Assembly: GCA_049322315.1 (NCBI GenBank)
Contig: JBMORF010000082.1
Coordinates: forward strand, 128,141 to 192,140
Length of the DNA: 64,000 nucleotides
Direction: 5' to 3'
Source: Thermodesulfobacteriota bacterium
GTDB lineage: Bacteria > Desulfobacterota > Desulfobaccia > Desulfobaccales > 0-14-0-80-60-11
Under the pieces are notes generated by a model. The model did no database searches and was not told the origin of the DNA. It saw only the letters and a program-made list of their open reading frames with translations. Positions 1 to 64,000 of this stretch are shown here, in pieces (the stretch's first letter is position 1; each line of letters begins with the position of its first letter). The position numbers were made by a program, and so were the translations under genes.

Positions 1-1278
1 GGACCGCCGCCCGGAACCCCGGCGCAGCTTCCGGTCCTTGTCCCGGCTGAAGCGTTTGACCTTAAAAGTGGCGCCCACCTCGAAAATTTGCCCGGCCACC
101 TCCTGGTCCCAGGTATCCCCTTCGGACTCCCGGTCCGGGGGGGAAGGCGGAGGGAGAGGCGGCATAACTTCTTCCGGCGGCTGGTTTTCCTGTTGCTCCG
201 CGTCCTCTCCCGGGTTATCCTCCGGTGACTCCTCCTGATTCGCCTCATTATCCGGTGGCGGCGGCGGTGGGGGCGGGGGAGGCGGCGGCATCGTCTCCCG
301 GCGGCGGTGCAGCAGGGCCATGGCGGCCACCTCTTTGATCTCCTCGATACCCGCCTCGGATTTGGCGCGATAGGCGGCCAGGGCTACCGCGGCCCGCTCG
401 ATGATAAGATCCGCCCGGTGGCCGGCGACATTATGGCTCAGGCACAACTCCGAGATCAGGGAGCGCAGGTGCTTGGGAAAGCGCACGGCGGGCAGATTCT
501 CCTGGGCCTGGGCAATCTGGCGGGCGATTATCTCATTGTCCGCCTGATAGGCGGCGATAAAATCCTCGGGCTGATTGTCAAAATCCTCCCGTCTTTCCAT
601 GAGTTCCACCCGGGACTCGAGGTCCGCGCCGCCGTTAATCTCTACGCACAGGCCAAAACGGTCCAAAAGCTGGGGCCGCAAATCGCCTTCCTCAGGATTC
701 ATGGTACCCACCAGAATCAGGCGGGCCGGATGCTGAAAGGAAATCCCTTCCCGCTCCACCACATTCACCCCGCTGGCCGCGGCATCCAGGATGATATCCA
801 CCAGATGATCGTCCAACAGGTTGACTTCATCCACATAGAGAATGCCGCGATTGGCCTTGGCCAGGAGACCGGGCTGAAACCGCCTTACTCCTTCCTGGAC
901 CGCGGCTTCAAAGTCAATGCCGCCCAGAACCATATCTTCCGTGGCATTGAGGGGCAGATCGACGAATCTCACCCGGGAGGTGGCGCCGCCGTTTCGGGGC
1001 GGCCGCCGGCGGCAGTCCCGGCAATAATCCTCGGGAGCCGCCGGGTCGCACCGGAAAGGACAATCGGCCACGATCTTGATCTCGGGCAATAAAGCCGCCA
1101 GGGCCCGGACCGCGGTGGACTTGGCCGTGCCTTTTTCCCCCCGGATCAAGACGCCCCCCACCCGGGGATCAATGGCATTCAGGATCAGGGCCAGCTTCAT
1201 CCGCTCCTGCCCCACAATGGCGGCAAAAGGATAGACCCGGTATCCGCCGGCCGCGCTGCTTGCCTTAGGATCACCCAC
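1..1278 (-). CDS. Class-I (Co/Mg) chelatase ATPase subunit: ChlI/BchI-like AAA+ domain, Pro-rich acidic linker and the start of a ChlD/BchD-like region. Partial; the 3' end runs off the window.
   Basis: Own minus-strand translation from GTG 1278: MGDPKASSAAGGYRVYPFAAIVGQERMKLALILNAIDPRVGGVLIRGEKGTAKST (Walker A), ILYVDEVNLLDDH (Walker B), LVGTMNPEEGDLRPQLLDRFG, then a PPPPPPPPPPPPDNE...EE linker typical of D subunits. It is absent from the ORF track because there is no stop in the window. Track ORF 307..1092(+) is its antisense shadow. Confidence 0.85.
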   Translation of the reverse strand, partial: MGDPKASSAAGGYRVYPFAAIVGQERMKLALILNAIDPRVGGVLIRGEKGTAKSTAVRALAALLPEIKIVADCPFRCDPAAPEDYCRDCRRRPPRNGGATSRVRFVDLPLNATEDMVLGGIDFEAAVQEGVRRFQPGLLAKANRGILYVDEVNLLDDHLVDIILDAAASGVNVVEREGISFQHPARLILVGTMNPEEGDLRPQLLDRFGLCVEINGGADLESRVELMERREDFDNQPEDFIAAYQADNEIIARQIAQAQENLPAVRFPKHLRSLISELCLSHNVAGHRADLIIERAAVALAAYRAKSEAGIEEIKEVAAMALLHRRRETMPPPPPPPPPPPPDNEANQEESPEDNPGEDAEQQENQPPEEVMPPLPPPSPPDRESEGDTWDQEVAGQIFEVGATFKVKRFSRDKDRKLRRGSGRRS

Positions 1279-1341
1279 AATTCACCCCTGGGACCCAGGC
1301 CCCCGTTGGCTGTTTGGAGAAGGTGGCGTCATGGCCGGAGA

Positions 1342-4300
1342 TCAACTCATAACCTCCTCAATCTCTCCCTCAATATCCAGATAGGCCTCCCGGAGCTTAT
1401 CCGTCATCTCCTGGGAGGCGTTCCACATACCCCGGTTAATCGCCTCCAGGAGCTTGTCCAGGATGTTTTGCAGGGCATAAGGATTCACCTCTTTCAGCCA
1501 CTTTTGCATTTCGGGGTCGAGGGCGTATTTATCGGCGAACCGTTCGTACATGAAGTCGTCGACGACTTCCGCGGTGGCGTCCCAACCTAAAACCACGTCC
1601 ATCATTTTGGATAAATCCCCGGCGCCTTTATAGCCGTGGCGCTTCAACCCCTCGATCCATTTGGGATTGAGCAGCCGGGAGCGAAAAACATGCTTGGCCT
1701 CTTCGAAGGTGGTGCGCATCTTGACCCGCTTGGGATCACTGGCGTCCCCCATCAGGGCGAAGGGCAGCTCTCCCCGGACCGCCTTCACCGCCACGATCAA
1801 GCCGCCGTAATAATTGTAATAATCGGTGCAGGAGAACATGTCGTACTCCCGGGAATCTTCATTTTTCACGGTCACGTCCATGCGGGACAGCAGGCGGCGG
1901 AAAGTCTCCGGCTTCTGCTTGCCGTAACTCTCCTGGCCGTAGGCATGGGAGGAATAGCGGATATAATTGTTGGCCAGGTCTTCTTGGGTTTGCCAGGCCT
2001 TGGCCTCGATCAATTCGGCCACGCCGGCCCCGTAGGTCCCCGGCGGACAGCCGAAGACCCGGAAAGTCGCCTCCCGGAAGGCCTCCTCGGAACTCCTGCC
2101 ATCCCGAAGATATTCTTCAATATCCTGCAATACATGCCGCCGGATCATGTTGGTCTCCAAGGGATCATCGAAGACCGCCAGCAGTTGCACCGCCTTATCG
2201 ATTAGCTCCACCAGGTTGGGGAAAGAATCCCGGAAAAACCCGGAAATTCGCGGCACTACATCGATGCGCGGCCGCCCCAATTCGGATTGGGGAATGATTT
2301 CCACCCCCCGCACATTGCCGCTACCCGGCTGCCAAACCGGCTTGACGCCCATCAGGTAGAGAATTTCCGCCAGATCGTCCCCCTTGGAGCGCATGGTGGG
2401 GCCACCCCAGAGTATGATGCCCACACTCTCGGGATACTTGCCGGTATCGTTCAAATAACGCTCCAACAAGGCGTCCCCCAGGCGCTGGCCCACCTCCCAG
2501 GCAGCGGGGCTGGGAATCTTCTGGGGGTCCACGGAGTAAAAATTCTTGCCGGTGGGAAGAATATCGGCCTGTCCCCGGGTGGGGGCCCCGGACGGCCCCG
2601 GCTCCACAAAGCCGCCCTCCAGGGCGTTTAAGGCCGCGTCGATTTCTTCAGTGGCCCGGCGGATATTGGGCACCAATTTCTGGCAGATGTAGTCCAACAC
2701 CGCGGCGACACCGGCGTGGGGTTGGCCGAGCGCCGCGGCGATCATCTCCTGATGGTCGGCCTGGTAATCATTCTCCGCCAACCGGCGCGCCAATTCCAGG
2801 GCCTGCTCATGGGCCTGGCGAATCAACTGTCCCCCGGTTTTCCCCTGGAAGCCGGGCAGAACCTTGCCCTTATTCTCCACCAGAACATCATAATCAAACC
2901 CCAGGGCCGCCACGATGGATTCCCGCAAGGAAGGCACGTCGCCATTGGCCAACCGGGTGAGCTGCACCACAAACTCTTCCAGGCGTTTGCCTGCCGGATA
3001 AGTGCCCAGGGTGTGCAAGCCATCGCTGATCATGGTGTCGGCGACGTCCTCCAGGTAGGCGTGCAACTTTTGCAGAAAACCATCGAAATCCTGCATGGCC
3101 TCGGCTTCGGAAATTTCCAGGTCCTTGTCCAGGTCCGCCTGGGTCACCGCCTCCCAGATCATGGGGCGGATGAGGGCCAGCTTGCCGGGATCTTCCCGCT
3201 TGGCGTCATCGTAATCCCGGAGATGATTCTCCACCTTGGCCAGGTCTTCGTATAAATCGGCGTTGGTAAAAGCCGGAGTCAGGTGATCGATGATGCAGCA
3301 GTAACTGCGCCGCTTGGCCTGGGTGCCTTCGCTGGGATCATTGATGATATAGGGATAGACGTTGGGCAGGTCCATGATGGCCAGGTCGGGGTAACACTCT
3401 TCCGAGAGTCCCAGGGCCTTGCCCGGCAGCCATTCCAGGGAGCCGTGCTTGCCCACGTGAATCACCGCGTCGGCCTTAAAGACGTGCTTCAGCCAGCGGT
3501 ATTTCATCAGGTAATGATGGGGCGGCGAGAGATACAGATCGTGGATAATGGCGTCGGCGTTCTCCAAATAGCCCCGGGGCGGCTGCATGGTGATGAAGAC
3601 GTTGCCGTTAGTAAAACCCGCGAAGTTTAACTCGCCGTTATGCACAAACAGGTCTCCCGGCGGCGGACCCCAGTCTCCGGTCATCTTGGTCCGGGTGGCC
3701 TCCGGCAGGGCTGCATGCCAGGGCAGGTAGTCGTCCGGTCCGGCTTTGGCCAAGGCCCGGTCCGCCATTTTTTCCGGCGTCAGCCAACGCCGGTCGTAGG
3801 TCATCTGCGCCAGCACTTCCTCGGCCATGGCGTCGCCGCTGTCATAAAAGCGTTCCACCCGGTAGCCCCGGTCCGCCATCCTCTCCAACAGCAGCTTGAC
3901 GCTGGCGAAGCTGTCCAACCCCGCGGCGCAGCCGATGCGGTCGTTGCGAGGCGGATAATGATGATAGATAATACCAATCCTCTTCTCCGCGTTCGGTTTC
4001 CGGCGGAGTCTGGCCCAATTGAGAGACAGCGACACCAGCCGCTCCACCCGGTCGGGGATGGGAACCTGCTTGGCCAGCAGCGCGCCGGTAATGGGGTCGT
4101 GTTGTTCTTCTTCCCGGGTGGCCACCGGCACGTTGATCAGCGCGCCGTCGAACTCCGGCTGGGCGGCGCAAAAGGAGACCTCCATGGTGGACATCCCCTG
4201 CCAGCTTTCCTGCCATTGCCGGTAAGGGGAAAAACTGGTCATCGCCTGGATGAAAGGCACGTTCAGCTTGGGCAACAGCTTTTTATACTCCTCCTTGACA

Positions 4301-5112
4301 ATGGTCAGGGAAAACATCAGGGGATTGATCAACACGTCGATACGGGGCCGGCCCTGGTCCAGGAAAAATCGGTCCACGATATAATCCGCCCCCTGGTTCC
4401 CCAGGGTTTTGTCGGGATAACGGATATGAAAGACCGGCAGGACATTGGCCCCCTGTCTTTCTATTTCCCGGATGATGGCGTCGATGTACTGCAAGTTCTG
4501 GTTAACCCAATAATTTTGGTAAAACCATAAGCCCACGGTGAGCTTCCGGGGATCGACCTTGGCGGCCAGATACTCCTCCAAATCGGGGACCGTGGCATAA
4601 TCCGGATGGTAAACGCCTTCCTGGAGGACCTTCTCCGGCAAAACCAGGGGTTCCGCCTCTCCAAAGAGAAGGTTATTGATATAAATCAGCATTTGCAGAA
4701 AATTCTGCGGGCCGCCAAAAGTCAGGTAACGGTTCAGGGTATCCCAGATGCCGTTCTCGAAGCCGTCGGCATATTTCTTGGCCGCGAAGAGGGCCTCTTC
4801 GTCGCCGCCTATGGGCTGCACATGAAAATGGGGGGCTTTTTCCCCGGAGGACCGCCTCTCCTCTAAAGCGGCCACCAAGGGCTCAAAGGCCGGGCAGGAG
4901 GCCTCGCCGCCGTGCAAGGTGATGATGATGATCTCCGCGGCCAGGGCCTCCTTGACAAAGGCGTTTTGCCGGGATTCGTCAAAAAGTTGGCTGCGGGTCC
5001 GGGCGGTAATTTCCAGATTGCCGCCGCTTTCCCGGAAGCGGACCACCGCCTGGCTCAAAATGGGAATTTCATTGGCAGTGGCGCTGAAGTAGGCTAAACG
5101 GTAGGGTTGCAT
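1342..5112 (-). CDS. cobN: CobN / Mg-chelatase H family large chelatase subunit (cobaltochelatase CobN-like), 1256 aa
   Basis: Track ORF 1342..5265. The likely start is ATG 5112 (MQPYRLAYFSATANE...), which overlaps the stop of the upstream radical-SAM gene. Length and sequence are typical of CobN (e.g. VGKHGSLEWLPGK, GRPRIDVVPRISGFFRD). It lies next to a ChlI/D-type ATPase gene. Confidence 0.9.
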   Translation of the reverse strand: MQPYRLAYFSATANEIPILSQAVVRFRESGGNLEITARTRSQLFDESRQNAFVKEALAAEIIIITLHGGEASCPAFEPLVAALEERRSSGEKAPHFHVQPIGGDEEALFAAKKYADGFENGIWDTLNRYLTFGGPQNFLQMLIYINNLLFGEAEPLVLPEKVLQEGVYHPDYATVPDLEEYLAAKVDPRKLTVGLWFYQNYWVNQNLQYIDAIIREIERQGANVLPVFHIRYPDKTLGNQGADYIVDRFFLDQGRPRIDVLINPLMFSLTIVKEEYKKLLPKLNVPFIQAMTSFSPYRQWQESWQGMSTMEVSFCAAQPEFDGALINVPVATREEEQHDPITGALLAKQVPIPDRVERLVSLSLNWARLRRKPNAEKRIGIIYHHYPPRNDRIGCAAGLDSFASVKLLLERMADRGYRVERFYDSGDAMAEEVLAQMTYDRRWLTPEKMADRALAKAGPDDYLPWHAALPEATRTKMTGDWGPPPGDLFVHNGELNFAGFTNGNVFITMQPPRGYLENADAIIHDLYLSPPHHYLMKYRWLKHVFKADAVIHVGKHGSLEWLPGKALGLSEECYPDLAIMDLPNVYPYIINDPSEGTQAKRRSYCCIIDHLTPAFTNADLYEDLAKVENHLRDYDDAKREDPGKLALIRPMIWEAVTQADLDKDLEISEAEAMQDFDGFLQKLHAYLEDVADTMISDGLHTLGTYPAGKRLEEFVVQLTRLANGDVPSLRESIVAALGFDYDVLVENKGKVLPGFQGKTGGQLIRQAHEQALELARRLAENDYQADHQEMIAAALGQPHAGVAAVLDYICQKLVPNIRRATEEIDAALNALEGGFVEPGPSGAPTRGQADILPTGKNFYSVDPQKIPSPAAWEVGQRLGDALLERYLNDTGKYPESVGIILWGGPTMRSKGDDLAEILYLMGVKPVWQPGSGNVRGVEIIPQSELGRPRIDVVPRISGFFRDSFPNLVELIDKAVQLLAVFDDPLETNMIRRHVLQDIEEYLRDGRSSEEAFREATFRVFGCPPGTYGAGVAELIEAKAWQTQEDLANNYIRYSSHAYGQESYGKQKPETFRRLLSRMDVTVKNEDSREYDMFSCTDYYNYYGGLIVAVKAVRGELPFALMGDASDPKRVKMRTTFEEAKHVFRSRLLNPKWIEGLKRHGYKGAGDLSKMMDVVLGWDATAEVVDDFMYERFADKYALDPEMQKWLKEVNPYALQNILDKLLEAINRGMWNASQEMTDKLREAYLDIEGEIEEVMS

Positions 5113-6173
5113 GACTGATTCTCTCCCTCGGTGATATTGGACAAGGAATGATAATGGGGGCGTTTCTGCTGCATGTAGGCCCAGATGGCCCGGTAGAGAT
5201 GGCAAGCAAGCCCTGACTGCTGGTAATCGTTGTAGAACAGACGGCTGGGGCAATCGCCGGGACAAAAATTATGGAGTGGGCATGATTCGCAGTCGGCGTC
5301 GGGTCGGCGGCGCCAGCCCCCAAGTTTCAATTTTTCCCCGGCCAGGTCCTCTACGGTGCCGGCGTAAAAACGGGAATCACCGATGGTTTGGCCACAAGGG
5401 TAAACGCTGCCGTCCGGATGCGCCGCCAGGCTTTCGCCCCGGCAGGCGTGGCAGAAATCCCGGGATTGCCGCCGGCGCCAGGCCTCTTCCAGTTTATCGA
5501 GTTCCCGCAGTTGCAGGGGGATGGGCCGCCTTTTATTGATGAGTTCCAGGGTGTGGAGAAGTTCGGAAACACCGATCTGTAAAGACTTGGCCGGGGCCGG
5601 GGCGACGCCGTTTGCCCGCGCGGCCCCTTTATCGATCAATAAATCCAGGCCGAGACCCCGGGCCTGGGAAAAGCCGCCTAAAAGCAGCGCCAATCCCTCC
5701 AGGCGGCCGACATTCTGGGCGGTCACCACCGTGGTGACCCGGAATTCAATCCTATTTTCCTCCAATTGCCGCAGGCCCGCGAAGGTCTGTGGAAACCCAC
5801 CCCTTTGCGCCTCATGCACGGCAGGCGAGCCGTCCAGACTGACGCCCACCTGAATACGGTATTGCTTGATGAGGCGGATGAGCTGAGCATCGATGCACGT
5901 GCCGTTAGTTTGCAGCCCCAGGGTAGCCGGCAAGCCCGCCCCCCGCACCCGGGCGGCGGTATAGGCGATCAAATCCGGCTTGAGCGTCGGTTCGCCGCCG
6001 CTTAACTGCACGTGAAAGGGTTGACCGGAAGCTTCGGCCAAGCTGATGGCCCGGTCGATGATTCCGGGGGACATCACGTGCGGCGCTGCCGTGGGCGGGC
6101 GATAGCAATAGCGGCACTGCAGATTGCAGTCATCCGTGAGCCACAAGATCAAATAGCGAATCGTCGGCTTCAT
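5094..6173 (-). CDS. Radical SAM enzyme with a C-terminal SPASM-type auxiliary Cys cluster region
   Basis: N-terminal CX3CX2C motif (LTDDCNLQCRYCY). C-terminal Cys-rich segment CHACRGES..YPCGQ..CESCPLHNFCPGDCPSR. First gene after the cobalamin riboswitch. Its last 19 nt overlap the cobN start. Confidence 0.85.
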   Translation of the reverse strand: MKPTIRYLILWLTDDCNLQCRYCYRPPTAAPHVMSPGIIDRAISLAEASGQPFHVQLSGGEPTLKPDLIAYTAARVRGAGLPATLGLQTNGTCIDAQLIRLIKQYRIQVGVSLDGSPAVHEAQRGGFPQTFAGLRQLEENRIEFRVTTVVTAQNVGRLEGLALLLGGFSQARGLGLDLLIDKGAARANGVAPAPAKSLQIGVSELLHTLELINKRRPIPLQLRELDKLEEAWRRRQSRDFCHACRGESLAAHPDGSVYPCGQTIGDSRFYAGTVEDLAGEKLKLGGWRRRPDADCESCPLHNFCPGDCPSRLFYNDYQQSGLACHLYRAIWAYMQQKRPHYHSLSNITEGENQSCNPTV

Positions 6174-6314
6174 CTACACACCCAATTAGCGTCTCAACAA
6201 CAGCTCAAAATCGATTGTAATCCGGGTCCTTATGCCTTACTGCCAAATGATTGAGCGCCAGATGCAAGGATTCTTTGGTCATCATCAGGTTTCCGCGGCC
6301 CAGGAATCGAGCCC

Positions 6315-6351
6315 AAAAAAAAATCCTTGAGTCCAAACGGACCCAAGGATT
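6315..6351 (-). terminator. Intrinsic terminator forming the expression platform of the cobalamin riboswitch
   Basis: Minus-strand read AATCCTTGGGTCC-GTTT-GGACTCAAGGATT: a 13-bp stem with one G-U pair, followed by nine T (plus-strand A-run 6315..6323). It lies about 140 nt upstream of the radical-SAM start. Confidence 0.85.
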
Positions 6352-6623
6352 GCACCCAGTTTCACTTGTTCCTCGGGGAGGCTGGAGAGCTTTGCCATTC
6401 CTCTCGCAGCCCAGCTTCGCCCAATCCGTCGTTGGGCATCGGCCTGATGGTTACAGGCAGGTCTTCTGGCTCCCGGATCTTTCTACTCCCTGCGCCTTCC
6501 CATCTCTTTTAAAAAAGACAGTGGCTTTCACGCAGGTTTCGTCCCCGGTTACAGCGGCGGGACCGCGCCGGTTTCACACCGGCTTCCCTATCAAGCCCCT
6601 CAGGGCACCTGTAGCTCTAATTA
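6352..6623 (-). promoter_or_regulatory. Cobalamin (B12) riboswitch aptamer
   Basis: Minus-strand read contains GGTGCCCTGAGGGGCTTGATAGGGAAGCCGGTGTGAAACCGGCGCGGTCCCGCCGCTGTAACCGGGGACGAA...GCCACTG and a B12-box-like GGGAGCCAGAAGACCTGCC (about 6455..6473). This matches the conserved cobalamin riboswitch core. It precedes a cobN operon. Confidence 0.9.
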
Positions 6624-6629
6624 AGGCAA

Positions 6630-6659
6630 ATAATATGCCCCCTCTCAGTCCGCTGTCAA
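6630..6659 (-). promoter_or_regulatory. Sigma-70-type promoter driving the riboswitch and chelatase operon
   Basis: Minus-strand TTGACA (6659..6654), an 18-nt spacer, then TATTAT (6635..6630), immediately upstream of the first riboswitch helix. Confidence 0.6.
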
Positions 6660-6837
6660 TATAATTTTTTCCCTGGCGCAGTTTTTAGGCCGGCAAGGAA
6701 AAATGAAGGAGGAGCAGGATAGCTGGAATGGCCAGGAAAAAGCAGGGAGCAACGCCCCGTCTGTTAATCAGTTAAAAATTATGCTAATCTGGGGTCGGGG
6801 TGTTTTTGCTTCACCCCTGAGATTGCCCGAGGTTTCC

Positions 6838-8577
6838 ATGAGCATTCGCACTCATTTAATCCTGGCCTTTTTAGGGATCATTCTGCTGCTGGCTTTGGGC
6901 GGCTTGTTGGTGGCCGACCGGATGGCGGAGAGATCAAAGGCGGATACCATAATCTTTGCCGAAGCCTTGGTTAAAAAAATCGAATCCGCCAATTACCGGC
7001 TGAGTAAACAGGTTTTGACCAAATATGGCGAATTTATTGTCCAGGACAAGGCCGAGATGGTGGCCAGGGAGATCTCCGACTTCCTGGCGGGCCAAAAAAC
7101 TTATGATTATGCCACACTTCGCCAGGATAACCGGCTCCGGGAAACTGCCGTTCAAAATATTTATACCCCGGAAGGCAAGGCCGGTTATACGATTCTTTAT
7201 GATAAAAATGGGGAGAACATCTTTCATCCCGATCGGCAGGTGGAGGGCCAAAATTATAAAAAATGGTCAGATACATACCCGGAAGTGTGGGAGGCCGTGA
7301 AAGCGGCAATTGCTCATAAAAGGTCCACCAGGTACCTAACCTTCTTTGATCAACAAAACCGCGAAAGGAAGCGTTTTGCCGCCACCGTGCAAATCTCCGG
7401 GACCCCATTTGTGGTGGCCGCGGTGGTTAATATCGACGAGTTTTTTTTCCCCACCCAGGAGAAAATCAAGCAGGCCAGCCAGGAAATTCTGGACCAGGCC
7501 AGAAAAACCATTGGGTCCCAAGCGGCGGCGGTGCAGCGAAAATTTGAAATAGTCGGCCTTTTCAGCCTGATAGCCTTATGTCTCCTGGGAGTATTATCCG
7601 GACTCTTCCTGGCTGACCGCCTCTCCCAACCTTTAATGAAACTGGGAGACTATGCCAAGAAATTGCCCCACCAAGACTTTTCATCTCCGCCTGATCCGGA
7701 GTCCCTGATCCCCCGGCGATACTTGAAGTATAACAATGAGGTGGGTTACCTGGCGAAGTCCCTGGATTTTATGGAAGCCGACCTGAGGGAACATATCCGG
7801 GAATTGGTCAAAACCACTGCGGCCAAGGAGAGGATCGAAAGCGAATTGCTCATCGCCCGGGAGATACAGATGAGCATCCTGCCCAAGATTTTTCCTCCCT
7901 TTCCCCACCGCCGGGATTTCGACATCTACGCCCTCATCAAGCCGGCCAAAGAAGTGGGAGGTGATTTCTATGACTTCTTTCTCCTGGATGATCAGCATTT
8001 CTGCTTCGTTATCGGCGACGTCTCCGATAAGGGGGTGCCGGCCTCCCTCTACATGGCGGTGACCAAGACCCTCATCAAAGCCATGGCCCAGCATAGATAC
8101 CTCCCGGGCGAGATTCTTACCCGGGTGAACCGCGAGCTGGTCTCGGGCAATACCACTTCCATGTTTGTCACGGTGTTTCTGGGGACCTTGGACACCCTCA
8201 GCGGTCGGGTGCTCTATGCCAACGGCGGCCACAATCCCCCTTTGATGATCCGGAACCGGGCCGGCGTGGATTTCCTGGCCCCCTTCGGGGATGCCCTGGT
8301 GGGGGGCATGGAAGGTTTATCCTATAAAACCGGAGAACTGTTCCTGGCTCCCGGTGAGGCCCTGTTCCTTTACACCGACGGGGTGACCGAGGCCAGCAAC
8401 CGGGAGGAAGAGCTATTCTCAGAAGAGCGGCTCCTGCAAAGCTTGCAGGATCTGCCTGGGGCCTCTTCCCGGGCAACGATCCAGGCGGTCAAAGCCAGGA
8501 TTGATGAGTTTGTGGCTGGGGCGCCCCAGGCGGATGATATTACCATGTTGATGATCCGTTTTCAGGGCAGGGGCTAA
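6838..8577 (+). CDS. Membrane sensor PP2C/SpoIIE-family serine phosphatase (RsbU-like): TM, periplasmic sensor domain, TM, HAMP, PP2C
   Basis: Track ORF 6703..8577. The likely start is ATG 6838 (MSIRTHLILAFLGIILLLALGG). There is a second TM segment, then a HAMP-like segment, then PP2C motifs GGDFYDF, GDVSDKGVPASLYMAVTKT, LYTDGVTEA and ADDITMLMIRF. Confidence 0.85.
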   Translation: MSIRTHLILAFLGIILLLALGGLLVADRMAERSKADTIIFAEALVKKIESANYRLSKQVLTKYGEFIVQDKAEMVAREISDFLAGQKTYDYATLRQDNRLRETAVQNIYTPEGKAGYTILYDKNGENIFHPDRQVEGQNYKKWSDTYPEVWEAVKAAIAHKRSTRYLTFFDQQNRERKRFAATVQISGTPFVVAAVVNIDEFFFPTQEKIKQASQEILDQARKTIGSQAAAVQRKFEIVGLFSLIALCLLGVLSGLFLADRLSQPLMKLGDYAKKLPHQDFSSPPDPESLIPRRYLKYNNEVGYLAKSLDFMEADLREHIRELVKTTAAKERIESELLIAREIQMSILPKIFPPFPHRRDFDIYALIKPAKEVGGDFYDFFLLDDQHFCFVIGDVSDKGVPASLYMAVTKTLIKAMAQHRYLPGEILTRVNRELVSGNTTSMFVTVFLGTLDTLSGRVLYANGGHNPPLMIRNRAGVDFLAPFGDALVGGMEGLSYKTGELFLAPGEALFLYTDGVTEASNREEELFSEERLLQSLQDLPGASSRATIQAVKARIDEFVAGAPQADDITMLMIRFQGRG

Positions 8578-8610
8578 ACGTGGGCTTTGTTAAAATCTGA
8601 GGGGGGAAAG

Positions 8611-10323
8611 ATGGCCAAGAAGCCGGCAAACCTAGTCTTTGGGGTCGATGAAAATCCGCCTTGGGGGATCACTCTGCTCCAGGGACTGCAGCATGTCTTC
8701 ATCATAACGGTCTACTTTATTTTTCCGGTCATCGTCATCCACGCCTTGGGCGGCACTGACGACCAGGCTGCCACCATGGTCAAGATGTCCATGATCGGCA
8801 TTGGCATCACTACCATATTGCAGGTTCTGCGCAAAGGTCCCATGGGCTCCGGCTACCTTGCCCCCTCAGGCAACGGACCCGCTTACCTATCCGCCACCTT
8901 GCTGGCCGCCAAGTCCGGGGGCCTATCCTTGATCTGCGGGATGACCGTCGTCGCCGGTCTCTTTGAGGTCCTAATCTCCCGCATCGTCAGCCGCCTGCGA
9001 GTCCTGTTTCCGCCGGAAGTCGCCGGACTGGTGGTGACCATGGTGGGCATCGAACTCATCCCCCTGGGCATCGAGCGCTTTTTCGGCCTGGGTCCTGGCG
9101 GGACCGGGATCAGTCGCAACGATTTTCTGGTGGCCCTGATCACCTATGTCTGTATGGTGGGCATCAACACCTGGGGCAAAGGCATGCTGCGCCTCTATCC
9201 CATCCTCATCGGCATGGGGGTAGGCTACCTGAGCGCCTTCTTCTGGGGTATCCTCACTCCCGCCAAACTGAGCAGCATCAGCGCCGCGCCCTGGATCTCC
9301 TTCCCCCGGTTCGCCAGCTTCGGCTGGTCCTTCGATATGGCACTGTTGCTGCCGTTCTTAATTGCCACGCTCTGTTCCACCCTCAAAGACATTGGCGATC
9401 TGACCACCTGCCAAAAAATCAACGACAGCGAGTGGAAGCGCTCCGATATGAAGTCCATCGGCAACGGTATCCTAGCAGATGCTGTGGGTGATATCCTCTC
9501 CGGGGTGATCGGTGGCCTGGGCCAGACCACTTCTTCCAGCAATATCGGTTTCTCTCTGGCTACCGGGGTCACCAGCCGCCGCATCGCCTATGCTATCGGG
9601 GGCCTTCTCTGCTTTCTGGCCTTTTTTCCCAAGTTGGCGCAGTTCTTTGTGATCATGCCCCGGCCGGTCATGGGGGCCATTCTGATCTTTGTGACCAACT
9701 TCATGGTTCTGGCGGGTTTTCAGATCATCACCACCCGGATGCTGGACACCCGGAAGATCTTTGTCATCGGCACCTCTTTTATCTTTGGGATTTCGGTGTT
9801 CCTCTACCCCCAGGCCTATCGCCAGGTCCCCGCTTTAGTGCAACCCATTTTTAGTTCCGCCCTCTCCCTGGCCACCATTAGCGTAGTCATCCTGAATCTT
9901 ATCTTTCGCCTGGGCATTGCCAAACGCCAGGGGCTCACCATCACCCCCGAGGATCGTGATTTTGCTGAGAAACTCACCACCTTTATGCAGAGGCAGGGGG
10001 CGGCCTGGGGCGCCCGGCGGGAGGTGATCCAACTGGCGGAGTCGGCCATGATAGAGTTTATGGAGGCCCTGGTGGGTCTGAAGCTGGCCGGCGGCCCCAT
10101 CGAGGTGGAGGCGAAATTTGACGAGATGAGCCTGGAGGTGAGCTTCCACTATCAGGGACGCCTGCTGGATTTCCATCCCCAGCTCCCCAGCCAGGCCGAC
10201 TTATTGGAGGACGAGGAAGCAGTCTACCGGCTCTCCAGCTTCATCATCAAGAATCATGTAGACCGCATCAAAACCGGGGAAGAGAACGGCCGTTGTTTGG
10301 TGGTTTTTCACTTCGACCATTAA
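8611..10323 (+). CDS. NCS2 (xanthine/uracil/vitamin C permease) family transporter with a roughly 130-aa cytoplasmic C-terminal RsbW-like (degenerate GHKL) domain
   Basis: ATG 8611 is preceded by GAGGGGGG. The N-terminal motif WGITLLQGLQHVF and a multi-TM body are typical of NCS2. The tail (9925..10320) aligns by eye with the adjacent RsbW-like kinase. Confidence 0.75.
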   Translation: MAKKPANLVFGVDENPPWGITLLQGLQHVFIITVYFIFPVIVIHALGGTDDQAATMVKMSMIGIGITTILQVLRKGPMGSGYLAPSGNGPAYLSATLLAAKSGGLSLICGMTVVAGLFEVLISRIVSRLRVLFPPEVAGLVVTMVGIELIPLGIERFFGLGPGGTGISRNDFLVALITYVCMVGINTWGKGMLRLYPILIGMGVGYLSAFFWGILTPAKLSSISAAPWISFPRFASFGWSFDMALLLPFLIATLCSTLKDIGDLTTCQKINDSEWKRSDMKSIGNGILADAVGDILSGVIGGLGQTTSSSNIGFSLATGVTSRRIAYAIGGLLCFLAFFPKLAQFFVIMPRPVMGAILIFVTNFMVLAGFQIITTRMLDTRKIFVIGTSFIFGISVFLYPQAYRQVPALVQPIFSSALSLATISVVILNLIFRLGIAKRQGLTITPEDRDFAEKLTTFMQRQGAAWGARREVIQLAESAMIEFMEALVGLKLAGGPIEVEAKFDEMSLEVSFHYQGRLLDFHPQLPSQADLLEDEEAVYRLSSFIIKNHVDRIKTGEENGRCLVVFHFDH

Positions 10324-10327
10324 AGGA

Positions 10328-10753
10328 TCAGGACACGGCAGCAGGCGGGGTCAGGTCAAAGCAGAAGGTCACCTGGTTGACGCCGGATTCATAGTGATAG
10401 TCGATCTCATCGGCCAGTTGCCGGGCCAAGTGGATTCCCAGCCCCCCGATGGACCGCTGTTCCAAGTCCGGACCCAGATTCGGTGGCCCCTTTTCCAGGA
10501 GATTGAAGCGTCGGCCCCAATCCCGCAAAGACAGGCAAAATCGGTGTTGATCCTCCAGGAAGAAACTTACCTCCACCTCACCCGGCCCCCGGGGGTAGGC
10601 GTAGCGGATAATGTTGGTCAGCAGCTCTTCCAGGACCAATTCGATCTCCCATCTTCGCTCCCGGGGCAGGCCCAATTGCTCCAGTTCCGGCGCCAGAAAA
10701 GACCGGAAGGCCTCCAGAGATTCCATAACTGCCGGTAATCGCAGCCGGTTCAT
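10328..10753 (-). CDS. Anti-sigma-factor-type serine kinase (RsbW/SpoIIAB-like, HATPase_c_2)
   Basis: 141 aa. N-box-like EIELVLEELLTNIIRYAY, G-box SIGGLGIHLARQLADEIDY. Its start overlaps the stop of the STAS gene by 4 nt (10750..10753). Confidence 0.85.
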   Translation of the reverse strand: MNRLRLPAVMESLEAFRSFLAPELEQLGLPRERRWEIELVLEELLTNIIRYAYPRGPGEVEVSFFLEDQHRFCLSLRDWGRRFNLLEKGPPNLGPDLEQRSIGGLGIHLARQLADEIDYHYESGVNQVTFCFDLTPPAAVS

Positions 10754-11088
10754 GGTTTGATCTGCGCGAGGGCTTCATCCAGGGAGGGATACATGGGAAA
10801 CATGCTGTAGATGCCGGCAATATTGAAGACCTTTGCCACCATGCCGGCAATTCTGGAAAATACCAGGCTGCCATCCCTGGCCTTTAATTGTTTGGCCACG
10901 AACAGAATTGTCCTGATGCCGGCACTGCTGATGTAGTCAAGTTCACCCAGATCCACCGCGAAGTATGATTCTCCCGTCTCCAGCCATTTCAGGCATTTCT
11001 GCTCAAACTCAGGAGCGGTCGAGGCATCCAACCGTCCTTTGAGTTTGAAAACCACTACTTCCCCTTGTTTTTCCGTGATCAATTCCAT
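10750..11088 (-). CDS. STAS-domain anti-sigma-factor antagonist (RsbV/SpoIIAA-like)
   Basis: 112 aa. VVVFKLKGRLDASTAPEFEQ...DLGELDYISSAGIRTIL carries the conserved phosphorylatable Ser context (DYISSAG). Confidence 0.9.
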   Translation of the reverse strand: MELITEKQGEVVVFKLKGRLDASTAPEFEQKCLKWLETGESYFAVDLGELDYISSAGIRTILFVAKQLKARDGSLVFSRIAGMVAKVFNIAGIYSMFPMYPSLDEALAQIKP

Positions 11089-11711
11089 CTGACGCTCCCG
11101 AGTGGCAAAGATTCAAATAAGTTTAGCCAGCGTACACCTGCGGCAATGGGGATGGCACCGGCTCCAAGCGGCGTTTTCTGAGGCAAGCCCCAAAATGGCC
11201 CTCGGGAATAACCACCTGGGAGCCTCTCGGCGCGCCTCGGCTGGAGGAGAAAGAGGAAAGTCTGAGACGACCTTAATGGCTTCTTTCCCGGCAAGCGGCT
11301 CAAGCACCATTAGGGTGGTCCTTCTTTGGGAACCTGGTATCGGCGTTCCGGCAATTTTTTTCAAGGCCAGTGAGTAACAAGAGAAGAAAACCCCATAGAT
11401 GAGAAATTCATAATCCATTTTTTGAGGCTTAGGTTATATGTTGAAAAAATCTATCATATGAATTTTCAAAGAGAAAGAAGAATTATGCGCACATCCCGGA
11501 TTACAGAGAAACTCCCTGAAGGTGAAGAGATTCTGGGGACTTATGCCGGGTACCAATAGCTGGCCAGTTGCAGTGATCATCACTTAACACCAGCAGCAAA
11601 AAAATTTGGGGGCAGGTAACACCTTTCCATACGGAATTTGCGCTTTCACGGCTCAGGTTAACTAGAGTTAAGTCCCGAGGTTCACACTGGTTTCTGCTTC
11701 CCGGGTCCTCT

Positions 11712-13901
11712 TCACTCCATGAGCAATGGCGCAATGATGGGGGCGATCATGGACAGAGTGGCCTTGATTTTGGCCACAAAGCCATCGGCATCGCCTTTCA
11801 GAGAACTTTGAAAGGGGTTCTTAGTGGGGAAATCCTTGGACCAGGTTTCCCCGGTCACATAGACATTACCGCGGGTATCCACGGCAATGCCGTTGCCCCA
11901 ATCGTCGTCGCTGCCTCCCAGGAGATAAAAAAATCCTATTTTGCTCCCAGCGGGGAATAATTTGGCCACATAGGCATTCGCGGTATAAATTCCCGGGGAG
12001 CCGGCCACCGGGGAGGAGGACCACCCCGTAATATAGGCTGCGCCAAAACGGTCCAGGGCGATGCCATAACCTTCATCATCATAATTTTCCCCCAGGTAGG
12101 TGGAGTAACTCAGGGTGCTGCCGACTTCATCAAGTTTAGCCGCAAAGGCGTCGGATACTCCTTTCCTGGCCGCCTGAGCCGGATTCTTTAGAGGGAAATC
12201 GGCGGAGTAGGTAGTGCCGGTCACACATGCATTACCGTTATTGTCTACAGCAATGCCGTAACCTGCATCCTCATTGGCCCCTCCCAGGAAAGTGGAATAA
12301 ACCACGGCCCCGATGGCATTAAGCTTGGCCACAAAGGCGTCGCCGGCCCCCGCAAATGTCCCTTGAAGGGCGCCCGCGGTGGTAATGAAATCAGGAGAAG
12401 TGGTCTCTCCGGTCACATAAGCATTGCCATTCTTATCTACCCCAACGCCATAACTCGAGTCATCATTGGAGCCGGTAAAAATAGTGCGATAGATCAGGCC
12501 GCCGACGGGATCAAAACGGGCAATAAAGGCATTATAAAGGGAATAAATATTAAAGGTCTCTCCGGTGACACAGGCAAAGCCGTTTCGGTCCACGGCGATG
12601 GCATAGGCGGCATCTTCATAGTTATCTCCCAAGTAAGTGGAATAAACCAGGCCATTGCCCGCGGCGTTGAGCTTGGTGATAAAGGCGTCAGTGGTACCCT
12701 TGCGGCTGGATTGATAGGGGTTCATGGTAGGGAAGGAACTAGAATCGGTATAACCAGTCACATAGGCATTACCCTCTTCATCCACGGCGATGCCGTAACC
12801 CTCCTCCGAACCCTCTCCCCCCAGGTAGGTGGAGTAGACCAGGGCGTTGCCTGCGGGGTTGAGCTTGGTGACAAAAACCTCAGCAGTCCCTGAAAAATAA
12901 GAATCATAAGCCCCCAGAGTGGGAAAATCGTTGGAGAAGGTGCAGCCGGTGATGTAGGCATTGCCGCTGCTATCCACCGCGATGGCGTTGCCCACATCGT
13001 AAGCGCTTCCCCCCAGATAGGTGGAGTACAGTACTTCTGGATCGATGATCAGGGGGAGTGTTTTATCATAAGAAGTCACCGCAAAGCTGTAACTGGGAGA
13101 GTCCTTTCCCGGGGCCAGTTTGAAGCCCCCCTGCCGGGGTACCCGCACGCCGTTGATCACCTGGTAGATAAAAGGTTTTTTCTGCGCCAGGGAGCCGCCG
13201 TCGGGCAGATGGGCGATCAGGTCTCCTGCCTGGGTGACTTCCAGGCCTTTAATGCCCTGGTACTGAAATTTCACCCGGCCCGGATCAGCCCCGGGTTTGA
13301 CCATGACGTCGTATTCCAGGTGGCGCCCCTTGCCGTAAAATTTCAGATCGATCCCGGGGTAGGCGTCCAGGTAGGCCACCGCTCCATAAGTGGGAATGCC
13401 GGTGCGCCATTTTTTGGGGTCCGCGCCCCGGAGATAGTTGACTTGCCCGGCCTGGAGGCCTACCCCGGAGATCTTCACTCCGGGAGACATGCCCACCGGG
13501 GTCAGGTTAAAGTGCAGCGGCAGGGTATGTGCAGCAGGTATCCGGGCCAAGCGGGCTTCCCTTTGCGCCTTACCCTTCCGGGGGCCGCGGCCCGTAGCCC
13601 CAACCGGGTTAGCTGCCTTAAGCAAGGAAAACTGGAGGCCAGCCGGAGTGAAATAAACGGCCCGGCCCTGGCCTTGGGCATAATATTTGATCCGCCCCTC
13701 CACCTGGCCCCGGTTTTCAACGAAATAAAGGGGGAGGCGGCTGCCAGGCTCTCCGGGGCCGGGCCTTTTAAGCCGTTCCGGCGCCTGGCCGGCTCCGGCC
13801 GGGGCCGGAGTGGGAGTGAAGGATATCATGCCGCCGATGAGGGTCGCCAACAGGCTCCAAAAGATTAACGGTGAACGGGGGAACCGCCTTCCTCCTGCCA
13901 T
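11712..13901 (-). CDS. Secreted SBBP (beta-propeller) repeat protein
   Basis: N-terminal signal-like segment. At least 8 repeats of the pattern YSTYLGG..D.G.GIAVD..GNAYVTG.T.S.DFPT, typical of SBBP repeats. Last gene of the RHS operon. Confidence 0.85.
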   Translation of the reverse strand: MAGGRRFPRSPLIFWSLLATLIGGMISFTPTPAPAGAGQAPERLKRPGPGEPGSRLPLYFVENRGQVEGRIKYYAQGQGRAVYFTPAGLQFSLLKAANPVGATGRGPRKGKAQREARLARIPAAHTLPLHFNLTPVGMSPGVKISGVGLQAGQVNYLRGADPKKWRTGIPTYGAVAYLDAYPGIDLKFYGKGRHLEYDVMVKPGADPGRVKFQYQGIKGLEVTQAGDLIAHLPDGGSLAQKKPFIYQVINGVRVPRQGGFKLAPGKDSPSYSFAVTSYDKTLPLIIDPEVLYSTYLGGSAYDVGNAIAVDSSGNAYITGCTFSNDFPTLGAYDSYFSGTAEVFVTKLNPAGNALVYSTYLGGEGSEEGYGIAVDEEGNAYVTGYTDSSSFPTMNPYQSSRKGTTDAFITKLNAAGNGLVYSTYLGDNYEDAAYAIAVDRNGFACVTGETFNIYSLYNAFIARFDPVGGLIYRTIFTGSNDDSSYGVGVDKNGNAYVTGETTSPDFITTAGALQGTFAGAGDAFVAKLNAIGAVVYSTFLGGANEDAGYGIAVDNNGNACVTGTTYSADFPLKNPAQAARKGVSDAFAAKLDEVGSTLSYSTYLGENYDDEGYGIALDRFGAAYITGWSSSPVAGSPGIYTANAYVAKLFPAGSKIGFFYLLGGSDDDWGNGIAVDTRGNVYVTGETWSKDFPTKNPFQSSLKGDADGFVAKIKATLSMIAPIIAPLLME

Positions 13902-13928
13902 ATTCTCTCCTCTGCGGGGCTGCCCCCT

Positions 13929-14609
13929 TTAGGGCTGGTGTTTCTCCACTCCCGGCTCCGGGTCGGAAGTGTAAATCTTCTCTTGATCTTTCAGAATCTT
14001 GGGATGCGGAGGTCCGGTTGTTTCCTTTTGCTCCTTAGGCGTCCCGGCTGGACTGGCGGTCCCGGCCTTTGCCCCCGCGGCCGCTGTGGTCCGGCGGATA
14101 AAGTCCACCCTGGCTTCCAGTTCCTGGGCCACCTCTTTTTGATACTCGTCTTTTTCCTCCGGGCTGAAGGCCCCCTGATTAAGGAAATTTTGGATCTCCC
14201 CCTGCAGGTCCTCCAGTTCACGGTCCGAACCGGCCAGCCTGATCCTGGTGAGCAGCGCGGGCCAGGCCGGGGCTGCGGGGATGCCGCCCCCGGTGATGGT
14301 CAGCGACTCCTGGACCGGGGCAACCGCGACGGGAGTAGATGAGGCGGCAGAGGCGCTGACCGCTGCCCCGGCCTGGGGAGAAGCCGCAACGCTGGAAGAG
14401 GCCTGCACCTGCTGGGTCAGCCGGTTCCCCACCGCATCATAGGTGTACTGAATGACGGTGCCGTCGCTATACTGCACCTTGATGAGACGGTTGAGGTCGT
14501 CGTAAGTGTATTGGGCGGTGGCGGAAAGAGATTGAGCTGTAAATAGCAAGATGGTAAATAGCACCAACATATATGGTTGCATCAATTTTGTAGGCTTATG
14601 CTTAATCAT
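13929..14609 (-). CDS. Small exported protein with a short YD-repeat segment, an Ala/Ser/Pro-rich linker and a charged C-terminal region; function unknown
   Basis: 226 aa. Signal/TM-like N-terminus (MLVLFTILLFTAQSLSATAQ) followed by YTYDDLNRLIKVQYSDGTVIQYTYDAVGNRLT. It starts 18 nt after the RHS stop, which is the position normally taken by an immunity gene. Confidence 0.6.
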   Translation of the reverse strand: MIKHKPTKLMQPYMLVLFTILLFTAQSLSATAQYTYDDLNRLIKVQYSDGTVIQYTYDAVGNRLTQQVQASSSVAASPQAGAAVSASAASSTPVAVAPVQESLTITGGGIPAAPAWPALLTRIRLAGSDRELEDLQGEIQNFLNQGAFSPEEKDEYQKEVAQELEARVDFIRRTTAAAGAKAGTASPAGTPKEQKETTGPPHPKILKDQEKIYTSDPEPGVEKHQP

Positions 14610-14627
14610 TTTATTTACAACCTCAGA

Positions 14628-17600
14628 TTATTTGGGGCAGACACCTTTCTTTGTTAAGTCTCTAAAGGCATTCAAAAACTCAGGATCGGTATATGCTTGC
14701 AGCAAGTCATCTGCAGCACTAACTACATCTAAAGTTCCCAATAAGTTGTCTATATTTTCAACCCATAAGTTAGGCGAAAGTCTCCCACCTACTAACCCAA
14801 GGCTAAGATCAGCTGCAGTTGCTAGATTTTGCGCAGTATAGCTGTTGGGAAAAGCGAGGTCCGCAACATCATTAAAAAACGATCCTTTACTAGCTGGGTT
14901 TTTTTCAAACAGAGCCGCCCAAAGATTTGTCGCATTTACAGTTACACCATAAGATCCTGTAAAAACTAATGCAGTGCCAGCCACAAGGCCTACTCCAGTT
15001 ACTGCTGTTCCCGTAGCTATAATAGCACCACCAGCAACTGCAAAAGCATTCCCAACAAGACCACCAAAAGATCTGCCAGCCTGCTCCCAATTAACCAAGC
15101 CTACAGGATCTATGTATTCGACCGGATTATTTTTCACAAATGCATATAAATTCTTCCCACCGGTCTCCTTCAGTGGGTCTCTGGTCATCCACCTTCCCAC
15201 TGCTGATGCATAAAAACGATACCCATAATAGGACATTCCGGTCTGGTCATCATAAGGTTTGGTGGAAAACTGCATGAGCTGGCTCAGGCTGCCGCTCTGG
15301 GCCCGGCGGCGGCCGAAGGGGTCGTACTGGTAGGCCGCAGACACTCCCCCGGCGCTGTTTAACACCGCGGAGACATTCCCTTTGCCATCATAAAGATAAG
15401 AGTAATTTGCGCCTTCCTGGTTGAGATGGAGCAGGCCGCCGATGCCGCCGCCTTTATGGTGTCCCCAGGTGTATTCCCGGGTAATATTGTTGTCCGCGTC
15501 CCGCTCCTGCACCAGTAGGGCGCCGTCATAGACATAGCGGCTGTCGGATACCAGACTGCTGTTGCGGTACTTTTTCACCTGTACCAGCATCTCGCCAAGG
15601 TAGTAGTACTCCGTCTTGTTCCAGGCGCCGTCAGCGCCGGTATGGGTGAGGGATTGCAGACGATTTTCGGGATCGTAAAGCGCGGTAAAGGCGTAGCCGT
15701 CCGGGGTGTAGCCCTTTTCCAGGTTGCCGTCCCGGTCGTGGGCAAAGGTCTTGGTTCCGGGGTCGGTGGCGCTGAGGAGTTGGTTGACGTTGTTGTAGGC
15801 ATACTGGACTGCCGCATTCTGGTAGGGAGTAGGAACTACTGGTTCATTGGCGGTTTCCGCGGCCCGGAGATCCTGGGCGTTGAAAGTGTAGGAGTAGCTG
15901 TTAATGAGCACTCCTGCGATATTTTTAGTGGTCATTTGGGTCAGGCGTTGTAAGGCATCATATTGAAAAGTGGTCCTGGCGCCGTTGGGCCGGGTGAGGG
16001 ACCGCACCAGGGGATTGACCCCGGTATAGGTATAGTAGTAGAGGTCGCCGCCGGCGTTAACTGCAGTGAGCCGGTTATACTCGTCATAGGCGTAGGCCGC
16101 GGCCTGGCCCTTTTCCCGGGTCATGGCGATCCTGCGGCCCAGGGCGTCGTATTGATAAGTAATTTTGTCATTGTCCCAGGGACCGTCCACGCTCACCAGC
16201 CGGGAATTGGCGTCATACTCGTAGGTGTAAGTTCCCACAGCATTGCTTGAAGAGAGCAGCCGGTTGTATTTATCATAAGTATAATTAATCCAGGGCAAAG
16301 TGTCTTGGTAGTAATAGGTGTTGTAATAAATCCGGGTGAGATTGTTGTTGGCGTCGTAATTATAATAAGTGGTAATGCCCCGGGCATTCCGTTTGGAGGC
16401 CACCAGACCATAATTGTTATATGTGTATAACTCGTATTCGCCGTCCGCATAGATCTTTTTCACCAGGCGGTCACCGGCGTCATATTTGAAGCGGGTGACA
16501 TTGCCCTTGGGGTCCACCAGTTGGGTGCGGTTGCCGTTGGCGTCATAAGCAAACCGGGTCATGCCGCTGGCGGGATCGGTGACCGCGGTGAGGCGGTTGA
16601 GCTTGTCATAGGTATAAAAGGTGGCCTGGCCCGAACGCTCGGTGACTTGGTCCAGCAGTCTGGGGCAGCAGGTGGAATACTGGAAACTCCTAAATTTGCC
16701 GTCGGGGTAGGTGATCCGGGTCGCCTGGTCCAGGTCGTTATAATCATAGGTCACCGTCAGGCCGGTGGCATCGGTGTAGGTCCGCACCCGGTCCAGGGCG
16801 TCGTAGGTATAGCTCTGCACCCGCTGGGCCGCGCGGGTGCGGTGGCGCCCCTGCCTCACTTCCACCAGCCGGTGGTAGGCATCATAGAGATAATTGGTGA
16901 CGGCGCCCGCCGCATCGGTGCTGGAAATCAGTTGCCCATAATCATTATAAGCGAAGGTGGTGACATTTCCCAGACGGTCGGTAAGGGAGGTGACCTCATG
17001 GGTATTGTTATAGGTCAGTTTTATTTGCCCCAGGTCATCCTGGGTGGAGATGAGATCGACATTATTGCTGGCATAGGTCATATTGGCCGTATAAGATAAG
17101 GAAGCGGTGATGGAAGTAGGCAGACTCATATTATTATAAGTGTAACTTTTATAGCCATGATAATCTGAAACATAAGTACGGTTCCCGTAGCTATCATAAC
17201 CAAAATAATAGCCATCACTTAAGGGTAATCTCTTAGAAGCGATATATCCTTGATAGTTACTAGTTATATAATAATATCTTGTCTTTGGTGTATTAACATT
17301 GCTTGCCTCGTAACTGACATAATTAACGTAATTATTAGGACTGACGTACCAGCCATAAATCAAATTGCCGTCATAATGATACTCTTCCTTATTACCAAAA
17401 GGATCGGTGACGGTAACCCGGAAATCTTCCCACATAGTACCGCCGGGCGCTGGGTAACCGTTACTGCCGTTAGGAATGCCGTCCGCCGGTTCAGTATAGA
17501 TATTCCAGACACCCCGGTCCTTGGCGATGCTGGTCATAAAAATGTCTTGATCATAGGTAAAACTCGCCGCATAGTTCCCCATATCGGTGATTTTAACGAG

Positions 17601-19409
17601 ATTTTTGTTGGCGTCGTAGTCAAAGGCGGCGGTGCGGCCGAAGGGGTCGGTTACCTGGGTTACCAGGTTATTGGCGTTGTAGGTTAAGTTGGTCACCCGC
17701 CCCACGGCGTCGGTGATGGTCGTGAGCCGAACCGCGGCGTCATAGCCGAAAGTCAATTTCAGGCCGTGGGCATCCCGAATCTCCACCAGAAAGGGCTGGA
17801 GCGAGGTGGTCCCCGCAGGGATGTTGAAAGTATAGACCGAATCATCGGGAAATCGCAGCTCATAATGGTACGCCGAGAGCTTATCCAGCCGGTTGAAGAC
17901 CTGGGTGGGGGGCGTAAAGCCGCCGGCGCCGTCCGGAGTAAAGATATCATTCCGGCCATCGCCCATGAAAACGGTAACCGTGCCACCGGTATCTTCCACC
18001 AGGTAACAGCCGTAATTAAAGGCCCACTTGTTACCGAAGGGTTCGTATTGGGCTATGGAGGCTTGGGAATTGTAATTCAGGGTAATTTCCACGCCTGGGC
18101 CGATGGGACTGCGGTACCATAAAGGGGTGTCAGTGACAAAGAAATTAAGATTGATGGGATTTACGGACCATACCGGGGACCCGCAACCCTTTTGCTTATT
18201 ATCCGGTTTTCCCAAATTAGAGGGGGCCCTCGGGACCCCGCAACAGCCGCCATAGAGGTCTGACATCTCCTTGGCCGCCAGTTTCAGGCCCGGGAGGCCA
18301 TGGGGGCCGGCAAAGACCAGGGCGTTGCCGCCCCATTCCCGGGCGAACTCCGCTTCGGTCTGGCGAAAGCGGTTGCCGCTCTGGGGATCGAAGAATTGCA
18401 AGGCGTTCTTTTCCACCGCCTCCAGGACCCAGTAATGGCCGCGGTCGCCTTGGGTCCGCCCGGTCAACTGGACGATGGCCGGCAGGGGAATTTGGCGCAG
18501 TTGGGCAACCGTCAACTTCAGGCCGGTAAGCCGATAGCCTTGGCTGGCGGCCAGTGACTTGAGGTCCCGCATACTGTGGCCCCGGGATGAGGCGGCCACC
18601 AGTTTCTGAAGGTCCCGGGCCTGGGATTTCTGCCCCTTCTTGCGGAGCAAATGGGCCAGGGCCTGGGCGCCGCAGTTAAAGATGGCCAGTTGGTCCCGTT
18701 TTTCCCGGGAGAGCCTCTGAATCCAATGGGCCGCGTAGGTGCGGTCGCGCCAATCTTGGCTGTCCTGTTTGAGCAGCCGGAACTGTTCCTGGGCTGCGGG
18801 GAAATTGCCCTGCAAGGTCTTCAGGTTGGCCAGGCGGGTCCGGGCCTTGTGGACCATAATCCTGGCGCCCTGGTGCTGGCTGTCACGGTTGGCTGCCAGG
18901 ATCCGGTTAAAGCAGTTCCCCGCCTCAGTATAGCGGCCATGATAGAGGGCATCGCAGCCCACGTGCAGAACGGCCTCCGAGGCCCAGGGACTGTCCGGAT
19001 ATTGAGCCACATGCTGCCGGAACATTTCCACCGCTTCCTGGTATTCATGCATATTCCAGGCTTGGATGGCAACCCCGAAGGAGTGATTGACCTCTCTTTC
19101 CCGGGCCTTATTGGCCAGGAAATGCGTAGGATAGAGGGGTCCGCCCAATTGGCCCGCGGCCATCAATTCTTCGGTAGTCGGCGCCCGGGAAAGATTTAAA
19201 GGCTTGACGGAATGGCGGACCTGAGGGAGGTCCTGGGCAGCGGCGCGGCAGTTGAATCCTGTCAGGCTGAAGAGGAAAACAAGATTAACCAGGGCAAGCA
19301 ATCCTGCCCTCAACCAGAAAGGCACTAATTCACTACGTGATGAAAGCCGACTCATTTGCCTGTCTCCCAGCCGATTCATCATCTTTCGGGAAGTCTGTAA
19401 GGACTTCAA
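14628..19409 (-). CDS. Secreted RHS/YD-repeat polymorphic toxin: signal peptide, TPR region, C39-like cysteine peptidase, YD-repeat shell, RHS core (DPVGL), then a 155-aa glycine-zipper C-terminal tip
   Basis: 1593 aa. The start is uncertain (alternative Met codons at aa 10, 11 and 19). C39-like motifs NCGAQALAHLL and GHYWVLEAV...FFDP lie at about 18306..18692. There are dozens of YD repeats. The core ends in RWMTRDPLKETGGKNLYAFVKNNPVEYIDPVGL (DPVGL at 15096..15110). The tip is 14631..15095. Confidence 0.9.
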   Translation of the reverse strand: MKSLQTSRKMMNRLGDRQMSRLSSRSELVPFWLRAGLLALVNLVFLFSLTGFNCRAAAQDLPQVRHSVKPLNLSRAPTTEELMAAGQLGGPLYPTHFLANKAREREVNHSFGVAIQAWNMHEYQEAVEMFRQHVAQYPDSPWASEAVLHVGCDALYHGRYTEAGNCFNRILAANRDSQHQGARIMVHKARTRLANLKTLQGNFPAAQEQFRLLKQDSQDWRDRTYAAHWIQRLSREKRDQLAIFNCGAQALAHLLRKKGQKSQARDLQKLVAASSRGHSMRDLKSLAASQGYRLTGLKLTVAQLRQIPLPAIVQLTGRTQGDRGHYWVLEAVEKNALQFFDPQSGNRFRQTEAEFAREWGGNALVFAGPHGLPGLKLAAKEMSDLYGGCCGVPRAPSNLGKPDNKQKGCGSPVWSVNPINLNFFVTDTPLWYRSPIGPGVEITLNYNSQASIAQYEPFGNKWAFNYGCYLVEDTGGTVTVFMGDGRNDIFTPDGAGGFTPPTQVFNRLDKLSAYHYELRFPDDSVYTFNIPAGTTSLQPFLVEIRDAHGLKLTFGYDAAVRLTTITDAVGRVTNLTYNANNLVTQVTDPFGRTAAFDYDANKNLVKITDMGNYAASFTYDQDIFMTSIAKDRGVWNIYTEPADGIPNGSNGYPAPGGTMWEDFRVTVTDPFGNKEEYHYDGNLIYGWYVSPNNYVNYVSYEASNVNTPKTRYYYITSNYQGYIASKRLPLSDGYYFGYDSYGNRTYVSDYHGYKSYTYNNMSLPTSITASLSYTANMTYASNNVDLISTQDDLGQIKLTYNNTHEVTSLTDRLGNVTTFAYNDYGQLISSTDAAGAVTNYLYDAYHRLVEVRQGRHRTRAAQRVQSYTYDALDRVRTYTDATGLTVTYDYNDLDQATRITYPDGKFRSFQYSTCCPRLLDQVTERSGQATFYTYDKLNRLTAVTDPASGMTRFAYDANGNRTQLVDPKGNVTRFKYDAGDRLVKKIYADGEYELYTYNNYGLVASKRNARGITTYYNYDANNNLTRIYYNTYYYQDTLPWINYTYDKYNRLLSSSNAVGTYTYEYDANSRLVSVDGPWDNDKITYQYDALGRRIAMTREKGQAAAYAYDEYNRLTAVNAGGDLYYYTYTGVNPLVRSLTRPNGARTTFQYDALQRLTQMTTKNIAGVLINSYSYTFNAQDLRAAETANEPVVPTPYQNAAVQYAYNNVNQLLSATDPGTKTFAHDRDGNLEKGYTPDGYAFTALYDPENRLQSLTHTGADGAWNKTEYYYLGEMLVQVKKYRNSSLVSDSRYVYDGALLVQERDADNNITREYTWGHHKGGGIGGLLHLNQEGANYSYLYDGKGNVSAVLNSAGGVSAAYQYDPFGRRRAQSGSLSQLMQFSTKPYDDQTGMSYYGYRFYASAVGRWMTRDPLKETGGKNLYAFVKNNPVEYIDPVGLVNWEQAGRSFGGLVGNAFAVAGGAIIATGTAVTGVGLVAGTALVFTGSYGVTVNATNLWAALFEKNPASKGSFFNDVADLAFPNSYTAQNLATAADLSLGLVGGRLSPNLWVENIDNLLGTLDVVSAADDLLQAYTDPEFLNAFRDLTKKGVCPK

Positions 19410-20340
19410 GCAATTGTCGCCTTAGCTCCATTGCCTGGAATAGGAGGAAGGGGCTATATCTAGAGGTTTGGCAAATACGGCAGATGCGACGAACAGAGGA
19501 GGGGAGTACTTTTGGGGGGAATGGCATTCCATTATTCCTAATCCTATTATCGATTAATTATCTAAAAGATAAACTGTTCAAACAAACATTTAAATAGATT
19601 CAAATTGTAAAGATTATCGGAAGCGCTTTGTACCTTAGTCGACTTTTTATTAATTGTCAATAAATTCTTTAAAAGAGTAGCATCGGTTTAGTGATGCAGA
19701 TGTCTACCGCTCCCCTCTGCAATGGTGGCCCACCAGGTATTGGGCAATAGGTTGCCGGAGGAAACGCAAAGGGAAAAAAGACTGCCAATATGGGGTATTA
19801 TAAGTGACTCTAATTAATAGACTCTGAGTGGAACCGATCTTTTGATCTGGGGATAATTGGCAAACTAGCAATACTCTATCAGGATTTGGGCCACCATAGG
19901 GTTGCCTTCCGCCAGTTCTGTCAGGTATGCCTTGAGAGGTGGCGGATTTTGGAAGGCTCTCTCCGGGGCGCACGCAATAGGAAGGCCTGTACCGGTGCGG
20001 CCTTCTCCTTTACCACCAAAGGAGAGAGCCGTTCAAAATGAAAATAACCCTGGCAGTGATGATAGGTGCCGGCGCCGACAATGATTTCATCGGGCTGGGC
20101 CAGGCCCATGAGCCGGCTACGTATAGTATCTTTTTGACTGCAACTCGGTATAACATAGCGGCGTTCATGGCCCACGGTTACCGGCTCCGGCAAGGCTCTG
20201 GACTGCAGCCGGGCAAGCGGGGCCGAAGCAATTTTGGGAATTTCCTCCGGGCCAGGTTTCAGACTATGGCCGCATTGGCTACGTTTTGATGCTTTTTGAT
20301 TGCGGATTAGTATTAGAGAAGGGGCTTTAAATCCAAGCAA

Positions 20341-21036
20341 TTATTCATCCCGGAGGCGGTAGCCCACCCCGGGTTCGGTGAGCAGATATTGGGGGCGGGT
20401 GGGGTCGTCTTCCAGTTTGCGGCGCAGATTGAGAATAAAGATGCGCAAATAGGAGTTTTCCTCCACCGCAGTGGGGCCCCAGACCTCTTTCAGCAATTGG
20501 CGGTGGGTCACCACTTTGCCCCGGTACTTCAGCAGGACGGAAAAGAGCTTGTATTCGATGGGGGTGAGATGCACTTCCTCCTGGTCCCTGAAGACCAGGC
20601 GCCGTTCAAAATCCACCTTGATGTTACCCAGGGAAAAGGAAGTTGCCTGCTTGCCGTCCTCCGCGGGCGCGGTGCGGCGCAGGGCCACGCGCATGCGGGC
20701 CAGCAACTCCCCCACCCCGAAGGGCTTGGTCAGGTAATCATCCGCACCCGCGTCCAGATTGGCCACTTTGTCCCGTTCCTGGCCCCGGGCGGAGAGGATG
20801 ATAATGGGCACCCCCGACCAGGTCCGCAACTGTTTGATTACTTCGATCCCTTCCATGTCCGGCAGTCCCAGGTCCAAAAGGACCACCTCCGGCACCCGGG
20901 AGGCGGCCAGGGCCAGCCCCTCCTTGCCGGTGCCGGCCTCCAGCAGGTCATAGCCCTGGGTTACCAGGCTGGCCCGGAGAAACCGGCGGATATGGGGATC
21001 GTCTTCGATGAGCAAAATAACCGGATTCATGCTCAC
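20341..21036 (-). CDS. kdpE: OmpR-family response regulator, KdpE-like
   Basis: 231 aa. Receiver motifs LLIEDDP, VLLDLGLPDMEG and ADDYLTKPF, plus a winged-helix C-terminus (GVGYRL). Its start overlaps the stop of the upstream kinase gene by 4 nt. Confidence 0.85.
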   Translation of the reverse strand: MSMNPVILLIEDDPHIRRFLRASLVTQGYDLLEAGTGKEGLALAASRVPEVVLLDLGLPDMEGIEVIKQLRTWSGVPIIILSARGQERDKVANLDAGADDYLTKPFGVGELLARMRVALRRTAPAEDGKQATSFSLGNIKVDFERRLVFRDQEEVHLTPIEYKLFSVLLKYRGKVVTHRQLLKEVWGPTAVEENSYLRIFILNLRRKLEDDPTRPQYLLTEPGVGYRLRDE

Positions 21037-23042
21037 ACCTTGGCCGCGTCTCCCGATAGATTTTTATCCAGCAGGGGTGCGCCTGCCACCAGGGGGATGG
21101 TGAAGCTGAACACGGCCCCGCCTTCCGGCCGGTTGGCGGCCCAGATGCGGCCGCCGTGGGCCTCGATGATACGGCGGCAGATGGTCAGCCCCAGGCCCGC
21201 ACCCCGGGCGCTCCCCGGGGCCACCTGGTAGAATTTTTCAAAGATGCGCTCCTCCTCACCCGGAGGCAAGCCCGGACCCCGGTCGGCAATGGCCACCAGC
21301 AGTTCTTGCTCCTCCAGACGCCCCAAGATTTCCAGGGGCGTTCCCGGGGGGGTATATTTCATGGAATTTTCCAAAAGGTTGATCAGTACCCTTTCTAAGA
21401 GCAAAGCGTCGATCTTGACCAGGGGGAGATCGGTGGGCAAATTTATGGACACCGGGTGGTCCTTAAGCTGGGTGTCCAGTTGGGCCAGGGCGCAGCCGAT
21501 CACTTCCTCCAGGACGTGCCACTCCGGGTTGAACATGGCCTGGCCGGACTGGAGGCGGCTCATCTCCAGGAGATTGTGCACCAGGCGGTCCAAGCGCTTG
21601 GCCTCTTCATAGATGGTCTGGGATAATTCGTGTTTGGTGAAGGGATCCAGGTGGCTCTCCCCCTCTAAAAGGCTGCTGGCGGAGCCGGCGATGACGGTGA
21701 GGGGGGTGCGCAGGTCATGGGACACGGAACTGAGAAGGGTGTTGCGCATCTGTTCGGCTTCAATCTGGAGTTGGGCCGCCTGGGCCTGGCGGGAGAGGTT
21801 CTCTCGTTCGATGGCCAGGCCCACCTGGCTGCCCAGGGCCTCCAGCAGCCGCAGGGAATCCGCCTCCAAGGAGTCAAGCTGGGCCGGTTCCAGCCGCAGC
21901 ACTCCGATAACCCGGGACGCGGCCATGAGGGGCAGGTAGATGCTCCTAACCGCGGACAGGGTGCCGGTGCCCGGTCCGGCCAGATGACCGTGGCGGAAGA
22001 CCCAGGAAGCCACCATCTCTTCCCGGACGTCCTCATCAGTAAAAGGATGTCCCGCCTGGATCTGTAATTTGCCGTCGGCCCGGGGCATCAAAATGGCCAC
22101 CCGGCTGTCGAAGATTTGGGAGATTTGGGCTGCGGCCACTTGCAGTAGTTCTTCCAGGCTGTTGATGGCCGTGAGGTTCTGGTTCATCTCCAGAAGGGCC
22201 GCGGTTTGCCGCTCCTGCTCCCGGGCGATTCGGGCCTGATGGCGCACCCGGGTGGTCAGACCGCTGACCAGGGTGCTCACTAAAAGCATCACCACCAGGG
22301 TGATGGTGTATTCGGTGTTGGCCACCGCGAAGGAGAAGTATTCGGGCACAAAAAAGAAGGCAAAGACGGCCACGCTGAAAATGGAGGAGAACAGGGCGGG
22401 GCCCCGGGTGAGAAAAGAGGAGATGATCACCACCGTCAGGAGATAGATCATGGCCAGGTTGGTGAGGGCCAGATAGGGAAAGAGGACCCAGGCCAAGCCG
22501 GTGCAGAGGCCCACGCCGCCTGCGGCCAGGAGATATTCCCGGAGGAGCCGCCGGGGTTTGGGGGCCGGGGCCGGGGCCGGAGGGGCCTCCTCCCCTTCCC
22601 CGGAGATGACGAAGATGTCAATGGGGCCGCAGTTCCAGATGAGATGATCCACTAAAGAGATGCCCAAGAAGCGCCGCCAGCGGCGCTCCACGGGTTTGCC
22701 CACAAAAATTTTGGTAACCTGGTGTTCCCGGGCAAAGGCCAGGATTTCATCACCGACGCGGAAGCCGGAGACCTTCAGGGCCTGGGCCCCCAGTTTGGCC
22801 GCCAGATAGAGGGCCTGGGCCACGTGCTCCTGGTTTTCCTGGGACAGGCGGGAGTGGGAGGGAGTTTCCACATAGAGGGCGTACCACTTGGCCTGTTGGG
22901 CGTCGGCGATGCGCTTGGTGGCCCGGATCAGGGGAAGGGAAAAGGGACTGGGGCTGAGACAGACCAGCAGACGTTCGCCGCCGGACTGGGTCTGTTCCGC
23001 CTTTGGCTGCACCATGGCCCCGGGTTCCGGGTTGGACGGCAT
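21033..23042 (-). CDS. kdpD: KdpD-like sensor histidine kinase (Usp domain, 4 TM, GAF, HisKA, HATPase) lacking the N-terminal KdpD P-loop domain
   Basis: 669 aa. It begins directly with the Usp-like segment RLLVCLSPSPFSLPLIRATKRIA. H-box SHDLRTPLT. C-terminal GLGLTICRRIIEAHGG. Confidence 0.8.
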   Translation of the reverse strand: MPSNPEPGAMVQPKAEQTQSGGERLLVCLSPSPFSLPLIRATKRIADAQQAKWYALYVETPSHSRLSQENQEHVAQALYLAAKLGAQALKVSGFRVGDEILAFAREHQVTKIFVGKPVERRWRRFLGISLVDHLIWNCGPIDIFVISGEGEEAPPAPAPAPKPRRLLREYLLAAGGVGLCTGLAWVLFPYLALTNLAMIYLLTVVIISSFLTRGPALFSSIFSVAVFAFFFVPEYFSFAVANTEYTITLVVMLLVSTLVSGLTTRVRHQARIAREQERQTAALLEMNQNLTAINSLEELLQVAAAQISQIFDSRVAILMPRADGKLQIQAGHPFTDEDVREEMVASWVFRHGHLAGPGTGTLSAVRSIYLPLMAASRVIGVLRLEPAQLDSLEADSLRLLEALGSQVGLAIERENLSRQAQAAQLQIEAEQMRNTLLSSVSHDLRTPLTVIAGSASSLLEGESHLDPFTKHELSQTIYEEAKRLDRLVHNLLEMSRLQSGQAMFNPEWHVLEEVIGCALAQLDTQLKDHPVSINLPTDLPLVKIDALLLERVLINLLENSMKYTPPGTPLEILGRLEEQELLVAIADRGPGLPPGEEERIFEKFYQVAPGSARGAGLGLTICRRIIEAHGGRIWAANRPEGGAVFSFTIPLVAGAPLLDKNLSGDAAKV

Positions 23043-23214
23043 ATGTCCCTTATATCCCTAGATATCTTATTTATCGCAGGATAACCGGTCCGGGGCTTTT
23101 GGTCAAGTGCTGCTACGCCTTTGGGTCTTGGGCGGAAGGATATCTCACGCCAAAACGCAAAGACGCAAGAATAAACTTCCGTGAACCAAAGGCATATTTT
23201 CTACCCGCGAGGAA

Positions 23215-23290
23215 AAATCCCCCCTACCCCCCTCTAGAAAAGGGGGGTTTAAAAGTCCCCCTTTTTTAAAGGGGGACTTAGGGGGATTTT
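23215..23290. repeat. G/C-tract nested hairpin element (family copy 1), probably also the terminator of the upstream transporter gene
   Basis: Outer stem AAAATCCCCC (23215..) pairing with GGGGGATTTT (..23290). It encloses the hairpins CCCCCC-tctagaaaa-GGGGGG and AGTCCCCC-ttttttaaa-GGGGGACT. Related elements lie at 47373 and 55472. Confidence 0.6.
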
Positions 23291-23309
23291 GGGAATCGCG
23301 GTTGGTAAT

Positions 23310-25046
23310 TCAATACGCAATCAGCAGGTAGCACATGGCAATGGTGACGGTGATCATCATGGGCCACCAGCAGGCCCGCATGTAAGCCAGAAACGAGATA
23401 TGGTAGCCAGATTTTTCCGCCAGCCCCACGGTGACCACGTTGGCGCTGGCCCCGATCATGGTGCCGTTCCCCCCCAGACAGGCCCCCAGGGCCAGGGACC
23501 ACCAGAGCACCCCGGACTCCGCGCCGGGAATGGTCTGGTTCAAAAAGGCGATGATGGGCAGCATGGTGGCGGTGAAGGGGATGTTGTCGATGAAGGCCGA
23601 GGCAATGGCGCTCACCCAGAGGACGAGGATGATGGCTACCGTCAGGTTGCCCCGGGAAAGGTCTTTCACCCAGTTGGCAATCATCTGGATCAGGCCAGTT
23701 TCCTCCGCGCCGGCAATGACCATGAACAGGCCGATGAAAAAGACCAGGGTGGGCCATTCCACCTCATGCTCCAGCATCTCCACGATATCCACCCGGGAGA
23801 TGACCAAAAGCAGCATGGCCCCGATGAGGGCCGCGATGGACACCTCCATATGGAAAATGCCGTGGAGGGCGAAGAGCAAAACGGTGAAGCCCAGGAGACA
23901 CAGACCCTGGACCGTCAGCTTCATGTTGGTGATGCGATACTCCTCCCGTAAAAATTCGATGGTGCGGGCCACGTCCTTGACTTCGGCCTGCTGATAATCC
24001 TTCTTGTGCCACCAAAGGTACCAAAAACCGGACATCACCAGACAGACGGTGCAGGCCACCACCAGATTCTGAACGAACTGGGCGAAGGAGAGGCCGGCAT
24101 AGGAGCCGATGAGGATGTTGGGAGGATCACCGATCAAAGTGGCGGTGCCGCCCACGTTGGAGGCAAAGACCTCGGGAATCAGGAGGGCTATGGGGTTGAT
24201 CTTCAGGGTGACCGCGATCTCGATGGTCACCGGGATCATCAGCAGCATGGTGGTGACGTTGTCCAGAAAGGCGGAGGTCACCGCGGTGATTACCTGGAGC
24301 ACAAAAGACAGCACAAAGATGTTGCCCCGGGCCCAGGCAAAGGCCTTATAGGCCAGGAACTGGAACATACCCGTCTTCTTCAGCACCCCCACGAAGATCA
24401 TCATGCCCATGAGCAGGAAGACGACGTTCAAGTCGATGGCGTGCATGGCGTCTTCGAAGGAGATGATGAAAAAGGACTTGTCGAAGGTGCCCAGGGTATA
24501 GGAGACGAAGAGGATAAAAGCCGCGCCCAGAAAGGCCGCCAGGGTGCGGTGCATCCACTCCAAAGAAATTAAAAGGTACACCAGCAGCAGGACGATACTG
24601 GCGATCCAGAACGCCGGGGTGATGATCCGTTGCATGGTGAGGTTTTGGGACGCCTGGAAGAGGCGGTGGCCCTGGGCGTCCGCCCCTGCGTCCACCACCT
24701 TCACGGCCGTGGCCGGGACGGGCTTCCAGGAAGGCTTGGCGGCCTTCACCTCCACCCGAGCGTCGGGGAGGGTGCCGGCGGGCAGGATAAAGTCCGCCAC
24801 AAAACCCCCGGGTTTACCGGTGACGATCTCCGCCGCCTTGCCCAGGGGTCTGATGTGGCGGCCGTTCACCAGCACCTCCACCTCCACTTCCTTGAGGCCC
24901 TTGCCCATGGAATCGACGACCAGCCCGGAGACGGCCAGGCGGTCGCCCGCTGGAGGAGGAGCGGCCAGGGTCGGAGATGCGGCCAGGAATCCCGCAACGA
25001 ACAGGAATATTAAGATATTCAGAAAGGAAACCAACTGCTTGGGCAT
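23310..25046 (-). CDS. ArsB/NhaD-superfamily (CitMHS/SLC13-like) anion permease with an N-terminal signal peptide and an Ig-like (carboxypeptidase-regulatory-like) domain
   Basis: 578 aa. The N-terminal 120 aa are beta-rich (SGLVVDSMGKGLKEVEVEVLVNG), then there are at least 10 TM segments with the motif TSAFLDNVTTMLLMIPV, typical of this superfamily. Confidence 0.75.
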   Translation of the reverse strand: MPKQLVSFLNILIFLFVAGFLAASPTLAAPPPAGDRLAVSGLVVDSMGKGLKEVEVEVLVNGRHIRPLGKAAEIVTGKPGGFVADFILPAGTLPDARVEVKAAKPSWKPVPATAVKVVDAGADAQGHRLFQASQNLTMQRIITPAFWIASIVLLLVYLLISLEWMHRTLAAFLGAAFILFVSYTLGTFDKSFFIISFEDAMHAIDLNVVFLLMGMMIFVGVLKKTGMFQFLAYKAFAWARGNIFVLSFVLQVITAVTSAFLDNVTTMLLMIPVTIEIAVTLKINPIALLIPEVFASNVGGTATLIGDPPNILIGSYAGLSFAQFVQNLVVACTVCLVMSGFWYLWWHKKDYQQAEVKDVARTIEFLREEYRITNMKLTVQGLCLLGFTVLLFALHGIFHMEVSIAALIGAMLLLVISRVDIVEMLEHEVEWPTLVFFIGLFMVIAGAEETGLIQMIANWVKDLSRGNLTVAIILVLWVSAIASAFIDNIPFTATMLPIIAFLNQTIPGAESGVLWWSLALGACLGGNGTMIGASANVVTVGLAEKSGYHISFLAYMRACWWPMMITVTIAMCYLLIAY

Positions 25047-25127
25047 TTTTATTCCCCTTTGAGCATCGCCTCATAGTGGGCGGTCCGAGGGAGACCGGGA
25101 TTTCTCCCGGTCCCCCCGAGGTTCGCC

Positions 25128-26657
25128 CTACATTTTCGGAGCCAGCACCTGCATCCCCATGAGGGGCCAGATAAGGTAACAGAACAGAGCCAGCACCACC
25201 ATCAGGACGGCGCTGGGGATCCAGCCGTAAGTGAAGAATTCCCCGGTGGTGAATTGTTTGCTCTCATAGGCAATGGCGTTGGGGGCCGCGCCGATGAGCA
25301 GGTTAAAGGGCATGCCCGCGGTGACCAGGGAGGCGAAGAGGATGACCATGGGACCCACGCCTAGATATTTGGCGATGACCAGGGACACCGGCAGGGAAAT
25401 GGCGATGGCCGCCACGTTCATGATGAAGTTGGTCATCAACAGGACGAAGAAAGCGATGCCCAGGACGAAGACCAGCCAATTAGCCTTGAGGAACATGGTG
25501 AGCCAATGGATGGCCAGCCATTCCGCCGCGCCCGTCTGCCACAGGCAGAAGCCGATGGACATGGCCCCGCCAAAGAGGAGGATGATGTTCCAGGGAATGG
25601 CTTCCAGGTCTTCCACCGTCAAAGTTTTTGTCATAAAGAAGGCCAGGGTGCCGATGAGCATGATACCGGCCCGGTCCAGCTTGGCAAAGGCCGGTACGAA
25701 GGACTTGAGCATGAAGAGGGTAACCACCACCGCCATGGTGACGATGACCACCCATTCCTTGGGGCTTAAGGGGCCCAGCTCCTTGGAGAGTTCCTGGGCC
25801 TTGGCCCTGAGCCCGGAGATGGAGTTCCGTTCCGGCGGGAAAATCATGATAATAATAAGCCAGATCAGGAAGACCATGATCACCCCCACCGGCAGCATAT
25901 ACCAGGTGAGTTCGAAGAAGGCAATGTCTTTGCCGGTGAACTCCTTGAACATGCCGGCCGCGGCCACGCCCCGGGCCGCGCCCAGAAAGGTGATGATGGA
26001 GCCGGCGCCCGCCACCCAGGCCATGCCGATGAAGAGGCCCTTACCGAACTTGGTGGGCTGATCGCTCTCGCTGTAGAGGGCGTGGATGGCCAGGAGCAGG
26101 GGAAAGATGGCCGCGGCCACCGCGGTGTGGGCCATGAGCAGGGTCATGGCGGCGATGACCAGAAAGGTGCCCAGGAGGATGAAGCGGGTGTTTTCCCCCA
26201 CGACAGTCAGCATCTTGTAGGCCATGCGTTTGGTGAGACCCGAGGCGCTGAAGGCCAGGCCGATGACCACCGAACCGAAGATAAACCAGACCGAGGGGTC
26301 CAGGAAGTCCCCCAGGGCCTGCTTGGCGGTGCGCAGATGGAACAGGACTTGAAAAAGGCCGATGGCAATGGCGGTGGCGCCGATGGGCATCACCTCGAAG
26401 ACCCACCAAATTCCGGCCATGAGAAAAAGGCCCAGGGACAATTTCCCGGTCCAGGAGAGCTTGAAGACTTTACCAGCCGGGTCCACCCCGTCCGGCAAGG
26501 TAGGAATGGCATAAAAAATAAAGAATACTGCCAAGCCCAACAGAATGTAACAGACACGTCTCCAATCGATGGGCACTTTTTTAGGGGCAATAAAGATCTC
26601 TTCCGGCATCTCCGGCAGGCCCGCACCCACCGGCATTTTTTTAACATCTTCCGCCAT
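25128..26657 (-). CDS. DASS/SLC13 family divalent-anion:sodium symporter-like transporter
   Basis: 509 aa polytopic protein. Duplicated hairpin motifs (..AAIFPLLLAI.., ..NVAAIAISLPV.., GAAPNAIAY) are typical of DASS transporters. Confidence 0.75.
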   Translation of the reverse strand: MAEDVKKMPVGAGLPEMPEEIFIAPKKVPIDWRRVCYILLGLAVFFIFYAIPTLPDGVDPAGKVFKLSWTGKLSLGLFLMAGIWWVFEVMPIGATAIAIGLFQVLFHLRTAKQALGDFLDPSVWFIFGSVVIGLAFSASGLTKRMAYKMLTVVGENTRFILLGTFLVIAAMTLLMAHTAVAAAIFPLLLAIHALYSESDQPTKFGKGLFIGMAWVAGAGSIITFLGAARGVAAAGMFKEFTGKDIAFFELTWYMLPVGVIMVFLIWLIIIMIFPPERNSISGLRAKAQELSKELGPLSPKEWVVIVTMAVVVTLFMLKSFVPAFAKLDRAGIMLIGTLAFFMTKTLTVEDLEAIPWNIILLFGGAMSIGFCLWQTGAAEWLAIHWLTMFLKANWLVFVLGIAFFVLLMTNFIMNVAAIAISLPVSLVIAKYLGVGPMVILFASLVTAGMPFNLLIGAAPNAIAYESKQFTTGEFFTYGWIPSAVLMVVLALFCYLIWPLMGMQVLAPKM

Positions 26658-26694
26658 GATTAAACTCCTTATCTACGGAACTCCGGGGGTAAGC

Positions 26695-27201
26695 TTATTC
26701 GCCCAGGACCAACTCCGAGATCTCCTTGAAGAGATCGCTTAAACGCACCATACCGGCCACTTTGTGGTCCTGGATCACCGGCATCATGCCCACGTTTTCC
26801 TTGACCATCAGGAAGATGGCCTTGGCCACCAGGTCGCTGCCCTGCACGGTGACTTTGATGGGGCTCATGACTTCACTCACCGGTTTTTGGGAAGCCTCCT
26901 TCAAACCGGGGCCGAAGAGATCGCCCATGAGGACGGCCAGGTTGGGGTCTCCTTTCACCAGGCTGGTCTCCTGGAGAAACCTGGGCTCCAGCCCCCGGAT
27001 GATGTCCCGGAGGGTCAGGATGCCCATGAGCTGGTACTTTTCGTCGAAGACCAGGACGGCCCGGGGTTCAAAAGACCCTTCGAACTTGATGGCCGCTTCC
27101 CGGACGATGGCCATGGCCTGGCGTAAGGTGAACCAGTAGGGGATGTGAGGGTAGTCCTCCAGGGGGATCATCAGATCCTTCACTCTTTTTTCGTACGGCA
27201 T
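26695..27201 (-). CDS. CBS-domain pair protein
   Basis: 168 aa with two CBS-like repeats (VLVFDEKYQLMGILTLRDII; MPVIQDHKVAGMVRLSDLF). First gene of the transporter operon. Confidence 0.8.
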   Translation of the reverse strand: MPYEKRVKDLMIPLEDYPHIPYWFTLRQAMAIVREAAIKFEGSFEPRAVLVFDEKYQLMGILTLRDIIRGLEPRFLQETSLVKGDPNLAVLMGDLFGPGLKEASQKPVSEVMSPIKVTVQGSDLVAKAIFLMVKENVGMMPVIQDHKVAGMVRLSDLFKEISELVLGE

Positions 27202-27482
27202 GGGAACCTCCGACTAAAATAATTTTTCCTAAGCCTTGGAATAATTATGCAATTTTGGCTCACCACCGAGCCTCCTTGCCTTGGCTAATCTTTTAGCAAC
27301 CGCAAGATTAAAACGGGGTTAAAATGCAGGGAAGGGTTGTTAAATTTGCGTTAAGATCGAGAATTATTTCACAATTCCGGTGGGCTCCCCTGCTTGACTG
27401 GCAATCTGAACCTGGCTTAAAATTTGAAAAAAATGTAATATAATGTGCCTGCTCTTCCCAGGAGGACCTGCACCTGAAACGC

Positions 27483-30032
27483 ATGTGGCAACGCCTTGTA
27501 CCCAAGGACCGGAGCAACACCCAGGCGGCCTTAGCGGAAAAATACGCGAATTTTCAGCGTTTGTTAGCGGCCAATAATACGGTCTTGACCCTGATGGCCG
27601 ATATGGAAGAGAAGCTCTCCGGCGACTTCCTCTTCGATCTCCAGTATATCCGGGCCAGTGTCAACCAACTGGCCGGGGAGACCGCCATCCTGGTGGAAGC
27701 CCTCAATAACCTGGGAGATCATCGTTATGGGGGTTTGGTCGATTCCTTCCGGCGCATCATCGGCGAGGTGGAAGACGTCTTGAGCCAGCGCCGGGAGATT
27801 CCCCAGGCTCCCTTGATCCTGCCCCTGGAACTGCTGGACCTGGAAAAAGCAGAAACCGTGGGGGGCAAGAACGCCAACCTGGGGGAAGTTAGGAACCGGG
27901 TGGGCCTGCCGGTGCCCCCGGGTTTTGCCATCTCCACTTACGCCTACAAGGTTTTTCTGGACTATAACCAGATAGCGGCGCGTATCGCCGATCTCCTGGG
28001 CTTCTGGCGGATTGACGATCTGGACAGCCTGGCCGGGGTCAGCGAAGAATTAAAATCCATGGTCAACCAGGCCCAGGTACCCCCGGAACTGGAGGCGGCC
28101 ATCGCCCAAGCCTATGAGGAGCTGTGCCGTAAGGAGCAAGAGCGGCCGCTGGTGGCCATGCGCTCCAGCGCCGTGGGGGAAGACCTTTCTTTAACCTTCG
28201 CCGGGCAATACGCCACCTACCTTAACGTCCCTGCCGGGGAGATGGTTAACCGTTATAAAGATATTCTGGCCAGCCTCTTTACGCCCCGGGCCCTGTTTTA
28301 TTATAAGACCCGGGGGTTTAAAGAGGAGGAAATGGCCATGGGGGTGGCGGTGCTGCCCATGATCAACGCCCAGGCCAGCGGCGTGCTCTTCACCCGGCAG
28401 CCGGAAGCTCCGGACCAGGACGCGGCCCTGATTAACGCCGTCTGGGGCCTGGGCCGCTATGCCGTGGGCGGCGTCATCGAACCAGACCATTACCTGGTGG
28501 CCTATGAGCCGCCCGGCCAAGTGCTGGAGCAGCGCCTCCCGGCCAAAGAGGTGATGTTGGTCAATACTCCCGGAGGCGGGGTGGAAGAGGCGCCGGTCCC
28601 CCCGGAAAAGAGGCAGGCCCCCTGCCTGGAGCCCAGGCATTTACAGGAGTTGGCCCGGTGGGCCGCGGTCCTGGAGGCCCATTACCGGCGGCCCCAGGAC
28701 GTGGAGTGGGCCCTGGACTTTGAGGACCGGCTCTGGCTCCTGCAGAGCCGGCAGTTGCACATCCCCGTCAAAGCCCCCCCGGAGGGAAAGCCCAGAACGT
28801 TGAAGCAATACTCCGTGCTCCTGGACCAGGGGACGGTGGCCTGCCGGGGGGTGGGAGCCGGGCCGGTGGTCTTGGTGCGCAAAGACGAAGACCTGAAGAA
28901 TTTTCCCACCGGGGGGGTCCTGGTGGCCCGGCACACTTCCCCCAAATACGTGACCGTGATGCCCCAGGCCGCGGCCATCATCACCGACGCGGGCAGCCCC
29001 ACCGGGCATATGGCCCTGTTGGCCCGGGAGTTTCAGGTGCCCGCCATCCTCAATACCGGGACAGCCACCCAAATCCTGCAACCCGGTCAGGAAGTGACCG
29101 TGGACGCCAATTATAACAATGTCTATGAAGGCGTTATCACCGAACTCCTGGAACCACGGACCCCCAAGACCCACGATCTGGAGGACAGCCCGGTCTTCCG
29201 CACCTTAAGAGAAGTGCTGAAAAAGGTGATTCCCCTCAATCTCATCAACCCCCAGAGCGAGGCTTTCTCGCCGGAGAACTGCCGCACCATTCACGACCTG
29301 GTGCGCTTCGCCCACGAATTCTCCATGCGGGAAATGTTCGCCTTGACGGAAGACGAAGTCCAGGAAGGCAAAGAAGCGGTGGACCTGGATTCGGGCCTGC
29401 CCTTTAAAGTGCGCGTCCTGGACCTGGGCGGGGGGTTAAAGAGGGGGTGGAAACGAAAAGTCCGGCCTGAGCAGATTACTTCCATTCCCTTCAAGGCCTT
29501 TTGGCAGGGGCTCACGGCCATGCGCTGGCCCCAGGGGAAACCCGCAGGCGCCAAAAGTTTCAGCTCGGTTTTTGTCAAGAGCGAGGAGGAGGTGGCCCAG
29601 GGAGCCGATCCCTACCGGGACCAGAGTTACGTGATTCTCTCCAAGAATTATATGAACTTCAGCATCCGCCTGGGTTATCACCTGTCCCAGGTGGAGGCCT
29701 ACGTCAGCGACCAGATTAACGATAACTACATCACCTTTATTTTCCGGGGCGGGGGCTCCACCCCGGAGCGCCGGGAGCGGCGGGCCCGGCTGATCGAGGC
29801 CATCATCGACCGCATGCACCTCCACTATGACCGGAAAGGCGACACCATCAAGGCCAGGATCGCCAAATATCCCCCGGAGCAATTGGTCCAAAGACTGGTC
29901 CTCTTCGGCAAACTCACCCTCTACACCAAACAACTGGACATGGTCCTCTTTTCCGAAGGAATCGTGGACTGGTACATCAAGGATTTCATCCGGGAGCACG
30001 TGGGGGGGGAAAGGCCTAAAAGGATAGAGTAA
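27483..30032 (+). CDS. PEP-utilising-enzyme-like phosphotransferase: PpsA-type ATP-grasp N-domain, swivel phospho-His domain and a non-canonical roughly 270-aa C-terminal domain
   Basis: 849 aa. GGKNANLGE and MRSSAVGED (the PPDK_N nucleotide-binding part). Mobile domain GGVLVARHTSPKYVTVMPQAAAIITDAGSPTGHMALLAREFQVPAI. The C-terminal third has no recognisable PEP/pyruvate TIM-barrel motifs. Confidence 0.75.
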   Translation: MWQRLVPKDRSNTQAALAEKYANFQRLLAANNTVLTLMADMEEKLSGDFLFDLQYIRASVNQLAGETAILVEALNNLGDHRYGGLVDSFRRIIGEVEDVLSQRREIPQAPLILPLELLDLEKAETVGGKNANLGEVRNRVGLPVPPGFAISTYAYKVFLDYNQIAARIADLLGFWRIDDLDSLAGVSEELKSMVNQAQVPPELEAAIAQAYEELCRKEQERPLVAMRSSAVGEDLSLTFAGQYATYLNVPAGEMVNRYKDILASLFTPRALFYYKTRGFKEEEMAMGVAVLPMINAQASGVLFTRQPEAPDQDAALINAVWGLGRYAVGGVIEPDHYLVAYEPPGQVLEQRLPAKEVMLVNTPGGGVEEAPVPPEKRQAPCLEPRHLQELARWAAVLEAHYRRPQDVEWALDFEDRLWLLQSRQLHIPVKAPPEGKPRTLKQYSVLLDQGTVACRGVGAGPVVLVRKDEDLKNFPTGGVLVARHTSPKYVTVMPQAAAIITDAGSPTGHMALLAREFQVPAILNTGTATQILQPGQEVTVDANYNNVYEGVITELLEPRTPKTHDLEDSPVFRTLREVLKKVIPLNLINPQSEAFSPENCRTIHDLVRFAHEFSMREMFALTEDEVQEGKEAVDLDSGLPFKVRVLDLGGGLKRGWKRKVRPEQITSIPFKAFWQGLTAMRWPQGKPAGAKSFSSVFVKSEEEVAQGADPYRDQSYVILSKNYMNFSIRLGYHLSQVEAYVSDQINDNYITFIFRGGGSTPERRERRARLIEAIIDRMHLHYDRKGDTIKARIAKYPPEQLVQRLVLFGKLTLYTKQLDMVLFSEGIVDWYIKDFIREHVGGERPKRIE

Positions 30033-30049
30033 GTAGGAGACTCAAAGCC

Positions 30050-31093
30050 ATGTCTGACGTTTTTCAACAACAAATGGACGCAGAGAAAATCCCTCTTATA
30101 CTCGGCCTGGATGAAAAGGCAGGCTACCGGGCTCTACCCATGAGGAATTTGAGGGTAGGATATGAAGTCCCCTTTGATATTTTTTTAAAAATAAAAAAGA
30201 AGGGTGAACCAATACCCAGTTTTGTGAAAGGCTGCCCCAAGGGCGAGATTTTCCATCAAGACTGGTATCTTCAGCTGGAGAAACTCAAGATTCCCAACGT
30301 CTATGTCTCTTTGCAAGAGATTGATTTGGTGATGGAATATATTAATCACCACCTAGACTTGCTTATAAAGGACGACCATTATAACGATCTGGAAAAAGGG
30401 ACATTAGTCTGCGATGCTGCGCATCTGTGGATGCTCCATTTTTTTCATCGCGAAGAAGCCCGCACCGGTGAGCAAATCAACCAAGCCATAAAATTTATTG
30501 ATATCTTGTTCAATACCGTCAAGGGCGACCATCACTCCCTCAAATGCTTACTGGAGGTGAGACGCACCGGTTCTCATCTTTTTTCCCACAGCCTTAATGT
30601 CTGCCTGTTAGGCTTGGCATACACCGCTTTCCTGGGATGGGATCAGGAAAAGATCAGATGGTTCGGGGTCGGGGCCTTGCTCCATGACATCGGTCTGATA
30701 TACACGCCTTTATCGATTCTGGAGAAGAAGGGGAAGCTCACCCCAGAGGAAATGAACAAGATCAAACGTCATCCCATTGACGGCTTCAGGATGTTGCAGG
30801 ATTTTGGCTATTTGCGTTGGGAAGCCTTACAGATGATCGTGCAACACCATGAGAATGGTGACGGCTCCGGTTATCCGGATGGCTTAGTAATTACCGAAAT
30901 TAAAACCTGGGCCCGGATTTTGCGGATCCTGGATTGTTACGAAGCCATGACCGCCCCACGGTCCTGGCGACAGGCCATTGAGCCCAAGGAAGCCATCTGG
31001 ACCATGCGTGCCGATTGGGAGAAAGACAAGATTTTCGACCGCTATTACCTGGAGACCCTCATAAAATTCCTGGCAGGCCAGCAGGCAAAATAA
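30050..31093 (+). CDS. HD-GYP domain protein (putative c-di-GMP phosphodiesterase) with an unknown N-terminal domain
   Basis: 347 aa. HSLNV..LLHDIG and the signature HHENGDGSGYPDGL. It starts 17 nt after the upstream gene. It is visibly more AT-rich than its neighbours. Confidence 0.85.
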   Translation: MSDVFQQQMDAEKIPLILGLDEKAGYRALPMRNLRVGYEVPFDIFLKIKKKGEPIPSFVKGCPKGEIFHQDWYLQLEKLKIPNVYVSLQEIDLVMEYINHHLDLLIKDDHYNDLEKGTLVCDAAHLWMLHFFHREEARTGEQINQAIKFIDILFNTVKGDHHSLKCLLEVRRTGSHLFSHSLNVCLLGLAYTAFLGWDQEKIRWFGVGALLHDIGLIYTPLSILEKKGKLTPEEMNKIKRHPIDGFRMLQDFGYLRWEALQMIVQHHENGDGSGYPDGLVITEIKTWARILRILDCYEAMTAPRSWRQAIEPKEAIWTMRADWEKDKIFDRYYLETLIKFLAGQQAK

Positions 31094-31185
31094 TTTGTTA
31101 ATTTCCCGGGGTCTTAGCGGTAAATAGCCTGACTCCTCACTATGGCTGCTATCTAAAAAATAGGGGCTTTCGCTGCCAGACGGCC

Positions 31186-31212
31186 GGATTTTGCGCGGCG
31201 CTCAGGATGACA
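31186..31212 (+). repeat. Copy of the 'GAATGACA-type' repeat arm (same family as 53189..53328)
   Basis: GGATTTTGCGCGGCGCTCAGGATGACA resembles GAGATTCTTCC..CGCTTCGCTCCGTTCAGAATGACA at 53290..53328. It lies in a convergent intergenic region. Confidence 0.45.
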
Positions 31213-31242
31213 TTTGATCCTGCTGAAAATTGCTGTCGCTGG

Positions 31243-31869
31243 TTAAAACGATTCAAAAAAAGTGGCGCTGAGCACATCCACCTTGCCGGTTTGCATCTGG
31301 TATTTGGCCACCACCAGGTCCAGGCGGCCCTGCTCCAGGGCCTCACTGATGATCCGGCTCTCCCGGCGCAAGGTCTCCTCCAGGTATTGCAGGTGCCGGT
31401 TGGTGGCCTCCTCCACCAGCTCCGGGCCGTTTTTGCCCATGGACCGGGCCTGGATCACCGACGGAGTAATCTGTTGGACGATGGAGGTGATATGGCCTTC
31501 ATCACACTCCGGGTGGGCCACCGCCGCGGTGACTGCACCGCAACTTTCGTGGCCCTTGATGATCAGCAAAGGGACGTGGAGATGGGCCACGGCATACTCC
31601 AGGCTGCCGATGCTGGTGGGATCCAGAACCAAGCCGGCGGTGCGCACCACAAAAAGATCGCCCAGGCTCTGGTCAAAGATGATCTCCGCGGGCACCCGGG
31701 AATCGGAACAACAGAGCACCGCGGCTTCAGGTTGCTGGCCTTGGGATAAAGTCTTGCGCAAATCCAACAGATTCCGCCCCTGGAACAGGCCCTGGACAAA
31801 CCGCATATTACCTTCAATGAGCTTATACCAAATCTCTCTGCCGATGTGGCCGTGGCCGGGATGCGCCAT
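31243..31869 (-). CDS. Beta-class carbonic anhydrase
   Basis: 208 aa with CSDSRVPAEIIFDQSLGDLFVVRTAG and GHESCGAV, the Zn-ligand Cys/His/Cys context of beta-carbonic anhydrases. Confidence 0.9.
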   Translation of the reverse strand: MAHPGHGHIGREIWYKLIEGNMRFVQGLFQGRNLLDLRKTLSQGQQPEAAVLCCSDSRVPAEIIFDQSLGDLFVVRTAGLVLDPTSIGSLEYAVAHLHVPLLIIKGHESCGAVTAAVAHPECDEGHITSIVQQITPSVIQARSMGKNGPELVEEATNRHLQYLEETLRRESRIISEALEQGRLDLVVAKYQMQTGKVDVLSATFFESF

Positions 31870-32133
31870 AGATGCCTCTCTTTCGCGGGAATTTACCGGT
31901 TTCCCAAGCTATGTAAGCAATTATTTTCAGATCTTGCCGTCCCTCCAGGCTCTTACAGTTAGAGGGCGCCGGGGGGAAGGCCGCTAAAAATCACCAAGCA
32001 ATCCTGGGGGATTACTAAGAAGTAGCCGCAAATGACCGATCCTGTCAAGAGGCAAGGCAACACTTAATGCCGGAGTGACAGACCCAGCCACGGTCTGTCA
32101 GGTTGGCGGTCAACCGCCGGAATTCGCCTCTTA

Positions 32134-34371
32134 TCAAGCGGTTGCCCCTTGGGGTCTGCCGGCTTTGGCCTCCCCCGGGGTTTCCGGTTGCAGGGAGACA
32201 AAAAAAGTGGTGCCCTGGTTACTCCCCTCCCCGTCCGGCACTCTGGACTCAAAGCGGATATTGCCCCCGTATTTTTCGACGATGGCATAGCTCACCGATA
32301 ATCCCAGCCCCGTGCCCTCCCCCACCCTTTTGGTGGTGAAGAAAGGATCGAAGATGCGGTCGGCGATCTCCTTGGGGATGCCGGTACCGCTGTCCGCAAA
32401 GATCGCTTCCACCATCTGGCTGTAAGGATTGATCCGGGTCATGACCTTGAATTTGCCCCCCTGGGGCATGGCGGCGATGGCATTGTTCACCAAGTTGATG
32501 AACACCTGTTGCAGTTCCCCGGCATCGCCGTGCACCCGGGGCAGGTCCCGGGCCAAACGGGTTTCCAAGTCCACCTTGTGGGTCAGGAAGCTATTTTGCA
32601 CCAAGGACAAAACGGTTTCAATTTCTTTATTGAGGTCGGCGAATTCCTCCTTCTTGACAGGCTGCCGGGCGTAGGTCATTAATTTTTCCACGATCCTTTT
32701 GGCATTGAGCCCCTGGCGTTCAATGGTCTTGAGGATTTCGTGCTCTTTGCTCTCCGGGGAGATGCGGTCCAGCAGGATTTCGGTAAATCCCAGGATGACT
32801 CCCAAAGGATTATTGATCTCGTGGGCCACTCCCGCGGAGAGAGTGCCCAGGGATGCCAGTTTTTCGGTGCGGTAGAGTTGGTCCTCGATCTTCTGGCGCT
32901 CGGTGATATCCCGGGCCATGACCAGAATCCGCTCCACCGTGCGGCCATCTTCCCCGAAGACCGGCACGACATGGGTAGAGAGCCAATAGGCCCGGTCCCG
33001 GATACGCATCTCTCCTTTTACCTCTGCACTTTTCCTGCCCTCCAGCACCCCGCGAACCTGCGCCAGCATGGACCTGGCGTCATCCGGGGCGAAAAAGCTC
33101 TCAAGGGTTTTGCCGGCAATCCCCGCAGCCGGCACGCCGAAGGCCAGGGCCGCGGCGTTATTGGCGCTGATAAACTCTCCTTTCTCATTGAGCAAAAAGA
33201 TAAAATCCCGGGCGTTTTCCACCACCGATTTATATTGTTCCCGGCTGCGGCGCAGGTCGGTGGTGGTGTTATCCACCTCCCGCTGCAATTCCACGGACCA
33301 GCGCATCTCGTAATAGATCACGGTTGCGGCTGCCAGAATCAGGGCGAAGATGAGGATGCCCTGGATTAAAAATTGTCGCACATAAAGGGAATGGATGGTG
33401 CCGTAGACTTCATCGGTGGGCGCCACCACCGCCACCGGCCAGATCCGGGTCCCATCCGGATTGACCTTGGCGTGGCTGTAAGCGACAAATTTGATCATTT
33501 CCCGGATGACGCCCCGGTGCCAACCGGAATTGTATTGGGAAGTGCCTTCCTCCCCGGCCAGCATCCTCTTCTTTTGAATTTCGTTGATCTTGGAAAAACT
33601 GATGACCGGGTTACGCCGGCCCCGGGCCGTGAAGGCGTCTTCCCCCACGAACTCCCGCTCCGGGTGATAGAGAAAGATGCCGTCCTTATTGATCACCCAG
33701 CAGTAACCGGTGCGGCCGGAGCGGATCTTGGCGCAGTAGTGGCCGGTGAACTTGCTGGCATCTATCTTAAAAAGCAGGACCCCGTCCAGCTTGCCCGTAG
33801 CCTTGGGATGGGATTCGTCCACACTGACTTCGTATACCGCCATGGCCAGATTAAAGAAAGGGATCTTGTGGTTTCCCTGGACCTGCAATTCCACCGGCCC
33901 TTGACAGATTTGCCCCCGGTGGGCCGGGTCCCGGGCCCAAATCACCTCCGGGGTATTGGCAAAATTTTGCTCCACGACTCGGGGGCCATCCTGGTCCAGC
34001 ATGTAGGCCTTATCAGCCAGGCCGTTCTGGAAGTCTATCCTGACGATGGCCGTCACCCCCAGTTTGGAAAGGTCATCGAAACTGACCTTCATGCGGTTGG
34101 ACCAGGCCACCGGTTCCAGGTATTGGATGGAGGGCGAATAATTGAGGATTTTAAGTTCCCGGCGCAAGAACTCCAGTCCGTCTTCCAGTTGCCGGGCGGT
34201 GGTCTTGGCCAGGATGAGTTGTTGCTGTTGAAAGTCTTCCGAGACAATCTCCCGGGTCCGCTGCAAGGAGAGCAGGCCCAGGACGAAGGCCACCGCCAGC
34301 AGGAGGATCACCAGCAGACCCAGGCCCTTAAGCAGCCGCCTAATATTAATCTTTTCCATGGGATTGGCCAT
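32134..34371 (-). CDS. Membrane sensor histidine kinase: TM, Cache-like periplasmic domain, TM, PAS, HisKA, HATPase
   Basis: 745 aa. H-box GVAHEINNPLG. N/G boxes NLVNNAIAAM and GTGLGLSVSY. A PAS-like segment sits between TM2 and HisKA. Confidence 0.85.
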   Translation of the reverse strand: MANPMEKINIRRLLKGLGLLVILLLAVAFVLGLLSLQRTREIVSEDFQQQQLILAKTTARQLEDGLEFLRRELKILNYSPSIQYLEPVAWSNRMKVSFDDLSKLGVTAIVRIDFQNGLADKAYMLDQDGPRVVEQNFANTPEVIWARDPAHRGQICQGPVELQVQGNHKIPFFNLAMAVYEVSVDESHPKATGKLDGVLLFKIDASKFTGHYCAKIRSGRTGYCWVINKDGIFLYHPEREFVGEDAFTARGRRNPVISFSKINEIQKKRMLAGEEGTSQYNSGWHRGVIREMIKFVAYSHAKVNPDGTRIWPVAVVAPTDEVYGTIHSLYVRQFLIQGILIFALILAAATVIYYEMRWSVELQREVDNTTTDLRRSREQYKSVVENARDFIFLLNEKGEFISANNAAALAFGVPAAGIAGKTLESFFAPDDARSMLAQVRGVLEGRKSAEVKGEMRIRDRAYWLSTHVVPVFGEDGRTVERILVMARDITERQKIEDQLYRTEKLASLGTLSAGVAHEINNPLGVILGFTEILLDRISPESKEHEILKTIERQGLNAKRIVEKLMTYARQPVKKEEFADLNKEIETVLSLVQNSFLTHKVDLETRLARDLPRVHGDAGELQQVFINLVNNAIAAMPQGGKFKVMTRINPYSQMVEAIFADSGTGIPKEIADRIFDPFFTTKRVGEGTGLGLSVSYAIVEKYGGNIRFESRVPDGEGSNQGTTFFVSLQPETPGEAKAGRPQGATA

Positions 34372-34800
34372 ATAACTTCTTAGTCCTGAAAAACTTTGGT
34401 TTAGTAACCAGACTGCCGGAAAACTAACATTTTTTTATTCGAAAAAAAATGCATATCCGTTTCAGACTCCCTAAAGCGTTTGTAGCCCTTCTCCCAGGTC
34501 TAGGCTTATCTCCAGAGAGAGGAAGTAAAAGGACCTAAAACTTGGGGAAGACACACCTGGGACACAACCTTCGAATCCGGCTGATTACTGATTGCCCATG
34601 AATCTTGCGACCTTTGCCCTGAGCTGGAGTCCGGTGCTGATACTGGCGGTTTTAGCGGTGGGCTTCATCTCCTCCCCCTTTAAATTGCCCTGGCCGCGCC
34701 CAGGTGCGGCGCCCAGGGCCGGGAAGGAGAGATTCTCCGCCGCACCATCCCCCTAAACCTGGCCGCCTCTTTCCTCCAAAATATGTCTTGAAAAAGGGTC

Positions 34801-34830
34801 TTGCAAGAAACCCCTAATCTGCCGGATAAT
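34801..34830 (+). promoter_or_regulatory. Candidate sigma-70 promoter for the RsbW-like-GNAT gene
   Basis: TTGCAA (34801..34806), an 18-nt spacer, then GATAAT (34825..34830), about 47 nt upstream of ATG 34878. Confidence 0.35.
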
Positions 34831-34877
34831 CCCCATTAGGCCGCTTCATAGGGGAAAGCTGTTGCAGAGGGAATTTC

Positions 34878-36389
34878 ATGCCTGCATTAATCCAAACTGA
34901 GCTAAATCTGCCGGCAAATGAGGCAATGCAGCGACTGGCGCAGGATTATGTGCGGGGTCTGGCGCAATTGGCCGGTTTCCCGGAAGACCAGGCGGAACCC
35001 CTCGCCCTGGCGGTTTGGGAGGCCTGCCGGAATGCCATCGAGCACGCCTTTGCGGAGGAGGAACCCGGTACGCTGAAGCTGGCGGGAGAGGTTACCCCCG
35101 TAGCCTTAACCCTGTCTCTTGGCGATAAGGGCCTGCCATACTACCAAACTAAGGGTTTTAGATCGCCCGCACAGAGCCCTGGAAGCCCAGCCCAAGGTTT
35201 TCAGGGATTGCCCTCTCTCCAAGAATGCTTCGACGAAGTGAGCTGGATCTACCATGGGGTGGGGGGCAATGAATTGCGCCTCACCAAAAACCTGACGGAA
35301 GCCTTCCCCCTGCCGGCCCCGCAGCCCGAGACTCCCGGCCCCTGGGCCGAAGCAGTTACCCCGGCGGGGCCCGACGTCTACACCATCCGGCGGTTGCGTC
35401 CGGGAGACGGCATCCAGGTGGCCCGGTTACTCTACCGAGTCTACGGCTACCATTACTTTGAGGACTACTATTATCCGGACCGGCTGGACCACGAGGTCGC
35501 CGTCGGCCGGCAGGTGGGGGTGGTGGCCGTGGCCGACGACGGTGAATTTGCCGGCCTGGAAATAGTGGCCCGGTGGGAACCGGGTCCTCTGGGGAGGTGG
35601 TGCGCTTTGGCAGTGGCGCCGGCCCACCGAGGCCGGGGGCTGAGCCAGCGCCTCTCTGATCGCCTCCAGGAAGAGATCAGGCCGATGGGTCTGATCGGCG
35701 CGTTTGGCGACCCCCTCGCCATCCACACCATCAGCCAGCAGATTTGCGAGAGCCTGGGCTTCCATGTCACCGGCATCCAACTCCTGGAAGTGCTGACGCA
35801 TTTGCAGACCCTCCGGGGCCGGAACGGGCCCGGCAGGCCATGGGAAAGGGAAGTGGAGCCGGGCCTCCAGCGGGTCACCACGGTCTTTTATTTTCAATAT
35901 TTGGCGCCGCCGGAGCCAAAGGCTGTCGGCGCACCGCCCCAGCACCGGGAGTTGCTGGCGAAGATCTATGAGAACCTGGGAGTGAAGGTGCAATTTTTGA
36001 AACCGCGCCGACCCATGGGGGCCGGGGAATTAAAAGTTCACTATGACCAGACCCTCGAGGTCGGCACCATCCAGGTGAACCGCGTCGGCCGCGATACCCT
36101 GCCGGAGATTTCCCAGGCTCGGCGGGACCTGTGCGACCTGACGGGGGCCAAGGTGGTGGGCCTTTTACTGCCGCTGGCGCAAGGCGGGACGCCTTATCTG
36201 TGCGAGGCCGCCGAAGCGGAGGGCTTCTTTTTCTCCGGCGTCCTGCCCCACTTCGCCCTGGACGGGGATTTCCTGCGGCTCCAGTACCTCAATACCGACT
36301 TGGACCCGGAGCGCATCCACCTTTATTCTCCTTTTGCCAAGGAACTTCTGGCCTATATCCTCCAGGAAAAGGAGCGGGTGGGGCAATAA
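34878..36389 (+). CDS. Fusion protein: RsbW-like HATPase (anti-sigma kinase-type) N-domain, GNAT acetyltransferase domain, and a roughly 200-aa unknown C-domain
   Basis: 503 aa. The N-terminus LALAVWEACRNAIEHAF..GTLKLAGEV is RsbW-like. The GNAT core is IRRLRPGDGIQVARLL...ALAVAPAHRGRGLSQRL. Confidence 0.7.
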   Translation: MPALIQTELNLPANEAMQRLAQDYVRGLAQLAGFPEDQAEPLALAVWEACRNAIEHAFAEEEPGTLKLAGEVTPVALTLSLGDKGLPYYQTKGFRSPAQSPGSPAQGFQGLPSLQECFDEVSWIYHGVGGNELRLTKNLTEAFPLPAPQPETPGPWAEAVTPAGPDVYTIRRLRPGDGIQVARLLYRVYGYHYFEDYYYPDRLDHEVAVGRQVGVVAVADDGEFAGLEIVARWEPGPLGRWCALAVAPAHRGRGLSQRLSDRLQEEIRPMGLIGAFGDPLAIHTISQQICESLGFHVTGIQLLEVLTHLQTLRGRNGPGRPWEREVEPGLQRVTTVFYFQYLAPPEPKAVGAPPQHRELLAKIYENLGVKVQFLKPRRPMGAGELKVHYDQTLEVGTIQVNRVGRDTLPEISQARRDLCDLTGAKVVGLLLPLAQGGTPYLCEAAEAEGFFFSGVLPHFALDGDFLRLQYLNTDLDPERIHLYSPFAKELLAYILQEKERVGQ

Positions 36390-36499
36390 AACCGTTTTCG
36401 GTTTTCGCCGATGAGTCTGCTGCTTTCTGTCAGCCTACCGCGCTTCAATGAAGGTCAGCCGACCCCGCCAAACAGCCTCTGTCAGGGTCGCCGCAAGGA

Positions 36500-37522
36500 T
36501 CAATTAACCGGATTGCATACCTGCCCCTTTTCTATAAAGGTCAGGATGGCATCCAGATTGGTTTGAAGAATCCGCTGCACCGCCTGGGTGGTATTGAAGG
36601 CGTTATGGGGGGTGAGGATGACGTTGGGAAACCGCTGCAAATAAAAGCTTTCGAAAGCCGCCTGGTAATCCTGGGGCGAGAAATCGGCGCGGCCGTGCAC
36701 CAGTTCGCTCTCTTTGATCCACAGCAGCTCCCCTTCAAAGGAATCCAGCGCCAGGCCTCCCAGAAGGCCGTTTTCCAGGGCCCAGAGGAGCGCCGACGTT
36801 TCGGTGATGGGGCCCCGGGCGGCATTGACCAGGAGCGCCCCCGGCTTGAGCAAGGTGATACTGTCCCGGTTGATCAGGTGGTGGGTCTCGGGCACATAAG
36901 GCACGTGGATGGTGACGATGTCGGAACTGCGTAGCAGTTCCTCCAGCGGCACGTATCTTGCCCCATGCCGCTCCACCAACTCCTGCTTCTGGTAGGTATC
37001 ACAACATAAGATGTGCATGTCAAAGCCGCTGGCGATTTTGACCACATGGGCCCCGATGCGGCCGGTGCCGATCACCCCCAGGGTGCTGCCGGCCAGATCG
37101 ATGCCTCGCACGTCCTGCCGCACCAACCGCCCCTGCTTGGAACGTTCGAAAATGGTGGTCAAGCGGCGGGCCAGGGTCAGGATCAGGGCAAAGGTGAACT
37201 CGGCCACCGTGTTTGCCCCATAGTCCGGCACATTTGTCACCGCAATGCCTTTTCCCTTGGCGCAAGCCACGTCAATGTGATCAACGCCGGTACAACGGGT
37301 GGCAATCAATTGCAAATGCGGCAATGCTTCCAGCACCGCCTGATTGACCAGGCTCAGGGCGCCGATGGAGAGGATTTCGGCGGCGGCGATGGCCGCCGCC
37401 TTTTCCATGGTTAATCCTTCTTTTTCGTAGGAATGCTGGAGTACCTCAACCTGGTGCCCTTGAAAAGCCGCCTGGTAGATGGCTGATTCCCAACCTTCCA
37501 GATTAAAAAAGGCTACCCTCAT
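36500..37522 (-). CDS. D-isomer-specific 2-hydroxyacid dehydrogenase (D-lactate/phenyllactate dehydrogenase-like), NAD-binding
   Basis: 340 aa. GVIGTGRIGAHV Rossmann motif. The catalytic region is ...LLVNAARG...LDSFEGE...TPHNAF. Confidence 0.85.
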   Translation of the reverse strand: MRVAFFNLEGWESAIYQAAFQGHQVEVLQHSYEKEGLTMEKAAAIAAAEILSIGALSLVNQAVLEALPHLQLIATRCTGVDHIDVACAKGKGIAVTNVPDYGANTVAEFTFALILTLARRLTTIFERSKQGRLVRQDVRGIDLAGSTLGVIGTGRIGAHVVKIASGFDMHILCCDTYQKQELVERHGARYVPLEELLRSSDIVTIHVPYVPETHHLINRDSITLLKPGALLVNAARGPITETSALLWALENGLLGGLALDSFEGELLWIKESELVHGRADFSPQDYQAAFESFYLQRFPNVILTPHNAFNTTQAVQRILQTNLDAILTFIEKGQVCNPVN

Positions 37523-37622
37523 GGGGTTCTCCTCGGGAAAGACCTGGCCGGCGGAAGATAGTGCCCTTCACCGCTACCCGACGGATTAGGCAAAGTCTTC
37601 CGCCTGCTGGTAAGAGGTCTTT

Positions 37623-39281
37623 CTATTTCTTGGCGGCGTGGCTCTTGAAAATCTGGCCCAACCGCAAAATGCCCTCCGAGCAATCCAGACGGTCCAGGCG
37701 CACCTCGATAAAGGCCAGAGTATCTGGCTGTTCTTGGGTCATCTGCAGGGCATCCTCCAGTTCGCCTTCGGTTGTAACCTGGCAACCCCAGCCACCCCTG
37801 AACACCTCGGTCAGCCGGTGATAGTCCCACATATGCAAGTCGTTGTATGGTCCTTCGTGCAGCGCCCGCTCGATGGTATAGCCGTCATTATTGATGAGGA
37901 AGATAACCGGGTTCAGCCCATGGCGAATCATGGTGGACACTTCCTGGGCCGTCATCTGGAAGGCGCCATCTCCCACAATGGTGACCGGCCGGCGCGTCGG
38001 TGCGGCCAGTTTCGCCCCCAGGGTGGCCGGGACGCTGTAGCCGATGGACATATAAAACGCCTGGTTGATGCAGGGGACGTTGCCGGGCAGATAGAGATCC
38101 GCGGCACTGAATATCGAATCCCCGGTATCGGCGATCAGCAGGGAGTTGCTGTCCAGGAAGTGGTCCAGCCTCTCATAAAAGCGTTTATGGGTTATCTTTT
38201 GATCCCGCACCGGGACAAACTTTTCTTGTCTCCCGGTCGCTGCAGGCTGAACCTTGGCCGCTGGGCCCATGGGGAGTTTGACCTTCAGCGCCTCGATAAA
38301 ATCCCGTAAGCTGACCTGGTTAAAGACATGGTGCTTGATGCCGACCTTGTCCGAATTGGCCACGATCATCTTGGGAATGTCAACCAACAACGCGGTCCCA
38401 TGCCCCAGGTTGACGTCGGTCATCAACGTCCCCAGGCATAAGATCAGATCGGCGTCCTCCACCGCTTTTTGTATGCTTTCCTTACCCAGATAACCCTTAT
38501 AGACTCCGATAAATTGCGGATGTGACTCGGGGATTACGGATTTGCCCAATAAGGTCGTGGCCACCGGATAGCCGCTATGGTCGATGAGCGCCAGCAGGGC
38601 GTCCTGAGCCCCCAGCCGAAGGGACTCAACCCCCGCTAAAATAATGGGGTTCTTGGCTGCGGTCAGCAGCGCCACCGCCTCTTCCACCGCCTCCGCCAAC
38701 GCCCCCGGGTCCGAGGGGATCGTGGTGTCCACCTCGAAGGGGCCGGGTTCAGGACATGGTTGGGCTACCAAATCCATGGGGATCTCGATATAGACCGGGC
38801 GTCGCTCCCGCAGGCAGGTGACTAGGGTGGCGTCGATCTTCTCTATAGCCTGTCCGGGTTTTTCCAAAATCACCGCAGCTGCGGTAATGTGCTGAAAAAC
38901 CCGGTACTGGAGGTTCATACTGCCCATGGTATGATGCAGGAGGTGAGGGTTGGACCGGTCGGTTATCCGGGGTCCGCCGCTGATCAGCACCACGGGTAGT
39001 CTTTCAGCATAAGCCCCGACCACGGCATTATAAGCGCTGAATCCCCCGACCCCATAGGTCACACAAAGTCCCCCTATCCCGTTCATGCGGGCATAGGCGT
39101 CGGCGGCGTACCCGGCGTTCAGTTCATTGCAGGTGCCGATTACCTTTAGGTTGCTCTCTTCCAGGCAGTCAAAGAAATCCAGAACATAATCTCCCGGGAC
39201 CCCGAAAATATGTTTTAATCCAGCCTGTTCCAGACGTTTCACTAAATACTTGCCGATGGTGGTGGTGATGCTTGATGCCAT
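37623..39281 (-). CDS. TPP-dependent 2-ketoacid decarboxylase (indolepyruvate/phenylpyruvate/pyruvate decarboxylase family)
   Basis: 552 aa. The N-terminus IGKYLVKRLEQAGLKHIFGVPGDYVLDFFD..GTCNELNAGYAADAYAR and the TPP motif GDGAFQMTAQE...NNDGYT are typical of IpdC/PDC. Confidence 0.85.
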   Translation of the reverse strand: MASSITTTIGKYLVKRLEQAGLKHIFGVPGDYVLDFFDCLEESNLKVIGTCNELNAGYAADAYARMNGIGGLCVTYGVGGFSAYNAVVGAYAERLPVVLISGGPRITDRSNPHLLHHTMGSMNLQYRVFQHITAAAVILEKPGQAIEKIDATLVTCLRERRPVYIEIPMDLVAQPCPEPGPFEVDTTIPSDPGALAEAVEEAVALLTAAKNPIILAGVESLRLGAQDALLALIDHSGYPVATTLLGKSVIPESHPQFIGVYKGYLGKESIQKAVEDADLILCLGTLMTDVNLGHGTALLVDIPKMIVANSDKVGIKHHVFNQVSLRDFIEALKVKLPMGPAAKVQPAATGRQEKFVPVRDQKITHKRFYERLDHFLDSNSLLIADTGDSIFSAADLYLPGNVPCINQAFYMSIGYSVPATLGAKLAAPTRRPVTIVGDGAFQMTAQEVSTMIRHGLNPVIFLINNDGYTIERALHEGPYNDLHMWDYHRLTEVFRGGWGCQVTTEGELEDALQMTQEQPDTLAFIEVRLDRLDCSEGILRLGQIFKSHAAKK

Positions 39282-39335
39282 GGCAGCCTCCCTGTGATGT
39301 GCAAAAATTTCTCTTCCGTCACGGTGAAGCGGTAA

Positions 39336-40619
39336 TTACCATAGGACCAAAGATTCCTCGTAGATCTGCGCCAGGTCATCCTCGCTGGGGAACCTGGGGG
39401 CGTTGTGCAGGTTCCGCTGCTGCCGCAAAGCCCCCTTCACCATCTGGGGAATGTCCTCCCGGGTGAAGCCCACCGCGGCGATGCCATTGGGAAGTTTCAA
39501 GCGCCTGATAAGGGCGATGATTTCATCCGCCAGGATTTTGCCGGCATCTTCTCCTTTGGCCTGGGAGACCGAGGCCCCCAGGATTTCGGCCACCTGCAGA
39601 TGGCGTTCGGGGCAGGCCGGTGCGGTGAACCGGGCCACCGCCGGCGCGGTGAGGATCACCGCGATGCCGTGCGGCGCCAGGGGATGGTCGCCGCGAGGAT
39701 AGCCCTCCGGACGATACTGGCGCACCATGCCGGCGATGGGGTAGGACAGGCCGTGCGGCATAGCTACTCCGGCGGTTTCGAAGGCCACCCCGGCGCACGA
39801 AGAAGCCAGAAGCATGTGGCTCCGGGCCTCCTCATCTTCGGGGTCCTCGATAGCGCGGATGAGATATTTGGCAACCGTCCGCAAGGTATCCAGGCACCAG
39901 ATGTCACTGATGGGATTGGACCCCTGGTAGGGCGGCCGCAGGCTGGGGCGTTCGGGCCGCGGGCGTTGATTGTATGGGAGGGCGGTGTAGGATTCAAACA
40001 CGTGGCTCAGGACATCCAGGCCGGTGGCCGCCGCCACCATGGGCGGCATGGTCCTGGTGTTTTCCGGATCGACAATCCCCAACACCGGCTTGGTGAATTG
40101 GTGCACAAAAGCCGCCTTGACATGGAGGGTTTCAATGTCCACCACCGCGATGCCCGTGTGTTCGCTGCCGGTGCCCGCGGTGGTGGGCACCGCGATCAGG
40201 GGCTTGCAGGGGCCCGGGACCTGCCGCCCCTTGCCCACCGGAGGCGCAAAATAATCCAGAAAGTCTCCGGGGTAAGTGCTGTAGAGATTGGCCGCCTTGG
40301 CGGTGTCCATGGTGGAGCCGCCGCCCACCGCCACGAAGGCGTCCACCTCCTCCTGTTTGGCAACCTCAATGGCATCCAGGAAGGAGGCGTCGTTGGGCTC
40401 GATGCGCACCCGATCAAAGAAGACATAGGGGACTTGGTTGTCTTCCAGGGACTGTCGCACCTCGGCCACCGGCGGCTGTGAGGCCAGATAGGCGTCCGTA
40501 AGCACCATCACCCGGCGGACCTTCATATCCGCCAGGTCCATGCCGATTTCCCGGGTAGCCCCCTTGCCGAAGCGCATCCGGTTGCCGGCCGCCATCTCAA
40601 ACGCGATTTCGTTAGGCAT
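39336..40619 (-). CDS. Iron-containing (group III) alcohol dehydrogenase
   Basis: Track ORF 39336..40673. The likely start is ATG 40619 (MPNEIAFEM..). Motifs GGGSTMDTAKA, AVPTTAGTGSE and a His-rich metal site (HGLSYPIAG). Confidence 0.85.
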   Translation of the reverse strand: MPNEIAFEMAAGNRMRFGKGATREIGMDLADMKVRRVMVLTDAYLASQPPVAEVRQSLEDNQVPYVFFDRVRIEPNDASFLDAIEVAKQEEVDAFVAVGGGSTMDTAKAANLYSTYPGDFLDYFAPPVGKGRQVPGPCKPLIAVPTTAGTGSEHTGIAVVDIETLHVKAAFVHQFTKPVLGIVDPENTRTMPPMVAAATGLDVLSHVFESYTALPYNQRPRPERPSLRPPYQGSNPISDIWCLDTLRTVAKYLIRAIEDPEDEEARSHMLLASSCAGVAFETAGVAMPHGLSYPIAGMVRQYRPEGYPRGDHPLAPHGIAVILTAPAVARFTAPACPERHLQVAEILGASVSQAKGEDAGKILADEIIALIRRLKLPNGIAAVGFTREDIPQMVKGALRQQRNLHNAPRFPSEDDLAQIYEESLVLW

Positions 40620-41050
40620 GTGGACCTCATCTCTTATCCGGTTATTGCCGGGATTATCTCGCAGCCCTGGCATTACCTGTCTAAAACCGATAATTGGGAT
40701 CCCTTTCCACCATGGTTAAGACCGAACCCCACCGCTTCACCAAAACTACCTTTCTCGTAGGTAGGAGGCATGTTAGCCAAAAATTCTTGATGCGTCAATT
40801 CAAATTGAAACTTTGTGCACTTAGCCCCATCGTTTAACAGATTCCTGCTTGATTGCCGATCTATGCACCCCGGACCAGCACCACTCAATAGTGGTTCGCA
40901 AGAGGAAAGGCTGAAACAGCAAGACCATACCCAATGTATGAGCTAAAAGATCACTTGCCAGGCCAGAAACTTATTGGATTTCCAGGTAAAATATATGATA
41001 TACTTTGCTTATTCGCATCCTAACGATGCAATCAAACCAGGAGGTGAAGC

Positions 41051-41480
41051 ATGAAAGTAGTCAAGGCAATCGACCTTTACCTGGATTACCATCGGCTGAA
41101 CTCCCAAAATAAATACGAACCGGTCATATGAGTCTTTCCTATCTAAGTTCCGAGACCAATTTTCTGACCGGGACCCGGAGTCAATCTCGCCCGACGAAGT
41201 TCTCTCCTTCCTGATCGGGCTGAATGAAGGCTGCAAACAATTAACCAAGCACACCCGTTATTCCTATCTCAAAGCCTTCTTCAACTTCATCCCCAATAAC
41301 CTGGATGCCCAACTCCCGAATCCATGGGACACCCCCATGCTGAAGAAACTCTTTCGGCCTGATAAACTGGGGCGTTGGCAGATCCATGAGAAAGAGACCA
41401 TCGACGAGATCATCTTCCGCACCACTAAGGTTAGGAACTGTCTGATGCTGGAGCTCATGGCCCGGGGCGGCATGCGGGTG
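41051..41480 (+). pseudogene. Tyrosine recombinase/integrase fragment: N-terminal SAM-like domain and the start of the catalytic domain, frameshifted and 3'-truncated
   Basis: ATG 41051 follows AGGAGG and reads MKVVKAIDLYLDYHRLNSQNK, with a stop at 41129. The reading continues in the +1 frame as NTNRSYESFLSKFRDQFSDRDPESISPDEVLSFL..TKHTRYSYLKAFFNF..RNCLMLELMARGGMRVG (catalytic Arg box). Homology then ends. Confidence 0.75.
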
Positions 41481-41942
41481 GGACCCGGTATGGATGACCT
41501 GAAGGGGACCGGGCTGGACCAGGCCTCGCAGTCCGATGGGATTCACGGTTATTATCGCTCCGCTATAAGAGACAGAAAAAAGAAACCGGCCGGTTCGATC
41601 AGGGGAGATATAGTCCATATCGGCCGCCAAGGGTACCGTGGAAAGATGAGTCAGGGCTCCGGTGGCGGAATTGATGGCATAAGTGGCCACAGAATAGGGG
41701 ATCGACCGGATGGAGGCGTAAAGAAACCGGCGATCCGGACTCACCGCCAGGGGCATGACTATTTTGCCCGATGGTGTTTTGCCGAGTAGTTGTAAGGCGC
41801 CATTTTGGGGGTTCATCTGCAAAGTAGCAATTTCTCCGTCCTGGGCGTTGGAGACATAGACAAAGGTCTTGGCCGAGGCCGCAGGGATCATCACCCCGGA
41901 GCATAAAAGGTGGATCAATAAAATCAAGGTTGCCTTTCTCAT
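41471..41942 (-). pseudogene. N-terminal fragment (about 155 aa) of a 7-bladed beta-propeller lactonase (YbhE/Pgl-like), 3'-truncated
   Basis: Track ORF 41241..41942. A signal peptide is followed by KTFVYVSNAQDGEIATLQMNPQNGALQLL..PLAVSPDRRFLYAS..ISPDRTGRFLFSVSY. Lactonase-like sequence stops near HTGSHPHA. The rest of the ORF is antisense read-through of the integrase fragment. Confidence 0.7.
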
Positions 41943-42129
41943 AGTAACCGTCCTCGATCAATCATGTTTTACACCGCAATAAAAACCTACTTGCGTTGAC
42001 CAAAAAAGGTTCGAATTTCGACATACTAACCCCTCAATGACCAGACGGTATCAAACTGGTTAAGCCGATGGACCCCAGGCCATGGCAGACATTTTTTATT
42101 TTGGCATAATCTTGGCTGATTGCTTAAAT

Positions 42130-43533
42130 CTAGCGGGCCGGTCTGCCCAAGTCCCGGGGATTTCTGTGGTTGCGCCAGTGGTCTTCAATCTCATCCAGGG
42201 AGATGCCTCTGGTTTCCGGCACCAGGAAATAGACAAACCACCAGGCAATAATGCCCAGAAAGGCATTGAACCAAAATGTGCCGGACTTGCCCAGGACATC
42301 CAGAAGACTCAAAAAAATCAGGGTATCCAGAAAATAAGCGGCCCAGAGGACGGTGGTCGCCAGGCTCATGGCCAGGGCCCGAACATTCGCTGGATAAATT
42401 TCTGAGATCAAGAGGAAAAAGATTGTACCCGGCCCAATCACCCAGAAAGCCGCAAACACCATCAGGCTAACTTCGGCGAAGGTCCCCTGGAAACTCGGAA
42501 AAAAGGGGGAAACGGCCAGACCCAACCCGACCAGGCTGACAACCATACCCGCGAGTCCTATCAAAAGCAGAGTTCGCCGCCCCCAGCGGTCCACCAGGGA
42601 CATGACCAGGAGGGTGGCCAATACCTGTGCCACCGCTATGCCAACCGTAGCTAAAATATCCACAGATTGAGATTGGCCCCCTGACATCTCAAAGATGGTG
42701 GGAGCATAAAAAATCACGATACTAATCCCGGTCACCATCCGGAAGATTGCCAGGCCGATGCCGATAATCAGCACGATGCGTAAGTAGGGTTGCAATAAAT
42801 GAACCCACCCTCCCAATTTTTGGTTCAGACACTTAAGGAGGGTCTCAAGCTCACCGGCAATATCCGCCCCTCCCCGCACTCGCCGCAAGGACTCACAGGC
42901 TTTATCCGAACATCCCTGCAGCATCAGCCAGCGGGGGCTCTCAGGCAAAACCGCGCTGCCGATTCCCAGAATAACTCCGGGGACGGCCCCCATGGCCAGC
43001 ATGATCCGCCATTGATGCATCATGGCAAAGGCAAGATCAACGAGATAAGCCACCAGGATGCCCACCATGACTGCCAGAAAATAGACGGTCACCAGCCGCC
43101 CCCTGGATTGGGCCGGGGCCAACTCGGCAATATACAGAGGGGTCACAAAGGACGCCATACCAAAGCAAACCCCGGTAAGAACCCGGCCCAGGATCAGCCA
43201 GGAAACGTTCATGGCCAGGGATGAGGCGATCGGTCCCAGGATTCCCAACCCCGCAATGAACAAGAGGGTTGGCCGTCGCCCCCAGCGATCGGCGATTTTG
43301 CCCCCGCCTGCGGCCCCCAGCATGGCGCCAAAGAGGGCCGAGGCTATGACGATTTCCACCAGGATGACGGGCAGGGCAAACTCAACCCGGATAAAGAGGA
43401 TGGCACCGCCAATAACAGCCAGGTCATAGCCAAAAATCATCCCCCCCGAAGCTGCAATGGCTGAAGCGAGGTAGAGGAGGTATCCTCGCCGAACAATGTC
43501 GGAAGGCACTGGTGGAGGGAGCAAAGGCTCCAT
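42130..43533 (-). CDS. MFS transporter, sugar-porter family
   Basis: 467 aa, 12 TM segments. Signature motifs DRWGRRPTLL, PESPRWL and VPETRGISLDEIE. Confidence 0.9.
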   Translation of the reverse strand: MEPLLPPPVPSDIVRRGYLLYLASAIAASGGMIFGYDLAVIGGAILFIRVEFALPVILVEIVIASALFGAMLGAAGGGKIADRWGRRPTLLFIAGLGILGPIASSLAMNVSWLILGRVLTGVCFGMASFVTPLYIAELAPAQSRGRLVTVYFLAVMVGILVAYLVDLAFAMMHQWRIMLAMGAVPGVILGIGSAVLPESPRWLMLQGCSDKACESLRRVRGGADIAGELETLLKCLNQKLGGWVHLLQPYLRIVLIIGIGLAIFRMVTGISIVIFYAPTIFEMSGGQSQSVDILATVGIAVAQVLATLLVMSLVDRWGRRTLLLIGLAGMVVSLVGLGLAVSPFFPSFQGTFAEVSLMVFAAFWVIGPGTIFFLLISEIYPANVRALAMSLATTVLWAAYFLDTLIFLSLLDVLGKSGTFWFNAFLGIIAWWFVYFLVPETRGISLDEIEDHWRNHRNPRDLGRPAR

Positions 43534-43637
43534 AAGCTAGAATGCGGCCTTTTGGATGTGTTCTAAATCTGGATATTCTCTCATATGATTGTGCATTACT
43601 ACCATTTTTGACGGGTAACTGGGTATTAGTCCCAAGA

Positions 43638-44663
43638 TCAGTAACTCTCCTCTTGCTCCAGGTCTTCCTCCCCGGTTTTATGGCGGAAGAGGTGATGCAC
43701 CCACACCTGGTAGATAATGACGAGGGGGACAAAGGTTAAGGCCACTCCCAGCATGATTTTTAAGGTCAGGGGACTGGAGGAGGAGTTGAAGGCCGTGAGG
43801 CTATAAGCCGGATCGATGCTGGAAGGGAGCAGTTTCGGGTAAAGCCCCACCACGCCAAAGAGGGTGGTGCCGACGATGGTGACGCAGGAGGCGAACCAGG
43901 CCCGCCACCAGGCGGCTTTGGCGATATAGACCCGGATCATGATCAAAGCGACCACGGTAATGGCGGGAATCAAAAAGAGTATGGGTTTATCCAGGTAGTT
44001 ATCGTAAAGGAAGGTGACCCGGCGGCTGACCAAAAGAAAGATCACCGCTATCACCAGGAGGGCGGCCCAGAGCTTGGGCACCAATTTCGCGGCCCGGTCA
44101 TGGAGGGGACCCCCGGCTTTCACCGCCAGCCACAAAGAACCGTGGACCGTAAAGAGGAGGACGAAAAGAATCCCCCCGGCCAGGCCGTAAGGGTTGAGGA
44201 GGGTGAACAGGGTGCCCTGATAGATGCCATCCTTGTCAATGGGGAGGCCGTGAAAGATATTGGCAAAGGCCACCCCCAGCAATAAGGCGGGCAGGAAACT
44301 GCCGATGACCAGGCAGGTGTCCCAGACCTTCTTCCACCCCGGGCTGTTGACCTCCTCCCGGAAGGCAAAGGAGACGCCCCTAAAGATCAATGCGAAGAGG
44401 ATGAGCATCAAGGCCGAATAGAGGCCGCTGAACATCACCGCGTAAGTGGTGGGGAAAGCCGCGAAGGTAACGCCTCCGGCAGTGATCAGCCAAACCTCGT
44501 TGCCGTCCCAGAAGGGACCCATGACCCGGTAGACCAGGCTCCGCTCCTTATCGGTCTTGGCCACTACCGGCAACAACGTCCCCAGACCCAGGTCAAAGCC
44601 GTCCAGCATAAAATAGACGGCCCACAGGATGCCCCACAGCAGAAACCAGATAGTTTCCAACAT
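43638..44663 (-). CDS. cydB: Cytochrome bd oxidase subunit II
   Basis: Track ORF 43638..44687. The likely start is ATG 44663 (MLETIWFLLWGILWAVYFMLDGFDLGLG), 4 nt after the cydA stop, with GGAGGG upstream. Confidence 0.9.
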   Translation of the reverse strand: MLETIWFLLWGILWAVYFMLDGFDLGLGTLLPVVAKTDKERSLVYRVMGPFWDGNEVWLITAGGVTFAAFPTTYAVMFSGLYSALMLILFALIFRGVSFAFREEVNSPGWKKVWDTCLVIGSFLPALLLGVAFANIFHGLPIDKDGIYQGTLFTLLNPYGLAGGILFVLLFTVHGSLWLAVKAGGPLHDRAAKLVPKLWAALLVIAVIFLLVSRRVTFLYDNYLDKPILFLIPAITVVALIMIRVYIAKAAWWRAWFASCVTIVGTTLFGVVGLYPKLLPSSIDPAYSLTAFNSSSSPLTLKIMLGVALTFVPLVIIYQVWVHHLFRHKTGEEDLEQEESY

Positions 44664-44667
44664 GACC

Positions 44668-45999
44668 TTAACCCTCCACCTGGACAACGGCCGCGGGCGC
44701 GGGCTCCGGCCCCCGCCGTATGTGCTTGACGATGAGATAGAAAGCTACCGCGCCCAGGAGGGAATAGACGCCGATAAAGGCCGCCAGAGTGGTCCCCACC
44801 TGGGAGACGGCGATGGGTGAGACCGCGTCCTTGGTCCGCATCAACCCATAGACGATCCAGGGCTGCCGCCCCACCTCGGTGACGATCCAACCCGCCTGCA
44901 AGGCGATATAGGGTAGAGGGATGGAATAGAGAAGCAGCTTCAGGAGAAAGGGGCTGGACTCCAGCTTTTTTCGCTTGAGCCAGGCCACCACCGTCACCAG
45001 GGCAAAGAAAAATCCCAAGCCCACCATCACCCGGAAAGCAATGAAGGTCAGGGCCACCGGGGGCCGGTCTTCTTTGGGGAAGTCCTTGAGCCCTTTAACC
45101 GTGGCGCCGGGGGAGTGATAAGCCAGCATACTTAAGAGCCCCGGGATTTTCCCGAACTCGGCGACGTTGCGTTCATTTTTCTCGTCCGGGATCAGAAACA
45201 TAGCCATGGGCGCGTCGGCCTGGGTATCCCAGAGGGATTCCATGGCCGCCAGTTTGGCGGGTTGGATCTTGGCCACCTCCGCGCCGTGGATGTGGCCCTG
45301 GACGATTTCCGCCAGGGAGAAGATCAGGGCAAAGACCAGGCCCAGCCGCAAGGATTTGCTAAAGAAGGAGACATGCTGTTTCTTTAAAAGATGGTAGGCG
45401 CTGACGCCCATGACAAAAAAGCCCGCCAGGATATAGGCCCCGCTGATAGTGTGAAAATAGATTTGGAAAGCGAAAGGCTGGGTGACCACGGCCAGAAAAT
45501 CGGTGAGTTCGGCCCGGCCGTTACGCAAGGTGAAGCCCACGGGGTGCTGCATCCAGGCGTTGGCTATCAGAATCCAGAGGGCCGAGAGGTTGGAGGCGAA
45601 GGCCACCAGCCAGATGCTCAGGCAATGGACCTTGGGGGAGAGACGTTTCCAGCCGAAGATCCACACCGCCAGGAAGGTGGATTCCAGGAAAAAGGCCAGG
45701 GTGGCTTCGATGGCCAGAAGGGAGCCGAAGATATCTCCCACGTAGCGGGAGTAGCGGGACCAGTTGGTGCCGAATTGAAATTCCAGGGTAATGCCGGTGA
45801 CCACCCCCACGGCAAAATTAATGATGAAGATCTTGCCCCAGAATTTGGCCAGGCGGCGGTATTCCTCATCGCCGGTTCTGACGAACTTCGTTTCCATGAT
45901 GGCGATGAGGATGGATAACCCCAGGGTCAGGGGCACGAAGATGAAGTGGAAAAAGGTGGCCACCGCGAATTGCAGCCGCGAAAGCATCAGGACGTCCAT
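44668..45999 (-). CDS. cydA: Cytochrome bd oxidase subunit I
   Basis: Track ORF 44668..46107. The likely start is ATG 45999 (MDVLMLSRLQFAVATFFHFIFVPLTLGL), preceded by AAGGAGGGGAG. Q-loop and haem-ligand regions are present. Confidence 0.9.
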   Translation of the reverse strand: MDVLMLSRLQFAVATFFHFIFVPLTLGLSILIAIMETKFVRTGDEEYRRLAKFWGKIFIINFAVGVVTGITLEFQFGTNWSRYSRYVGDIFGSLLAIEATLAFFLESTFLAVWIFGWKRLSPKVHCLSIWLVAFASNLSALWILIANAWMQHPVGFTLRNGRAELTDFLAVVTQPFAFQIYFHTISGAYILAGFFVMGVSAYHLLKKQHVSFFSKSLRLGLVFALIFSLAEIVQGHIHGAEVAKIQPAKLAAMESLWDTQADAPMAMFLIPDEKNERNVAEFGKIPGLLSMLAYHSPGATVKGLKDFPKEDRPPVALTFIAFRVMVGLGFFFALVTVVAWLKRKKLESSPFLLKLLLYSIPLPYIALQAGWIVTEVGRQPWIVYGLMRTKDAVSPIAVSQVGTTLAAFIGVYSLLGAVAFYLIVKHIRRGPEPAPAAVVQVEG

Positions 46000-46284
46000 A
46001 GCATTGCTCCCCTCCTTTGACAGAATTGGCTTAAACTCATGGTCATTCTCCGGCCCGGTCCCTTGAGAATAATTGCAGGATGTTAACTTTGTAAAATAAT
46101 ACCCCAATCCGCGTTGTCCAGGCTCTCTAAAGCCCGTCGGGATGAAACTGGGGGCCGGGGGATTTTCTTTAAGTCCTTGGCGGCACCGGAGTTCTAGTCA
46201 GTGGCCGCCGGGGTTTCGATGGCCGCCGCCGGGTGGGAAGAGGGGCAGGCAGGAGTACGCCCCCCTGGTTCCGGCTTTATCCGT

Positions 46285-46545
46285 TTAATCCCTATGCGGC
46301 CAGGGCTCTCCGGCCTTTTCTTCCACCAGATAGCAAAAAGAGACCCATTCCACTTCCCGGTGGGAAACGGGGCAGCGCAACCTGATCTTTTCCAGGCCCA
46401 GGCCGATCACTTCCCAGTCGCCCCCCCGGGGTCCGCCGGCGATGAAGATCTTCTGCCCTACTTTAAAGGGGTAGGGCCGGAAAATCGCCACCTTATCGGC
46501 TGGACCCCGGGTCTCTTCCGGACTCGGCTTCCGGTACTCACTCAT
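46285..46545 (-). CDS. Small conserved-looking protein of unknown function, translationally coupled to dfx
   Basis: 86 aa from ATG 46545 (MSEYRKPSPEE...), 5 nt after the dfx stop. No family was recognised. Confidence 0.5.
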   Translation of the reverse strand: MSEYRKPSPEETRGPADKVAIFRPYPFKVGQKIFIAGGPRGGDWEVIGLGLEKIRLRCPVSHREVEWVSFCYLVEEKAGEPWPHRD

Positions 46546-46550
46546 GGGTC

Positions 46551-46925
46551 TTAGGCCTTCCACAACCCGTGGAGGTTGCAGTATTCCCGGGCCGTCACCG
46601 TGTCAGCCTGAATCTCGAAAACGGCTTCCGGAGCCTGGCCCGGTTGGAGAAACTGCCGGTAGGCCTTGCCGTCGGCCAGGACTTCAATCCATTCGATGTA
46701 GTGTTTCTCCTCCATGGGGTGGGCCACGCTTCCCACTTTCACCTTAAAGCCGCCGGGGATTTTTTCGATTACCGGCACGTGCTTTTCCTTAGCCGCGTCC
46801 ACGGTGTTTTCCTCAAAGTTTTTCATGGGCGCGCCGCAGCAGACCAATTCCCCGGCTCCGGTATGCAGCACTTCCACGATGTTCCCGCAGGTCTCACATT
46901 TATAGATCTGCATCTTCCTGGTCAT
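46551..46925 (-). CDS. dfx: Desulfoferrodoxin (2Fe superoxide reductase)
   Basis: 124 aa. N-terminal desulforedoxin-like [16 protein letters not shown]. Centre II motifs [20 protein letters not shown] and CNLHGLWK. Confidence 0.95.
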
Positions 46926-47034
46926 GGATTTTCTCCTTTTGGATGAGAATTTAGGGATAATTTTGAATGAGGTTTCCCTTTAGGGAATTTCTGCTGTTCC
47001 ACTGCTCCGGCGGCCTGGAAGGATTCCCGGTCCT

Positions 47035-47241
47035 TTACTCCGACCAGCTTCCTTTCTTGATGTGGGCTTCCCGTTCCGCCTCGGCCAATTTTTGCAGTTT
47101 ATAGGCCGAATCCCGGAGCACCCCATAGAGCACGCCGCAGCCCACGTCTTCCCGGGCCGCGTCGCCCGCGTCCGCCAATGCCAGCATAGCCGCGGCCAGT
47201 TCCAGGGTTTTGGTCAGGCATTCATTTGCGGCGTTACCCAC
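47035..47241 (-). CDS. Small (68 aa) helical protein of unknown function, the apparent sigma-54-dependent target gene
   Basis: Track ORF 47035..47310. The likely start is GTG 47241, preceded by CAGGAGAG (MGNAANECLTKTLELAAAMLALADAGD..). A sigma-54 promoter lies about 50 nt upstream. Confidence 0.5.
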   Translation of the reverse strand: MGNAANECLTKTLELAAAMLALADAGDAAREDVGCGVLYGVLRDSAYKLQKLAEAEREAHIKKGSWSE

Positions 47242-47293
47242 TTTACTCTCCTGCAACCGTCGGAAATTCCTCCATTTACTACAAGTTATAAAT

Positions 47294-47309
47294 ATCAAAA
47301 GGCGTGCCA
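47294..47309 (-). promoter_or_regulatory. Sigma-54 (-24/-12) promoter
   Basis: Minus-strand TGGCACgccttTTGAt. The consensus is TGGCAC-N5-TTGCW, so there is one mismatch in the -12 element. It lies between a sigma-54 activator gene and the small ORF. Confidence 0.6.
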
Positions 47310-47372
47310 CTGCCGCATTTTTTCAGGTCTTGAGTAAGTATTGGCAATAATTGATTATATTTGATAAAAGGT

Positions 47373-47409
47373 TTTCCTCGCCCCCTCCCGGGGATAAAGG
47401 GGAGGAATC
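47373..47409. repeat. G/C-tract hairpin element (family copy 2)
   Basis: TTCCTCGCCCC-ctcccggggataaa-GGGGAGGAA followed by TCTTTTT. It shares GGGGATAA(A)GGGGA..ATCTTTTT with the element at 55472..55515. Confidence 0.5.
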
Positions 47410-47485
47410 TTTTTGAGACACTTTTGCATCAGGTTGGCTAGAGAAAAGCCTGATGATTAGGAAGGATTAAGAAAATGGTACTGTC

Positions 47486-48838
47486 TCATGTTTCTCCATG
47501 AGGCACAAGTGTTTCCTGAGACACGAGAAAGCGATACAGGGTGGCCCGGCCCACGCCCAGAAGTCTGGCGGCCCGAGCCTTGTTGCCGCCGCATTGGCGC
47601 AGCGCCGCGGCAACGGCCTCCCCGTTCAACTTCCGGGCCGGTCCCCGCCGGGAGGTCTCTTCCCGGATTTCCTGGGGCAACTCCTCCGGCCCCATGGCTC
47701 CCCCTTCGCTTCGGGCCAGGGCATAGTGCACCGCGTTTTGCAGTTCCCGGACGTTCCCCGGCCAGGGGTATTTCTCCAGCAAGGAAAGGGCCACCGGGGA
47801 AAAGCGGGGGACCTGCCCTCCCTCTTTTCGGGCGCGTTGCAGAAAAAAATCCAACAGCAAAGGAATGTCGCCCTGACGCTCCCGCAAGGGCGGTACCTCC
47901 ACAGGCACCACGTTCAGACGATAAAAAAGATCCCGACGGAAATTCTTCTTGTCGATCTCCCGTTTCAAATCCCGGTTGGTGGCGCTGATAACCCGGACGT
48001 CTACGGAGATGGTCTTTTCCCCGCCCACCCGCTCAAACGCCCCGTTTTCCAGGACCCGCAGGAGCTTAACCTGCATATTCAAAGGCAGTTCGGCCACTTC
48101 ATCCAGAAAGATGGTGCCGCCGTGGGCCAGCTCAAAGCGCCCTTTTTTATCGCGCAAAGCGCCGGAGAAGGCGCCTTTCACATGGCCGAAAAGTTCGCTT
48201 TCCACCACTCCTTCGGGGAGAGCGCCGCAATTGACGGGGACAAAAGGCCCCTGGCCCCGCCGGCTTTCGCTGTGGATGGCCGCGGCCACCAGTTCCTTGC
48301 CGGTGCCCGTCTCCCCGGTGATCAGCACCGGATAGTCGTTTTCCGCCAGGCGGCTGATCTGCTTAAAGATCTGAATCATTTTGGGGTCCCGCCCCACGAT
48401 CCCCGCAAATCCCGCCGCGTCTTCGGCCCAGAGCTTCAGCCCCACCAGGCTGGTAATGTCCTTGAGGGCCGCCAGCACCCCGGCGAAGCGCCCCTGCCCA
48501 TCCATCAGGCCCACCACCGACATTTCCACCTGTTTGGGCTCTCCCCGCCGGGTGACAATGTTTAAAGGGTAACTCAACTCCGTCCAGGCATCCGGGGCTT
48601 TGCCGCAAAAGGAGCACTGCTTGCCGCACAAGGGGCTGCCAAAGACCTCGTGGCAGTCCCGGCCCAGAACCTCCTCGGCGGTAAAGCCGGTCAAGGCCGC
48701 GGCCGCGCGGTTAAAGAAAAAAATCCTCCGGTAGGGATCGTGGCCGATGACCCCTTCCTGGAGATGGTCCAGGAGCGGCTCCAGGTTCTTCAGGTCCACC
48801 ACAAATTTACCCGGGGCAAAATCTGCCGGAAAGCTCAT
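47486..48838 (-). CDS. Sigma-54-dependent transcriptional activator: PAS domain with a Cys4 motif, AAA+ sigma-54 interaction domain, Fis-type HTH
   Basis: 450 aa. GETGTGKE Walker A, GAFSGA (GAFTGA variant), ESELFGH, and the C-terminal HTH AARLLGVGRATLYR. The Cys motif is DCHEVFGSPLCGKQCSFCGK (about 48605..48655). Confidence 0.9.
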   Translation of the reverse strand: MSFPADFAPGKFVVDLKNLEPLLDHLQEGVIGHDPYRRIFFFNRAAAALTGFTAEEVLGRDCHEVFGSPLCGKQCSFCGKAPDAWTELSYPLNIVTRRGEPKQVEMSVVGLMDGQGRFAGVLAALKDITSLVGLKLWAEDAAGFAGIVGRDPKMIQIFKQISRLAENDYPVLITGETGTGKELVAAAIHSESRRGQGPFVPVNCGALPEGVVESELFGHVKGAFSGALRDKKGRFELAHGGTIFLDEVAELPLNMQVKLLRVLENGAFERVGGEKTISVDVRVISATNRDLKREIDKKNFRRDLFYRLNVVPVEVPPLRERQGDIPLLLDFFLQRARKEGGQVPRFSPVALSLLEKYPWPGNVRELQNAVHYALARSEGGAMGPEELPQEIREETSRRGPARKLNGEAVAAALRQCGGNKARAARLLGVGRATLYRFLVSQETLVPHGET

Positions 48839-49097
48839 ATCTGCCTAATTTCCCCTATATTTCATAGTATCCCATCAACCGGGGAATATCAAACGGAGTT
48901 TGGCGGAGACCAGCCGGGAGGGTGCAATTGGGGGGCTGCCGCTACCGACAATTTCCGATCCCGCCCCCTGCCCTCAGGGGCACCCCCGACGAACAGACTG
49001 CCTTTTTCCTTGCCAGGCTCTTTCCTTTTCAGATAAGTTAATTTATTTAAGGGTCTTAGCGGCAAGGGGCGAAAACCGGCGCTAATCAGGGGAAAAC

Positions 49098-49973
49098 TTG
49101 GCAAATTTTCACGACTTGCTCCAGTTCATCTTCGCGGGTTTGACCGGCGGCGCCATCTACGCCCTGGTGGCCCTGGGCTTCGGGGTGGTGCACAACACCA
49201 TGGGCATCGTCAACTTCACCCAGGTGGATTTCGTCTCCTTGGGGGGGATGATCCTGTTCAGCGCCCTGTTTGCCGTGGGCCTGCCCATGCCCCTGGCCCT
49301 GGCCGCGGCGGTGGTGGGAGTGACCCTGGTGGCCATCGTCGTGGAGGAAATCGGCGTCCGGCCTTCCCGCTCCCAGAGCCACCTGGTGTTGATCTTCCTG
49401 ACCATCGGGTTGTCCATCATCCTCCGGGGAGTCATGAAGATCATCTGGGGCAAAAACCGCATGGCCGTGCCGCCTTTATCCGGCGAAGCGCCGGTGAAAC
49501 TGTGGGGCGCCACCATCCTGCCCCAGACCCTGTGGATTCTGGCCCTCACCGCCGGGGCCATCGTGCTGTTGGTCCTCTTCTTTCGGAAGACCTCCATGGG
49601 CCTGGCCATGCGGGGGGTGGCCGCCAACGAGGAAGCCGCGGCTACGGTGGGTCTCAAGGTGCGCCGGGTCAAGGCCATGAGTTTCGCCCTGGCCGGGGCC
49701 CTGGGGGGCCTGGCCGGGTGCCTGGTGACCCCCATCACCACGCTTTCTTATGACGTGGGCGTGCTCCTGGGCCTCAAAGGTTTCGCCGCCGCCATTTTAG
49801 GGGGCTTCGGCTCCTTTCCCGGGGCCATTCTGGGGGGCTTGATCCTGGGGCTGCTGGAGACCCTGGGCGCGGCTTATATCAGCAGCGCCTATAAGGACGT
49901 CATCGCCTTTGTGGTGCTGCTGTTGGTGCTCTTTATCCGCCCCCGGGGATTATTGGGTGGGGGAGCAGGGTGA
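49098..49973 (+). CDS. livH: Branched-chain/hydrophobic amino acid ABC transporter permease (LivH-type)
   Basis: 291 aa from a TTG start. FIFAGLTGGAIYALVALGF..VNFTQ and the C-terminus DVIAFVVLLLVLFIRPRGLLG are typical of LivH. Confidence 0.85.
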   Translation: MANFHDLLQFIFAGLTGGAIYALVALGFGVVHNTMGIVNFTQVDFVSLGGMILFSALFAVGLPMPLALAAAVVGVTLVAIVVEEIGVRPSRSQSHLVLIFLTIGLSIILRGVMKIIWGKNRMAVPPLSGEAPVKLWGATILPQTLWILALTAGAIVLLVLFFRKTSMGLAMRGVAANEEAAATVGLKVRRVKAMSFALAGALGGLAGCLVTPITTLSYDVGVLLGLKGFAAAILGGFGSFPGAILGGLILGLLETLGAAYISSAYKDVIAFVVLLLVLFIRPRGLLGGGAG

Positions 49974-49984
49974 GGAGATGTTCC

Positions 49985-50042
49985 GTAGGCGAACCTTGTG
50001 TTCGCCCCGGGGCCCAGGGCGAACACCAGGTTCGCCCCTACG
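49985..50042. repeat. REP-like hairpin doublet (GGCGAAC-N6-TTCGCC type)
   Basis: GTAGGCGAACcttgtgTTCGCCCC (49985..50008) and GGCGAACaccaggTTCGCCCCTAC (50018..50041). The same units occur at 58045..58062 and inside the RAYT ORF (58358..58509). A half-site lies at 25121..25131. Confidence 0.8.
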
Positions 50043-50077
50043 TTTAATCCCGATTTAAATCAAAACCACCAGTGGTA

Positions 50078-50542
50078 ATGCCTAAACATAGCGCCGGATT
50101 ATTGATGTACCGCCACCGGGAAGGCGTCCTGGAAGTTTTCCTGGTACATCCCGGCGGCCCCTTTTGGGCCAAAAAGGACCTGGGCGCCTGGTCTCTGCCC
50201 AAGGGGGAATATAACCCGGAGGAGGACGCCCTGGCCGCGGCCCGGCGGGAGTTTGCCGAAGAAACCGGCTTCGAGGCCGGGGGGGATTTTATTCCTCTCA
50301 CGCCCTTAAAACAGCCCAGCGGCAAAGTCATCGACGCCTGGGCCTTTGCGGGAGACTGCGACCCCGCAGCTATAAAAAGCAACACTTTTGCCCTGGAATG
50401 GCCGCCCCGCTCCGGGAAGCAACAAGAATTCCCGGAGATCGACCGGGCCGGGTGGTTTACCATCGAGGAAGCGAAGGTTAAAATAATCAAGGGGCAGGCG
50501 GGGCTTTTGGAGGAGTTGCAACAGATTTTAAGCCTGCCGTGA
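50078..50542 (+). CDS. NUDIX hydrolase
   Basis: Likely start ATG 50078 (MPKHSAGLLMY). Nudix box GEYNPEEDALAAARREFAEETGF. It is flanked by repeat elements on both sides. Confidence 0.85.
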   Translation: MPKHSAGLLMYRHREGVLEVFLVHPGGPFWAKKDLGAWSLPKGEYNPEEDALAAARREFAEETGFEAGGDFIPLTPLKQPSGKVIDAWAFAGDCDPAAIKSNTFALEWPPRSGKQQEFPEIDRAGWFTIEEAKVKIIKGQAGLLEELQQILSLP

Positions 50543-50543
50543 A

Positions 50544-50637
50544 TAGTTCAAGGTTTAAAGTTCAAGGTTCAAGGTGGAAAAATGCTCAGAAGTATCAGCT
50601 TTTTAACTTTGAACTTTGAACCTTGAACTTTGAACTA
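50544..50637 (+). repeat. Heptad-repeat long hairpin: two 32-nt arms, each made of four tandem 7-mers (GTTCAAG/GTTTAAA), with a 30-nt loop
   Basis: Pairing 50544..50575 with 50606..50637 gives 27 Watson-Crick pairs, 4 G-U pairs and 1 A-C mismatch on the plus-sense RNA. The G-U pairs become C-A mismatches on the other strand. Confidence 0.75.
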
Positions 50638-50657
50638 ATGCCAATGGAAAACAAAAA

Positions 50658-52511
50658 TTGGAACGAAAAGATCAACGAAATCAACGCATCTTAATGGGCA
50701 ACGAGGCCATCGCCCGGGGGCTCATCGAGTCCGGGGTGACTTTGGCCGCGTCTTATCCCGGCACCCCGGCCTCGGAGATCCTCCAGGCCGTGGCCGCGTT
50801 CGCTAAGGAAGAGGCTATTCCCTTGCACGCGGAATGGTCGGTGAATGAGAAAGTGGCCTATGAAACGGCCCTGGCCAACAGCTACACCGGCCGCCGCTCC
50901 GCGGTCTCCATGAAGCAGGTGGGCCTGAACGTGGCCTCCGATCCCTTTCTGCGTTCGGCCTACCTGGGCGTCAAGGGCGGGCTGGTGGTCATCTCGGCGG
51001 ACGACCCCGGCCCCCACAGCTCCCAGACCGAGCAGGATTCCCGCTTCTTTGCCATGTTCGCCAAAGTCCCGGTCTTCGACCCCTCCAGCCCTAAAGAGGC
51101 CAAGGAGATGGTGGATAGGGCCTTTAAGCTCTCGGAAAAATACGAGATGCCGGTGATGCTCCGCCCCACCACCCGGGTCTGCCACGCCCGTCAGAACGTG
51201 CCTCTGGCGACGCCCGAGAGGCTGGAGCGGGTGGCGCATTTCCAGAAGAATCCGGGGCGCTGGTGCGCCACGCCCCAGTATCTTAAGGAACTGCACCGGA
51301 CCTTGAACCAAAAAATCGAGGAGATTGCCGGGGAAGAGGAATTTTATCCCATCCTCACTCCCGGGGACGACTCCTTCCCCGGGGCCTGCATCATCGCCTC
51401 CGGAGTGGCCCTGGCCCACACCTGGGACCTCCTGGAAGAAATGCTCCTGCTGCGGCGCCTCGATCTCTATCAGGTCACCTTGCCCTATCCTTTGCATCAG
51501 GGCTTTATCAAGAATATCAAATCCCGTTATCAGCGGGTCCTGGTCCTGGAGGAGACCTACCCGGTCATCGAACTGCAACTGGCCGGGGACCAGGTCCAGG
51601 GCCGGGGCGCCAAAATGGTCCCCGGAGCCGGAGAGCTGACCCCGGAGGTCATCCGCCTGGCAATCGAGAGATTTTTGCGCCTGCCCCCGGCCCCGGCGTT
51701 GGCGGCCCCTGGCGGAGGAGAGGTCACCCGCCCCACCCTCTGCGCCGGCTGCGGCCACCGGGCGGCATTCTATGCCATTAGGGAGGCGTTCCCGGAGGGC
51801 ATCTTCCCCAGCGACATCGGCTGCTATACTTTGGGGATGAACCTGGGGGCGGTGGACACCTGCCACTGCATGGGCGCGGGCATCAGCCAGGCCGCGGGCT
51901 TCTACCAGGCCTACGTCGCGGCCGGGGAAAAAGTGCCCCCCATTGTAGCCACCATCGGCGATTCCACCTTTTTTCACGCCGGAGTCCCGGCCCTGATTAA
52001 CGCGGTCTTCCACCGGAACCGCTTTATCCTGGTGATCCTGGACAACTCCACCACGGCCATGACCGGCCACCAGCCCACCCCAGAGAAAGAGATTACCGCC
52101 CTGGGAAAACCGGGTAACCCGGTTTACCTGGCGGATCTGGTTAAAGCCTGCGGCGTCCGTTTCTTGAGGGAAGCCGATCCTTACGATATTCCCGGGTTCA
52201 TGTCCCTGCTCCAAGAGGCCGACCGTTATTGCCGGGGGGAAGATGGGAGATTAGCGGTAATCATCGCCAAACACTGTTGCATTCTGGACCGGGAGGCCCG
52301 GAAGAGCCAGCCGGCCTTCAAGGTTATGATTATCGAGGACTGCACCGGCTGCCGCCACTGCCTGGACGATTTTGAATGCCCGGCGCTACACCTGGATGAA
52401 GCCGCCGACCGGGTGGTTATCGATGAGGCCCGTTGTATCGGCTGCGGCGTCTGCGTCCACGTCTGCCCGGGAGGGGCGATTGAAGCGATGGCGAATAGCC
52501 AGGGCCAGTAA
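50658..52511 (+). CDS. iorA: Indolepyruvate:ferredoxin oxidoreductase alpha subunit
   Basis: 617 aa; the start is uncertain (TTG 50658 or ATG 50694). GNEAIARGLIESGV N-terminus. TPP-binding GDSTFFHAG. Two C-terminal 4Fe-4S motifs CTGCRHC..C and CIGCGVCVHVCP. Confidence 0.9.
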   Translation: MERKDQRNQRILMGNEAIARGLIESGVTLAASYPGTPASEILQAVAAFAKEEAIPLHAEWSVNEKVAYETALANSYTGRRSAVSMKQVGLNVASDPFLRSAYLGVKGGLVVISADDPGPHSSQTEQDSRFFAMFAKVPVFDPSSPKEAKEMVDRAFKLSEKYEMPVMLRPTTRVCHARQNVPLATPERLERVAHFQKNPGRWCATPQYLKELHRTLNQKIEEIAGEEEFYPILTPGDDSFPGACIIASGVALAHTWDLLEEMLLLRRLDLYQVTLPYPLHQGFIKNIKSRYQRVLVLEETYPVIELQLAGDQVQGRGAKMVPGAGELTPEVIRLAIERFLRLPPAPALAAPGGGEVTRPTLCAGCGHRAAFYAIREAFPEGIFPSDIGCYTLGMNLGAVDTCHCMGAGISQAAGFYQAYVAAGEKVPPIVATIGDSTFFHAGVPALINAVFHRNRFILVILDNSTTAMTGHQPTPEKEITALGKPGNPVYLADLVKACGVRFLREADPYDIPGFMSLLQEADRYCRGEDGRLAVIIAKHCCILDREARKSQPAFKVMIIEDCTGCRHCLDDFECPALHLDEAADRVVIDEARCIGCGVCVHVCPGGAIEAMANSQGQ

Positions 52512-52576
52512 TCAGTGGTCAGTTTTTCTAGCCATTGATCACTGATGACTGATCACTATCTTTGCCTGGAGTAGTT

Positions 52577-53086
52577 ATGAAACAACAGATAATCGTCAGC
52601 GGCCTGGGGGGCCAGGGAGCCTTGACCATCACCCGGGTTTTGGCGGAGGCCGCCGCGGCCTTGGGGTGTGAGGTCCTCACTTCCGAGACCCACGGCATGG
52701 CCCAACGGGGCGGCACCGTGATCTCCATGATCAAGGTGGGGCCTTTTCGGGGGCCCCTAATTCTCGCCGGCCGGGCAGACGTGGGGTTGTTCCTGCATGC
52801 GAAAAATCTGGGGGTGCATCGCTTTTATCTGCGACGCAGCGCCGGGCTTTTTGTCAATGCCGAGGTTCCCGGGGACTACCACAGCGTGGACGCCGGGAGT
52901 CTGGCCCGGCAACTGGGCGCGCCCGTGGCCGCCAACCTCATCCTCCTGGGTTATGCGGCCGGTAAAGGCGGGCTCTTTTGCGGTACGGACCTCCTGGAGC
53001 AAGTCATCCGGGAAAAAACCCCGGCTCGGTTCCGGAAAATAAACCTTAAAGCGTTGCATACCGGGATGGACGCGGCCACGGCCTGA
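52577..53086 (+). CDS. iorB: Indolepyruvate:ferredoxin oxidoreductase beta subunit
   Basis: Likely start ATG 52577 (MKQQIIVSGLGGQGALTITRVLA). 169 aa, directly downstream of iorA. Confidence 0.85.
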   Translation: MKQQIIVSGLGGQGALTITRVLAEAAAALGCEVLTSETHGMAQRGGTVISMIKVGPFRGPLILAGRADVGLFLHAKNLGVHRFYLRRSAGLFVNAEVPGDYHSVDAGSLARQLGAPVAANLILLGYAAGKGGLFCGTDLLEQVIREKTPARFRKINLKALHTGMDAATA

Positions 53087-53137
53087 AACGGCCTGCAAAG
53101 CAACCATTCTCGGGAGGAAATGCCCATAACACATCTT

Positions 53138-53159
53138 AACCTTGAACTTTAAACCTTGA
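53138..53159 (-). repeat. 22-nt exact inverted copy of part of the heptad-repeat hairpin arm
   Basis: AACCTTGAACTTTAAACCTTGA is the exact reverse complement of 50548..50569. Together the two elements bracket iorAB. Confidence 0.8.
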
Positions 53160-53188
53160 GATAGTGATTTCTGCGAAAGCGCCTTTTT

Positions 53189-53328
53189 TGTCATCCTGAA
53201 TGAAGCGAAGGATCTCGGATTTTAGCGCTCGGAATTCCCAAATTGGGGGTAATAATCGGCGCGGCCTGGAAAAGCCATGCTACCAAAAACGAGATTCTTC
53301 CCTCCGCTTCGCTCCGTTCAGAATGACA
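53189..53328. repeat. Inverted-repeat pair (TGTCATCCTGAATGAAGCGAAGGATCTCG ... CGAGATTCTTCC[CTCCGC]TTCGCTCCGTTCAGAATGACA) enclosing about 70 nt; MITE-like or a structured RNA
   Basis: Left arm 53189..53217, right arm 53290..53328. The arms are complementary apart from transitions and a short insertion in the right arm. A related arm is at 31186..31212. Confidence 0.65.
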
Positions 53329-53392
53329 GAAGAGGAACTGTCGCAGAGGTCTCAACTATGAACTCACAAATCAAGCGAAGGAGACCTAGAGC

Positions 53393-53590
53393 ATGGAAGA
53401 ATGTCCCCGGCAAGAAAAGAATTTAGCCTATTGCAACTGTAGCTATGGTTCCTGCGACAAAAAGGGGATCTGCTGCGAGTGCCTCCACTACCACCGGAAA
53501 ATGGGGGAACTGCCGGCGTGTTATTTTACCCCGGAGGTGGAACGGACTTATGATCGCAGTATTGCCCGCTTTATAAAATCATCCCGGTAG
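53393..53590 (+). CDS. Small Cys-rich protein (8 Cys; CNC..C..CCEC pattern), function unknown
   Basis: 65 aa: [45 protein letters not shown]... It looks like a conserved small metal-binding protein. It lies 16 nt upstream of livM. Confidence 0.6.
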
Positions 53591-53606
53591 AGGGAGAAGA
53601 CGCGGC

Positions 53607-54620
53607 ATGAGGGGTTGGGAAAAAGCAAAGTTATTTGCCCTCCGCCACCGCACCGGCCTCACGGTCTGGGTCCTGGCCGGGATTCTGCTGGTGACGCCCC
53701 TGGTGGTCAACAACCCTTATAATTTAGGGATTCTCAACCTCATCGGCGTTTACGTCATCGTCGTCCTGGGCCTCAACCTGTTCATCGGCTATGCGGGCCA
53801 GATTTCTCTGGGGCATGCGGCGTTCTTCGGTTTGGGGGCCTATGGCTCCGCCATCCTCACCGCCACCTATCATTTCCCAGCCTGGCCCGTTATGGCCTTG
53901 ATCGCCGTGGTGATGGCATTGGTGGCCCTGGCCCTGGGGGTGCCCACCCTCAGGCTCACCGGCCACTATCTGGCCATGGCCACCCTGGGCTTCAACTACG
54001 TGGTGAGCAGCATCTTCGTGCAATGGGATGACGTCACCGGCGGGCCTGCCGGCCTCTCCGGGGTGCCGCCCCTCTCCCTTTTCGGCTTCACCTTTGACAG
54101 CGACGTCAAGTTTCACTACCTGGTATGGACCTTTGCCCTGGTGGCCCTGACGTTGTGCCTGAACCTGGTTAGGAGCGGCGTGGGCCGGGGTCTGGCCGCC
54201 CTGGCCCAGGACGAGGTGGCCGCGGCCACCTTCGGGGTTAACGTGCAGCGGGACAAGGTGCGGGTTTTTGTGCTCTCCGCGGTTTTCGCCTCCCTGGGCG
54301 GGAGCCTCTATGCCCACTACTTCGGCTACGTCAACCCGGAAGCTTTCAGCATCTTTAAATCTCTGGACCTGGTCATCATGGTGGTGGTGGGAGGGTTGGG
54401 GTCCATCTGGGGCACTCTTTTCGGGGTGGGCTTTATTGTCATTCTCCCCCATCTGGTTGATTTTTTCGAAACTTATTACGACATTATCCACGGGGTGATT
54501 TTGGTGGTGATCCTCCTTTTCTTGCCCCAGGGTTTTATCACCGGCTTGATGGACCTGATCAAGATTCGCCTGGCCCGGCGCCGCCTTGCGGCCCCGGTGG
54601 AAGCCGAGACAAGTCGATAA
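53607..54620 (+). CDS. livM: Branched-chain/hydrophobic amino acid ABC transporter permease (LivM-type)
   Basis: 337 aa. NLFIGYAGQISLGHAAFFGLGAYG is typical of LivM. Confidence 0.9.
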   Translation: MRGWEKAKLFALRHRTGLTVWVLAGILLVTPLVVNNPYNLGILNLIGVYVIVVLGLNLFIGYAGQISLGHAAFFGLGAYGSAILTATYHFPAWPVMALIAVVMALVALALGVPTLRLTGHYLAMATLGFNYVVSSIFVQWDDVTGGPAGLSGVPPLSLFGFTFDSDVKFHYLVWTFALVALTLCLNLVRSGVGRGLAALAQDEVAAATFGVNVQRDKVRVFVLSAVFASLGGSLYAHYFGYVNPEAFSIFKSLDLVIMVVVGGLGSIWGTLFGVGFIVILPHLVDFFETYYDIIHGVILVVILLFLPQGFITGLMDLIKIRLARRRLAAPVEAETSR

Positions 54621-54647
54621 GGTATTCACCCCGGAAACCTAGAAATT

Positions 54648-55424
54648 ATGAACCACACCCTTCTGGAGATAACCAACCTCAGCAAACACTTCGGGGGCCT
54701 GCCGGCCCTGTCGGAGGTGAGTTTCCGGGCGGCCCGGGGCCAGGTCACGGCCCTCATCGGCCCCAACGGCGCCGGCAAAACCACCCTGCTCCATTGTCTT
54801 TCCGGGGTGATCAAGCCGGATGCCGGGGAGATCATCTTCGACGGCCGCGACCTCGCCGGCATGTCCGCCCACCGGGTGGCCCAGTTGGGGATTTCCCGCA
54901 CCTTCCAAAATCTCCGTCTCTTTCCCCGGCTGTCAGTCCTGGACAACGTCCTCTGCGGCCTCACCGTCCAGGCCGGGGATTCCCTGCTGGACGCCCTGCT
55001 CCGGTTGCCGGGCCTGCGCAACCGGGAACGGCGGCTGCGGCTTACAGCCCTGGAGACCCTGGACAGTTTCGGCCTGGCGGATAAGGCGGCCCTGCCCGCG
55101 GGCGTGCTGCCTTATGGAGACAAAAAAAGAGTGGAAATGGCCCGGGCCTTCGTCTCCCAGCCGGTTTTGACCTTACTGGATGAGCCGGTCGCCGGCCTCA
55201 ATCCCGAAGAGACCGCCCAGATTGCCGCACTAATTCGCCAAATGCGCGTCTACGGGAAGACCATGCTCCTGGTGGAGCACGACATGGAGATGGTTATGGG
55301 GGTGTCGGACCGGGTAGTGGTCCTGGATGGCGGCTGCCGCATCGCTGCGGGCAGCCCCGATGAGGTGCGGATCAATCCCCTGGTGCTGGAGGCCTACCTG
55401 GGCCGCATGAGCGCCACCGCTTGA
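54648..55424 (+). CDS. livG: ABC transporter ATP-binding protein (LivG-type)
   Basis: 258 aa. Walker A GPNGAGKTT, signature YGDKKRVEMARA, Walker B LLDEPVAGL. Confidence 0.9.
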   Translation: MNHTLLEITNLSKHFGGLPALSEVSFRAARGQVTALIGPNGAGKTTLLHCLSGVIKPDAGEIIFDGRDLAGMSAHRVAQLGISRTFQNLRLFPRLSVLDNVLCGLTVQAGDSLLDALLRLPGLRNRERRLRLTALETLDSFGLADKAALPAGVLPYGDKKRVEMARAFVSQPVLTLLDEPVAGLNPEETAQIAALIRQMRVYGKTMLLVEHDMEMVMGVSDRVVVLDGGCRIAAGSPDEVRINPLVLEAYLGRMSATA

Positions 55425-55471
55425 GATTACACTGGTTGCGAAAAGTTATTTCCGCCCCCCCCTCAACCTGG

Positions 55472-55515
55472 CCCTCTACCCCCACTGGGGGGAGAGGGGA
55501 TAAGGGGAAAGATTT
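55472..55515. repeat. G/C-tract hairpin element (family copy 3)
   Basis: CCCTCTACCCCC-actg-GGGGGGAGAGGG followed by GATAAGGGGAAAGATTTTT. It marks the left edge of the island between livG and livF. Confidence 0.5.
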
Positions 55516-55590
55516 TTGGCAATTGCTATAAATGGCAAGAGGGCCAAGACCCTAAAGTCCCAGCCCTCTTTCACCAAAATTTCGTCGTGC

Positions 55591-56040
55591 TTATTTCATG
55601 ACAATATTGAGGCCCTGGGCTCCCAGGCTCAACTGCACGCCCTTTTGGGTGGCTTTCAGGTTGATGACCGTACCCTTTTCGTTCCGCATCAACAGGCCGA
55701 TCTCGCCTTTGATCACGGCCACGCCGGCCTGGGCCGCCACGTAGTGGCCCGGAAAGTCGGCTATACTCTTCATGTTATAGACGTCGCCCTTGGCGCTGAT
55801 CTTGCTGATACCCACCGCGCCGGCGTCCAAACCCCGAACCTGGAAGGTATATTGCTTGTTCTGGAACTTTATAATACCGTCCCCCCAGGTAACACCCACG
55901 CCCGCGGCTATCTGGGTGCTCTCCAGGGTCAGTTCCCCCAGGGGATAAGGGGTCTGGGGTTGGGCCCCTACCGCGTATGCCAAGCCGAGAAGCATCGTCG
56001 CCGCCGCCAGAATGCAAAGAATCCTTTTCATACGCATCAT
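55591..56040 (-). CDS. Small secreted beta-rich protein of unknown function
   Basis: 149 aa with a signal peptide (MKRILCILAAATMLLGLAYAVGA). The rest is Gly/Val-rich with alternating polarity. No confident family assignment. Confidence 0.6.
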   Translation of the reverse strand: MMRMKRILCILAAATMLLGLAYAVGAQPQTPYPLGELTLESTQIAAGVGVTWGDGIIKFQNKQYTFQVRGLDAGAVGISKISAKGDVYNMKSIADFPGHYVAAQAGVAVIKGEIGLLMRNEKGTVINLKATQKGVQLSLGAQGLNIVMK

Positions 56041-56478
56041 TCAATCCTCTCTTAAAAAAATTTTTCACAAATTAAGACCGTCCAGCCAAAAGTCAACCAC
56101 TCGGTCTTATATCTTATTCTTTTCGGCTTTCCGGTCCAGGTCAATAAAAAAATGCTCCCGAATGACCACTTCCGTTTATAACCTTTTGGAGAAGCGGCGT
56201 CCCGAGACGTTCTTTCCCTAAAATATTCCGTCAGGTTAACGGCTCGTTGGTCCGGACCACCTGGCGCCTGTCGCTGCTGAAACCTTGGGGTCTGATGGTC
56301 AGTTGCACCCCCGGGCCAACGGCATCCCAAGTTACAATAACAATAATATCGTTTGCTGACATGTCAAGGGGGGCGCTACCTGGTTGAGTTTGGCGACAGC
56401 TGCTTCACCACCGGCAAACCCGGCCAGGGTCGAAGAGGTGATAGGTATTGCAGTGAGGCTAGCAGATAGAGGATACTT

Positions 56479-56712
56479 ATGAGAAATTATATTATCCCAA
56501 GGAGCCGCAAATTGGATATCGATCATTTAACCCTGGCTCAGATAGTGGCGGCAATCCAGCAGGCCGCCAAAAACTGCCAGTGCGAAGGAACCCGGGAAAC
56601 CATTTTCACTTCCCGGGGGCGGGACAACATCGTTCCTTGTCTCCAATGCGAACCCCTATATCAAGCCCTGGAGCACCTGGAAGCCGCGGCCGCGATTCTT
56701 AAGGGTATTTAA
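56479..56712 (+). CDS. Hypothetical 77-aa protein with CxC...CxxC
   Basis: Track ORF. Cys pairs are NCQCEG and PCLQCEP. It lies inside the accessory island. Coding status is not independently supported. Confidence 0.4.
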   Translation: MRNYIIPRSRKLDIDHLTLAQIVAAIQQAAKNCQCEGTRETIFTSRGRDNIVPCLQCEPLYQALEHLEAAAAILKGI

Positions 56713-56784
56713 GCCAAAAGCCGCACCCTTAAGAATAAAGCAGGCGCGCCGCCAAGGGAGATTTCTTTTTCCCCAGAGGAGGTC

Positions 56785-57117
56785 TTGATGGCTGCTGCAT
56801 TAACCATGGGTACCCGGATTTACCGGCCGGCCTCCCTGGCGGGCCGGGGGCAGGAGGTGCGTCTGGTGCTGGAAAACCCCGCCATGGAACACTTCGATGA
56901 GGGCACGGTCATGCTCCGGGCCGTGCCGGACGGGGCCGGGGCTGAACACTGGCGGGTCATCCCCTGGGAGGCAGGGGGTGGCCGGGTCCTGGTCTGCGAC
57001 GAACCCATCCCCGAGGACTGGACCTATTTCGAGGTCCTCTTTGCGGACGTCAACTTCGTGGCGGTCTCGCCGGTGGCGGGGGAGCTGGAGGAACTGAGAA
57101 AGCTCTACCGTCCGTGA
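56785..57117 (+). CDS. Hypothetical 110-aa protein
   Basis: Track ORF with normal-looking amino-acid composition, preceded by GAGGAGG. No family recognised. Confidence 0.45.
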   Translation: MMAAALTMGTRIYRPASLAGRGQEVRLVLENPAMEHFDEGTVMLRAVPDGAGAEHWRVIPWEAGGGRVLVCDEPIPEDWTYFEVLFADVNFVAVSPVAGELEELRKLYRP

Positions 57118-57230
57118 ATTTCGAAAGCCGGACCGCCCGGGCCCGACTCCTGTACTGCAGCAGGCCGATCCATTCGTTAACTTCCGGCTACAACTGATAA
57201 AAAATTAGCTCAGCAAGCGTTACCTGCCCC

Positions 57231-57443
57231 TCACCGGCTCACCGGCTCGTAATAGGCCACGCCATCCCCCCACCAGGTGAGTTTATAGCGCCTGCCCTTC
57301 ATATCGATATGGGGCCGCACCCAGAGAATGAGGCGTTCTATCAAACGGCCGTGCAAAGGATGGGAAAAAACCGCGGTCACCAACCGGGTGGGTTCGTCCA
57401 CCACGTCGGGAAAAGGATCAACATGTAATTCCGGCATAGCCAA
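57231..57443 (-). CDS. Hypothetical 70-aa protein
   Basis: Track ORF, MAMPELHVDPFPDVVDEPTRLV... No family recognised. Confidence 0.35.
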   Translation of the reverse strand: MAMPELHVDPFPDVVDEPTRLVTAVFSHPLHGRLIERLILWVRPHIDMKGRRYKLTWWGDGVAYYEPVSR

Positions 57444-57638
57444 ACTTCTCCTGTAAATCTTGCGCCTTGATTGCCACTTCTATTTTTATAATATAACCTT
57501 ACCAGCAAAATTTTGCCAAGCGGCAGGGGAGTGAGCCTGAGTTTCCAGGGGCCGGGAGGGATTCTCCTTGGATTTCGAAGGTTCCTGGACAAACAAAATA
57601 TTTTCCATTATTTATTTACATCATTTAGGATAGTCACC

Positions 57639-57875
57639 ATGGTGCGGATAGGGATTTACTTGACGGAAAAGCAGCAGGCCGCGCTCCGGGACCTGGCCCG
57701 GCAGACCGGCCAGACCCAGAGTAAATTGATCCGCCGGGCCATTGACGACTTCATTGATCGCCATAAGGCTCTGGACCGCCGGGCCATGTTGGAGCAGGCC
57801 TGGGGGATATGGAAAGATAGAGACGATCTGCCTGATTTTCGCGCCTTGCGCAAGGAATTTGACCGCTGGGCTTGA
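57639..57875 (+). CDS. vapB: Ribbon-helix-helix (CopG/VapB-type) antitoxin
   Basis: 78 aa from ATG 57639: MVRIGIYLTEKQQAALRDLARQTGQTQSKLIRRAIDDFI, an RHH fold pattern. It is followed 12 nt later by a PIN-like ORF. Confidence 0.75.
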   Translation: MVRIGIYLTEKQQAALRDLARQTGQTQSKLIRRAIDDFIDRHKALDRRAMLEQAWGIWKDRDDLPDFRALRKEFDRWA

Positions 57876-57887
57876 CGTCTTAGGGGT

Positions 57888-58103
57888 ATGATGGTCCCGT
57901 GGCTATTGGTGGATACAAGCGTGATAGTGGATTATCTTCGGAACCTTGATGAAAATGGGGCTTATCTAGAGGCGCAGGCTGAAGCCCTTCCTTTTCCACC
58001 ATCACCATGGCGAAACTCTATGCCGAGATGTGGGAGGAACGCTGGGCGAACACAAGGTTCGCAACGTTGGCAATGCGAATGGTTGATCCCTTATGATGAC
58101 TAA
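57888..58103 (+). pseudogene. vapC: Decayed PIN-domain (VapC-type) toxin gene: frameshifted and truncated
   Basis: The N-terminus LLVDTSVIVDYLR carries the first PIN acidic residue. The expected ..STITMAKLYAEM.. segment is only readable in another frame after about 57990. Similarity ends at the REP unit at 58045..58062. The ORF is 71 aa, whereas PIN toxins are usually about 130 aa. Confidence 0.65.
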
Positions 58104-58791
58104 ATTAGCTGAAAAGCGGCGGCGTTCCATCCGCATACAGGGATGGGATTATTCCCAGGACGGGGCTTATTTCGTTACGGTTTGCACCCATAATAAAGAA
58201 TACCTTTTCGGAGATATTGTCGGGGATTTAATGCATCTCAATGCCCCTGGAGAGATGGTTCTTCAGACCTGGGAGGAATTACCGGCGCGATTTCCGGCCA
58301 TGGAACTGGACGCCATGGTCCTCATGCCCAACCATTTCCATGCAATCGCAGTCATTCGTAGGGGCGAACCTTGTGTTCGCCCTGAGCGCCCCGAATCTGG
58401 TTTAAGCCCGGAACCTGGTGTTCGCCCCTCTTCCACGCCCCTCGAAGATATTAGGCATATTAACCTTGGCGATCACCCGGACCAGGGCGATCACAAGGAT
58501 CGCCCCTACAGGAAACGCCCACAAGGGACAGGGGCGGAATCAATTGGGCGCATCGTCCAGGCGTTTAAATCCCTAACTACCCACCGATATATTCAGGGCA
58601 TACGGAAATCCGGCTGGCCGCCATTTAAGGGAAAGTTATGGCAGCGCAACTATTTCGAACGGATCATCAGAGATGAGAATGAATGGGAGCGCATTTCCGA
58701 ATACATTGCAGCCAACCCTGTGAATTGGGCGTTGGATCGGGAGAACCGGGAGGCGGGGAAGGTTAGGGCGGGGGAACCGTGGCAGGTGTAG
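58093..58791 (+). CDS. REP-associated tyrosine transposase-like protein (IS200/IS605 Y1 HUH family, RAYT-type) with a REP-derived insert
   Basis: 232 aa. WDYSQDGAYFVTVCT, the HUH motif MPNHFHAI, and the catalytic Tyr region LWQRNYFERIIRDE. Residues about 88-148 are encoded by three REP-like units (58358..58509). Confidence 0.85.
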   Translation: MMTKLAEKRRRSIRIQGWDYSQDGAYFVTVCTHNKEYLFGDIVGDLMHLNAPGEMVLQTWEELPARFPAMELDAMVLMPNHFHAIAVIRRGEPCVRPERPESGLSPEPGVRPSSTPLEDIRHINLGDHPDQGDHKDRPYRKRPQGTGAESIGRIVQAFKSLTTHRYIQGIRKSGWPPFKGKLWQRNYFERIIRDENEWERISEYIAANPVNWALDRENREAGKVRAGEPWQV

Positions 58792-58846
58792 AAATGGTAG
58801 GGAAGCAGTACCCATTTTACGTCTGTTTACCATATAATTGAAGATT

Positions 58847-59434
58847 ATGGAAGATGATATTCGCATTTCCTGGGAAAGGTTTTTAAACCCTGATGTTTTG
58901 AGAACTAATTTAATAGTGGCTTCGCTATATATAACTGCATTTGAAATGCTAAAAGAAAGTATAATAGAACGACCAAAAGAATATTTCTCAGTAGGTTATG
59001 ATAAAAATGGTCTAATTGTTGATGAAAAATATAATATAAAAGTATTGAGTTTAAATAAAAGTCCGCTTTATGCATCTTTATCTTGGCTAAAAGATATGGA
59101 TGCAATAGATAGTAATGATATAGATATTTTTGATAAAATTATAAAATGCAGAAACGACATAACCCATGAAATTGTTAATTATATTTCAAAAGGAGTGAAG
59201 ACTGATCCACTTCCACTTTTTAATTCAACGATAGACCTATTGCACAAAATTGAAAAATGGTGGATTCTAAATATAGAGATAGCTATTAATCCGGAACTGA
59301 ATGAAAAAGAAGTTAAAGAGGATGAAATTGTTCCTGGTAAAATCATGATTCTGCGCTTGCTTTTGGATATAGCATTGGGGTCTGAAAAAGAATCAAGACT
59401 CTATTACAATGAGTTTATTAAAAAGCATGATTAA
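58847..59434 (+). CDS. AT-rich foreign ORF, all-alpha-looking, with a candidate HEPN RNase motif (RNDITH)
   Basis: 195 aa from ATG 58847. Hand counts of 17 and 22 G+C per 60 nt at 58921 and 58861, against 44 per 60 at 59521. The motif KCRNDITHEI fits the HEPN Rx4-6H pattern with Asn after Arg. Its 3' end overlaps the livF start by 26 nt. Confidence 0.55.
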   Translation: MEDDIRISWERFLNPDVLRTNLIVASLYITAFEMLKESIIERPKEYFSVGYDKNGLIVDEKYNIKVLSLNKSPLYASLSWLKDMDAIDSNDIDIFDKIIKCRNDITHEIVNYISKGVKTDPLPLFNSTIDLLHKIEKWWILNIEIAINPELNEKEVKEDEIVPGKIMILRLLLDIALGSEKESRLYYNEFIKKHD

Positions 59435-61538
59435 AGATAATATTGAAACCCTACTCCACATCTCCAACCTTACCGTCCATTATGGGGCGGCGCAGGCGTT
59501 GTTTGGGGTGTCGCTCTCCGTGGGCCGGGGGGAGACGGTGGCCCTGGTGGGGGCCAATGGGGCGGGGAAGACCAGTCTCTTGAAGGCGGTGATGGGGTTG
59601 GCGCCGCCTTCCGGGGGGCAGATTCTCCTGGAGGGGGAGGACGTCACCGGCTCTACCCCTGCGGCCATGGCGGCCCGGGGGGTGGCTTTGGTCCCCGAGG
59701 GGCGGGAGATGTTCGGAGACCTGACGGTCAAGGAGAATTTGGAGTTGGGGGTTCTGGCCCTGAATATTAGCCGGGGGGAAATGCAGAGCCGTCTGGAGGA
59801 GGTCTTCAGCCGCTTCCCCAAGCTGAAGGAGCGCAGCAAGCAACGCAGCAACACCCTGTCCGGCGGGGAGCAGCAGATGGTGGCCATGGGCCGGGCCTTG
59901 ATGGCTAAACCCCGGCTCCTGCTCCTGGATGAGCCCTCTTTGGGCCTGGCGCCCTTGATTACTGACGAAATCTTTGAGATTATCAAACAACTCACCCGGG
60001 CCGGGGTGACCATCCTCTTGGTGGAGCAAAACGCGGCCCGGGCCTTGACCGCGTCCAAATCCGCCTATTTGCTGGCCAACGGCAAGATCGTGGGCCAGGG
60101 CCGGAGCGACAAGCTCCTGCTGGACCCGGAACTGCGCCGGGCCTTTTTGGGCGCGGGCTCCGGCGACAACCCCGCGGCTTCCCGCCTGGGCGCAGCCGGA
60201 CTTACTAATATCAGACTGGAAAAACCGGATATGAGCAAACTGACTTTTATGCCTCCCTTTAAAACCAGGGAAGAACTTGAGGAACATCAGCTTCAACGCC
60301 TGAAGTGGAGCATACGCCACGCCTTCGAAGGCTCCAGCTTCTACCGGGCCCATCTGGAGGCTGCCGGCGTCACCCCCGGCGACATCCGCTCTCTGGACGA
60401 CCTGCAAAAACTTCCCCTGACCACCGCCGACGACCTCCGGGACGGCTATCCCTTCCCTTTCCGGGCCGTGCCCTTCGAGCAGATCGTGCGTATCCACGCC
60501 TCCTCCGGCACCACCGGCAAGCGCAAAATTCTGGGCTACACCCAAAAGGACCTGGACGACTGGGAGCATTTCTTCGCCCGGGCCTACGAGATGGCCGGGG
60601 TCACGCCTTTGGACCGGGTGCAAATCGCGGTGGGCTACGGGGTGTGGACCGCGGGCGCGGGCTTCCAGGCGGGGGTGGAAAAATTGGGAGCCCTGGCCGT
60701 ACCCGTGGGGCCGGGGAACGTGGACATGCACTGCGAGTTTCTGGTGGACCTGCAAAGCACGGTGCTCTGCTGCACCGCCTCCATGGGGTTGCTCATGGCC
60801 GAAGAGGTAAATAAGCGGGGCATCGCCGACAAGATCAACCTCCAAAAAGTCATCTACGGCTCGGAGCGCTCCAGCGTCTCCATGCGCCGTAAGATCTCGG
60901 AACTCCTGGGGGGCGTGGAACTCTTCGACATCCCCGGCATGACCGAACTCTACGGGCCGGGCACCGGCATCGAGTGCCCGGATCACGACTGCATCCACTA
61001 CTGGGCGGACTACTACCTCCTGGAAATCCTGGACCCGGAGACGTTGCAACCCCTGCCCGAGGGCGAATGGGGGGAGATGGTGGTGACCACCCTCACCAAG
61101 GAGGCCGCGCCCTTGCTCCGCTACCGCACCCGGGACATCACCCGCATCATCCCCGGGCCTTGCACCTGCGGGTCCATCCTTCCCCGGCATTCCCGCCTCC
61201 GGGGCCGCACCGACGATATGTTCAAGTTCCGGGCGGTGAACATCTACCCCTCCAGCATCGACAAGATTCTCTCGGAGGTGCCGGGCTTAGGCTCCGAATA
61301 CCAGATCCACCTGACCCGGGAGGCCGGGGGCCGGGACCACATGCTGCTGAAGGTGGAGCGGGGCGAAGGGGTGGAACCGGGCCGGGCCGATGAACTGGGC
61401 CGGGAGATCATTTACACGGTCAAACACAAACTTCTGGTCACCCCGGAGGTGGAGGTGGTGGAGTACGGCGCCCTGCCCCGGACGGACCGGAAGAGCAAGA
61501 GAGTTTTTGATACCAGGATAACTGATTCGGTAGTGTAA
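59409..61538 (+). CDS. In-frame fusion ORF: LivF-type ABC ATPase (aa 1-248), 26-aa linker, then phenylacetate-CoA ligase (PaaK, from Met275 at nt 60231)
   Basis: 709 aa with no stop between the modules. LivF part: GANGAGKTS, LSGGEQQMVAMGRAL, LLLDEPSLGLAP, ..RRAFLG. PaaK part: EEHQLQRLKWSIRHAF..FYRAHL, IHASSGTTGKRK, YGPGTGIEC. Confidence 0.8.
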   Translation: MSLLKSMIKDNIETLLHISNLTVHYGAAQALFGVSLSVGRGETVALVGANGAGKTSLLKAVMGLAPPSGGQILLEGEDVTGSTPAAMAARGVALVPEGREMFGDLTVKENLELGVLALNISRGEMQSRLEEVFSRFPKLKERSKQRSNTLSGGEQQMVAMGRALMAKPRLLLLDEPSLGLAPLITDEIFEIIKQLTRAGVTILLVEQNAARALTASKSAYLLANGKIVGQGRSDKLLLDPELRRAFLGAGSGDNPAASRLGAAGLTNIRLEKPDMSKLTFMPPFKTREELEEHQLQRLKWSIRHAFEGSSFYRAHLEAAGVTPGDIRSLDDLQKLPLTTADDLRDGYPFPFRAVPFEQIVRIHASSGTTGKRKILGYTQKDLDDWEHFFARAYEMAGVTPLDRVQIAVGYGVWTAGAGFQAGVEKLGALAVPVGPGNVDMHCEFLVDLQSTVLCCTASMGLLMAEEVNKRGIADKINLQKVIYGSERSSVSMRRKISELLGGVELFDIPGMTELYGPGTGIECPDHDCIHYWADYYLLEILDPETLQPLPEGEWGEMVVTTLTKEAAPLLRYRTRDITRIIPGPCTCGSILPRHSRLRGRTDDMFKFRAVNIYPSSIDKILSEVPGLGSEYQIHLTREAGGRDHMLLKVERGEGVEPGRADELGREIIYTVKHKLLVTPEVEVVEYGALPRTDRKSKRVFDTRITDSVV

Positions 61539-61714
61539 CTTTTCAAGGTTGCATGCGAAGAGTTTAACCAAAGGGACACAGGGGTCGAAGAAGATTTGAT
61601 CGGTCCACAAGCAGGATTATTCATCATGCCCATCTTTTTGTATCCTTTGTGTCTTTGTGGTAAAAGCATTATAGATAATGAATTCCTTACCAAATTTGGA
61701 GGCTTAGGACAAAA

Positions 61715-62056
61715 ATGACCGGTCCAAAGACGGTCGCGAGAGATGATGACCCGGTGCTGCATGAAATCCTGCGCCGCCTCGTGGAGACTTTTCAACCGGA
61801 TCGGGTTTATCTTTTCGGGTCCAAGGCCAGAAGTGAAGCAGGGCCGGACAGCGATTACGATCTGCTGATCGTGGTTCCGGATGAAGCTCCCCCGGAAAAG
61901 AAGCGGAGCCGTTTGGCCTATCAGGCCTTGCGGGGCACCCGGGCCGCAGCGGATGTTTTGGTATGGACCCGGGAGGCCTTTGACAGCCGCCTGCACCTTC
62001 CCGCTTCACTGCCCGCGACGATCACTAGAGAAGGAAAGCTTCTTTATGCCGCTTGA
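61715..62056 (+). CDS. Minimal nucleotidyltransferase (MNT-type antitoxin)
   Basis: 113 aa. VYLFGSKARSEAGPDSDYDLLIVV is the GSx10-DxD nucleotidyltransferase motif. It overlaps the HEPN gene by 11 nt. Confidence 0.85.
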   Translation: MTGPKTVARDDDPVLHEILRRLVETFQPDRVYLFGSKARSEAGPDSDYDLLIVVPDEAPPEKKRSRLAYQALRGTRAAADVLVWTREAFDSRLHLPASLPATITREGKLLYAA

Positions 62057-62459
62057 CCCGGTGTTAGTGGCAGAAACCAAGGCCTGGCTGCGGAAAGCGG
62101 CTTCCGATCTCAGGGCTGCTCAGCATGACCTGACCGCTTCTCCTCCGCTTCTGGATGATGCCACATTCCACTGCCAGCAGACCGTGGAAAAAATGTTTAA
62201 AGGCTTCCTCATGTGGCACGGTGTCCCTTTTCGCAAGACCCACAGCCTGGAGGAACTTGGCGAGCAATGCCTTGACCTGGACGCCTCGTTGAGAGATATG
62301 ATGGACAGGGCAGTTCCCTTAACTGAGTTCGCCTGGAAGTTTCGCTATCCCGGGGAGCCAGAGGAACCATCCATTCAAGAAGTACAAGAGGCATTGGAGA
62401 TCGCCCGGGAGGTTCATGGGGCAATTCTGGCAAGACTACCTCTGGAAGTTCAGACTTAG
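62046..62459 (+). CDS. HEPN-domain protein (toxin partner of MNT)
   Basis: Likely start ATG 62046 (MPLDPVLVAETKAWLRKAASDLRAA). The HEPN signature context is FRKTHSLEELGEQC. Track ORF 61881..62459 over-extends the 5' end. Confidence 0.85.
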   Translation: MPLDPVLVAETKAWLRKAASDLRAAQHDLTASPPLLDDATFHCQQTVEKMFKGFLMWHGVPFRKTHSLEELGEQCLDLDASLRDMMDRAVPLTEFAWKFRYPGEPEEPSIQEVQEALEIAREVHGAILARLPLEVQT

Positions 62460-62480
62460 GAATAATAAATTGGCCACGTC

Positions 62481-62579
62481 CTGGTCGCCCTGGAGGTGGT
62501 GGAGTACGGCGCCCTGCCCCGGACGGACCGGAAGAGCAAACGGGTTTTTGATACCCGGATCACGGATTCCGTGGTATAA
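62481..62579 (+). pseudogene. paaK: Orphan 3' fragment of paaK (last 32 codons plus stop), displaced by the MNT-HEPN cassette
   Basis: It reads LVALEVVEYGALPRTDRKSKRVFDTRITDSVV*, nearly identical in protein to the end of the intact ORF (61434..61538). It has a 48-nt identical core. All 9 downstream nt differences are synonymous. Confidence 0.85.
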
Positions 62580-62621
62580 ATTATTAAAATTGGAGGCGGA
62601 CGCCTCTTAAGGGAGTTAACC

Positions 62622-62789
62622 ATGAAGAAGCTTGTTTGCCTGGGCATGCTGCTTGTGCTTCTGGCTCTGGTCGGTTGCGCCGGCGACCCTGGGGTGACCC
62701 CCTCTCGGGACCGGGCCGCCAATTATAATTGGGGTTCGGATGCGGTCTGCTCCCCGGGTTGCCCCATAGGTATGAGCGGTTCCTGGTGA
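62622..62789 (+). CDS. Small lipoprotein (55 aa)
   Basis: ATG 62622 follows GGGAG. MKKLVCLGMLLVLLALVGCAG has a lipobox (LVGC). It is below the ORF-track size cut-off and is followed by a strong terminator. Confidence 0.55.
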   Translation: MKKLVCLGMLLVLLALVGCAGDPGVTPSRDRAANYNWGSDAVCSPGCPIGMSGSW

Positions 62790-62846
62790 GAAAGGCGGGA
62801 ACATTCACCACCATTCTTCAAAGAAACAGGGGTAACTGAGACAAGA

Positions 62847-62877
62847 AGATTGTGCCCGGGCACAATCTTTTTTTTTC
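62847..62877 (+). terminator. Rho-independent terminator
   Basis: AGATTGTGC-ccgg-GCACAATCT followed by a run of T residues. Confidence 0.85.
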
Positions 62878-62952
62878 TTTCCTCTTGGCGGACTCGATAT
62901 CTCTGTGGTAAAGGTGAAAAATGCGCCAAGGAAATCAGAGGAGGAATTATTC

Positions 62953-64000
62953 ATGAAGAGTAGGCTGTTGACGATCCTGGTGGCCATCGCCCTGGTGGGC
63001 GGCATCTCTTTGTCGGCCCAGGCCGCAGCCAAGAAGGCCGCGGCTAAGAAAGAACCCATTAAAATCGGAGCCATGTTTGCTTTGTCGGGGCCGGCGGCTC
63101 ACATCGGCACCCCCACCAAGCTGGTGGCGGAAATGGTGGTAAACAAGATCAATAAGGAAGGGGGCATCAACGGCCGTCCCATCGAGTTGATCCTGGGGGA
63201 CACCGAGAGCAACCCGGCCAAGGCCGCCACCCTCGCCAAAAAATTCATCCATGCGGACAAGGTGGCGGCCATCATCGGTCCCACCACCACGGGCTCAGGG
63301 ATGCAGGTGAAAAAGATCGTGGAAGAAGCCGGAATTCCCACCTTTATGTGCGTGGGCGGCGACCCGGTGATCATGGGAGGTAAATTCGGGGCCTTTACCA
63401 ATGTCTTCAAATCGCCACAGCGCTCCTCCGTGGCGGTGAAAAAGCTTTTCAGCTACCTCAAAGAGAAGAAGCTGACCAAGGTAGCCCTGCTTACGGCCTC
63501 GGACAGCTTCGGCAAAGATGGGGCCCAGTGGCTGACGAAACTGGCCCCGGAATATGGGATCACCATCGTCGCCCAGGAGTCCTTCGGTCCCAAAGACACG
63601 GATATGACCACGCAGTTGACCAAGGCTAAAAATGCCAAACCCCAGGCCATTGTCTGCTGGACCATCGGCCCCGCGGGTCCCATCGTCTCCAAGAACAAAG
63701 CCCAGTTAGGTATCAAGATCCCTCTCTTTCAGTGCCATGGAGAACCGGATCCCAAGTACATCGAGTTGGCCGGTAAAGCCTCCGAGGGGGACCGGATGCC
63801 CTCCACCAAGCTGATGGTGGCCGGTGAACTGGCGGATAAAGACCCCCAGAAGAAGGTGATCCAGGAATTCGTCAAGCTGTACAAAGATAATAAGTACGAT
63901 AAGCAATTTCCCATCAACACCCATTCCGGGTATGCCTGGGACGCCATCTATATCGTGGCCAACGCTATGAAAAAGGCGGGGACGGACCCCAAAGCCCTGC
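62953..64000 (+). CDS. livK: Liv-type (family 4) ABC transporter periplasmic substrate-binding protein; partial, the 3' end runs off the window
   Basis: Own translation from ATG 62953, preceded by GGAGGA: MKSRLLTILVAIALVGGISLSAQAAAKK..PIKIGAMFALSGPAAHIGTP..NKEGGINGRPIELILGDTESNP..AIIGPTTTGSG. It is not in the ORF track because there is no stop in the window. Confidence 0.85.
   Translation, partial: MKSRLLTILVAIALVGGISLSAQAAAKKAAAKKEPIKIGAMFALSGPAAHIGTPTKLVAEMVVNKINKEGGINGRPIELILGDTESNPAKAATLAKKFIHADKVAAIIGPTTTGSGMQVKKIVEEAGIPTFMCVGGDPVIMGGKFGAFTNVFKSPQRSSVAVKKLFSYLKEKKLTKVALLTASDSFGKDGAQWLTKLAPEYGITIVAQESFGPKDTDMTTQLTKAKNAKPQAIVCWTIGPAGPIVSKNKAQLGIKIPLFQCHGEPDPKYIELAGKASEGDRMPSTKLMVAGELADKDPQKKVIQEFVKLYKDNKYDKQFPINTHSGYAWDAIYIVANAMKKAGTDPKAL

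Follow-up and report, generated by a model that had tools for sequence, protein, structure and literature searches.

Organization of the operon and its leader

The window, a 64,000-nucleotide stretch of DNA from a bacterium of the sulfate-reducer type, begins within an operon on the minus strand that encodes a radical-SAM/SPASM enzyme (here called rSAM) and the subunits of a class I chelatase. The operon comprises 14 genes in approximately 20 kb on one strand, with neighbors overlapping by 1 to 19 nt or separated by gaps of at most 63 nt, and thus exceeds the unit of three genes (rSAM, cobN, and ChlI/D) proposed in the sequence-only reading. The first five genes encode rSAM, CobN1, ChlD, ChlI, and a second CobN paralogue, CobN2; these are followed by an ABC-2 ATPase and permease and by CcsA-like and ResB-like membrane proteins, and the final genes encode BtuF, BtuC, BtuD, the adenosyltransferase CobA, and CbiK. 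The operon reaches about 14 kb past the window start, with nine further genes after ChlI. The ABC-2 pair is of the exporter type, and the CcsA/ResB-like pair are relatives of heme-handling proteins. No cobW-like gene is encoded within the operon.

The leader contains each of the elements that had been recognized from the letters alone. A sigma-70-type promoter (6630 to 6659, minus strand; TTGACA, an 18-nt spacer, and TATTAT) matches the consensus at 11 of 12 positions, and two promoter-type sites were found compared to a mean of 0.5 in shuffled sequence. It is followed by a cobalamin riboswitch aptamer (6439 to 6627, minus strand), for which the proposed search with RF00174 returned 119.6 bits (E value, 2.1e-29) over the full model (positions 1 to 189), against a gathering score of 31.5. 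A strong intrinsic terminator with a 13-bp stem (6351 to 6322), a 4-nt loop, and a run of nine T residues lies 88 nt downstream of the aptamer (6313 to 6351, minus strand). From this anatomy, the terminator would serve as the expression platform through which the riboswitch turns the operon off.

A nitrilase-superfamily amidase gene has left a remnant of 26 codons (6205 to 6285, minus strand), overlooked in the sequence-only reading, in the space that separates the rSAM gene from the terminator; the remnant peptide matches the N-terminus of the amidase of a congener (locus L045). Window positions 6700 to 6212 align to L045 positions 12401 to 11918, and window positions 6214 to 5901 align to L045 positions 10535 to 10222, placing the junction of a 1,382-bp deletion that took out the amidase gene near 6212 to 6214.

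The chelatase subunits

CobN1 (1342 to 5112, minus strand; 1,256 amino acids) is the large subunit of a class I chelatase (PF02514, 1,332 bits). Its gene overlaps the rSAM open reading frame by 19 nt, in agreement with the earlier reading, and the ATG (5112) is preceded by the sequence GAGGGAGAG. CobN1 scores 962.6 bits against the CobN family TIGR02257 (cutoff, 822.05) but also just exceeds the cutoff of the BchH family TIGR02025 (836.1 versus 829), and its metal is therefore not fixed by the hidden Markov models (HMMs) alone. The best matches among proteins of known structure were to CobN (783 bits for 7c6o and 680 bits), followed by ChlH (524 bits) and HmuS (378 bits). No signal peptide, hydrophobic N-terminus, or transmembrane segment was found in CobN1, which is predicted to be a cytoplasmic, CobN-like protein. 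Its dN/dS relative to the congener is 0.14. A third CobN paralogue, encoded on contig C5, has a signal or transmembrane N-terminus and looks more HmuS-like.

Three CobN active-site residues, H554, E593, and D1100, have been proposed (preprint 10.64898/2026.07.21.739949). CobN1 retains the equivalents of H554 (GKHG) and E593 (NDPxEG), whereas the D1100 equivalent is threonine across the main CobN1 clade and is preceded by a conserved cysteine (SCTD); the clade carries SCTD or SSDD in place of the canonical DSDD loop (D1100 in CobN 9uk9). The SCTD replacement implies that the metal or the mechanism may differ.

The ATPase subunits follow. The window holds the 5' part of a ChlD-type medium subunit (1 to 1278, minus strand; 426 of 676 amino acids) with an AAA+ module and a polyproline linker; the full gene (positions 13248 to 15278 of locus L008) extends past the window start, where the VWA domain is encoded. 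The full protein scores 808.4 bits against TIGR02442 (cutoff, 779.45) and has intact Walker A and B motifs, 12 consecutive prolines at residues 331 to 342, and a VWA domain with a MIDAS motif (DASGS). The AAA+ module and linker had previously been read as a ChlI/D fusion; both features are present, but they belong to an ordinary ChlD/BchD-type D subunit, and a separate gene for ChlI (344 amino acids; L008 positions 12214 to 13248, outside the window) comes after it. ChlI has Walker motifs along with the Pfam domains Mg_chelatase and AAA_lid_2, and it scores 434.8 bits against TIGR02030, just under the equivalog cutoff of 466.95; this second ATPase is thus ChlI-like but not a Mg-chelatase equivalog.

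CobN together with ChlI and ChlD (TIGR02257 and TIGR02442 families) has been proposed as the analogue of CobNST in genomes that lack CobS and CobT. The proteins described here resemble that cobaltochelatase in the TIGR02257 score and CobN-dominated structural matches of CobN1, in the AAA+, proline linker, and VWA/MIDAS architecture of ChlD, in the intact Walker motifs of ChlI, and in their B12 riboswitch control. They differ from it in coming from a strictly anaerobic lineage in which CbiK, CbiD, and CbiC are present as well, in the presence of two CobN paralogues for one ATPase motor without a cobW-like gene in the operon, and in the SCTD loop.

An uncharacterized radical-SAM family paired with one CobN clade

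The rSAM protein (P0001; 5094 to 6173, minus strand; 359 amino acids) matches PF04055 with 54.2 bits (cutoff, 29.5) and carries a CX3CX2C motif at C16, C20, and C23 that is invariant in 26 homologues. Seven SPASM cysteines are likewise invariant (C241, C260, C295, C298, C304, C308, and C324), and the C-terminal motif includes CX2CX5CX3C, of the SPASM type, for two auxiliary clusters. No SPASM HMM was among the matches listed, but the fold does match SPASM enzymes: the structure model (pLDDT 89.5) is closest to CteB and anSME (TM-scores of 0.72 to 0.75). The earlier assignment to the radical-SAM/SPASM enzymes is therefore retained. The dN/dS of rSAM relative to the congener is 0.23.

The closest characterized relatives reach only one-quarter to one-third of their family cutoffs, and rSAM belongs to an uncharacterized family. 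Identity as PapB (NF047865; 103 bits versus an equivalog cutoff of 340) or anSME (TIGR03942; 85 bits versus 349.45) was rejected, as was identity as AhbD (TIGR04545; 50.1 bits versus 500) or NirJ (TIGR04051; 60.6 bits versus 515), for which the N-terminal core alone aligned. In its partial TIM barrel and seven-cysteine SPASM domain rSAM resembles the maturases anSME, CteB, and PapB, and like anSME, whose size it shares, it lacks an RRE domain. Unlike these enzymes, it has no sulfatase or conserved precursor-peptide open reading frame nearby and is partnered in the genome by a chelatase. AhbD, AhbC, and NirJ, radical-SAM enzymes with auxiliary clusters that act on tetrapyrrole side chains in sulfate reducers and denitrifiers, organisms of the host's kind, offer a plausible chemical analogy, although their context is the synthesis of heme or heme d1 rather than B12.

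Of 401 genomes of the host phylum, 24 encode rSAM, and every one of these also carries a CobN1-clade gene (at least 47% identity). The converse exception is one complete genome, G095, which has a CobN1 orthologue with the SCTD loop but no rSAM; approximately 50 genomes have other CobN clades alone and lack rSAM. The rSAM-linked CobN proteins form a single clade in the tree, and rSAM directly adjoins a CobN1-type cobN in 16 of 20 loci, so that the adjacency suspected from this one locus holds for the subfamily. In 14 of the 20 loci, an RF00174 match precedes the genes on their own strand. By co-occurrence, gene order, and regulation, rSAM is thus a near-constant partner of one CobN clade, and we found no description of this pairing in the searchable literature. 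The amidase is a third frequent partner of rSAM and CobN1: its family is found in 16 of the 401 genomes, 15 of which carry rSAM, and it directly adjoins rSAM in seven loci. A dedicated radical-SAM partner, often accompanied by an amidase, is absent from any described chelatase.

Related loci encode TonB receptors, ExbB, and CbiZ among the neighboring genes, and in one locus CobD, CobU, CobT, CobS, and CobQ come after the pair. Genome G359 has the rSAM-cobN pair within a general cob operon, and the contig encodes CbiC a short distance downstream; no CbiD was detected in that genome. CbiD was found in 23 of the 24 genomes tested (22 of 23 other rSAM genomes, plus G095). In the host genome itself, CbiK (two copies), CbiD, and CbiC are encoded elsewhere, downstream of other riboswitches, and a separate BtuB-BtuFCD locus also follows another riboswitch; the check for cbiK and the cob pathway thus indicates that an anaerobic de novo B12 route is encoded. 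CbiD and CbiC are single-copy, and there is therefore no second set of ring-building enzymes.

Possible functions of the rSAM-CobN1 module

The reading that we favor, with moderate confidence, is that the operon encodes an accessory module for corrinoid acquisition and metalation atop the anaerobic de novo pathway, with rSAM acting on the corrinoid of CobN1. A BtuFCD-type importer would take in a corrinoid or corrinoid precursor, and an ATP-driven class I chelatase would insert cobalt, with one ChlI/ChlD motor driving CobN1 and perhaps CobN2; CobA would then adenosylate the product. The rSAM enzyme and the amidase (deleted here) would most likely act on the CobN1 corrinoid, either in preparing the substrate or in processing the cobalt(II) product. 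When cobalamin is plentiful, the leader would shut off the whole 14-gene operon. From this setting we infer the substrate, the direction in which the metal is transferred, and the reaction of rSAM.

A salvage or remodeling function had been suggested before and is consistent with BtuFCD and CobA here and with TonB receptors, CbiZ, and the amidase in related loci. BtuF, BtuC, BtuD, CobA, and the cobalamin riboswitch are shared with known BtuFCD/CbiZ salvage loci, but known salvage of this kind needs no chelatase, radical-SAM enzyme, or CcsA/ResB-like proteins. The exclusion of de novo synthesis fits less well with the G359 pair; room is left for such a role because CbiD is so widespread among the genomes tested and because that pair sits in a cob operon with CbiC. 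Against any corrinoid-acting rSAM, the best HMM and fold matches are modifiers of proteins and peptides (PapB, anSME, and CteB), not AhbD or NirJ.

These matches bear on a possible but rather unlikely alternative in which rSAM is a protein maturase, comparable to anSME acting on sulfatases. The target of its modification would be CobN1 or a different subunit, with the Ser-Cys loop specific to the clade, in the proposed active site, as one candidate position, and the chelatase would need this modification to function anaerobically. The full-length matches to PapB and anSME, as opposed to the core-only matches to NirJ and AhbD, are consistent with it, as are the anSME-like size, a fold nearest anSME and CteB (TM-score of approximately 0.74), the nearly one-to-one co-occurrence with one protein clade, the apparent translational coupling of the genes, and the occurrence of SCTD or SSDD where canonical CobN has DSDD. 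G095, however, has the identical SCTD loop without any rSAM, no recognizable target motif was found, and the frequent partner is an amidase among neighbors that are small-molecule corrinoid enzymes. No rSAM fusion proteins were found at 630 to 2,000 amino acids, a point of little weight.

We consider it unlikely that rSAM is an obligatory catalytic partner of the class I chelatase in anaerobes, acting on the corrin before or after cobalt insertion; speculatively, a 5'-deoxyadenosyl radical might be used to trap the Co(II) product, or the enzyme might otherwise make imported metal-free or damaged corrinoids usable. Such a role would define a new oxygen-independent branch of B12 metabolism for late cobalt insertion or corrinoid repair, with a dedicated amidase and heme-handling-type membrane proteins.

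The operon could also run in reverse, with CobN1 and/or CobN2 extracting cobalt from imported unusable corrinoids as HmuS acts on heme, rSAM and the amidase dismantling the ring or side chains in the way that ChuW treats heme, the cobalt passing to CbiK, and the metal-free remainder leaving the cell through the ABC-2 or CcsA/ResB-like proteins. Cobalt uptake genes are often B12 regulated, and the presence in the operon of CbiK, an exporter-type pair, and relatives of heme-handling proteins, together with the near-universal de novo marker CbiD among carriers, would suit this scheme. HmuS/BtuS, the CobN-like heme dechelatase of Bacteroidota (PMC12583661, PMC6460266), shows that the CobN family can operate in reverse and resembles CobN1 in being a large subunit of that family from an anaerobe and in having uptake genes and ChlI-like ATPases as genomic neighbors; a heme-opening radical-SAM enzyme is among the work cited within PMC12583661. 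HmuS is, however, exported or membrane anchored and is not under riboswitch control, and CobN1 was rejected as a dechelatase of this kind on its N-terminus and on its far closer match to CobN than to HmuS (783 versus 378 bits). Retention of the corrinoid is indicated by the operon's CobA and by the CobQ, CobD, and CobT genes that neighbor the pair at locus L061. No enzyme is known to remove cobalt from a corrin, and we regard the reverse scheme as quite improbable.

Very improbable is an oxygen-independent de novo branch in which a metal-free corrin is made and cobalt is added late when scarce, with rSAM taking the place of an oxygen-requiring reaction (a CobG-like step, for example) or of one next to chelation: radical-SAM replacements of oxygen-dependent tetrapyrrole enzymes, such as HemN and BchE, are a known pattern, carriers are nearly always B12 producers, and the G359 pair lies by CbiC in a genome where CbiD was not found, but no second ring-building set accompanies the single CbiD and CbiC, the pair mostly clusters with importers (TonB receptors and BtuFCD) and CbiZ, and rSAM is tightly coupled to the chelatase rather than to ring contraction genes.

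The locus offers a handle on why strict anaerobes with early-insertion CbiK or CbiX keep ATP-driven CobN-type chelatases, and the HmuS study noted that most CobN-family members of this kind are not yet annotatable (PMC12583661). If rSAM acts on a corrinoid, as in the metalation module that we favor, it would link a radical-SAM step to B12 metalation or salvage for the first time and would suggest that anoxic communities share pools of metal-free or modified corrinoids in their environment; a maturase would instead make CobN1 the first tetrapyrrole chelatase known to be matured posttranslationally. The cluster is also present in an Accumulibacter genome, and database entries for rSAM homologues name the cultured organisms Desulfocicer vacuolatum DSM 3385 and Desulfobulbus alkaliphilus.

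Organization and predicted riboswitch control of the operon

The spacing of 14 genes on a single strand, which overlap by 1 to 19 nt or are separated by gaps of at most 63 nt, shows one long predicted operon, whose extent was taken from the window together with the 14 kb that precede it in contig coordinates (L008). The leader contains a promoter-like site, TTGACA-18-TATTAT (positions 6659 to 6630, minus strand; 11 of 12 positions matched), a full-length cobalamin riboswitch aptamer (6439 to 6627, minus strand; 119.6 bits with the Rfam model RF00174 against a gathering score of 31.5), and a terminator with a 13-bp stem followed by T9 (6351 to 6313, minus strand), so that all three elements claimed by the sequence-only reading are present. 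This is the anatomy of a predicted transcriptional OFF switch. Among 20 fetched loci encoding the radical-SAM/SPASM enzyme (rSAM), 14 have an RF00174 match upstream on the same strand, and anatomy and conservation together show predicted B12-riboswitch control of the operon. In one related genome the riboswitch is located between the rSAM gene and cobN1 rather than 5' of rSAM, and three other loci carry two to three cobalamin riboswitches, some in tandem (L048 9270-9457; L054 3841-6034; L055 12347-13013; L063 225-690 and 10658-10862).

The first intact gene encodes rSAM (5094-6173, minus strand; 359 aa), and its final 19 nt overlap the ATG of cobN1 (1342-5112, minus strand; 1,256 aa), an overlap already claimed from the sequence; a GAGGGAGAG ribosome-binding site precedes this ATG. 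The third gene (1-1278, minus strand, continuing beyond the window edge; 676 aa in full) had been read as a fused ChlI/D but encodes a normal ChlD medium subunit (TIGR02442, 808 versus 779) with intact Walker A and B motifs, a P12 linker, and a VWA domain with DASGS, and it is followed by a separate gene for the ChlI small subunit (344 aa). The fifth gene encodes a second CobN, CobN2 (L008 8248-12204; 1,318 aa; NF004646, 1820 versus 1468). Genes 6 and 7 encode an ABC-2 ATPase and permease, genes 10 to 12 encode BtuF (with a lipoprotein signal), BtuC, and BtuD, gene 13 encodes a CobA-type adenosyltransferase (TIGR00708, 217 versus 168), and gene 14 encodes a CbiK-like chelatase. Placed between the ABC-2 pair and BtuF are two short membrane proteins (L008 4918-6587), CcsA-like (gene 8; 283 aa, with the WWD-like motif GWGTLVVWED) and ResB-like (gene 9; 273 aa), which are related to the heme-handling pair of System II cytochrome c maturation and co-occur with BtuFCD in about 10 related loci. 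The public sequences nearest to the window, which spans G000:C82:128141-192140, come from Thermodesulfobacteriota/Desulfobacca-type MAGs.

Association of rSAM with one CobN clade and an amidase

In an even set of 401 genomes of the phylum, rSAM was present in 24 (E ≤ 1e-30) and a full-length CobN1 match at ≥47% identity was present in 25, namely the same 24 and G095. The G095 genome is 100% complete, and relaxing the rSAM search to E ≤ 1e-8 still gave no match. About 50 further genomes of the set contained only other CobN clades (≤42% identity) and no rSAM. All rSAM-linked CobN proteins fell into one clade in a FastTree phylogeny of 37 CobN sequences (support of 0.989 for N1, 1.0 for the subclade N1b, and 0.844 for the node uniting them), with the CobN2 clade (support of 1.0) as its sister. 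Whether rSAM lies consistently beside cobN, a question raised by the sequence-only reading, can be answered in the affirmative: the two genes directly adjoin in 16 of the 20 fetched loci, and all 24 rSAM genomes have the CobN1 clade. Adjacency is kept even where rSAM identity falls to 31 to 33%, so the pairing is old. An Accumulibacter MAG also has an rSAM/CobN1 cluster, and dN/dS values between this genome and its congener are 0.23 for rSAM and 0.14 for CobN1. In the sequences compared, both evolution and position show the rSAM family to be linked nearly one to one with a single CobN clade. One of the rSAM genes of G017, that adjoining its main CobN1, is seemingly frameshifted, matching residues 2 to 230 only (L064 9638-10318), and a second, more divergent rSAM/CobN pair is located 75 kb from it.

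The congener locus (L045) contains a gene for a nitrilase-superfamily amidase of about 500 aa between the riboswitch and rSAM (10510-12060). This family adjoins rSAM directly in seven loci and lies near it in two more; of the 401 genomes, 16 have it, and rSAM is present in 15 of these. Relative to L045, the window has a clean 1,382-bp deletion with its junction near 6212-6214, between the terminator and rSAM, and a 26-codon remnant (6205-6285, minus strand) matches the amidase N terminus; no other amidase copy was found in this genome. Position and distribution show the amidase to be the predicted third partner of the rSAM/CobN1 pair. In G354, a second amidase copy is found 3' of a second CobN1-clade gene that is without rSAM.

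Properties of the rSAM and CobN proteins

The rSAM protein contains CX3CX2C at C16/C20/C23 and a seven-Cys SPASM pattern that includes CX2CX5CX3C (residues 295 to 308), and these cysteines are invariant among 26 homologs; in the rSAM of G359, the SPASM motif lacks its CX2C portion. The predicted model is of high confidence (pLDDT of 89.5) and has CteB and anSME as its nearest folds (TM-score of about 0.74). All named NCBIfam families scored far under their cut-offs, and the closest homologs are not well-characterized enzymes unrelated to tetrapyrroles, the outcome that the sequence-only reading had named as counting against it. The family has hundreds of members (349 at E ≤ 1e-20 among the candidates scored), mostly from Desulfobacterota-type organisms, whose names, if any, are generic ("radical SAM protein"), and ESM Atlas matches were likewise to generic radical-SAM clusters only. 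No fusion proteins of 630 to 2,000 aa scored, which is weak evidence. A RiPP system was rejected, as rSAM has no RRE domain and no conserved small open reading frame beside it; the upstream frames are the ends of TonB-receptor or amidase genes. Selenocysteine was rejected because the in-frame TGA flags are the genes' own stop codons. The idea that rSAM replaces an adenosyltransferase is unsupported by absence, since a CobA-type gene was found in five of five carriers tested (four passed the family cut-off, with G359 slightly under it at 163.9 versus 167.75) and the operon has its own.

Among solved structures, CobN1 scored highest with CobN (7c6o, 783 bits; 9uk9, 680), followed by ChlH (524) and HmuS (378), and CobN2 was more remote from all of these. 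The CobN active site has been proposed to consist of H554, E593, and D1100 (preprint 10.64898/2026.07.21.739949). Equivalents of the His (GKHG) and Glu (NDPxEG) are kept in all clades. The loop of the proposed metal site reads REHD..DSDDYY in canonical CobN, REYD..SCTDYY in the main CobN1 clade, and SSDD in N1b; the CobN2 clade has the conserved triple-Cys sequence GCCCYF in place of DSDDYY, and a further clade of about 33% identity has DLDHYY (L008 8248-12204 and L074-L078). By HMMs and by two of the three proposed residues CobN1 reads as a CobN, yet its predicted metal site is noncanonical. A third CobN-family paralog of this genome, an open frame of 1,419 aa outside the window (G000:C5:26199-29453), has a hydrophobic signal- or transmembrane-like N terminus and is nearer to exported HmuS/BtuS-type proteins than CobN is.

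Corrinoid gene context and proposed function

Related loci additionally carry genes for ExbB, CbiZ, and TonB-dependent receptors. In G359 the riboswitch is followed, in this order, by CbiK-like, TonB receptor, CbiZ, BtuF, rSAM, CobN1, CobD, Dph6-like ligase, CobU, CobT, CobS, and CobQ, with CbiC just downstream of this run on the same contig. These contents show that rSAM/CobN1 draws its predicted neighbors from corrinoid uptake and processing. The module may import a corrinoid or precursor, which the ATP-driven chelatase would metalate and on which rSAM and the amidase would work; that these two enzymes act on the corrinoid has about an even chance of being correct.

It was already known that CobN and ChlID occur together in B12 regulons and that anaerobes have CobN homologs of unknown role (PMC9227772, PMC12583661). 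A literature search found no paper tying a radical-SAM/SPASM enzyme or this amidase family to CobN, nor one with CobN, radical SAM, and SPASM together, and a 2004 paper on delta-proteobacteria does not mention cobN.

Alternatively, rSAM might mature CobN1, its near-constant partner, although this seems unlikely; a maturase target deduced from the rSAM-less G095 was dropped, since G095 has the same SCTD loop and is uninformative. It is improbable that the chelatase works in reverse to harvest cobalt. An oxygen-independent late-insertion branch is equally doubtful. As for existing routes, this genome has six further RF00174 matches (five above the gathering score), and of four whose downstream genes were examined in detail, one lies ahead of a cbi gene cluster that includes CbiA, CbiC, CbiL, and CbiD, another ahead of a BtuB-BtuFCD locus, and another ahead of a CbiK that bears a clear signal peptide (G000:C63:38033-39200, outside the window) and resembles the periplasmic CbiK described for Desulfovibrio. 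The operon is therefore an addition in a genome that already has both an ordinary importer and an anaerobic route for de novo synthesis, and cbiK and the cob pathway, which the sequence-only reading had left to be looked for, are represented within the operon (CbiK-like) and elsewhere in the genome. Under the preferred reading, with rSAM and the amidase acting on a corrinoid, this module would sit beside that route. CbiD was found in 23 of 24 genomes tested, namely G095 and 22 of the 23 rSAM carriers other than this genome. In the 1.7-Mb, 100%-complete genome G359, CbiD was not detectable; CbiC, CbiA, and CobQ are present (L061 and C7:157528-158091), and its description as a pure salvager was rejected given CbiC, CbiA, and CobA.

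Follow-up and report, generated by a model that had tools for sequence, protein, structure and literature searches.

An NCS2-fold permease with an RsbW-like pseudokinase tail as a possible output of a partner-switching module in Thermodesulfobacteriota and other bacteria

Background

In textbooks, partner-switching circuits regulate sigma factors; to our knowledge no more than a handful of outputs outside transcription has been recognized, namely a diguanylate cyclase, a type III secretion system and a glycosyltransferase. Anti-sigma antagonists contain STAS domains, and so do SLC26 transporters at their C-termini; this was noted 25 years ago, and no functional connection between the two is known. 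What, then, does a partner-switching module control when the gene beside it encodes a permease and not a sigma factor? This question is raised by a locus within 64,000 nucleotides of a Thermodesulfobacteriota bacterium (GCA_049322315.1 JBMORF010000082.1:128141-192140), the whole stretch being referred to here as the window. An initial annotation of this DNA described a phosphatase, a permease with an RsbW-like tail, a STAS protein and an RsbW-type kinase, and proposed that the module may gate transport. In this study, the components were analyzed with regard to their domains, structures, conservation and linkage.

Gene organization of the locus

Four open reading frames make up the module. The plus strand carries the gene of a membrane sensor phosphatase of the PP2C type (6838..8577) and that of the permease, which consists of an NCS2/SLC23-fold core (8611..9912) and a C-terminal cytoplasmic tail (aa 443-578, 9913..10323), and the minus strand carries the genes of an RsbW-type serine kinase of 141 aa (10328..10753) and a single-domain STAS protein of 112 aa (10750..11088). 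An ORF check agreed with this arrangement as first annotated. The kinase gene converges on the permease gene, with only 4 nt (10324-10327) between the two stop codons, and the ORF coordinates bear out the reported overlap of the STAS stop with the RsbW start, a 4-nt ATGA at 10750-10753, from which the two genes are predicted to be translationally coupled.

The genes flanking the module encode CobN, a radical-SAM protein, an SBBP/DUF7948 protein and RHS proteins, and no sigma gene was present among them or in the ORF set of the window. Searches by phmmer with RpoE, SigB and SigF gave no matches in the whole window and in 94 related loci, although no positive control was included. Within these limits the absence of a sigma factor nearby, as originally stated, was confirmed; a sigma factor or another target encoded elsewhere in the genome cannot be excluded. 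An Rfam scan upstream of the operon, in which a purine or other riboswitch was sought as a clue to the substrate, detected only a cobalamin riboswitch, and this belongs to the divergent CobN operon.

Phosphatase, kinase and switch protein

The catalytic domain of the PP2C protein was recognized by the Pfam SpoIIE model with 165 bits (2e-48, cut-off 25), and its metal-binding motifs (GDFYD, GDVSDKG, TDGVTEA and DDIT) are intact in the translation. The protein is composed of TM1, an extracytoplasmic sCache_2-like domain, TM2, a HAMP-like linker and the PP2C/SpoIIE catalytic domain (aa 384-575). The Cache domain (Pfam sCache_2, 25.9 bits, 1.1e-5) had gone unmentioned in the initial annotation, in which the protein was called a HAMP-PP2C; the PP2C part of that name stands, but no HAMP domain was detected in the window protein at E<=0.05. 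Because the homologous linker of the PP2C from one related locus (L053) matched HAMP with 20 bits, which is sub-threshold, and HAMP is clear in other PP2Cs associated with the permease family, a HAMP domain is considered plausible yet unconfirmed. The start codon ATG 6838 is supported by a GAGG Shine-Dalgarno sequence and by the start sites of homologues; a longer ORF from an upstream open ATG at 6703 is possible but appears unlikely. NCBIfam also returned a weak SiaA match for this protein. Across the related loci the sensor modules of the PP2Cs include sCache_2, dCache_2, dCache_1-HAMP, 5TMR-LYT and an Amt domain and are always membrane-embedded, a variety consistent with a signal that enters at the phosphatase and with an output located at the membrane.

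The soluble kinase matched Pfam HATPase_c_2 with 90.8 bits (9.1e-26, cut-off 27.4), and its N-box (EELLTN), G1 (DWG) and G2 (GGLG) are intact in the sequence; it is thus apparently active, kinase activity being inferred from sequence alone. With the NCBIfam RsbW models it scored well below the cut-offs, and so it is not an equivalog of the SigB-type RsbW. The STAS protein was recognized by Pfam (80 bits, 1.3e-22) and by TIGR00377, the anti-anti-sigma model (78 bits versus a cut-off of 53). Its phosphorylatable serine lies in the motif DYIS54S55AG, where YISSAG corresponds in the alignment to DSSG of SpoIIAA and DSTG of RsbV. The Ser-Ser motif with the phospho-Ser is invariant in 55 of 55 permease-linked STAS proteins, whether or not a kinase is linked.

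Permease core and substrate site

The permease matched Xan_ur_permease over aa 29-408 (Pfam, 203 bits, 5.5e-60, cut-off 27) and NCBIfam NCS2_1 (80.9 versus a cut-off of 40), and remained below the cut-offs of the pbuX and ncs2 TIGRFAM models. Its start is probably ATG 8611 and not the listed TTG 8587, to judge from the Shine-Dalgarno sequence gaggggg and from homologues that begin with MAKKP. AlphaFold2 (AF2) modeled the core with 14 TM helices (7+7) at pLDDT 93, and the best Foldseek matches of the permease were SVCT1, UapA and UraA (E 1e-16), SLC26 structures ranking lower; Pfam found neither a Sulfate_transp nor a STAS domain in it.

The sequence was compared with the NCS2/NAT signature [Q/E/P]-N-x-G-x-x-x-x-T-[R/K/G] plus the TM8 Glu, and the substrate-binding residues were not matched. 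Lys267 (numbered from 8587) occupies the position of the TM8 Glu (UapA E356, UraA E241), where Lys is found in 114 of 137 family members, and Ser318 that of the TM10 Gln/Glu (UapA Q408, UraA E290), where the family has Ser or Ala. The remainder of the TM10 signature is kept (N-I-G-F-S-L-A-T-G). With Lys in place of the Glu that binds substrate, a canonical nucleobase is probably not what this permease transports, as far as can be predicted from these residues; of the earlier term nucleobase-type permease, the fold is upheld and the substrate probably is not.

The permease tail

The last 136 residues of the permease, beginning about 4 residues after TM14, form a separate domain that AF2 predicted at pLDDT 97 with the fold of SpoIIAB, RsbW and UsfX. 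In Foldseek it matched SpoIIAB (1til_E, E 1.1e-6, TM 0.73), and its top 25 matches are mostly SpoIIAB, UsfX, RsbW, SiaB and the RsbW domain of Rv1364c (TM 0.6-0.73), anti-sigma serine kinases outranking histidine kinases. Profile-profile comparison (hhalign) with the RsbWs of the same loci gave a probability of 96.5% (E 7e-10). The RsbW-like tail noted initially is therefore supported by two approaches, and a lack of fold similarity, which would have counted against the transport-gating proposal, was not observed. By sequence alone the relationship is nearly invisible: BLASTP similarity to RsbW is weak (E 0.002), Pfam yielded no match even at E<=10, HATPase_c_2 included, and a sequence-profile search of the PDB returned only spurious coiled-coil matches.

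The ATP-binding motifs of the tail have degenerated. The Mg-binding Asn is replaced by Ala/Ser494 and the adenine-binding Asp by Tyr522 (94 of 98 members), and the GGLG of G2 reads xRLS(G/A/S) across 98 family members, its glycines being lost; of the GHKL residues, the N-box Glu (E490) and the G1 Gly (G524) alone remain. On account of these replacements the tail is classified, from its sequence, as a kinase-dead RsbW-like pseudokinase. An active kinase was considered and rejected, since virtually all 98 members have substitutions at the canonical ATP-binding residues. Invariant features of the tail family are WGAR, FDE(F)NLD, Y522-x-G524 and a terminal His.

A word-indexed homologue search with the tail retrieved merely 5 close fragments, and an exhaustive search of a library of 1.84 billion proteins identified 431 cluster representatives from several phyla, in which the domain is mostly C-terminal on permeases of about 570 aa. 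The domain is also found joined to a receiver domain, with neither a permease nor a STAS gene nearby. No prior description of the domain was found in the literature. We propose it as a docking site for STAS proteins, for which no binding data exist.

Conservation of the gene neighborhood

A locus was regarded as well flanked if 3 kb or more was available on each side of the tail-bearing permease (n = 38). PP2C, STAS or RsbW genes lie within 3 kb in 26 of them, and PP2C and STAS together in 23, of which 14 also have RsbW; 10 of the 38, roughly a quarter, are without any partner-switching gene at this distance. One locus of the latter kind (L003) has a permease 71% identical to that of the window. 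A tail-permease without these neighbors occurs, for example, in ORM2a (CP113000.1). Within 3 kb there were 53 STAS, 55 PP2C and 29 RsbW genes in 400 kb, as against 4 STAS, 1 PP2C and no RsbW genes in 372 kb at a distance of 3-8 kb, so the density of partner-switching genes is 12- to 50-fold higher in the nearer zone. The lineages with linked genes comprise Thermodesulfobacteriota, Syntrophorhabdaceae, Bacteroidales, Gemmatimonadota and others, among them a bin labeled 'Dependentiae', as well as metagenomes, which were scanned with a tight 8-sequence alignment. Linkage persists even where identity to the window protein has fallen to 30-32%, and gene order and orientation are shuffled, with at least six orders including PP2C-RsbW fusions. 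Members of the family are frequent among anaerobic bacteria of sediments and digesters, such as Desulfobaccales, Syntrophales and Bacteroidales.

A separate RsbW is missing from about 40% of the module-bearing loci, and STAS is nearly always there. The conserved unit is therefore three-part (permease-tail, PP2C and STAS), and the exact four-gene layout is lineage-specific, so that the co-conservation on which the transport-gating proposal depended was found for these three, often together with RsbW, in favor of the proposal. In 33 loci with PP2C or STAS and without RsbW, several of them on short contigs, an RsbW-HMM search found only the permease tails even at E<=10, and the STAS kinase of these loci is consequently unidentified. 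As the only RsbW-like sequence there, the tail may be able to stand in for RsbW.

Sequence distances of STAS, PP2C and RsbW follow those between the permease cores (r 0.64-0.69), a sign that the genes are inherited together. Partial Mantel (mirror-tree) correlations with the tail were 0.44 for STAS, 0.42 for PP2C and 0.49 for RsbW; as all pairs correlate (0.42-0.64), no partner of the tail, STAS included, is singled out.

Proposed mechanism and alternative explanations

The occurrence of a tail-bearing permease next to a phosphatase, a switch protein and a kinase in many phyla suggests direct control of a transporter and not of a gene-expression factor. We lean slightly towards the permease itself as the output of this partner-switching circuit. 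The more specific idea, that a STAS protein, free and phospho-switchable, binds in trans to the pseudo-anti-sigma tail and so gates a 7+7 elevator transporter, is given about even chances. In this scheme the Cache-domain PP2C would sense an extracytoplasmic cue and dephosphorylate STAS at Ser54; the unphosphorylated STAS would dock on the pseudokinase tail much as RsbV does on RsbW, where it could not be phosphorylated; docking would alter transporter activity; and the soluble RsbW kinase would re-phosphorylate STAS and reset the system. The original interpretation that the module gates transport is thus supported, with STAS-tail binding, the phospho-state that binds, the opening or closing effect on transport and the substrate all being inferred.

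The strongest competitor, which we regard as unlikely though not to be excluded, takes the permease as the sensor or anchor of the circuit: its transport state would alter the affinity of the tail for STAS or for a sequestered regulator, for instance a sigma factor encoded elsewhere, and substrate flux would be reported to transcription or to another unlinked target. The nearest structural relatives of the tail (SpoIIAB, UsfX and RsbW) hold sigma factors, and the tail could conceivably sequester a protein partner likewise, which counts against the permease as output. Loci of the window type moreover have a complete, apparently active RsbW, possibly with a target of its own, the receiver-domain fusion implies that the tail domain is usable as a general module for output or interaction, and in some loci a Cache-PAS histidine kinase adjoins the permease in place of the module. 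Yet more than 94 loci revealed neither a sigma factor (by probes that had no positive control) nor any other candidate target that recurs, so that a sigma-factor target, which would have counted against the transport-gating proposal, was not seen in any locus looked at; the PP2Cs have diverse sensor domains of their own and make a second sensor unneeded; and the minimal set of PP2C, STAS and permease-tail contains no other output component.

Two further explanations appear less likely still, both to a similar degree. In one, the tail heterodimerizes with the soluble RsbW and recruits or inhibits the kinase at the membrane, and STAS acts on another target. RsbW and SpoIIAB form homodimers, the tail shares homology and fold with the RsbWs, and the tail-RsbW mirror-tree correlation is as high as that of tail and STAS; however, RsbW is the component that is so often absent where STAS is retained, and NCS2 permeases are dimeric, as is established for UraA and UapA, so that two tails can homodimerize with each other. 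In the other, the tail is a structural domain for dimerization or stability without any role in signaling, and the neighbors regulate something else and are co-located for co-expression. The well-flanked loci devoid of the module would suit this explanation, as would the STAS domains of SLC26, which are partly required for stability (review PMC8256260), but chance does not explain so strong an enrichment of three gene families in different phyla and gene orders, and the protein family of the tail is exactly the one that binds STAS proteins. An ordinary RsbU-RsbV-RsbW sigma system that neighbors a permease by chance in this genome is very improbable, for although none of the three canonical components is missing and all appear catalytically competent, no sigma gene was found in the window (by probes without a positive control and among the flanking genes), its RsbW falls far below the SigB-type equivalog cut-offs and the link to the tail-permease is conserved in many lineages.

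Comparison with known systems

With the permease retained as the favored output, the module can be set beside known systems. The RsbU/RsbP-RsbV-RsbW and SpoIIE-SpoIIAA-SpoIIAB switches of Bacillus have the same sensor-PP2C, single-domain STAS protein and GHKL kinase, with coupled STAS and kinase genes. In contrast to them, the window lacks a sigma factor and has a second, kinase-dead RsbW-fold domain on the permease; in this family, furthermore, the soluble kinase is dispensable in many lineages and the phosphatase sits in the membrane and has Cache, 5TMR-LYT or Amt sensors.

The SiaABCD system of Pseudomonas aeruginosa consists of the PP2C SiaA, the kinase SiaB, the STAS-like SiaC and the diguanylate cyclase SiaD, and its unphosphorylated switch protein directly binds a non-sigma effector. 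It shares the phosphatase/kinase/switch logic of the window, and SiaB is among the structural matches of the tail (SiaB-SiaC structure 6KKO). Its effector SiaD is a cyclase and is not known to have an RsbW-like docking domain, whereas the effector proposed for the window is a transporter with one of its own. BtrUVW, SypE/SypA and HsbR/HsbA are further non-sigma partner switches, and in HenR-All4160 of Anabaena partner-switching components control a non-transcriptional effector (bioRxiv 10.64898/2026.04.08.717354). In these four, the STAS domain has an enzyme or a secretion system as its fusion partner or target, and none of them is known to involve a permease or a pseudokinase docking domain of the kind proposed for the window.

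Among transporters, UraA, UapA, XanQ and PbuX share with the window permease the family models, the 14-TM fold and the N-x-G-x-x-x-x-T of TM10, and differ from it in lacking the 136-aa tail, the Lys at the TM8 Glu and the Ser/Ala at the TM10 Gln/Glu. SLC26/SulP transporters carry STAS in cis at the C-terminus, the same topological position as the tail of the window permease. These proteins (SLC26Dg, BicA and prestin) resemble it in the 7+7 elevator fold, in a regulatory cytoplasmic domain after TM14 and in the association with STAS; in the window, however, STAS is separate and phospho-switchable, the transporter bears the STAS-binding partner fold (RsbW and not STAS), and the core is closer to SLC23/NCS2. 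The 7+7 elevator fold is common to SLC26 and NCS2-type transporters according to one article (PMC6497670).

Conclusions

If the proposed circuit is true, direct and reversible control of membrane transport would join the outputs of partner switches, and the tail-bearing proteins would form an unrecognized, multi-phylum class of post-translationally regulated permeases, reciprocal to SLC26 with its STAS in cis. The atypical Lys site suggests that the family may also point to an unrecognized substrate class for NCS2 permeases. A transporter of the 7+7 fold that recruits a STAS protein of the anti-sigma-antagonist type would make STAS modulation of an elevator transporter testable through a simple phospho-switch, and could provide a mechanistic and evolutionary bridge in the puzzle of why STAS is shared by anion transporters and anti-sigma antagonists.

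Organization of the partner-switching locus

Gene calls in the window were made by ORF listing and profile searches (Pfam and NCBIfam), and the four-gene arrangement described in the initial annotation was confirmed. A PP2C phosphatase (6838-8577) and a permease (8587-10323) are encoded on the plus strand, and an RsbW-type kinase (10328-10753) and a STAS protein (10750-11088) converge on them from the minus strand. Two junctions were likewise verified: the kinase and STAS genes overlap by 4 nt (ATGA stop/start, by their coordinates), and 4 nt separate the convergent permease and kinase stops (read from the sequence). The permease matched Xan_ur_permease with 203 bits (aa 29-408) and exceeded the NCBIfam NCS2_1 cut-off. 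Its residues are numbered here from TTG 8587; ATG 8611 is predicted as the likely start, because it is preceded by a gaggggg Shine-Dalgarno sequence and homologues begin there (MAKKP). The kinase (141 aa, HATPase_c_2) has intact N, G1 and G2 boxes, and the STAS protein (112 aa) is of the anti-anti-sigma type with a DYISSAG motif. The phosphatase, originally described as HAMP-PP2C, is indeed a membrane protein (two TM segments) with a PP2C/SpoIIE domain (165 bits), but no HAMP domain was detected by profile search; an sCache_2-like domain outside the cytoplasm (25.9 bits) is its sensor, and the homologues of its linker in related loci give weak or clear HAMP scores. The reported lack of a sigma factor also held: none was found among the neighbours (CobN, a radical-SAM protein, an SBBP/DUF7948 protein and RHS proteins), and RpoE, SigB and SigF probe sequences had no match in the window.

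Most of the 660-nt intergenic stretch ahead of the PP2C gene is taken up by a cobalamin riboswitch (RF00174, 6439-6627, minus strand, 119.6 bits, E 2e-30) with a near-consensus promoter-like site ahead of it (TTGACA-18-TATTAT, 6659-6630, minus strand). It is directed at the radical-SAM (5094-6173) and CobN (1342-5265) genes and is part of this divergent operon, not of the partner-switching module. Immediately past the STAS gene, the minus-strand genes at 11712-19409 look like a polymorphic-toxin-like cluster, comprising a 1593-aa RHS/YD-repeat protein with an N-terminal Peptidase_C39 domain (14628-19409), a small RHS-repeat protein (13929-14609) and an SBBP/DUF7948 beta-propeller protein (11712-13901). 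A second RsbW-type protein (34878-36389, plus strand, 503 aa) combines an N-terminal HATPase_c_2 domain (E 9e-13) with one or more GNAT acetyltransferase domains; no adjoining STAS or PP2C gene was found by HMM search.

The permease tail is an RsbW-type pseudokinase

The C-terminal tail of the permease (residues 443-578; 9913-10320, plus strand) had no Pfam match even at E<=10 and no meaningful match in a PDB sequence search, and showed 26% identity to the neighbouring RsbW (BLASTP, E 0.002). When 1.84 billion cluster representatives were searched exhaustively with HMMER, 431 relatives were retrieved at E<=1e-3. Full-length relatives have about 565-600 aa and carry the domain at their very C-terminus; the NCS2 core was also matched in 85 of 155 retrieved proteins, the remainder being mostly fragments. 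The domain also occurs outside permeases, in a 304-aa protein (P0056; locus L095, 6001-6915) where it follows a Response_reg receiver domain; this gene lies next to one for a copper P-type ATPase, and neither STAS nor PP2C is found in its vicinity.

AlphaFold2 models built with family alignments had a pLDDT of 93 (complete permease) and 97 (tail by itself). In Foldseek searches against the PDB, the best tail match was SpoIIAB (1til_E, E 1.1e-6, TM 0.73), and mycobacterial UsfX, B. subtilis RsbW (6m36, 6m37), SiaB (6kko) and the RsbW domain of Rv1364c were also among the top matches, with histidine kinases ranking below them. A profile of 98 tails aligned with the RsbW profile from the same loci over 123 columns (96.5% probability, E 7e-10). 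In this alignment the N-box Glu is retained (E490), the Mg-binding Asn is replaced by Ala/Ser, the adenine-binding Asp by Tyr (Tyr522, 94/98), and the G2 glycines are lost. Profile homology and the replaced ATP-site residues together indicate, at the level of sequence, an RsbW homologue incapable of canonical ATP binding, so that the RsbW-like tail noted originally stands, corrected to a pseudokinase. The tail also has invariant elements of its own, namely a WGAR loop, an FDE(F)NLD hairpin, Y-x-G and a terminal LHF[D/E]H-COOH ending in His (89/98, the others truncated; HFDH, 10306-10320, in the window).

The permease core

The full model was closest to SVCT1, UapA and UraA (Foldseek, E ~1e-16), followed by SLC26 members, and the protein is an NCS2-fold transporter; this part of the designation "nucleobase-type permease" was upheld, whereas the substrate site is not canonical. 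Profile alignment to UapA placed Lys267 (9385-9387) at the Glu that binds substrate in the published structures (UapA E356/UraA E241) and Ser318 (9538-9540) at the Gln/Glu of their substrate site (UapA Q408/UraA E290). Across 137 family members the first of these positions is K in 114 and the second S/A/T/G. The permease fell below the pbuX and ncs2 TIGRFAM cut-offs, and a cytoplasmic CQKINDxxWxR motif (aa 275-285) is invariant in its family. Judged from these residues, a canonical nucleobase is probably not what it transports; an anionic substrate, from the basic residue in the site, is speculation, and the Amt-PP2C sensor of one lineage hints at a nitrogen connection.

Distribution and gene order

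Full-length homologues bearing the tail were recovered at 14 loci in a scan of GTDB species genomes; the lineages represented are Desulfobacca-like bacteria (82% identity), Syntrophus and Syntrophaceae, Syntrophorhabdaceae, Desulfovibrionaceae, Bacteroidales and Prolixibacteraceae, Gemmatimonadota and others including a 'Dependentiae'-labelled bin; a metagenome scan added 80 loci. Partner genes were mapped with HMMs built iteratively from the window proteins. Among the 38 loci having at least 3 kb on each side of the permease, PP2C, STAS and RsbW lay within 3 kb in 14, PP2C and STAS in 9, STAS only in 3, a Cache-PAS histidine kinase instead in 2, and none of these in 10. Within 3 kb (400 kb in total) 53 STAS, 55 PP2C and 29 RsbW genes were counted, versus 4, 1 and 0 at 3-8 kb (372 kb in total).

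Gene order is highly variable: besides the window type (PP2C-permease facing RsbW-STAS), we found STAS-PP2C-RsbW-permease, PP2C-STAS-permease, permease-PP2C-STAS, STAS-permease-PP2C, permease-[PP2C~RsbW fusion]-STAS and, in L097, RsbW-STAS-permease-[Amt~PP2C fusion]. The module is present even beside permeases just 30-32% identical to the window protein. An association that survives gene shuffling is a classic sign of functional coupling. STAS, PP2C and RsbW each show pairwise distances that correlate with the distances between permease cores (r 0.64-0.69); modules and permease have thus diversified together. Co-conservation of the four genes accordingly held as an association across lineages and not as a fixed set, the conserved core being three components. 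Module adjacency is not universal, since one close (L003, CP113000.1, ORM2a, 71%) and two more distant tail-permeases (L006, L007) lack PP2C, STAS and RsbW genes within 8 kb. N-terminal sequence reading alone, without profile search, suggested an amidohydrolase-like gene directly downstream of the L006 permease and a PurH-like upstream neighbour in L009. In L029, L035 and L053, tandem-duplicated tail-bearing permease genes have one common module upstream or downstream.

The sensor side of the linked PP2Cs is membrane-embedded in every case, with sCache_2, dCache_2, dCache_1-HAMP, 5TMR-LYT, unknown multi-TM or ammonium-transporter domains. The last are fused to the PP2C linked to a divergent member of the permease family (L097, 6714-8882; also L098 and L099), which suggests nitrogen-status input in that lineage. 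In L053 (6298-8718), L034 (2059-4122), L078 and L085, Cache-HAMP-PP2C and a C-terminal RsbW (HATPase_c_2) form a single polypeptide adjoining the permease, resembling HsbR- or SypE-like regulators with phosphatase and kinase on one chain. The histidine kinase following the tail-permease in L084 (8732-11371; dCache_2-PAS-HisKA_2-HATPase, Pfam-checked) and L088 (assumed from a similar 881-aa protein) is another Cache-type sensor in this position.

Proposed function of the module

In 33 loci, several of them on short contigs, with PP2C and/or STAS and no separate RsbW, the permease tail is the only RsbW-like element, even by lenient search (E<=10). These loci retain the phosphatase gene, and the Y-I-S-S motif is invariant in their STAS proteins (31/31) as well as in those of loci with RsbW (24/24). 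A PP2C-STAS pair ordinarily operates with an RsbW-type partner, a place that the tail occupies in these loci. The inference that STAS is the ligand of the tail and the permease the output rests most strongly on this point.

It remains possible that the permease-tail serves as sensor or anchor in a circuit whose target is unlinked, as structural relatives of the tail hold sigma factors and the RsbW of the window could act on a target of its own; however, no recurrent candidate target was seen at any locus and the PP2Cs already have sensors. The many loci without RsbW speak against a tail-RsbW heterodimer, and the enrichment statistics and the identity of the tail fold speak against both a purely structural tail and chance adjacency.

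With the permease as output, all steps of the mechanism being inferred, an extracytoplasmic or membrane sensor would turn on PP2C, which would dephosphorylate STAS Ser54; STAS would then bind the pseudokinase tail and alter the elevator cycle, and soluble RsbW, where encoded, would phosphorylate STAS and reset the switch. The tail begins four residues past TM14 of the gate domain, the position at which SLC26 transporters carry their own STAS domain. Similar logic is found in SiaABCD, where the unphosphorylated switch protein directly binds its effector. The opposite polarity is also conceivable, since a phosphate could equally be read by the invariant Arg and His of the tail.

No account of an NCS2 permease that has an RsbW-like domain or is linked to partner switching turned up in full-text literature searches. 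A review of STAS-only proteins (PMC8256260) treats transporters solely in the SLC26 cis context, and a 2026 preprint (bioRxiv 10.64898/2026.04.08.717354) presents as new a partner switch that reaches a biosynthetic enzyme. Within the limits of sequence analysis, structure prediction and comparative genomics, our results support the initial interpretation that this RsbU/RsbV/RsbW-like switch without a sigma factor is organized around the permease and may gate transport.

Follow-up and report, generated by a model that had tools for sequence, protein, structure and literature searches.

The analysed window, a stretch of 64,000 nucleotides from a contig of a Thermodesulfobacteriota bacterium, contains four neighbouring genes that encode an NCS2-type permease together with a STAS protein, an RsbW-type kinase and a PP2C phosphatase, i.e., the parts of an RsbU/RsbV/RsbW-type partner-switching module. 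The phosphatase gene (6838..8577, forward strand) encodes an RsbU-like membrane sensor of the PP2C/SpoIIE type (Pfam SpoIIE, 165 bits, aa 429-620 of the 624-aa open reading frame), in which an N-terminal TM segment is followed by a Cache-like domain, a second TM/HAMP-like region and the PP2C/SpoIIE domain. The matches to sCache_2 and dCache_2 were weak, at or just under the Pfam cut-offs, and the HAMP-like label is a reading of the sequence without a profile match. This open reading frame begins at 6703, but in the public gene call the start is at 6838, which leaves 579 aa. The permease gene follows 33 nt downstream on the same strand, and convergent with it, with 4 nt between the stop codons, lies the gene for a 141-aa RsbW-like serine kinase (10328..10753, reverse strand; Pfam HATPase_c_2, 90.8 bits). 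The motifs of this kinase are intact (catalytic Glu43, N-box Asn47, D-W-G in the G1 box and GGLG in the G2 box); it was matched weakly by the NCBIfam RsbW models and, among the PDB sequences, by B. subtilis RsbW (E 2e-7) and SpoIIAB. Its start is overlapped by 4 nt by the stop codon of a gene for a 112-aa single-domain STAS protein of the RsbV/SpoIIAA type (10750..11088, reverse strand; Pfam STAS, 80 bits; TIGR00377, anti-sigma factor antagonist, 78 bits), which has its phospho-acceptor Ser55 in the motif Y-I-S-S-A-G. Among 34 STAS proteins encoded beside permeases that carry the tail described below, Ser55 was invariant and Asp21 and Tyr52 were nearly so. No sigma-factor gene was found flanking the module in the window, and the permease is the only output gene that is visible in it.

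The permease open reading frame extends over 8587..10323 on the forward strand. Public gene calls and the N-terminus of the family place the true start at the ATG at 8611, which gives a product of 570 aa; this is the form recorded in the databases, where no record of a 578-aa product starting at TTG was found. With this start, the numbering aa 439-570 that was used for the tail in the original prediction is right. The TM core (8611..9918, forward strand) has 14 predicted helices and belongs to the NCS2/NAT family. Xan_ur_permease (PF00860) spans aa 29-408 with 203 bits, the cut-off being 27, and was the sole Pfam match on the permease, with no match to Sulfate_transp. Of the NCBIfam models, NF037981 (NCS2_1) was above its threshold with 80.9 bits vs 40, TIGR03173 (pbuX) was under its cut-off with 271 bits vs 414, and the xanthine and uracil equivalog models also scored under theirs. 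The top PDB sequence matches of the core were UraA, SVCT1 and UapA. The position of UraA Glu241 in TM8 is occupied by Lys259 (570-aa numbering) in the window permease, and the residues listed for 138 of the 143 family members were K (86), D (27), R (13), S (5), N (4), I (1), Q (1) and H (1), with no Glu among them. Additionally, UraA Glu290 in TM10 corresponds to Ser310 in the window and to S, A, G, T or P across the family. Given that most of the members have Lys or Arg where TM8 should supply a substrate-binding Glu, the tail-bearing permeases are probably not ordinary xanthine/uracil transporters.

The permease ends in a C-terminal cytoplasmic tail (9919..10320, forward strand; aa 437-570), which was identified as a degenerate GHKL (Bergerat-fold) domain of the RsbW/SpoIIAB type using AlphaFold, Foldseek and hhalign. 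In the AlphaFold model of the full-length permease (pLDDT 90.3), the final TM helix finishes at aa 433 and the tail begins four residues past it. The model of the tail (pLDDT 96.5, pTM 0.89) shows the element order b1-a1-a2-b2-b3-lid-a3-b4-b5, which is that of RsbW. A Foldseek search against the PDB returned SpoIIAB, RsbW or UsfX as all of the top 16 matches and as 18 of the 20 with E <= 1e-3, the best having E values of 4e-5 to 7e-4, TM scores of 0.6-0.8 and a probability of 1.00; histidine-kinase CA domains were ranked lower. When the profile of the 69-sequence tail family was aligned with that of 33 RsbW-like neighbours using hhalign, the probability was 97.2% (E = 3.2e-11, 127 of 132 columns), compared to 0.2% for a STAS profile, 1.8% for PP2C and 0.2% for the reversed RsbW profile. 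The tail is thus a homologue of the RsbW/SpoIIAB-type GHKL kinases, which bears out the original prediction of a GHKL/RsbW-like domain. The alignment by eye on which that prediction was based agreed with the profile alignment in its second block, but its first block was off by four residues and its third by about two.

The homology is visible in sequence only at the profile-profile level. BLASTP of the window tail against the neighbouring kinase gave 26% identity over 78 aa (E = 0.001). The window tail itself had no Pfam match at E <= 10 and no NCBIfam match, and none reached the gathering threshold of PF13581 or PF02518. PF13581 (HATPase_c_2) was found below its threshold in 17 of the 69 members of the tail family (best E 3e-4) and was the only Pfam family that they matched repeatedly. 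A search of the PDB sequences with the tail profile returned only designed helical repeat proteins with E > 0.02.

The description of the tail as a copy of the neighbouring kinase was too strong. A recent duplication was ruled out by the identity of only about 21% in the hhalign alignment and by the spread of the tail family over many bacterial phyla and archaea, including methanogens. The domain was found in 731 representative clusters, always at the extreme C-terminus. Moreover, all 119 full-length sequences among the top 120 homologues of the TM core were 568-579 aa long and, given this length, carry the tail. The tail is therefore an ancient domain and a fixed feature of one distinct NCS2 clade.

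The canonical ATP-binding motifs were compared in 281 tails, the counts at single positions covering 277-278 of them. The position of the N-box Asn, a ligand of Mg2+-ATP, is taken by Ala486 in the window and by A, S, T, L or V in the family, with Asn in only one of 277 tails. The Asp of the G1 box, which contacts adenine, corresponds to Tyr514; here the family has Y (260), W (11), H (5) or C (1) and Asp in none of 277. The GGLG of the neighbouring kinase, i.e., the G2 box at the hinge of the ATP lid, aligns with Y-R-L-S in the window tail and with the consensus x-R-L-[AS]-G in the family, in which the glycines have been lost. The absence of the N-box Asn and of the GxG G-box, which had been noted for the window tail, thus holds across the family and is joined by the loss of the G1 Asp. 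The residues I/E that had been aligned with the Asn were not the right ones, since the shift in register by eye had displaced its true counterpart, Ala486 (tail position 48). As the canonical ATP- and Mg2+-binding residues are gone family-wide, the tail is, on sequence criteria, a pseudokinase. The former pocket is nevertheless conserved, which qualifies the earlier description of the tail as catalytically dead and leaves room for a non-canonical ligand or activity: Glu482 is E/Q in 96% of the tails, Glu485 E/D in 92%, Tyr514 is kept in 94%, the G1-box Gly516 in 277 of 278 (100%) and Pro526 in 89%. At the position of Glu482, which corresponds to the catalytic base of RsbW, 71% of the tails have Glu and a quarter have Gln.

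It might be argued from the retained Glu482 that the tail is a non-canonical but active kinase that phosphorylates the STAS protein using other residues, with Glu485, for instance, taking over from the N-box Asn. Some of the cassettes contain a phosphatase and its STAS substrate with no other kinase nearby, and position 482 was Glu, compared to 71% overall, in 10 of 10 tails from loci that had been scored as STAS- and PP2C-positive with no separate RsbW in the whole of the retrieved stretch. These ten tails are few and not independent of each other by descent, and the p value of about 0.03 is uncorrected. We consider an active kinase very improbable, as no part of the canonical site has survived in the family, neither the Asn for Mg2+ nor the Asp for adenine nor the glycine-rich G2 lid, and the catalytic-base position itself is not always Glu.

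The genomic context of the tail was analysed in 119 loci that had been recovered using the degenerate DNA pattern WGARx[ED][VI]-30 aa-FDE, all of which were true positives. A STAS gene was found within 2.5 kb in 48 of the 119 loci and within 150 nt of the permease in 35. When only the 17 loci flanked by 2.5 kb or more on each side were counted, 11 had a STAS gene within this distance. The density of the STAS genes was 0.385 per kb within 500 bp and 0.018 per kb at 4-8 kb. This enrichment of about 20-fold directly beside the tail-bearing permeases agrees with the co-occurrence of STAS genes that had been proposed as a check of the original prediction. RsbW-like genes were present in 32 of the 119 loci, and homologues of the PP2C domain and of the N-terminal sensor part were each found beside the permease in 32-37 (PP2C genes in 34). 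Independent gene calls and Pfam labels revealed the full cassette in Methanothrix harundinacea, in Methanoculleus taiwanensis and on a further contig of 1.86 Mb. The phosphatases of the methanogen cassettes carry 5TMR-LYT sensor domains, in contrast to the Cache-like domain of the one in the window. In 11 loci, STAS and PP2C genes were found but no separate RsbW gene, and hence the tail is the only RsbW-like domain that is present there; Pfam scans of the neighbouring open reading frames in five of these STAS+PP2C-only loci (L030, L038, L045, L086 and L111) revealed no overlooked RsbW.

No STAS, RsbW or PP2C gene was detectable nearby in about 35-45% of the well-flanked loci, and a relative 74% identical to the window protein is among the loci without nearby partner-switching genes. 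Such loci, together with the conservation of the pocket positions despite the loss of the canonical motifs, would fit a ligand-sensing domain, with a ligand in place of a protein partner or together with one. As a rival explanation, a small molecule such as a nucleotide or a nucleobase would occupy the remodelled GHKL pocket and control the transporter by allostery, and the partner-switching genes next to it would be co-regulated with the permease but have no contact with the tail. This explanation is rather unlikely. The residues that bind Mg2+ and adenine are missing from the tail, and the STAS enrichment beside the permease extends across phyla and domains of life; moreover, co-regulation alone explains this linkage poorly because the nearest structural relatives of the tail are STAS-binding kinases.

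Whether the tail has kept a surface for binding STAS proteins was judged by comparison with the RsbW-RsbV complex, in which six RsbW residues hydrogen-bond RsbV and Glu49 of RsbW contacts the phospho-acceptor Ser of RsbV (PMC7340262). Of the six equivalent positions in the tail family, two are conserved in kind, one is charge-reversed and three are variable. The equivalent of RsbW Glu49 is Glu or Gln (Glu482 in the window) and that of Tyr118 is Phe or Tyr, while that of Asp42 is reversed to Arg or Lys, with Leu in the window. In a covariation test at the pair equivalent to RsbW Asp42 and RsbV Arg87, the charges of the soluble kinases clearly complemented those of their STAS proteins; in the same test, the tails had Arg or Lys at the Asp42-equivalent position whatever the STAS residue. 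A correlation of Glu or Gln at position 482 with the STAS residue there was discounted, as it probably reflects a single clade split.

The strongest conservation in the tail lies elsewhere. The family-specific invariant motifs are WGAR (466-469), FDE (503-505), Y-x-G (514-516), D551 and HFDH (567-570), and WGAR, FDE, D551 and HFDH, which are the most conserved, are off the a1-a3 face by which RsbW binds RsbV. Judged by the order of the strands and helices, the end of the tail that carries these four should face the membrane domain. A purely structural role, in which the tail only stabilises or dimerises the transporter and resembles RsbW by descent but no longer signals, would accommodate these membrane-proximal residues, the direct junction with TM14 and the many members without partner-switching neighbours. 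However, it would leave the linkage with STAS, PP2C and RsbW genes in both domains of life unexplained, as well as the retention of the Ser-contacting Glu and of the aromatic residue equivalent to Tyr118, and we regard it as quite improbable.

The explanation to which we lean, with a modest degree of confidence, is that the tail is a pseudokinase docking site for a phospho-regulated STAS protein that controls transport, and that the four genes form a partner-switching module with a transporter output. The evidence suggests that the module controls the transporter rather than a sigma factor; the binding of STAS to the tail, the dimerisation of the tail, the effect on transport and the substrate are what we infer. 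Several observations weigh against docking, namely the four of six RsbV-contacting positions that are not conserved in kind, the residue equivalent to Asp42 that does not follow the STAS charge, the loci lacking partner genes, the conserved pocket and the position of the strongest conservation away from the RsbV-binding face. In this mechanism, the membrane phosphatase would sense a signal through its extracytoplasmic domain and dephosphorylate the STAS protein, and the soluble RsbW-like kinase would re-phosphorylate it at Ser55. The unphosphorylated STAS protein would dock on the tail in the manner of RsbV on RsbW, and since the tail, in this proposal, cannot phosphorylate it, the complex would persist and alter the transport activity in either direction. 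RsbW-type proteins dimerise via b1/a1 (PMC7340262), and both of these elements are present in the AlphaFold model of the tail. Two tails would probably pair via b1/a1 under the dimeric transporter as RsbW dimers do, and on the cytoplasmic side the pair would form a platform comparable to the one that the STAS dimer makes in the SLC26/SulP transporters. In methanogens, the permease is the obvious output of the module because archaea, to our knowledge, have no bacterial sigma factors.

The direction of signalling could also be the reverse, the transporter being the input, or transceptor, whose transport state sets the binding of the STAS protein or of the soluble kinase to the tail, so that the substrate flux is relayed to a target whose gene lies elsewhere. 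The lack of any other output gene in the module is in line with this, and a heterodimer of the tail and the kinase is conceivable given the shared dimerisation elements. Nevertheless, the phosphatases own sensor domains (Cache in the window and 5TMR-LYT in the methanogens), which means that the module already has an input; in addition, there is no sigma factor as a downstream target in archaea, and loci with STAS and PP2C genes but without a soluble kinase exist. A transceptor is therefore unlikely.

Returning to the proposed docking site, a close parallel among the transporters is SLC26/SulP. SLC26/SulP and NCS2 share the 7+7 inverted-repeat transporter fold. As in the tail-bearing permeases, SLC26/SulP transporters have a cytoplasmic regulatory domain straight after TM14 with a link to STAS/anti-sigma-antagonist proteins; however, in SLC26/SulP the STAS domain itself is fused, whereas here the fused domain is its RsbW-like partner and the STAS protein is separate and phosphorylatable. 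The window permease does not have the SLC26/SulP core with a fused STAS domain, as its core is PF00860 and its tail failed to match the STAS profile. It is possible, though doubtful, that on the sister family the tail and the separate STAS protein reconstitute what SLC26/SulP has as a cytoplasmic STAS platform, held together without a covalent link and controlled by phosphorylation. If so, the two halves of the STAS name (Sulfate Transporter and Anti-Sigma antagonist) would be connected directly, in mechanism as well as in evolution, partner switching would be an ancient way of gating solute carriers that extends to archaea, in which sigma factors never existed, and a tractable system for the STAS control of a 7+7 transporter would be at hand.

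Nearly all the partner-switching modules known to us regulate sigma factors, and a few act on enzymes. Should the docking of STAS on the tail prove true, the outputs of partner switching would gain the post-translational control of membrane transport, and there would be a reason why methanogenic archaea encode RsbU/RsbV/RsbW-like genes. The tail-bearing permeases also offer a natural comparison for the SLC26 transporters, whose STAS domain has a role that is still unsettled, and annotating the tail fills a conserved 130-aa domain that has been left blank in proteins labelled 'xanthine permease'. The original prediction did not recognise the architecture as one already described, and it is indeed absent from the Pfam and NCBIfam annotation and was not found in the searchable literature. 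Searches for NCS2 or permeases with partner switching, anti-sigma antagonists or pseudokinases returned nothing relevant, and no partner-switching system with a transporter target, or with a target bearing a pseudokinase copy of the module kinase, was found described.

The tail shares its fold, element order and STAS and PP2C gene partners with RsbW, SpoIIAB and UsfX (HATPase_c_2, GHKL). It differs from them in that it forms the C-terminal part of a 14-TM transporter, whereas they are free proteins of 140-160 aa, in that it lacks the N-box Asn, the G1 Asp and the G2 glycines and has its own motifs (WGAR, FDE and HFDH), and in that its system has no sigma factor. M. tuberculosis UsfX reportedly binds its antagonists but does not phosphorylate them, and this would set a precedent for a non-kinase function. 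Similar modules, in which a PP2C phosphatase and an RsbW-like kinase set the phosphorylation state of a STAS-type protein and thereby control a target other than a sigma factor, are SiaABCD of Pseudomonas, SypA/SypE of Vibrio, BtrUVW of Bordetella and HsbA; the SiaB kinase (6kko) was among the Foldseek matches of the tail. MlaB-MlaF resembles the proposed system in that a transport system is regulated by a STAS protein of a single domain (PMC7367683); however, MlaB binds an ABC ATPase rather than a GHKL domain, there is no kinase/phosphatase pair and the transporter belongs to another class.

Short open reading frames resembling stand-alone tails in loci L013 and L116 had no start codon and look like gene remnants, and many 112-aa tail entries in the representative library are probably fragments, as the Met with which they start is an internal one. 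An RsbW-type domain within a multidomain protein is also known from Rv1364c of M. tuberculosis (fused RsbU-RsbW-RsbV; Foldseek match 3ke6), but this protein is soluble, includes no transporter and links RsbW to the very domains that are its partners. Fused PP2C-RsbW proteins are encoded beside some of the tail-bearing permeases as well (L011, L015, L040 and L104).

The tail considered here (aa 437-570, window 9919-10320) is the C-terminal part of an NCS2 permease that is encoded within a module of four genes, which were identified from the ORF listing and profile scans. A membrane PP2C phosphatase (6703/6838-8577, + strand; SpoIIE 165 bits, weak Cache matches and two hydrophobic segments), whose gene call on the public record starts at 6838 (579 aa) and not at 6703, is followed by the permease (8587/8611-10323, + strand; PF00860, 203 bits, aa 29-408), a 141-aa RsbW-like kinase (10328-10753, - strand; HATPase_c_2, 90.8 bits) and a 112-aa STAS protein (10750-11088, - strand; STAS, 80 bits). 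The permease and kinase genes are convergent with their stop codons 4 nt apart, and the stop codon of the STAS gene overlaps the start of the kinase gene. The longest permease ORF begins at TTG 8587 (578 aa); the start at ATG 8611 (570 aa) was preferred, as it is backed by the public gene calls on the identical contig and by the family N-terminus MxxKPxxLxYGVD, and with this product the 439-570 numbering of the tail in the original prediction was reproduced. On the public record of this Thermodesulfobacteriota MAG, the permease is annotated merely as a 'uracil-xanthine permease family protein'. The module is flanked by radical SAM and CobN genes upstream and by SBBP/DUF7948 and RHS-repeat proteins downstream, with no sigma factor among the flanking genes. 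The genes directly downstream (11712-19409, - strand), which encode a 729-aa SBBP beta-propeller/DUF7948 protein, a small RHS-repeat protein and a protein of ~1,590 aa with Peptidase_C39 and RHS/YD-shell repeats, are a toxin-like polymorphic system without relation to the tail.

The window tail had no match of its own in Pfam, NCBIfam or the PDB sequences. The resemblance to RsbW that had been proposed by eye was nonetheless borne out by the other comparisons, starting with the neighbouring kinase itself (pairwise BLASTP, 26% identity over 78 aa, E = 0.001). In an exhaustive profile search the domain turned up in 731 representative clusters (412 at E <= 1e-10), in every case at the very C-terminal end of proteins that are ~565-596 aa long and finish with HFDH. 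When an alignment of 69 tails was compared using hhalign with 33 RsbW-like kinases encoded beside tail-bearing permeases, the probability was 97.2% (E = 3.2e-11, 127/132 columns), while the STAS, PP2C and reversed RsbW profiles that served as controls reached 0.2%, 1.8% and 0.2%; HATPase_c_2 was the sole Pfam family repeatedly matched by single tails (17/69, best E 3e-4). An AlphaFold2 model based on the same alignment (pLDDT 96.5, pTM 0.89) has the element order b1-a1-a2-b2-b3-(lid)-a3-b4-b5, and its top 16 Foldseek matches in the PDB were exclusively SpoIIAB (1tid, 1til, 1th8, 1thn, 1l0o), B. subtilis RsbW (6m36, 6m37) or M. tuberculosis UsfX (8ih8, 8jzt), with E from 4e-5 to 4e-4, probability 1.00 and TM 0.6-0.8. 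These three proteins made up 18 of the 20 matches with E <= 1e-3, with Rv1364c, SiaB and histidine-kinase CA domains ranked below, and the tail is therefore homologous specifically to the STAS-binding anti-sigma kinases.

Catalytic residues were mapped by carrying the hhalign alignment onto B. subtilis RsbW via a phmmer alignment and were counted in about 277-281 unique tails. The catalytic-base Glu49 corresponds to Glu482 (E 195, Q 72 in the family), the N-box Asn53 to Ala486 (A/S/T/L/V/I/M, one Asn), the G1 Asp to Tyr514 (Y 260, W 11, H 5, no Asp), the first G1 Gly to Gly516 (277/278) and the G2 GGxG to Y-R-L-S (x-R-L-[AS]-G). Judging by these motifs, the canonical Mg-ATP site is lost throughout the tail family, while the neighbouring kinase retains all kinase motifs. 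In the by-eye alignment the register was shifted four residues in helix a2 and two residues in a3, but its conclusion of motif loss stood. Fold and homology place the tail in the RsbW/SpoIIAB branch of GHKL, but it scores below the Pfam threshold and lacks the N-box, G1 Asp and G2 signatures, so we call it a degenerate RsbW-like domain and not a HATPase; we hold this fold and the pseudokinase state to be nearly certain. The near-invariant residues are F458, G463, W466-G467-A468-R469, V472, E482, E485, F503-D504-E505, Y514, G516, P526, D551, F568 and H570. Conservation of the former pocket (E482, E485, Y514, G516, P526) could point to a ligand sensor as an alternative to binding of the STAS protein. 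Going by the succession of strands and helices, the expected place of WGAR, FDE, D551 and HFDH is the domain end where the chain enters from TM14, and this cluster probably points towards the cytoplasmic face of the transport domain; in the full-length permease model (pLDDT 90.3, pTM 0.82), TM14 extends to aa 433 and b1 starts at aa 438.

One NCS2 clade carries the tail as a fixed feature. Among the 120 best homologues from a search with the TM core only, which included Methanothrix harundinacea and Methanoculleus taiwanensis, all but one 460-aa fragment were 568-579 aa long and hence carry the tail. A degenerate DNA pattern (WGARx[ED][VI]-30 aa-FDE) yielded at least 119 genome loci, and a true tail was present in 119/119 of those listed. 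Their sources were Alpha-, Beta- and Gammaproteobacteria, Thermodesulfobacteriota/Syntrophia, Bacillota, Chloroflexota, Acidobacteriota, Verrucomicrobiota, Bacteroidales and Binatia, as well as the archaeal Methanothrix and Methanomicrobiales. Adjacent tandem pairs of tail-bearing permease genes occurred at L006 (4290-7878), L057 (3409-7184), L071 (2903-6526) and L087 (969-4552), with one adjoining STAS gene each at L006, L071 and L087. Short tail-only ORFs were observed at L013 (3584-3946, - strand), L116 (498-887, + strand) and L079 (4393-4824, + strand), of which the first two lack a start codon and resemble what is left of the 3' ends of permease genes. About a dozen 112-aa tail-only proteins from the profile search are probably fragments because all of them start at an internal Met, that of the FME motif. 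No case of a true stand-alone tail protein was established.

Iterative profile searches seeded with the window STAS protein, kinase and phosphatase located a STAS gene within 2.5 kb of the permease at 48/119 listed loci (20/37 where at least 1.5 kb of flank was available on both sides, 11/17 where at least 2.5 kb was) and within 150 nt at 35 of 119. STAS gene density was 0.385 per kb at up to 500 bp from the permease vs 0.018 per kb at 4-8 kb. RsbW-like genes were found at 32/119 and PP2C genes at 34/119 listed loci; all three occurred together at 14 of the 119, and STAS and PP2C without a separate kinase at 11. The complete cassette was confirmed using independent gene calls and precomputed Pfam labels in three contigs: Methanothrix harundinacea (CP003117, L121 3707-7707; STAS, 5TMR_LYT-SpoIIE, HATPase_c_2 and permease), Methanoculleus taiwanensis (L123 6001-9972) and a third contig of 1.86 Mb (L125 6771-8949). 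The sensor part of the phosphatase varies from Cache/HAMP in the window to a 5TMR-LYT membrane sensor in the methanogens, as expected of a modular input. The STAS proteins encoded beside the permeases are a coherent group in which the phospho-acceptor Ser is invariant and Asp21 and Tyr52 are nearly so; these residues are the equivalents of Ser56, Asp23 and Tyr53 of RsbV. Archaea have no bacterial sigma factors, and the partner-switching genes of methanogens therefore need another target. A phosphorylatable STAS protein, a sensor PP2C and an RsbW-type kinase with intact motifs are encoded beside the tail-bearing permease far more often than by chance, including in organisms free of sigma factors, and these genes match the definition of a partner-switching system apart from the target, for which the tail is a candidate. 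These genes do not always accompany the permease: in a relative with 74% identity to the window permease (L124, 5001-6713), the 5 kb on either side contain no gene for STAS, PP2C or HATPase_c_2, and the partners are therefore either elsewhere in that genome or dispensable. At L011 (1527-4175), L015 (5437-7791), L040 (1796-4258) and L104 (1088-3601), the PP2C and RsbW-like matches fall within one long stop-to-stop ORF, which suggests a single fused protein reminiscent of Rv1364c.

We propose that the STAS protein, when unphosphorylated, binds the tail in the manner of RsbV on RsbW and so modulates transport, and that its phosphorylation state would be set by the kinase and phosphatase. In NCS2 and SLC26 transporters alike, the dimer forms through the gate domains, TM14 included, and in SLC26 a STAS dimer comes after TM14. 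RsbW dimerises via b1 and a1 (PMC7340262), so two tails could pair as an RsbW-like dimer directly beneath the transporter dimer, analogous to the STAS dimer of SLC26. A tail that serves only as a structural dimerisation domain is a rival reading. The checks made on docking pointed in different directions. The RsbW residues that hydrogen-bond RsbV are Arg23, Asp42, Lys44/Ser48, Glu49 and Tyr118 (PMC7340262). The expectation that the partner-binding surface was kept held for Glu49 (E/Q 96%) and Tyr118 (F/Y 78%), but the Asp42 position is reversed to Arg/Lys in 81% of the family (Leu in the window) and those of Arg23, Lys44 and Ser48 are variable. Between the soluble kinases and their own STAS proteins, the equivalent of the Asp42-Arg87 pair has an acidic or neutral residue opposite Arg/Lys, or a basic or neutral one opposite Glu (examples are L098, L047, L018 and L115 vs L051, L053, L078, L061, L017, L025 and L109), a swap of charge that fits the canonical kinase-STAS interface; the tail position did not track the STAS residue across the same loci. 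A weak hint that the tail is a non-canonical kinase comes from Glu482, present in 10/10 tails from loci scored as having STAS and PP2C but no RsbW-like gene vs 71% overall, in tails that are non-independent. The transporter could also be the input to the partner switch. Each of these four readings, the ligand sensor included, accounts less well than docking for the gene linkage, the resemblance to STAS-binding kinases or the motif loss, and we give STAS docking on the tail a slightly better than even chance of being the mode of action. The closest functional analogies are the partner switches with non-sigma outputs, SiaABCD, SypA/E and BtrUVW, and the STAS-regulated transporters SLC26/SulP and MlaFB. 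In a literature search of incomplete coverage, neither an NCS2 permease with this domain nor a partner switch aimed at a solute carrier was found, and database labels of the tail-bearing proteins were xanthine/uracil permeases only.

Transport of xanthine or uracil as annotated may be doubtful for this clade. Lys259 in TM8 (window 9385-9387) aligns with the substrate-binding Glu241 of UraA (the IESIGD Glu of SVCT1), and among the tail-bearing permeases this position is K86, R13, D27, S5, N4, I1, Q1 and H1 (138/143), with no Glu among those listed; Ser310 in TM10 (9538-9540), which is S/A/G/T/P in the family, aligns with Glu290 of UraA. A basic residue in the substrate site may mean that the substrate is anionic or differs in some other way. 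Two loop motifs, QKINDSEWKRSD (aa 268-279, window 9412-9447; Q268, W275 and R277) and RMLDTR (aa 376-381, window 9736-9753; R376, D379 and R381), have nearly invariant residues in the tail-bearing clade and were not seen in the UraA alignment. By UraA topology they lie in the cytoplasmic loops TM8-9 and TM12-13, respectively, where they may contact the end of the tail that bears the invariant WGAR, FDE and HFDH.
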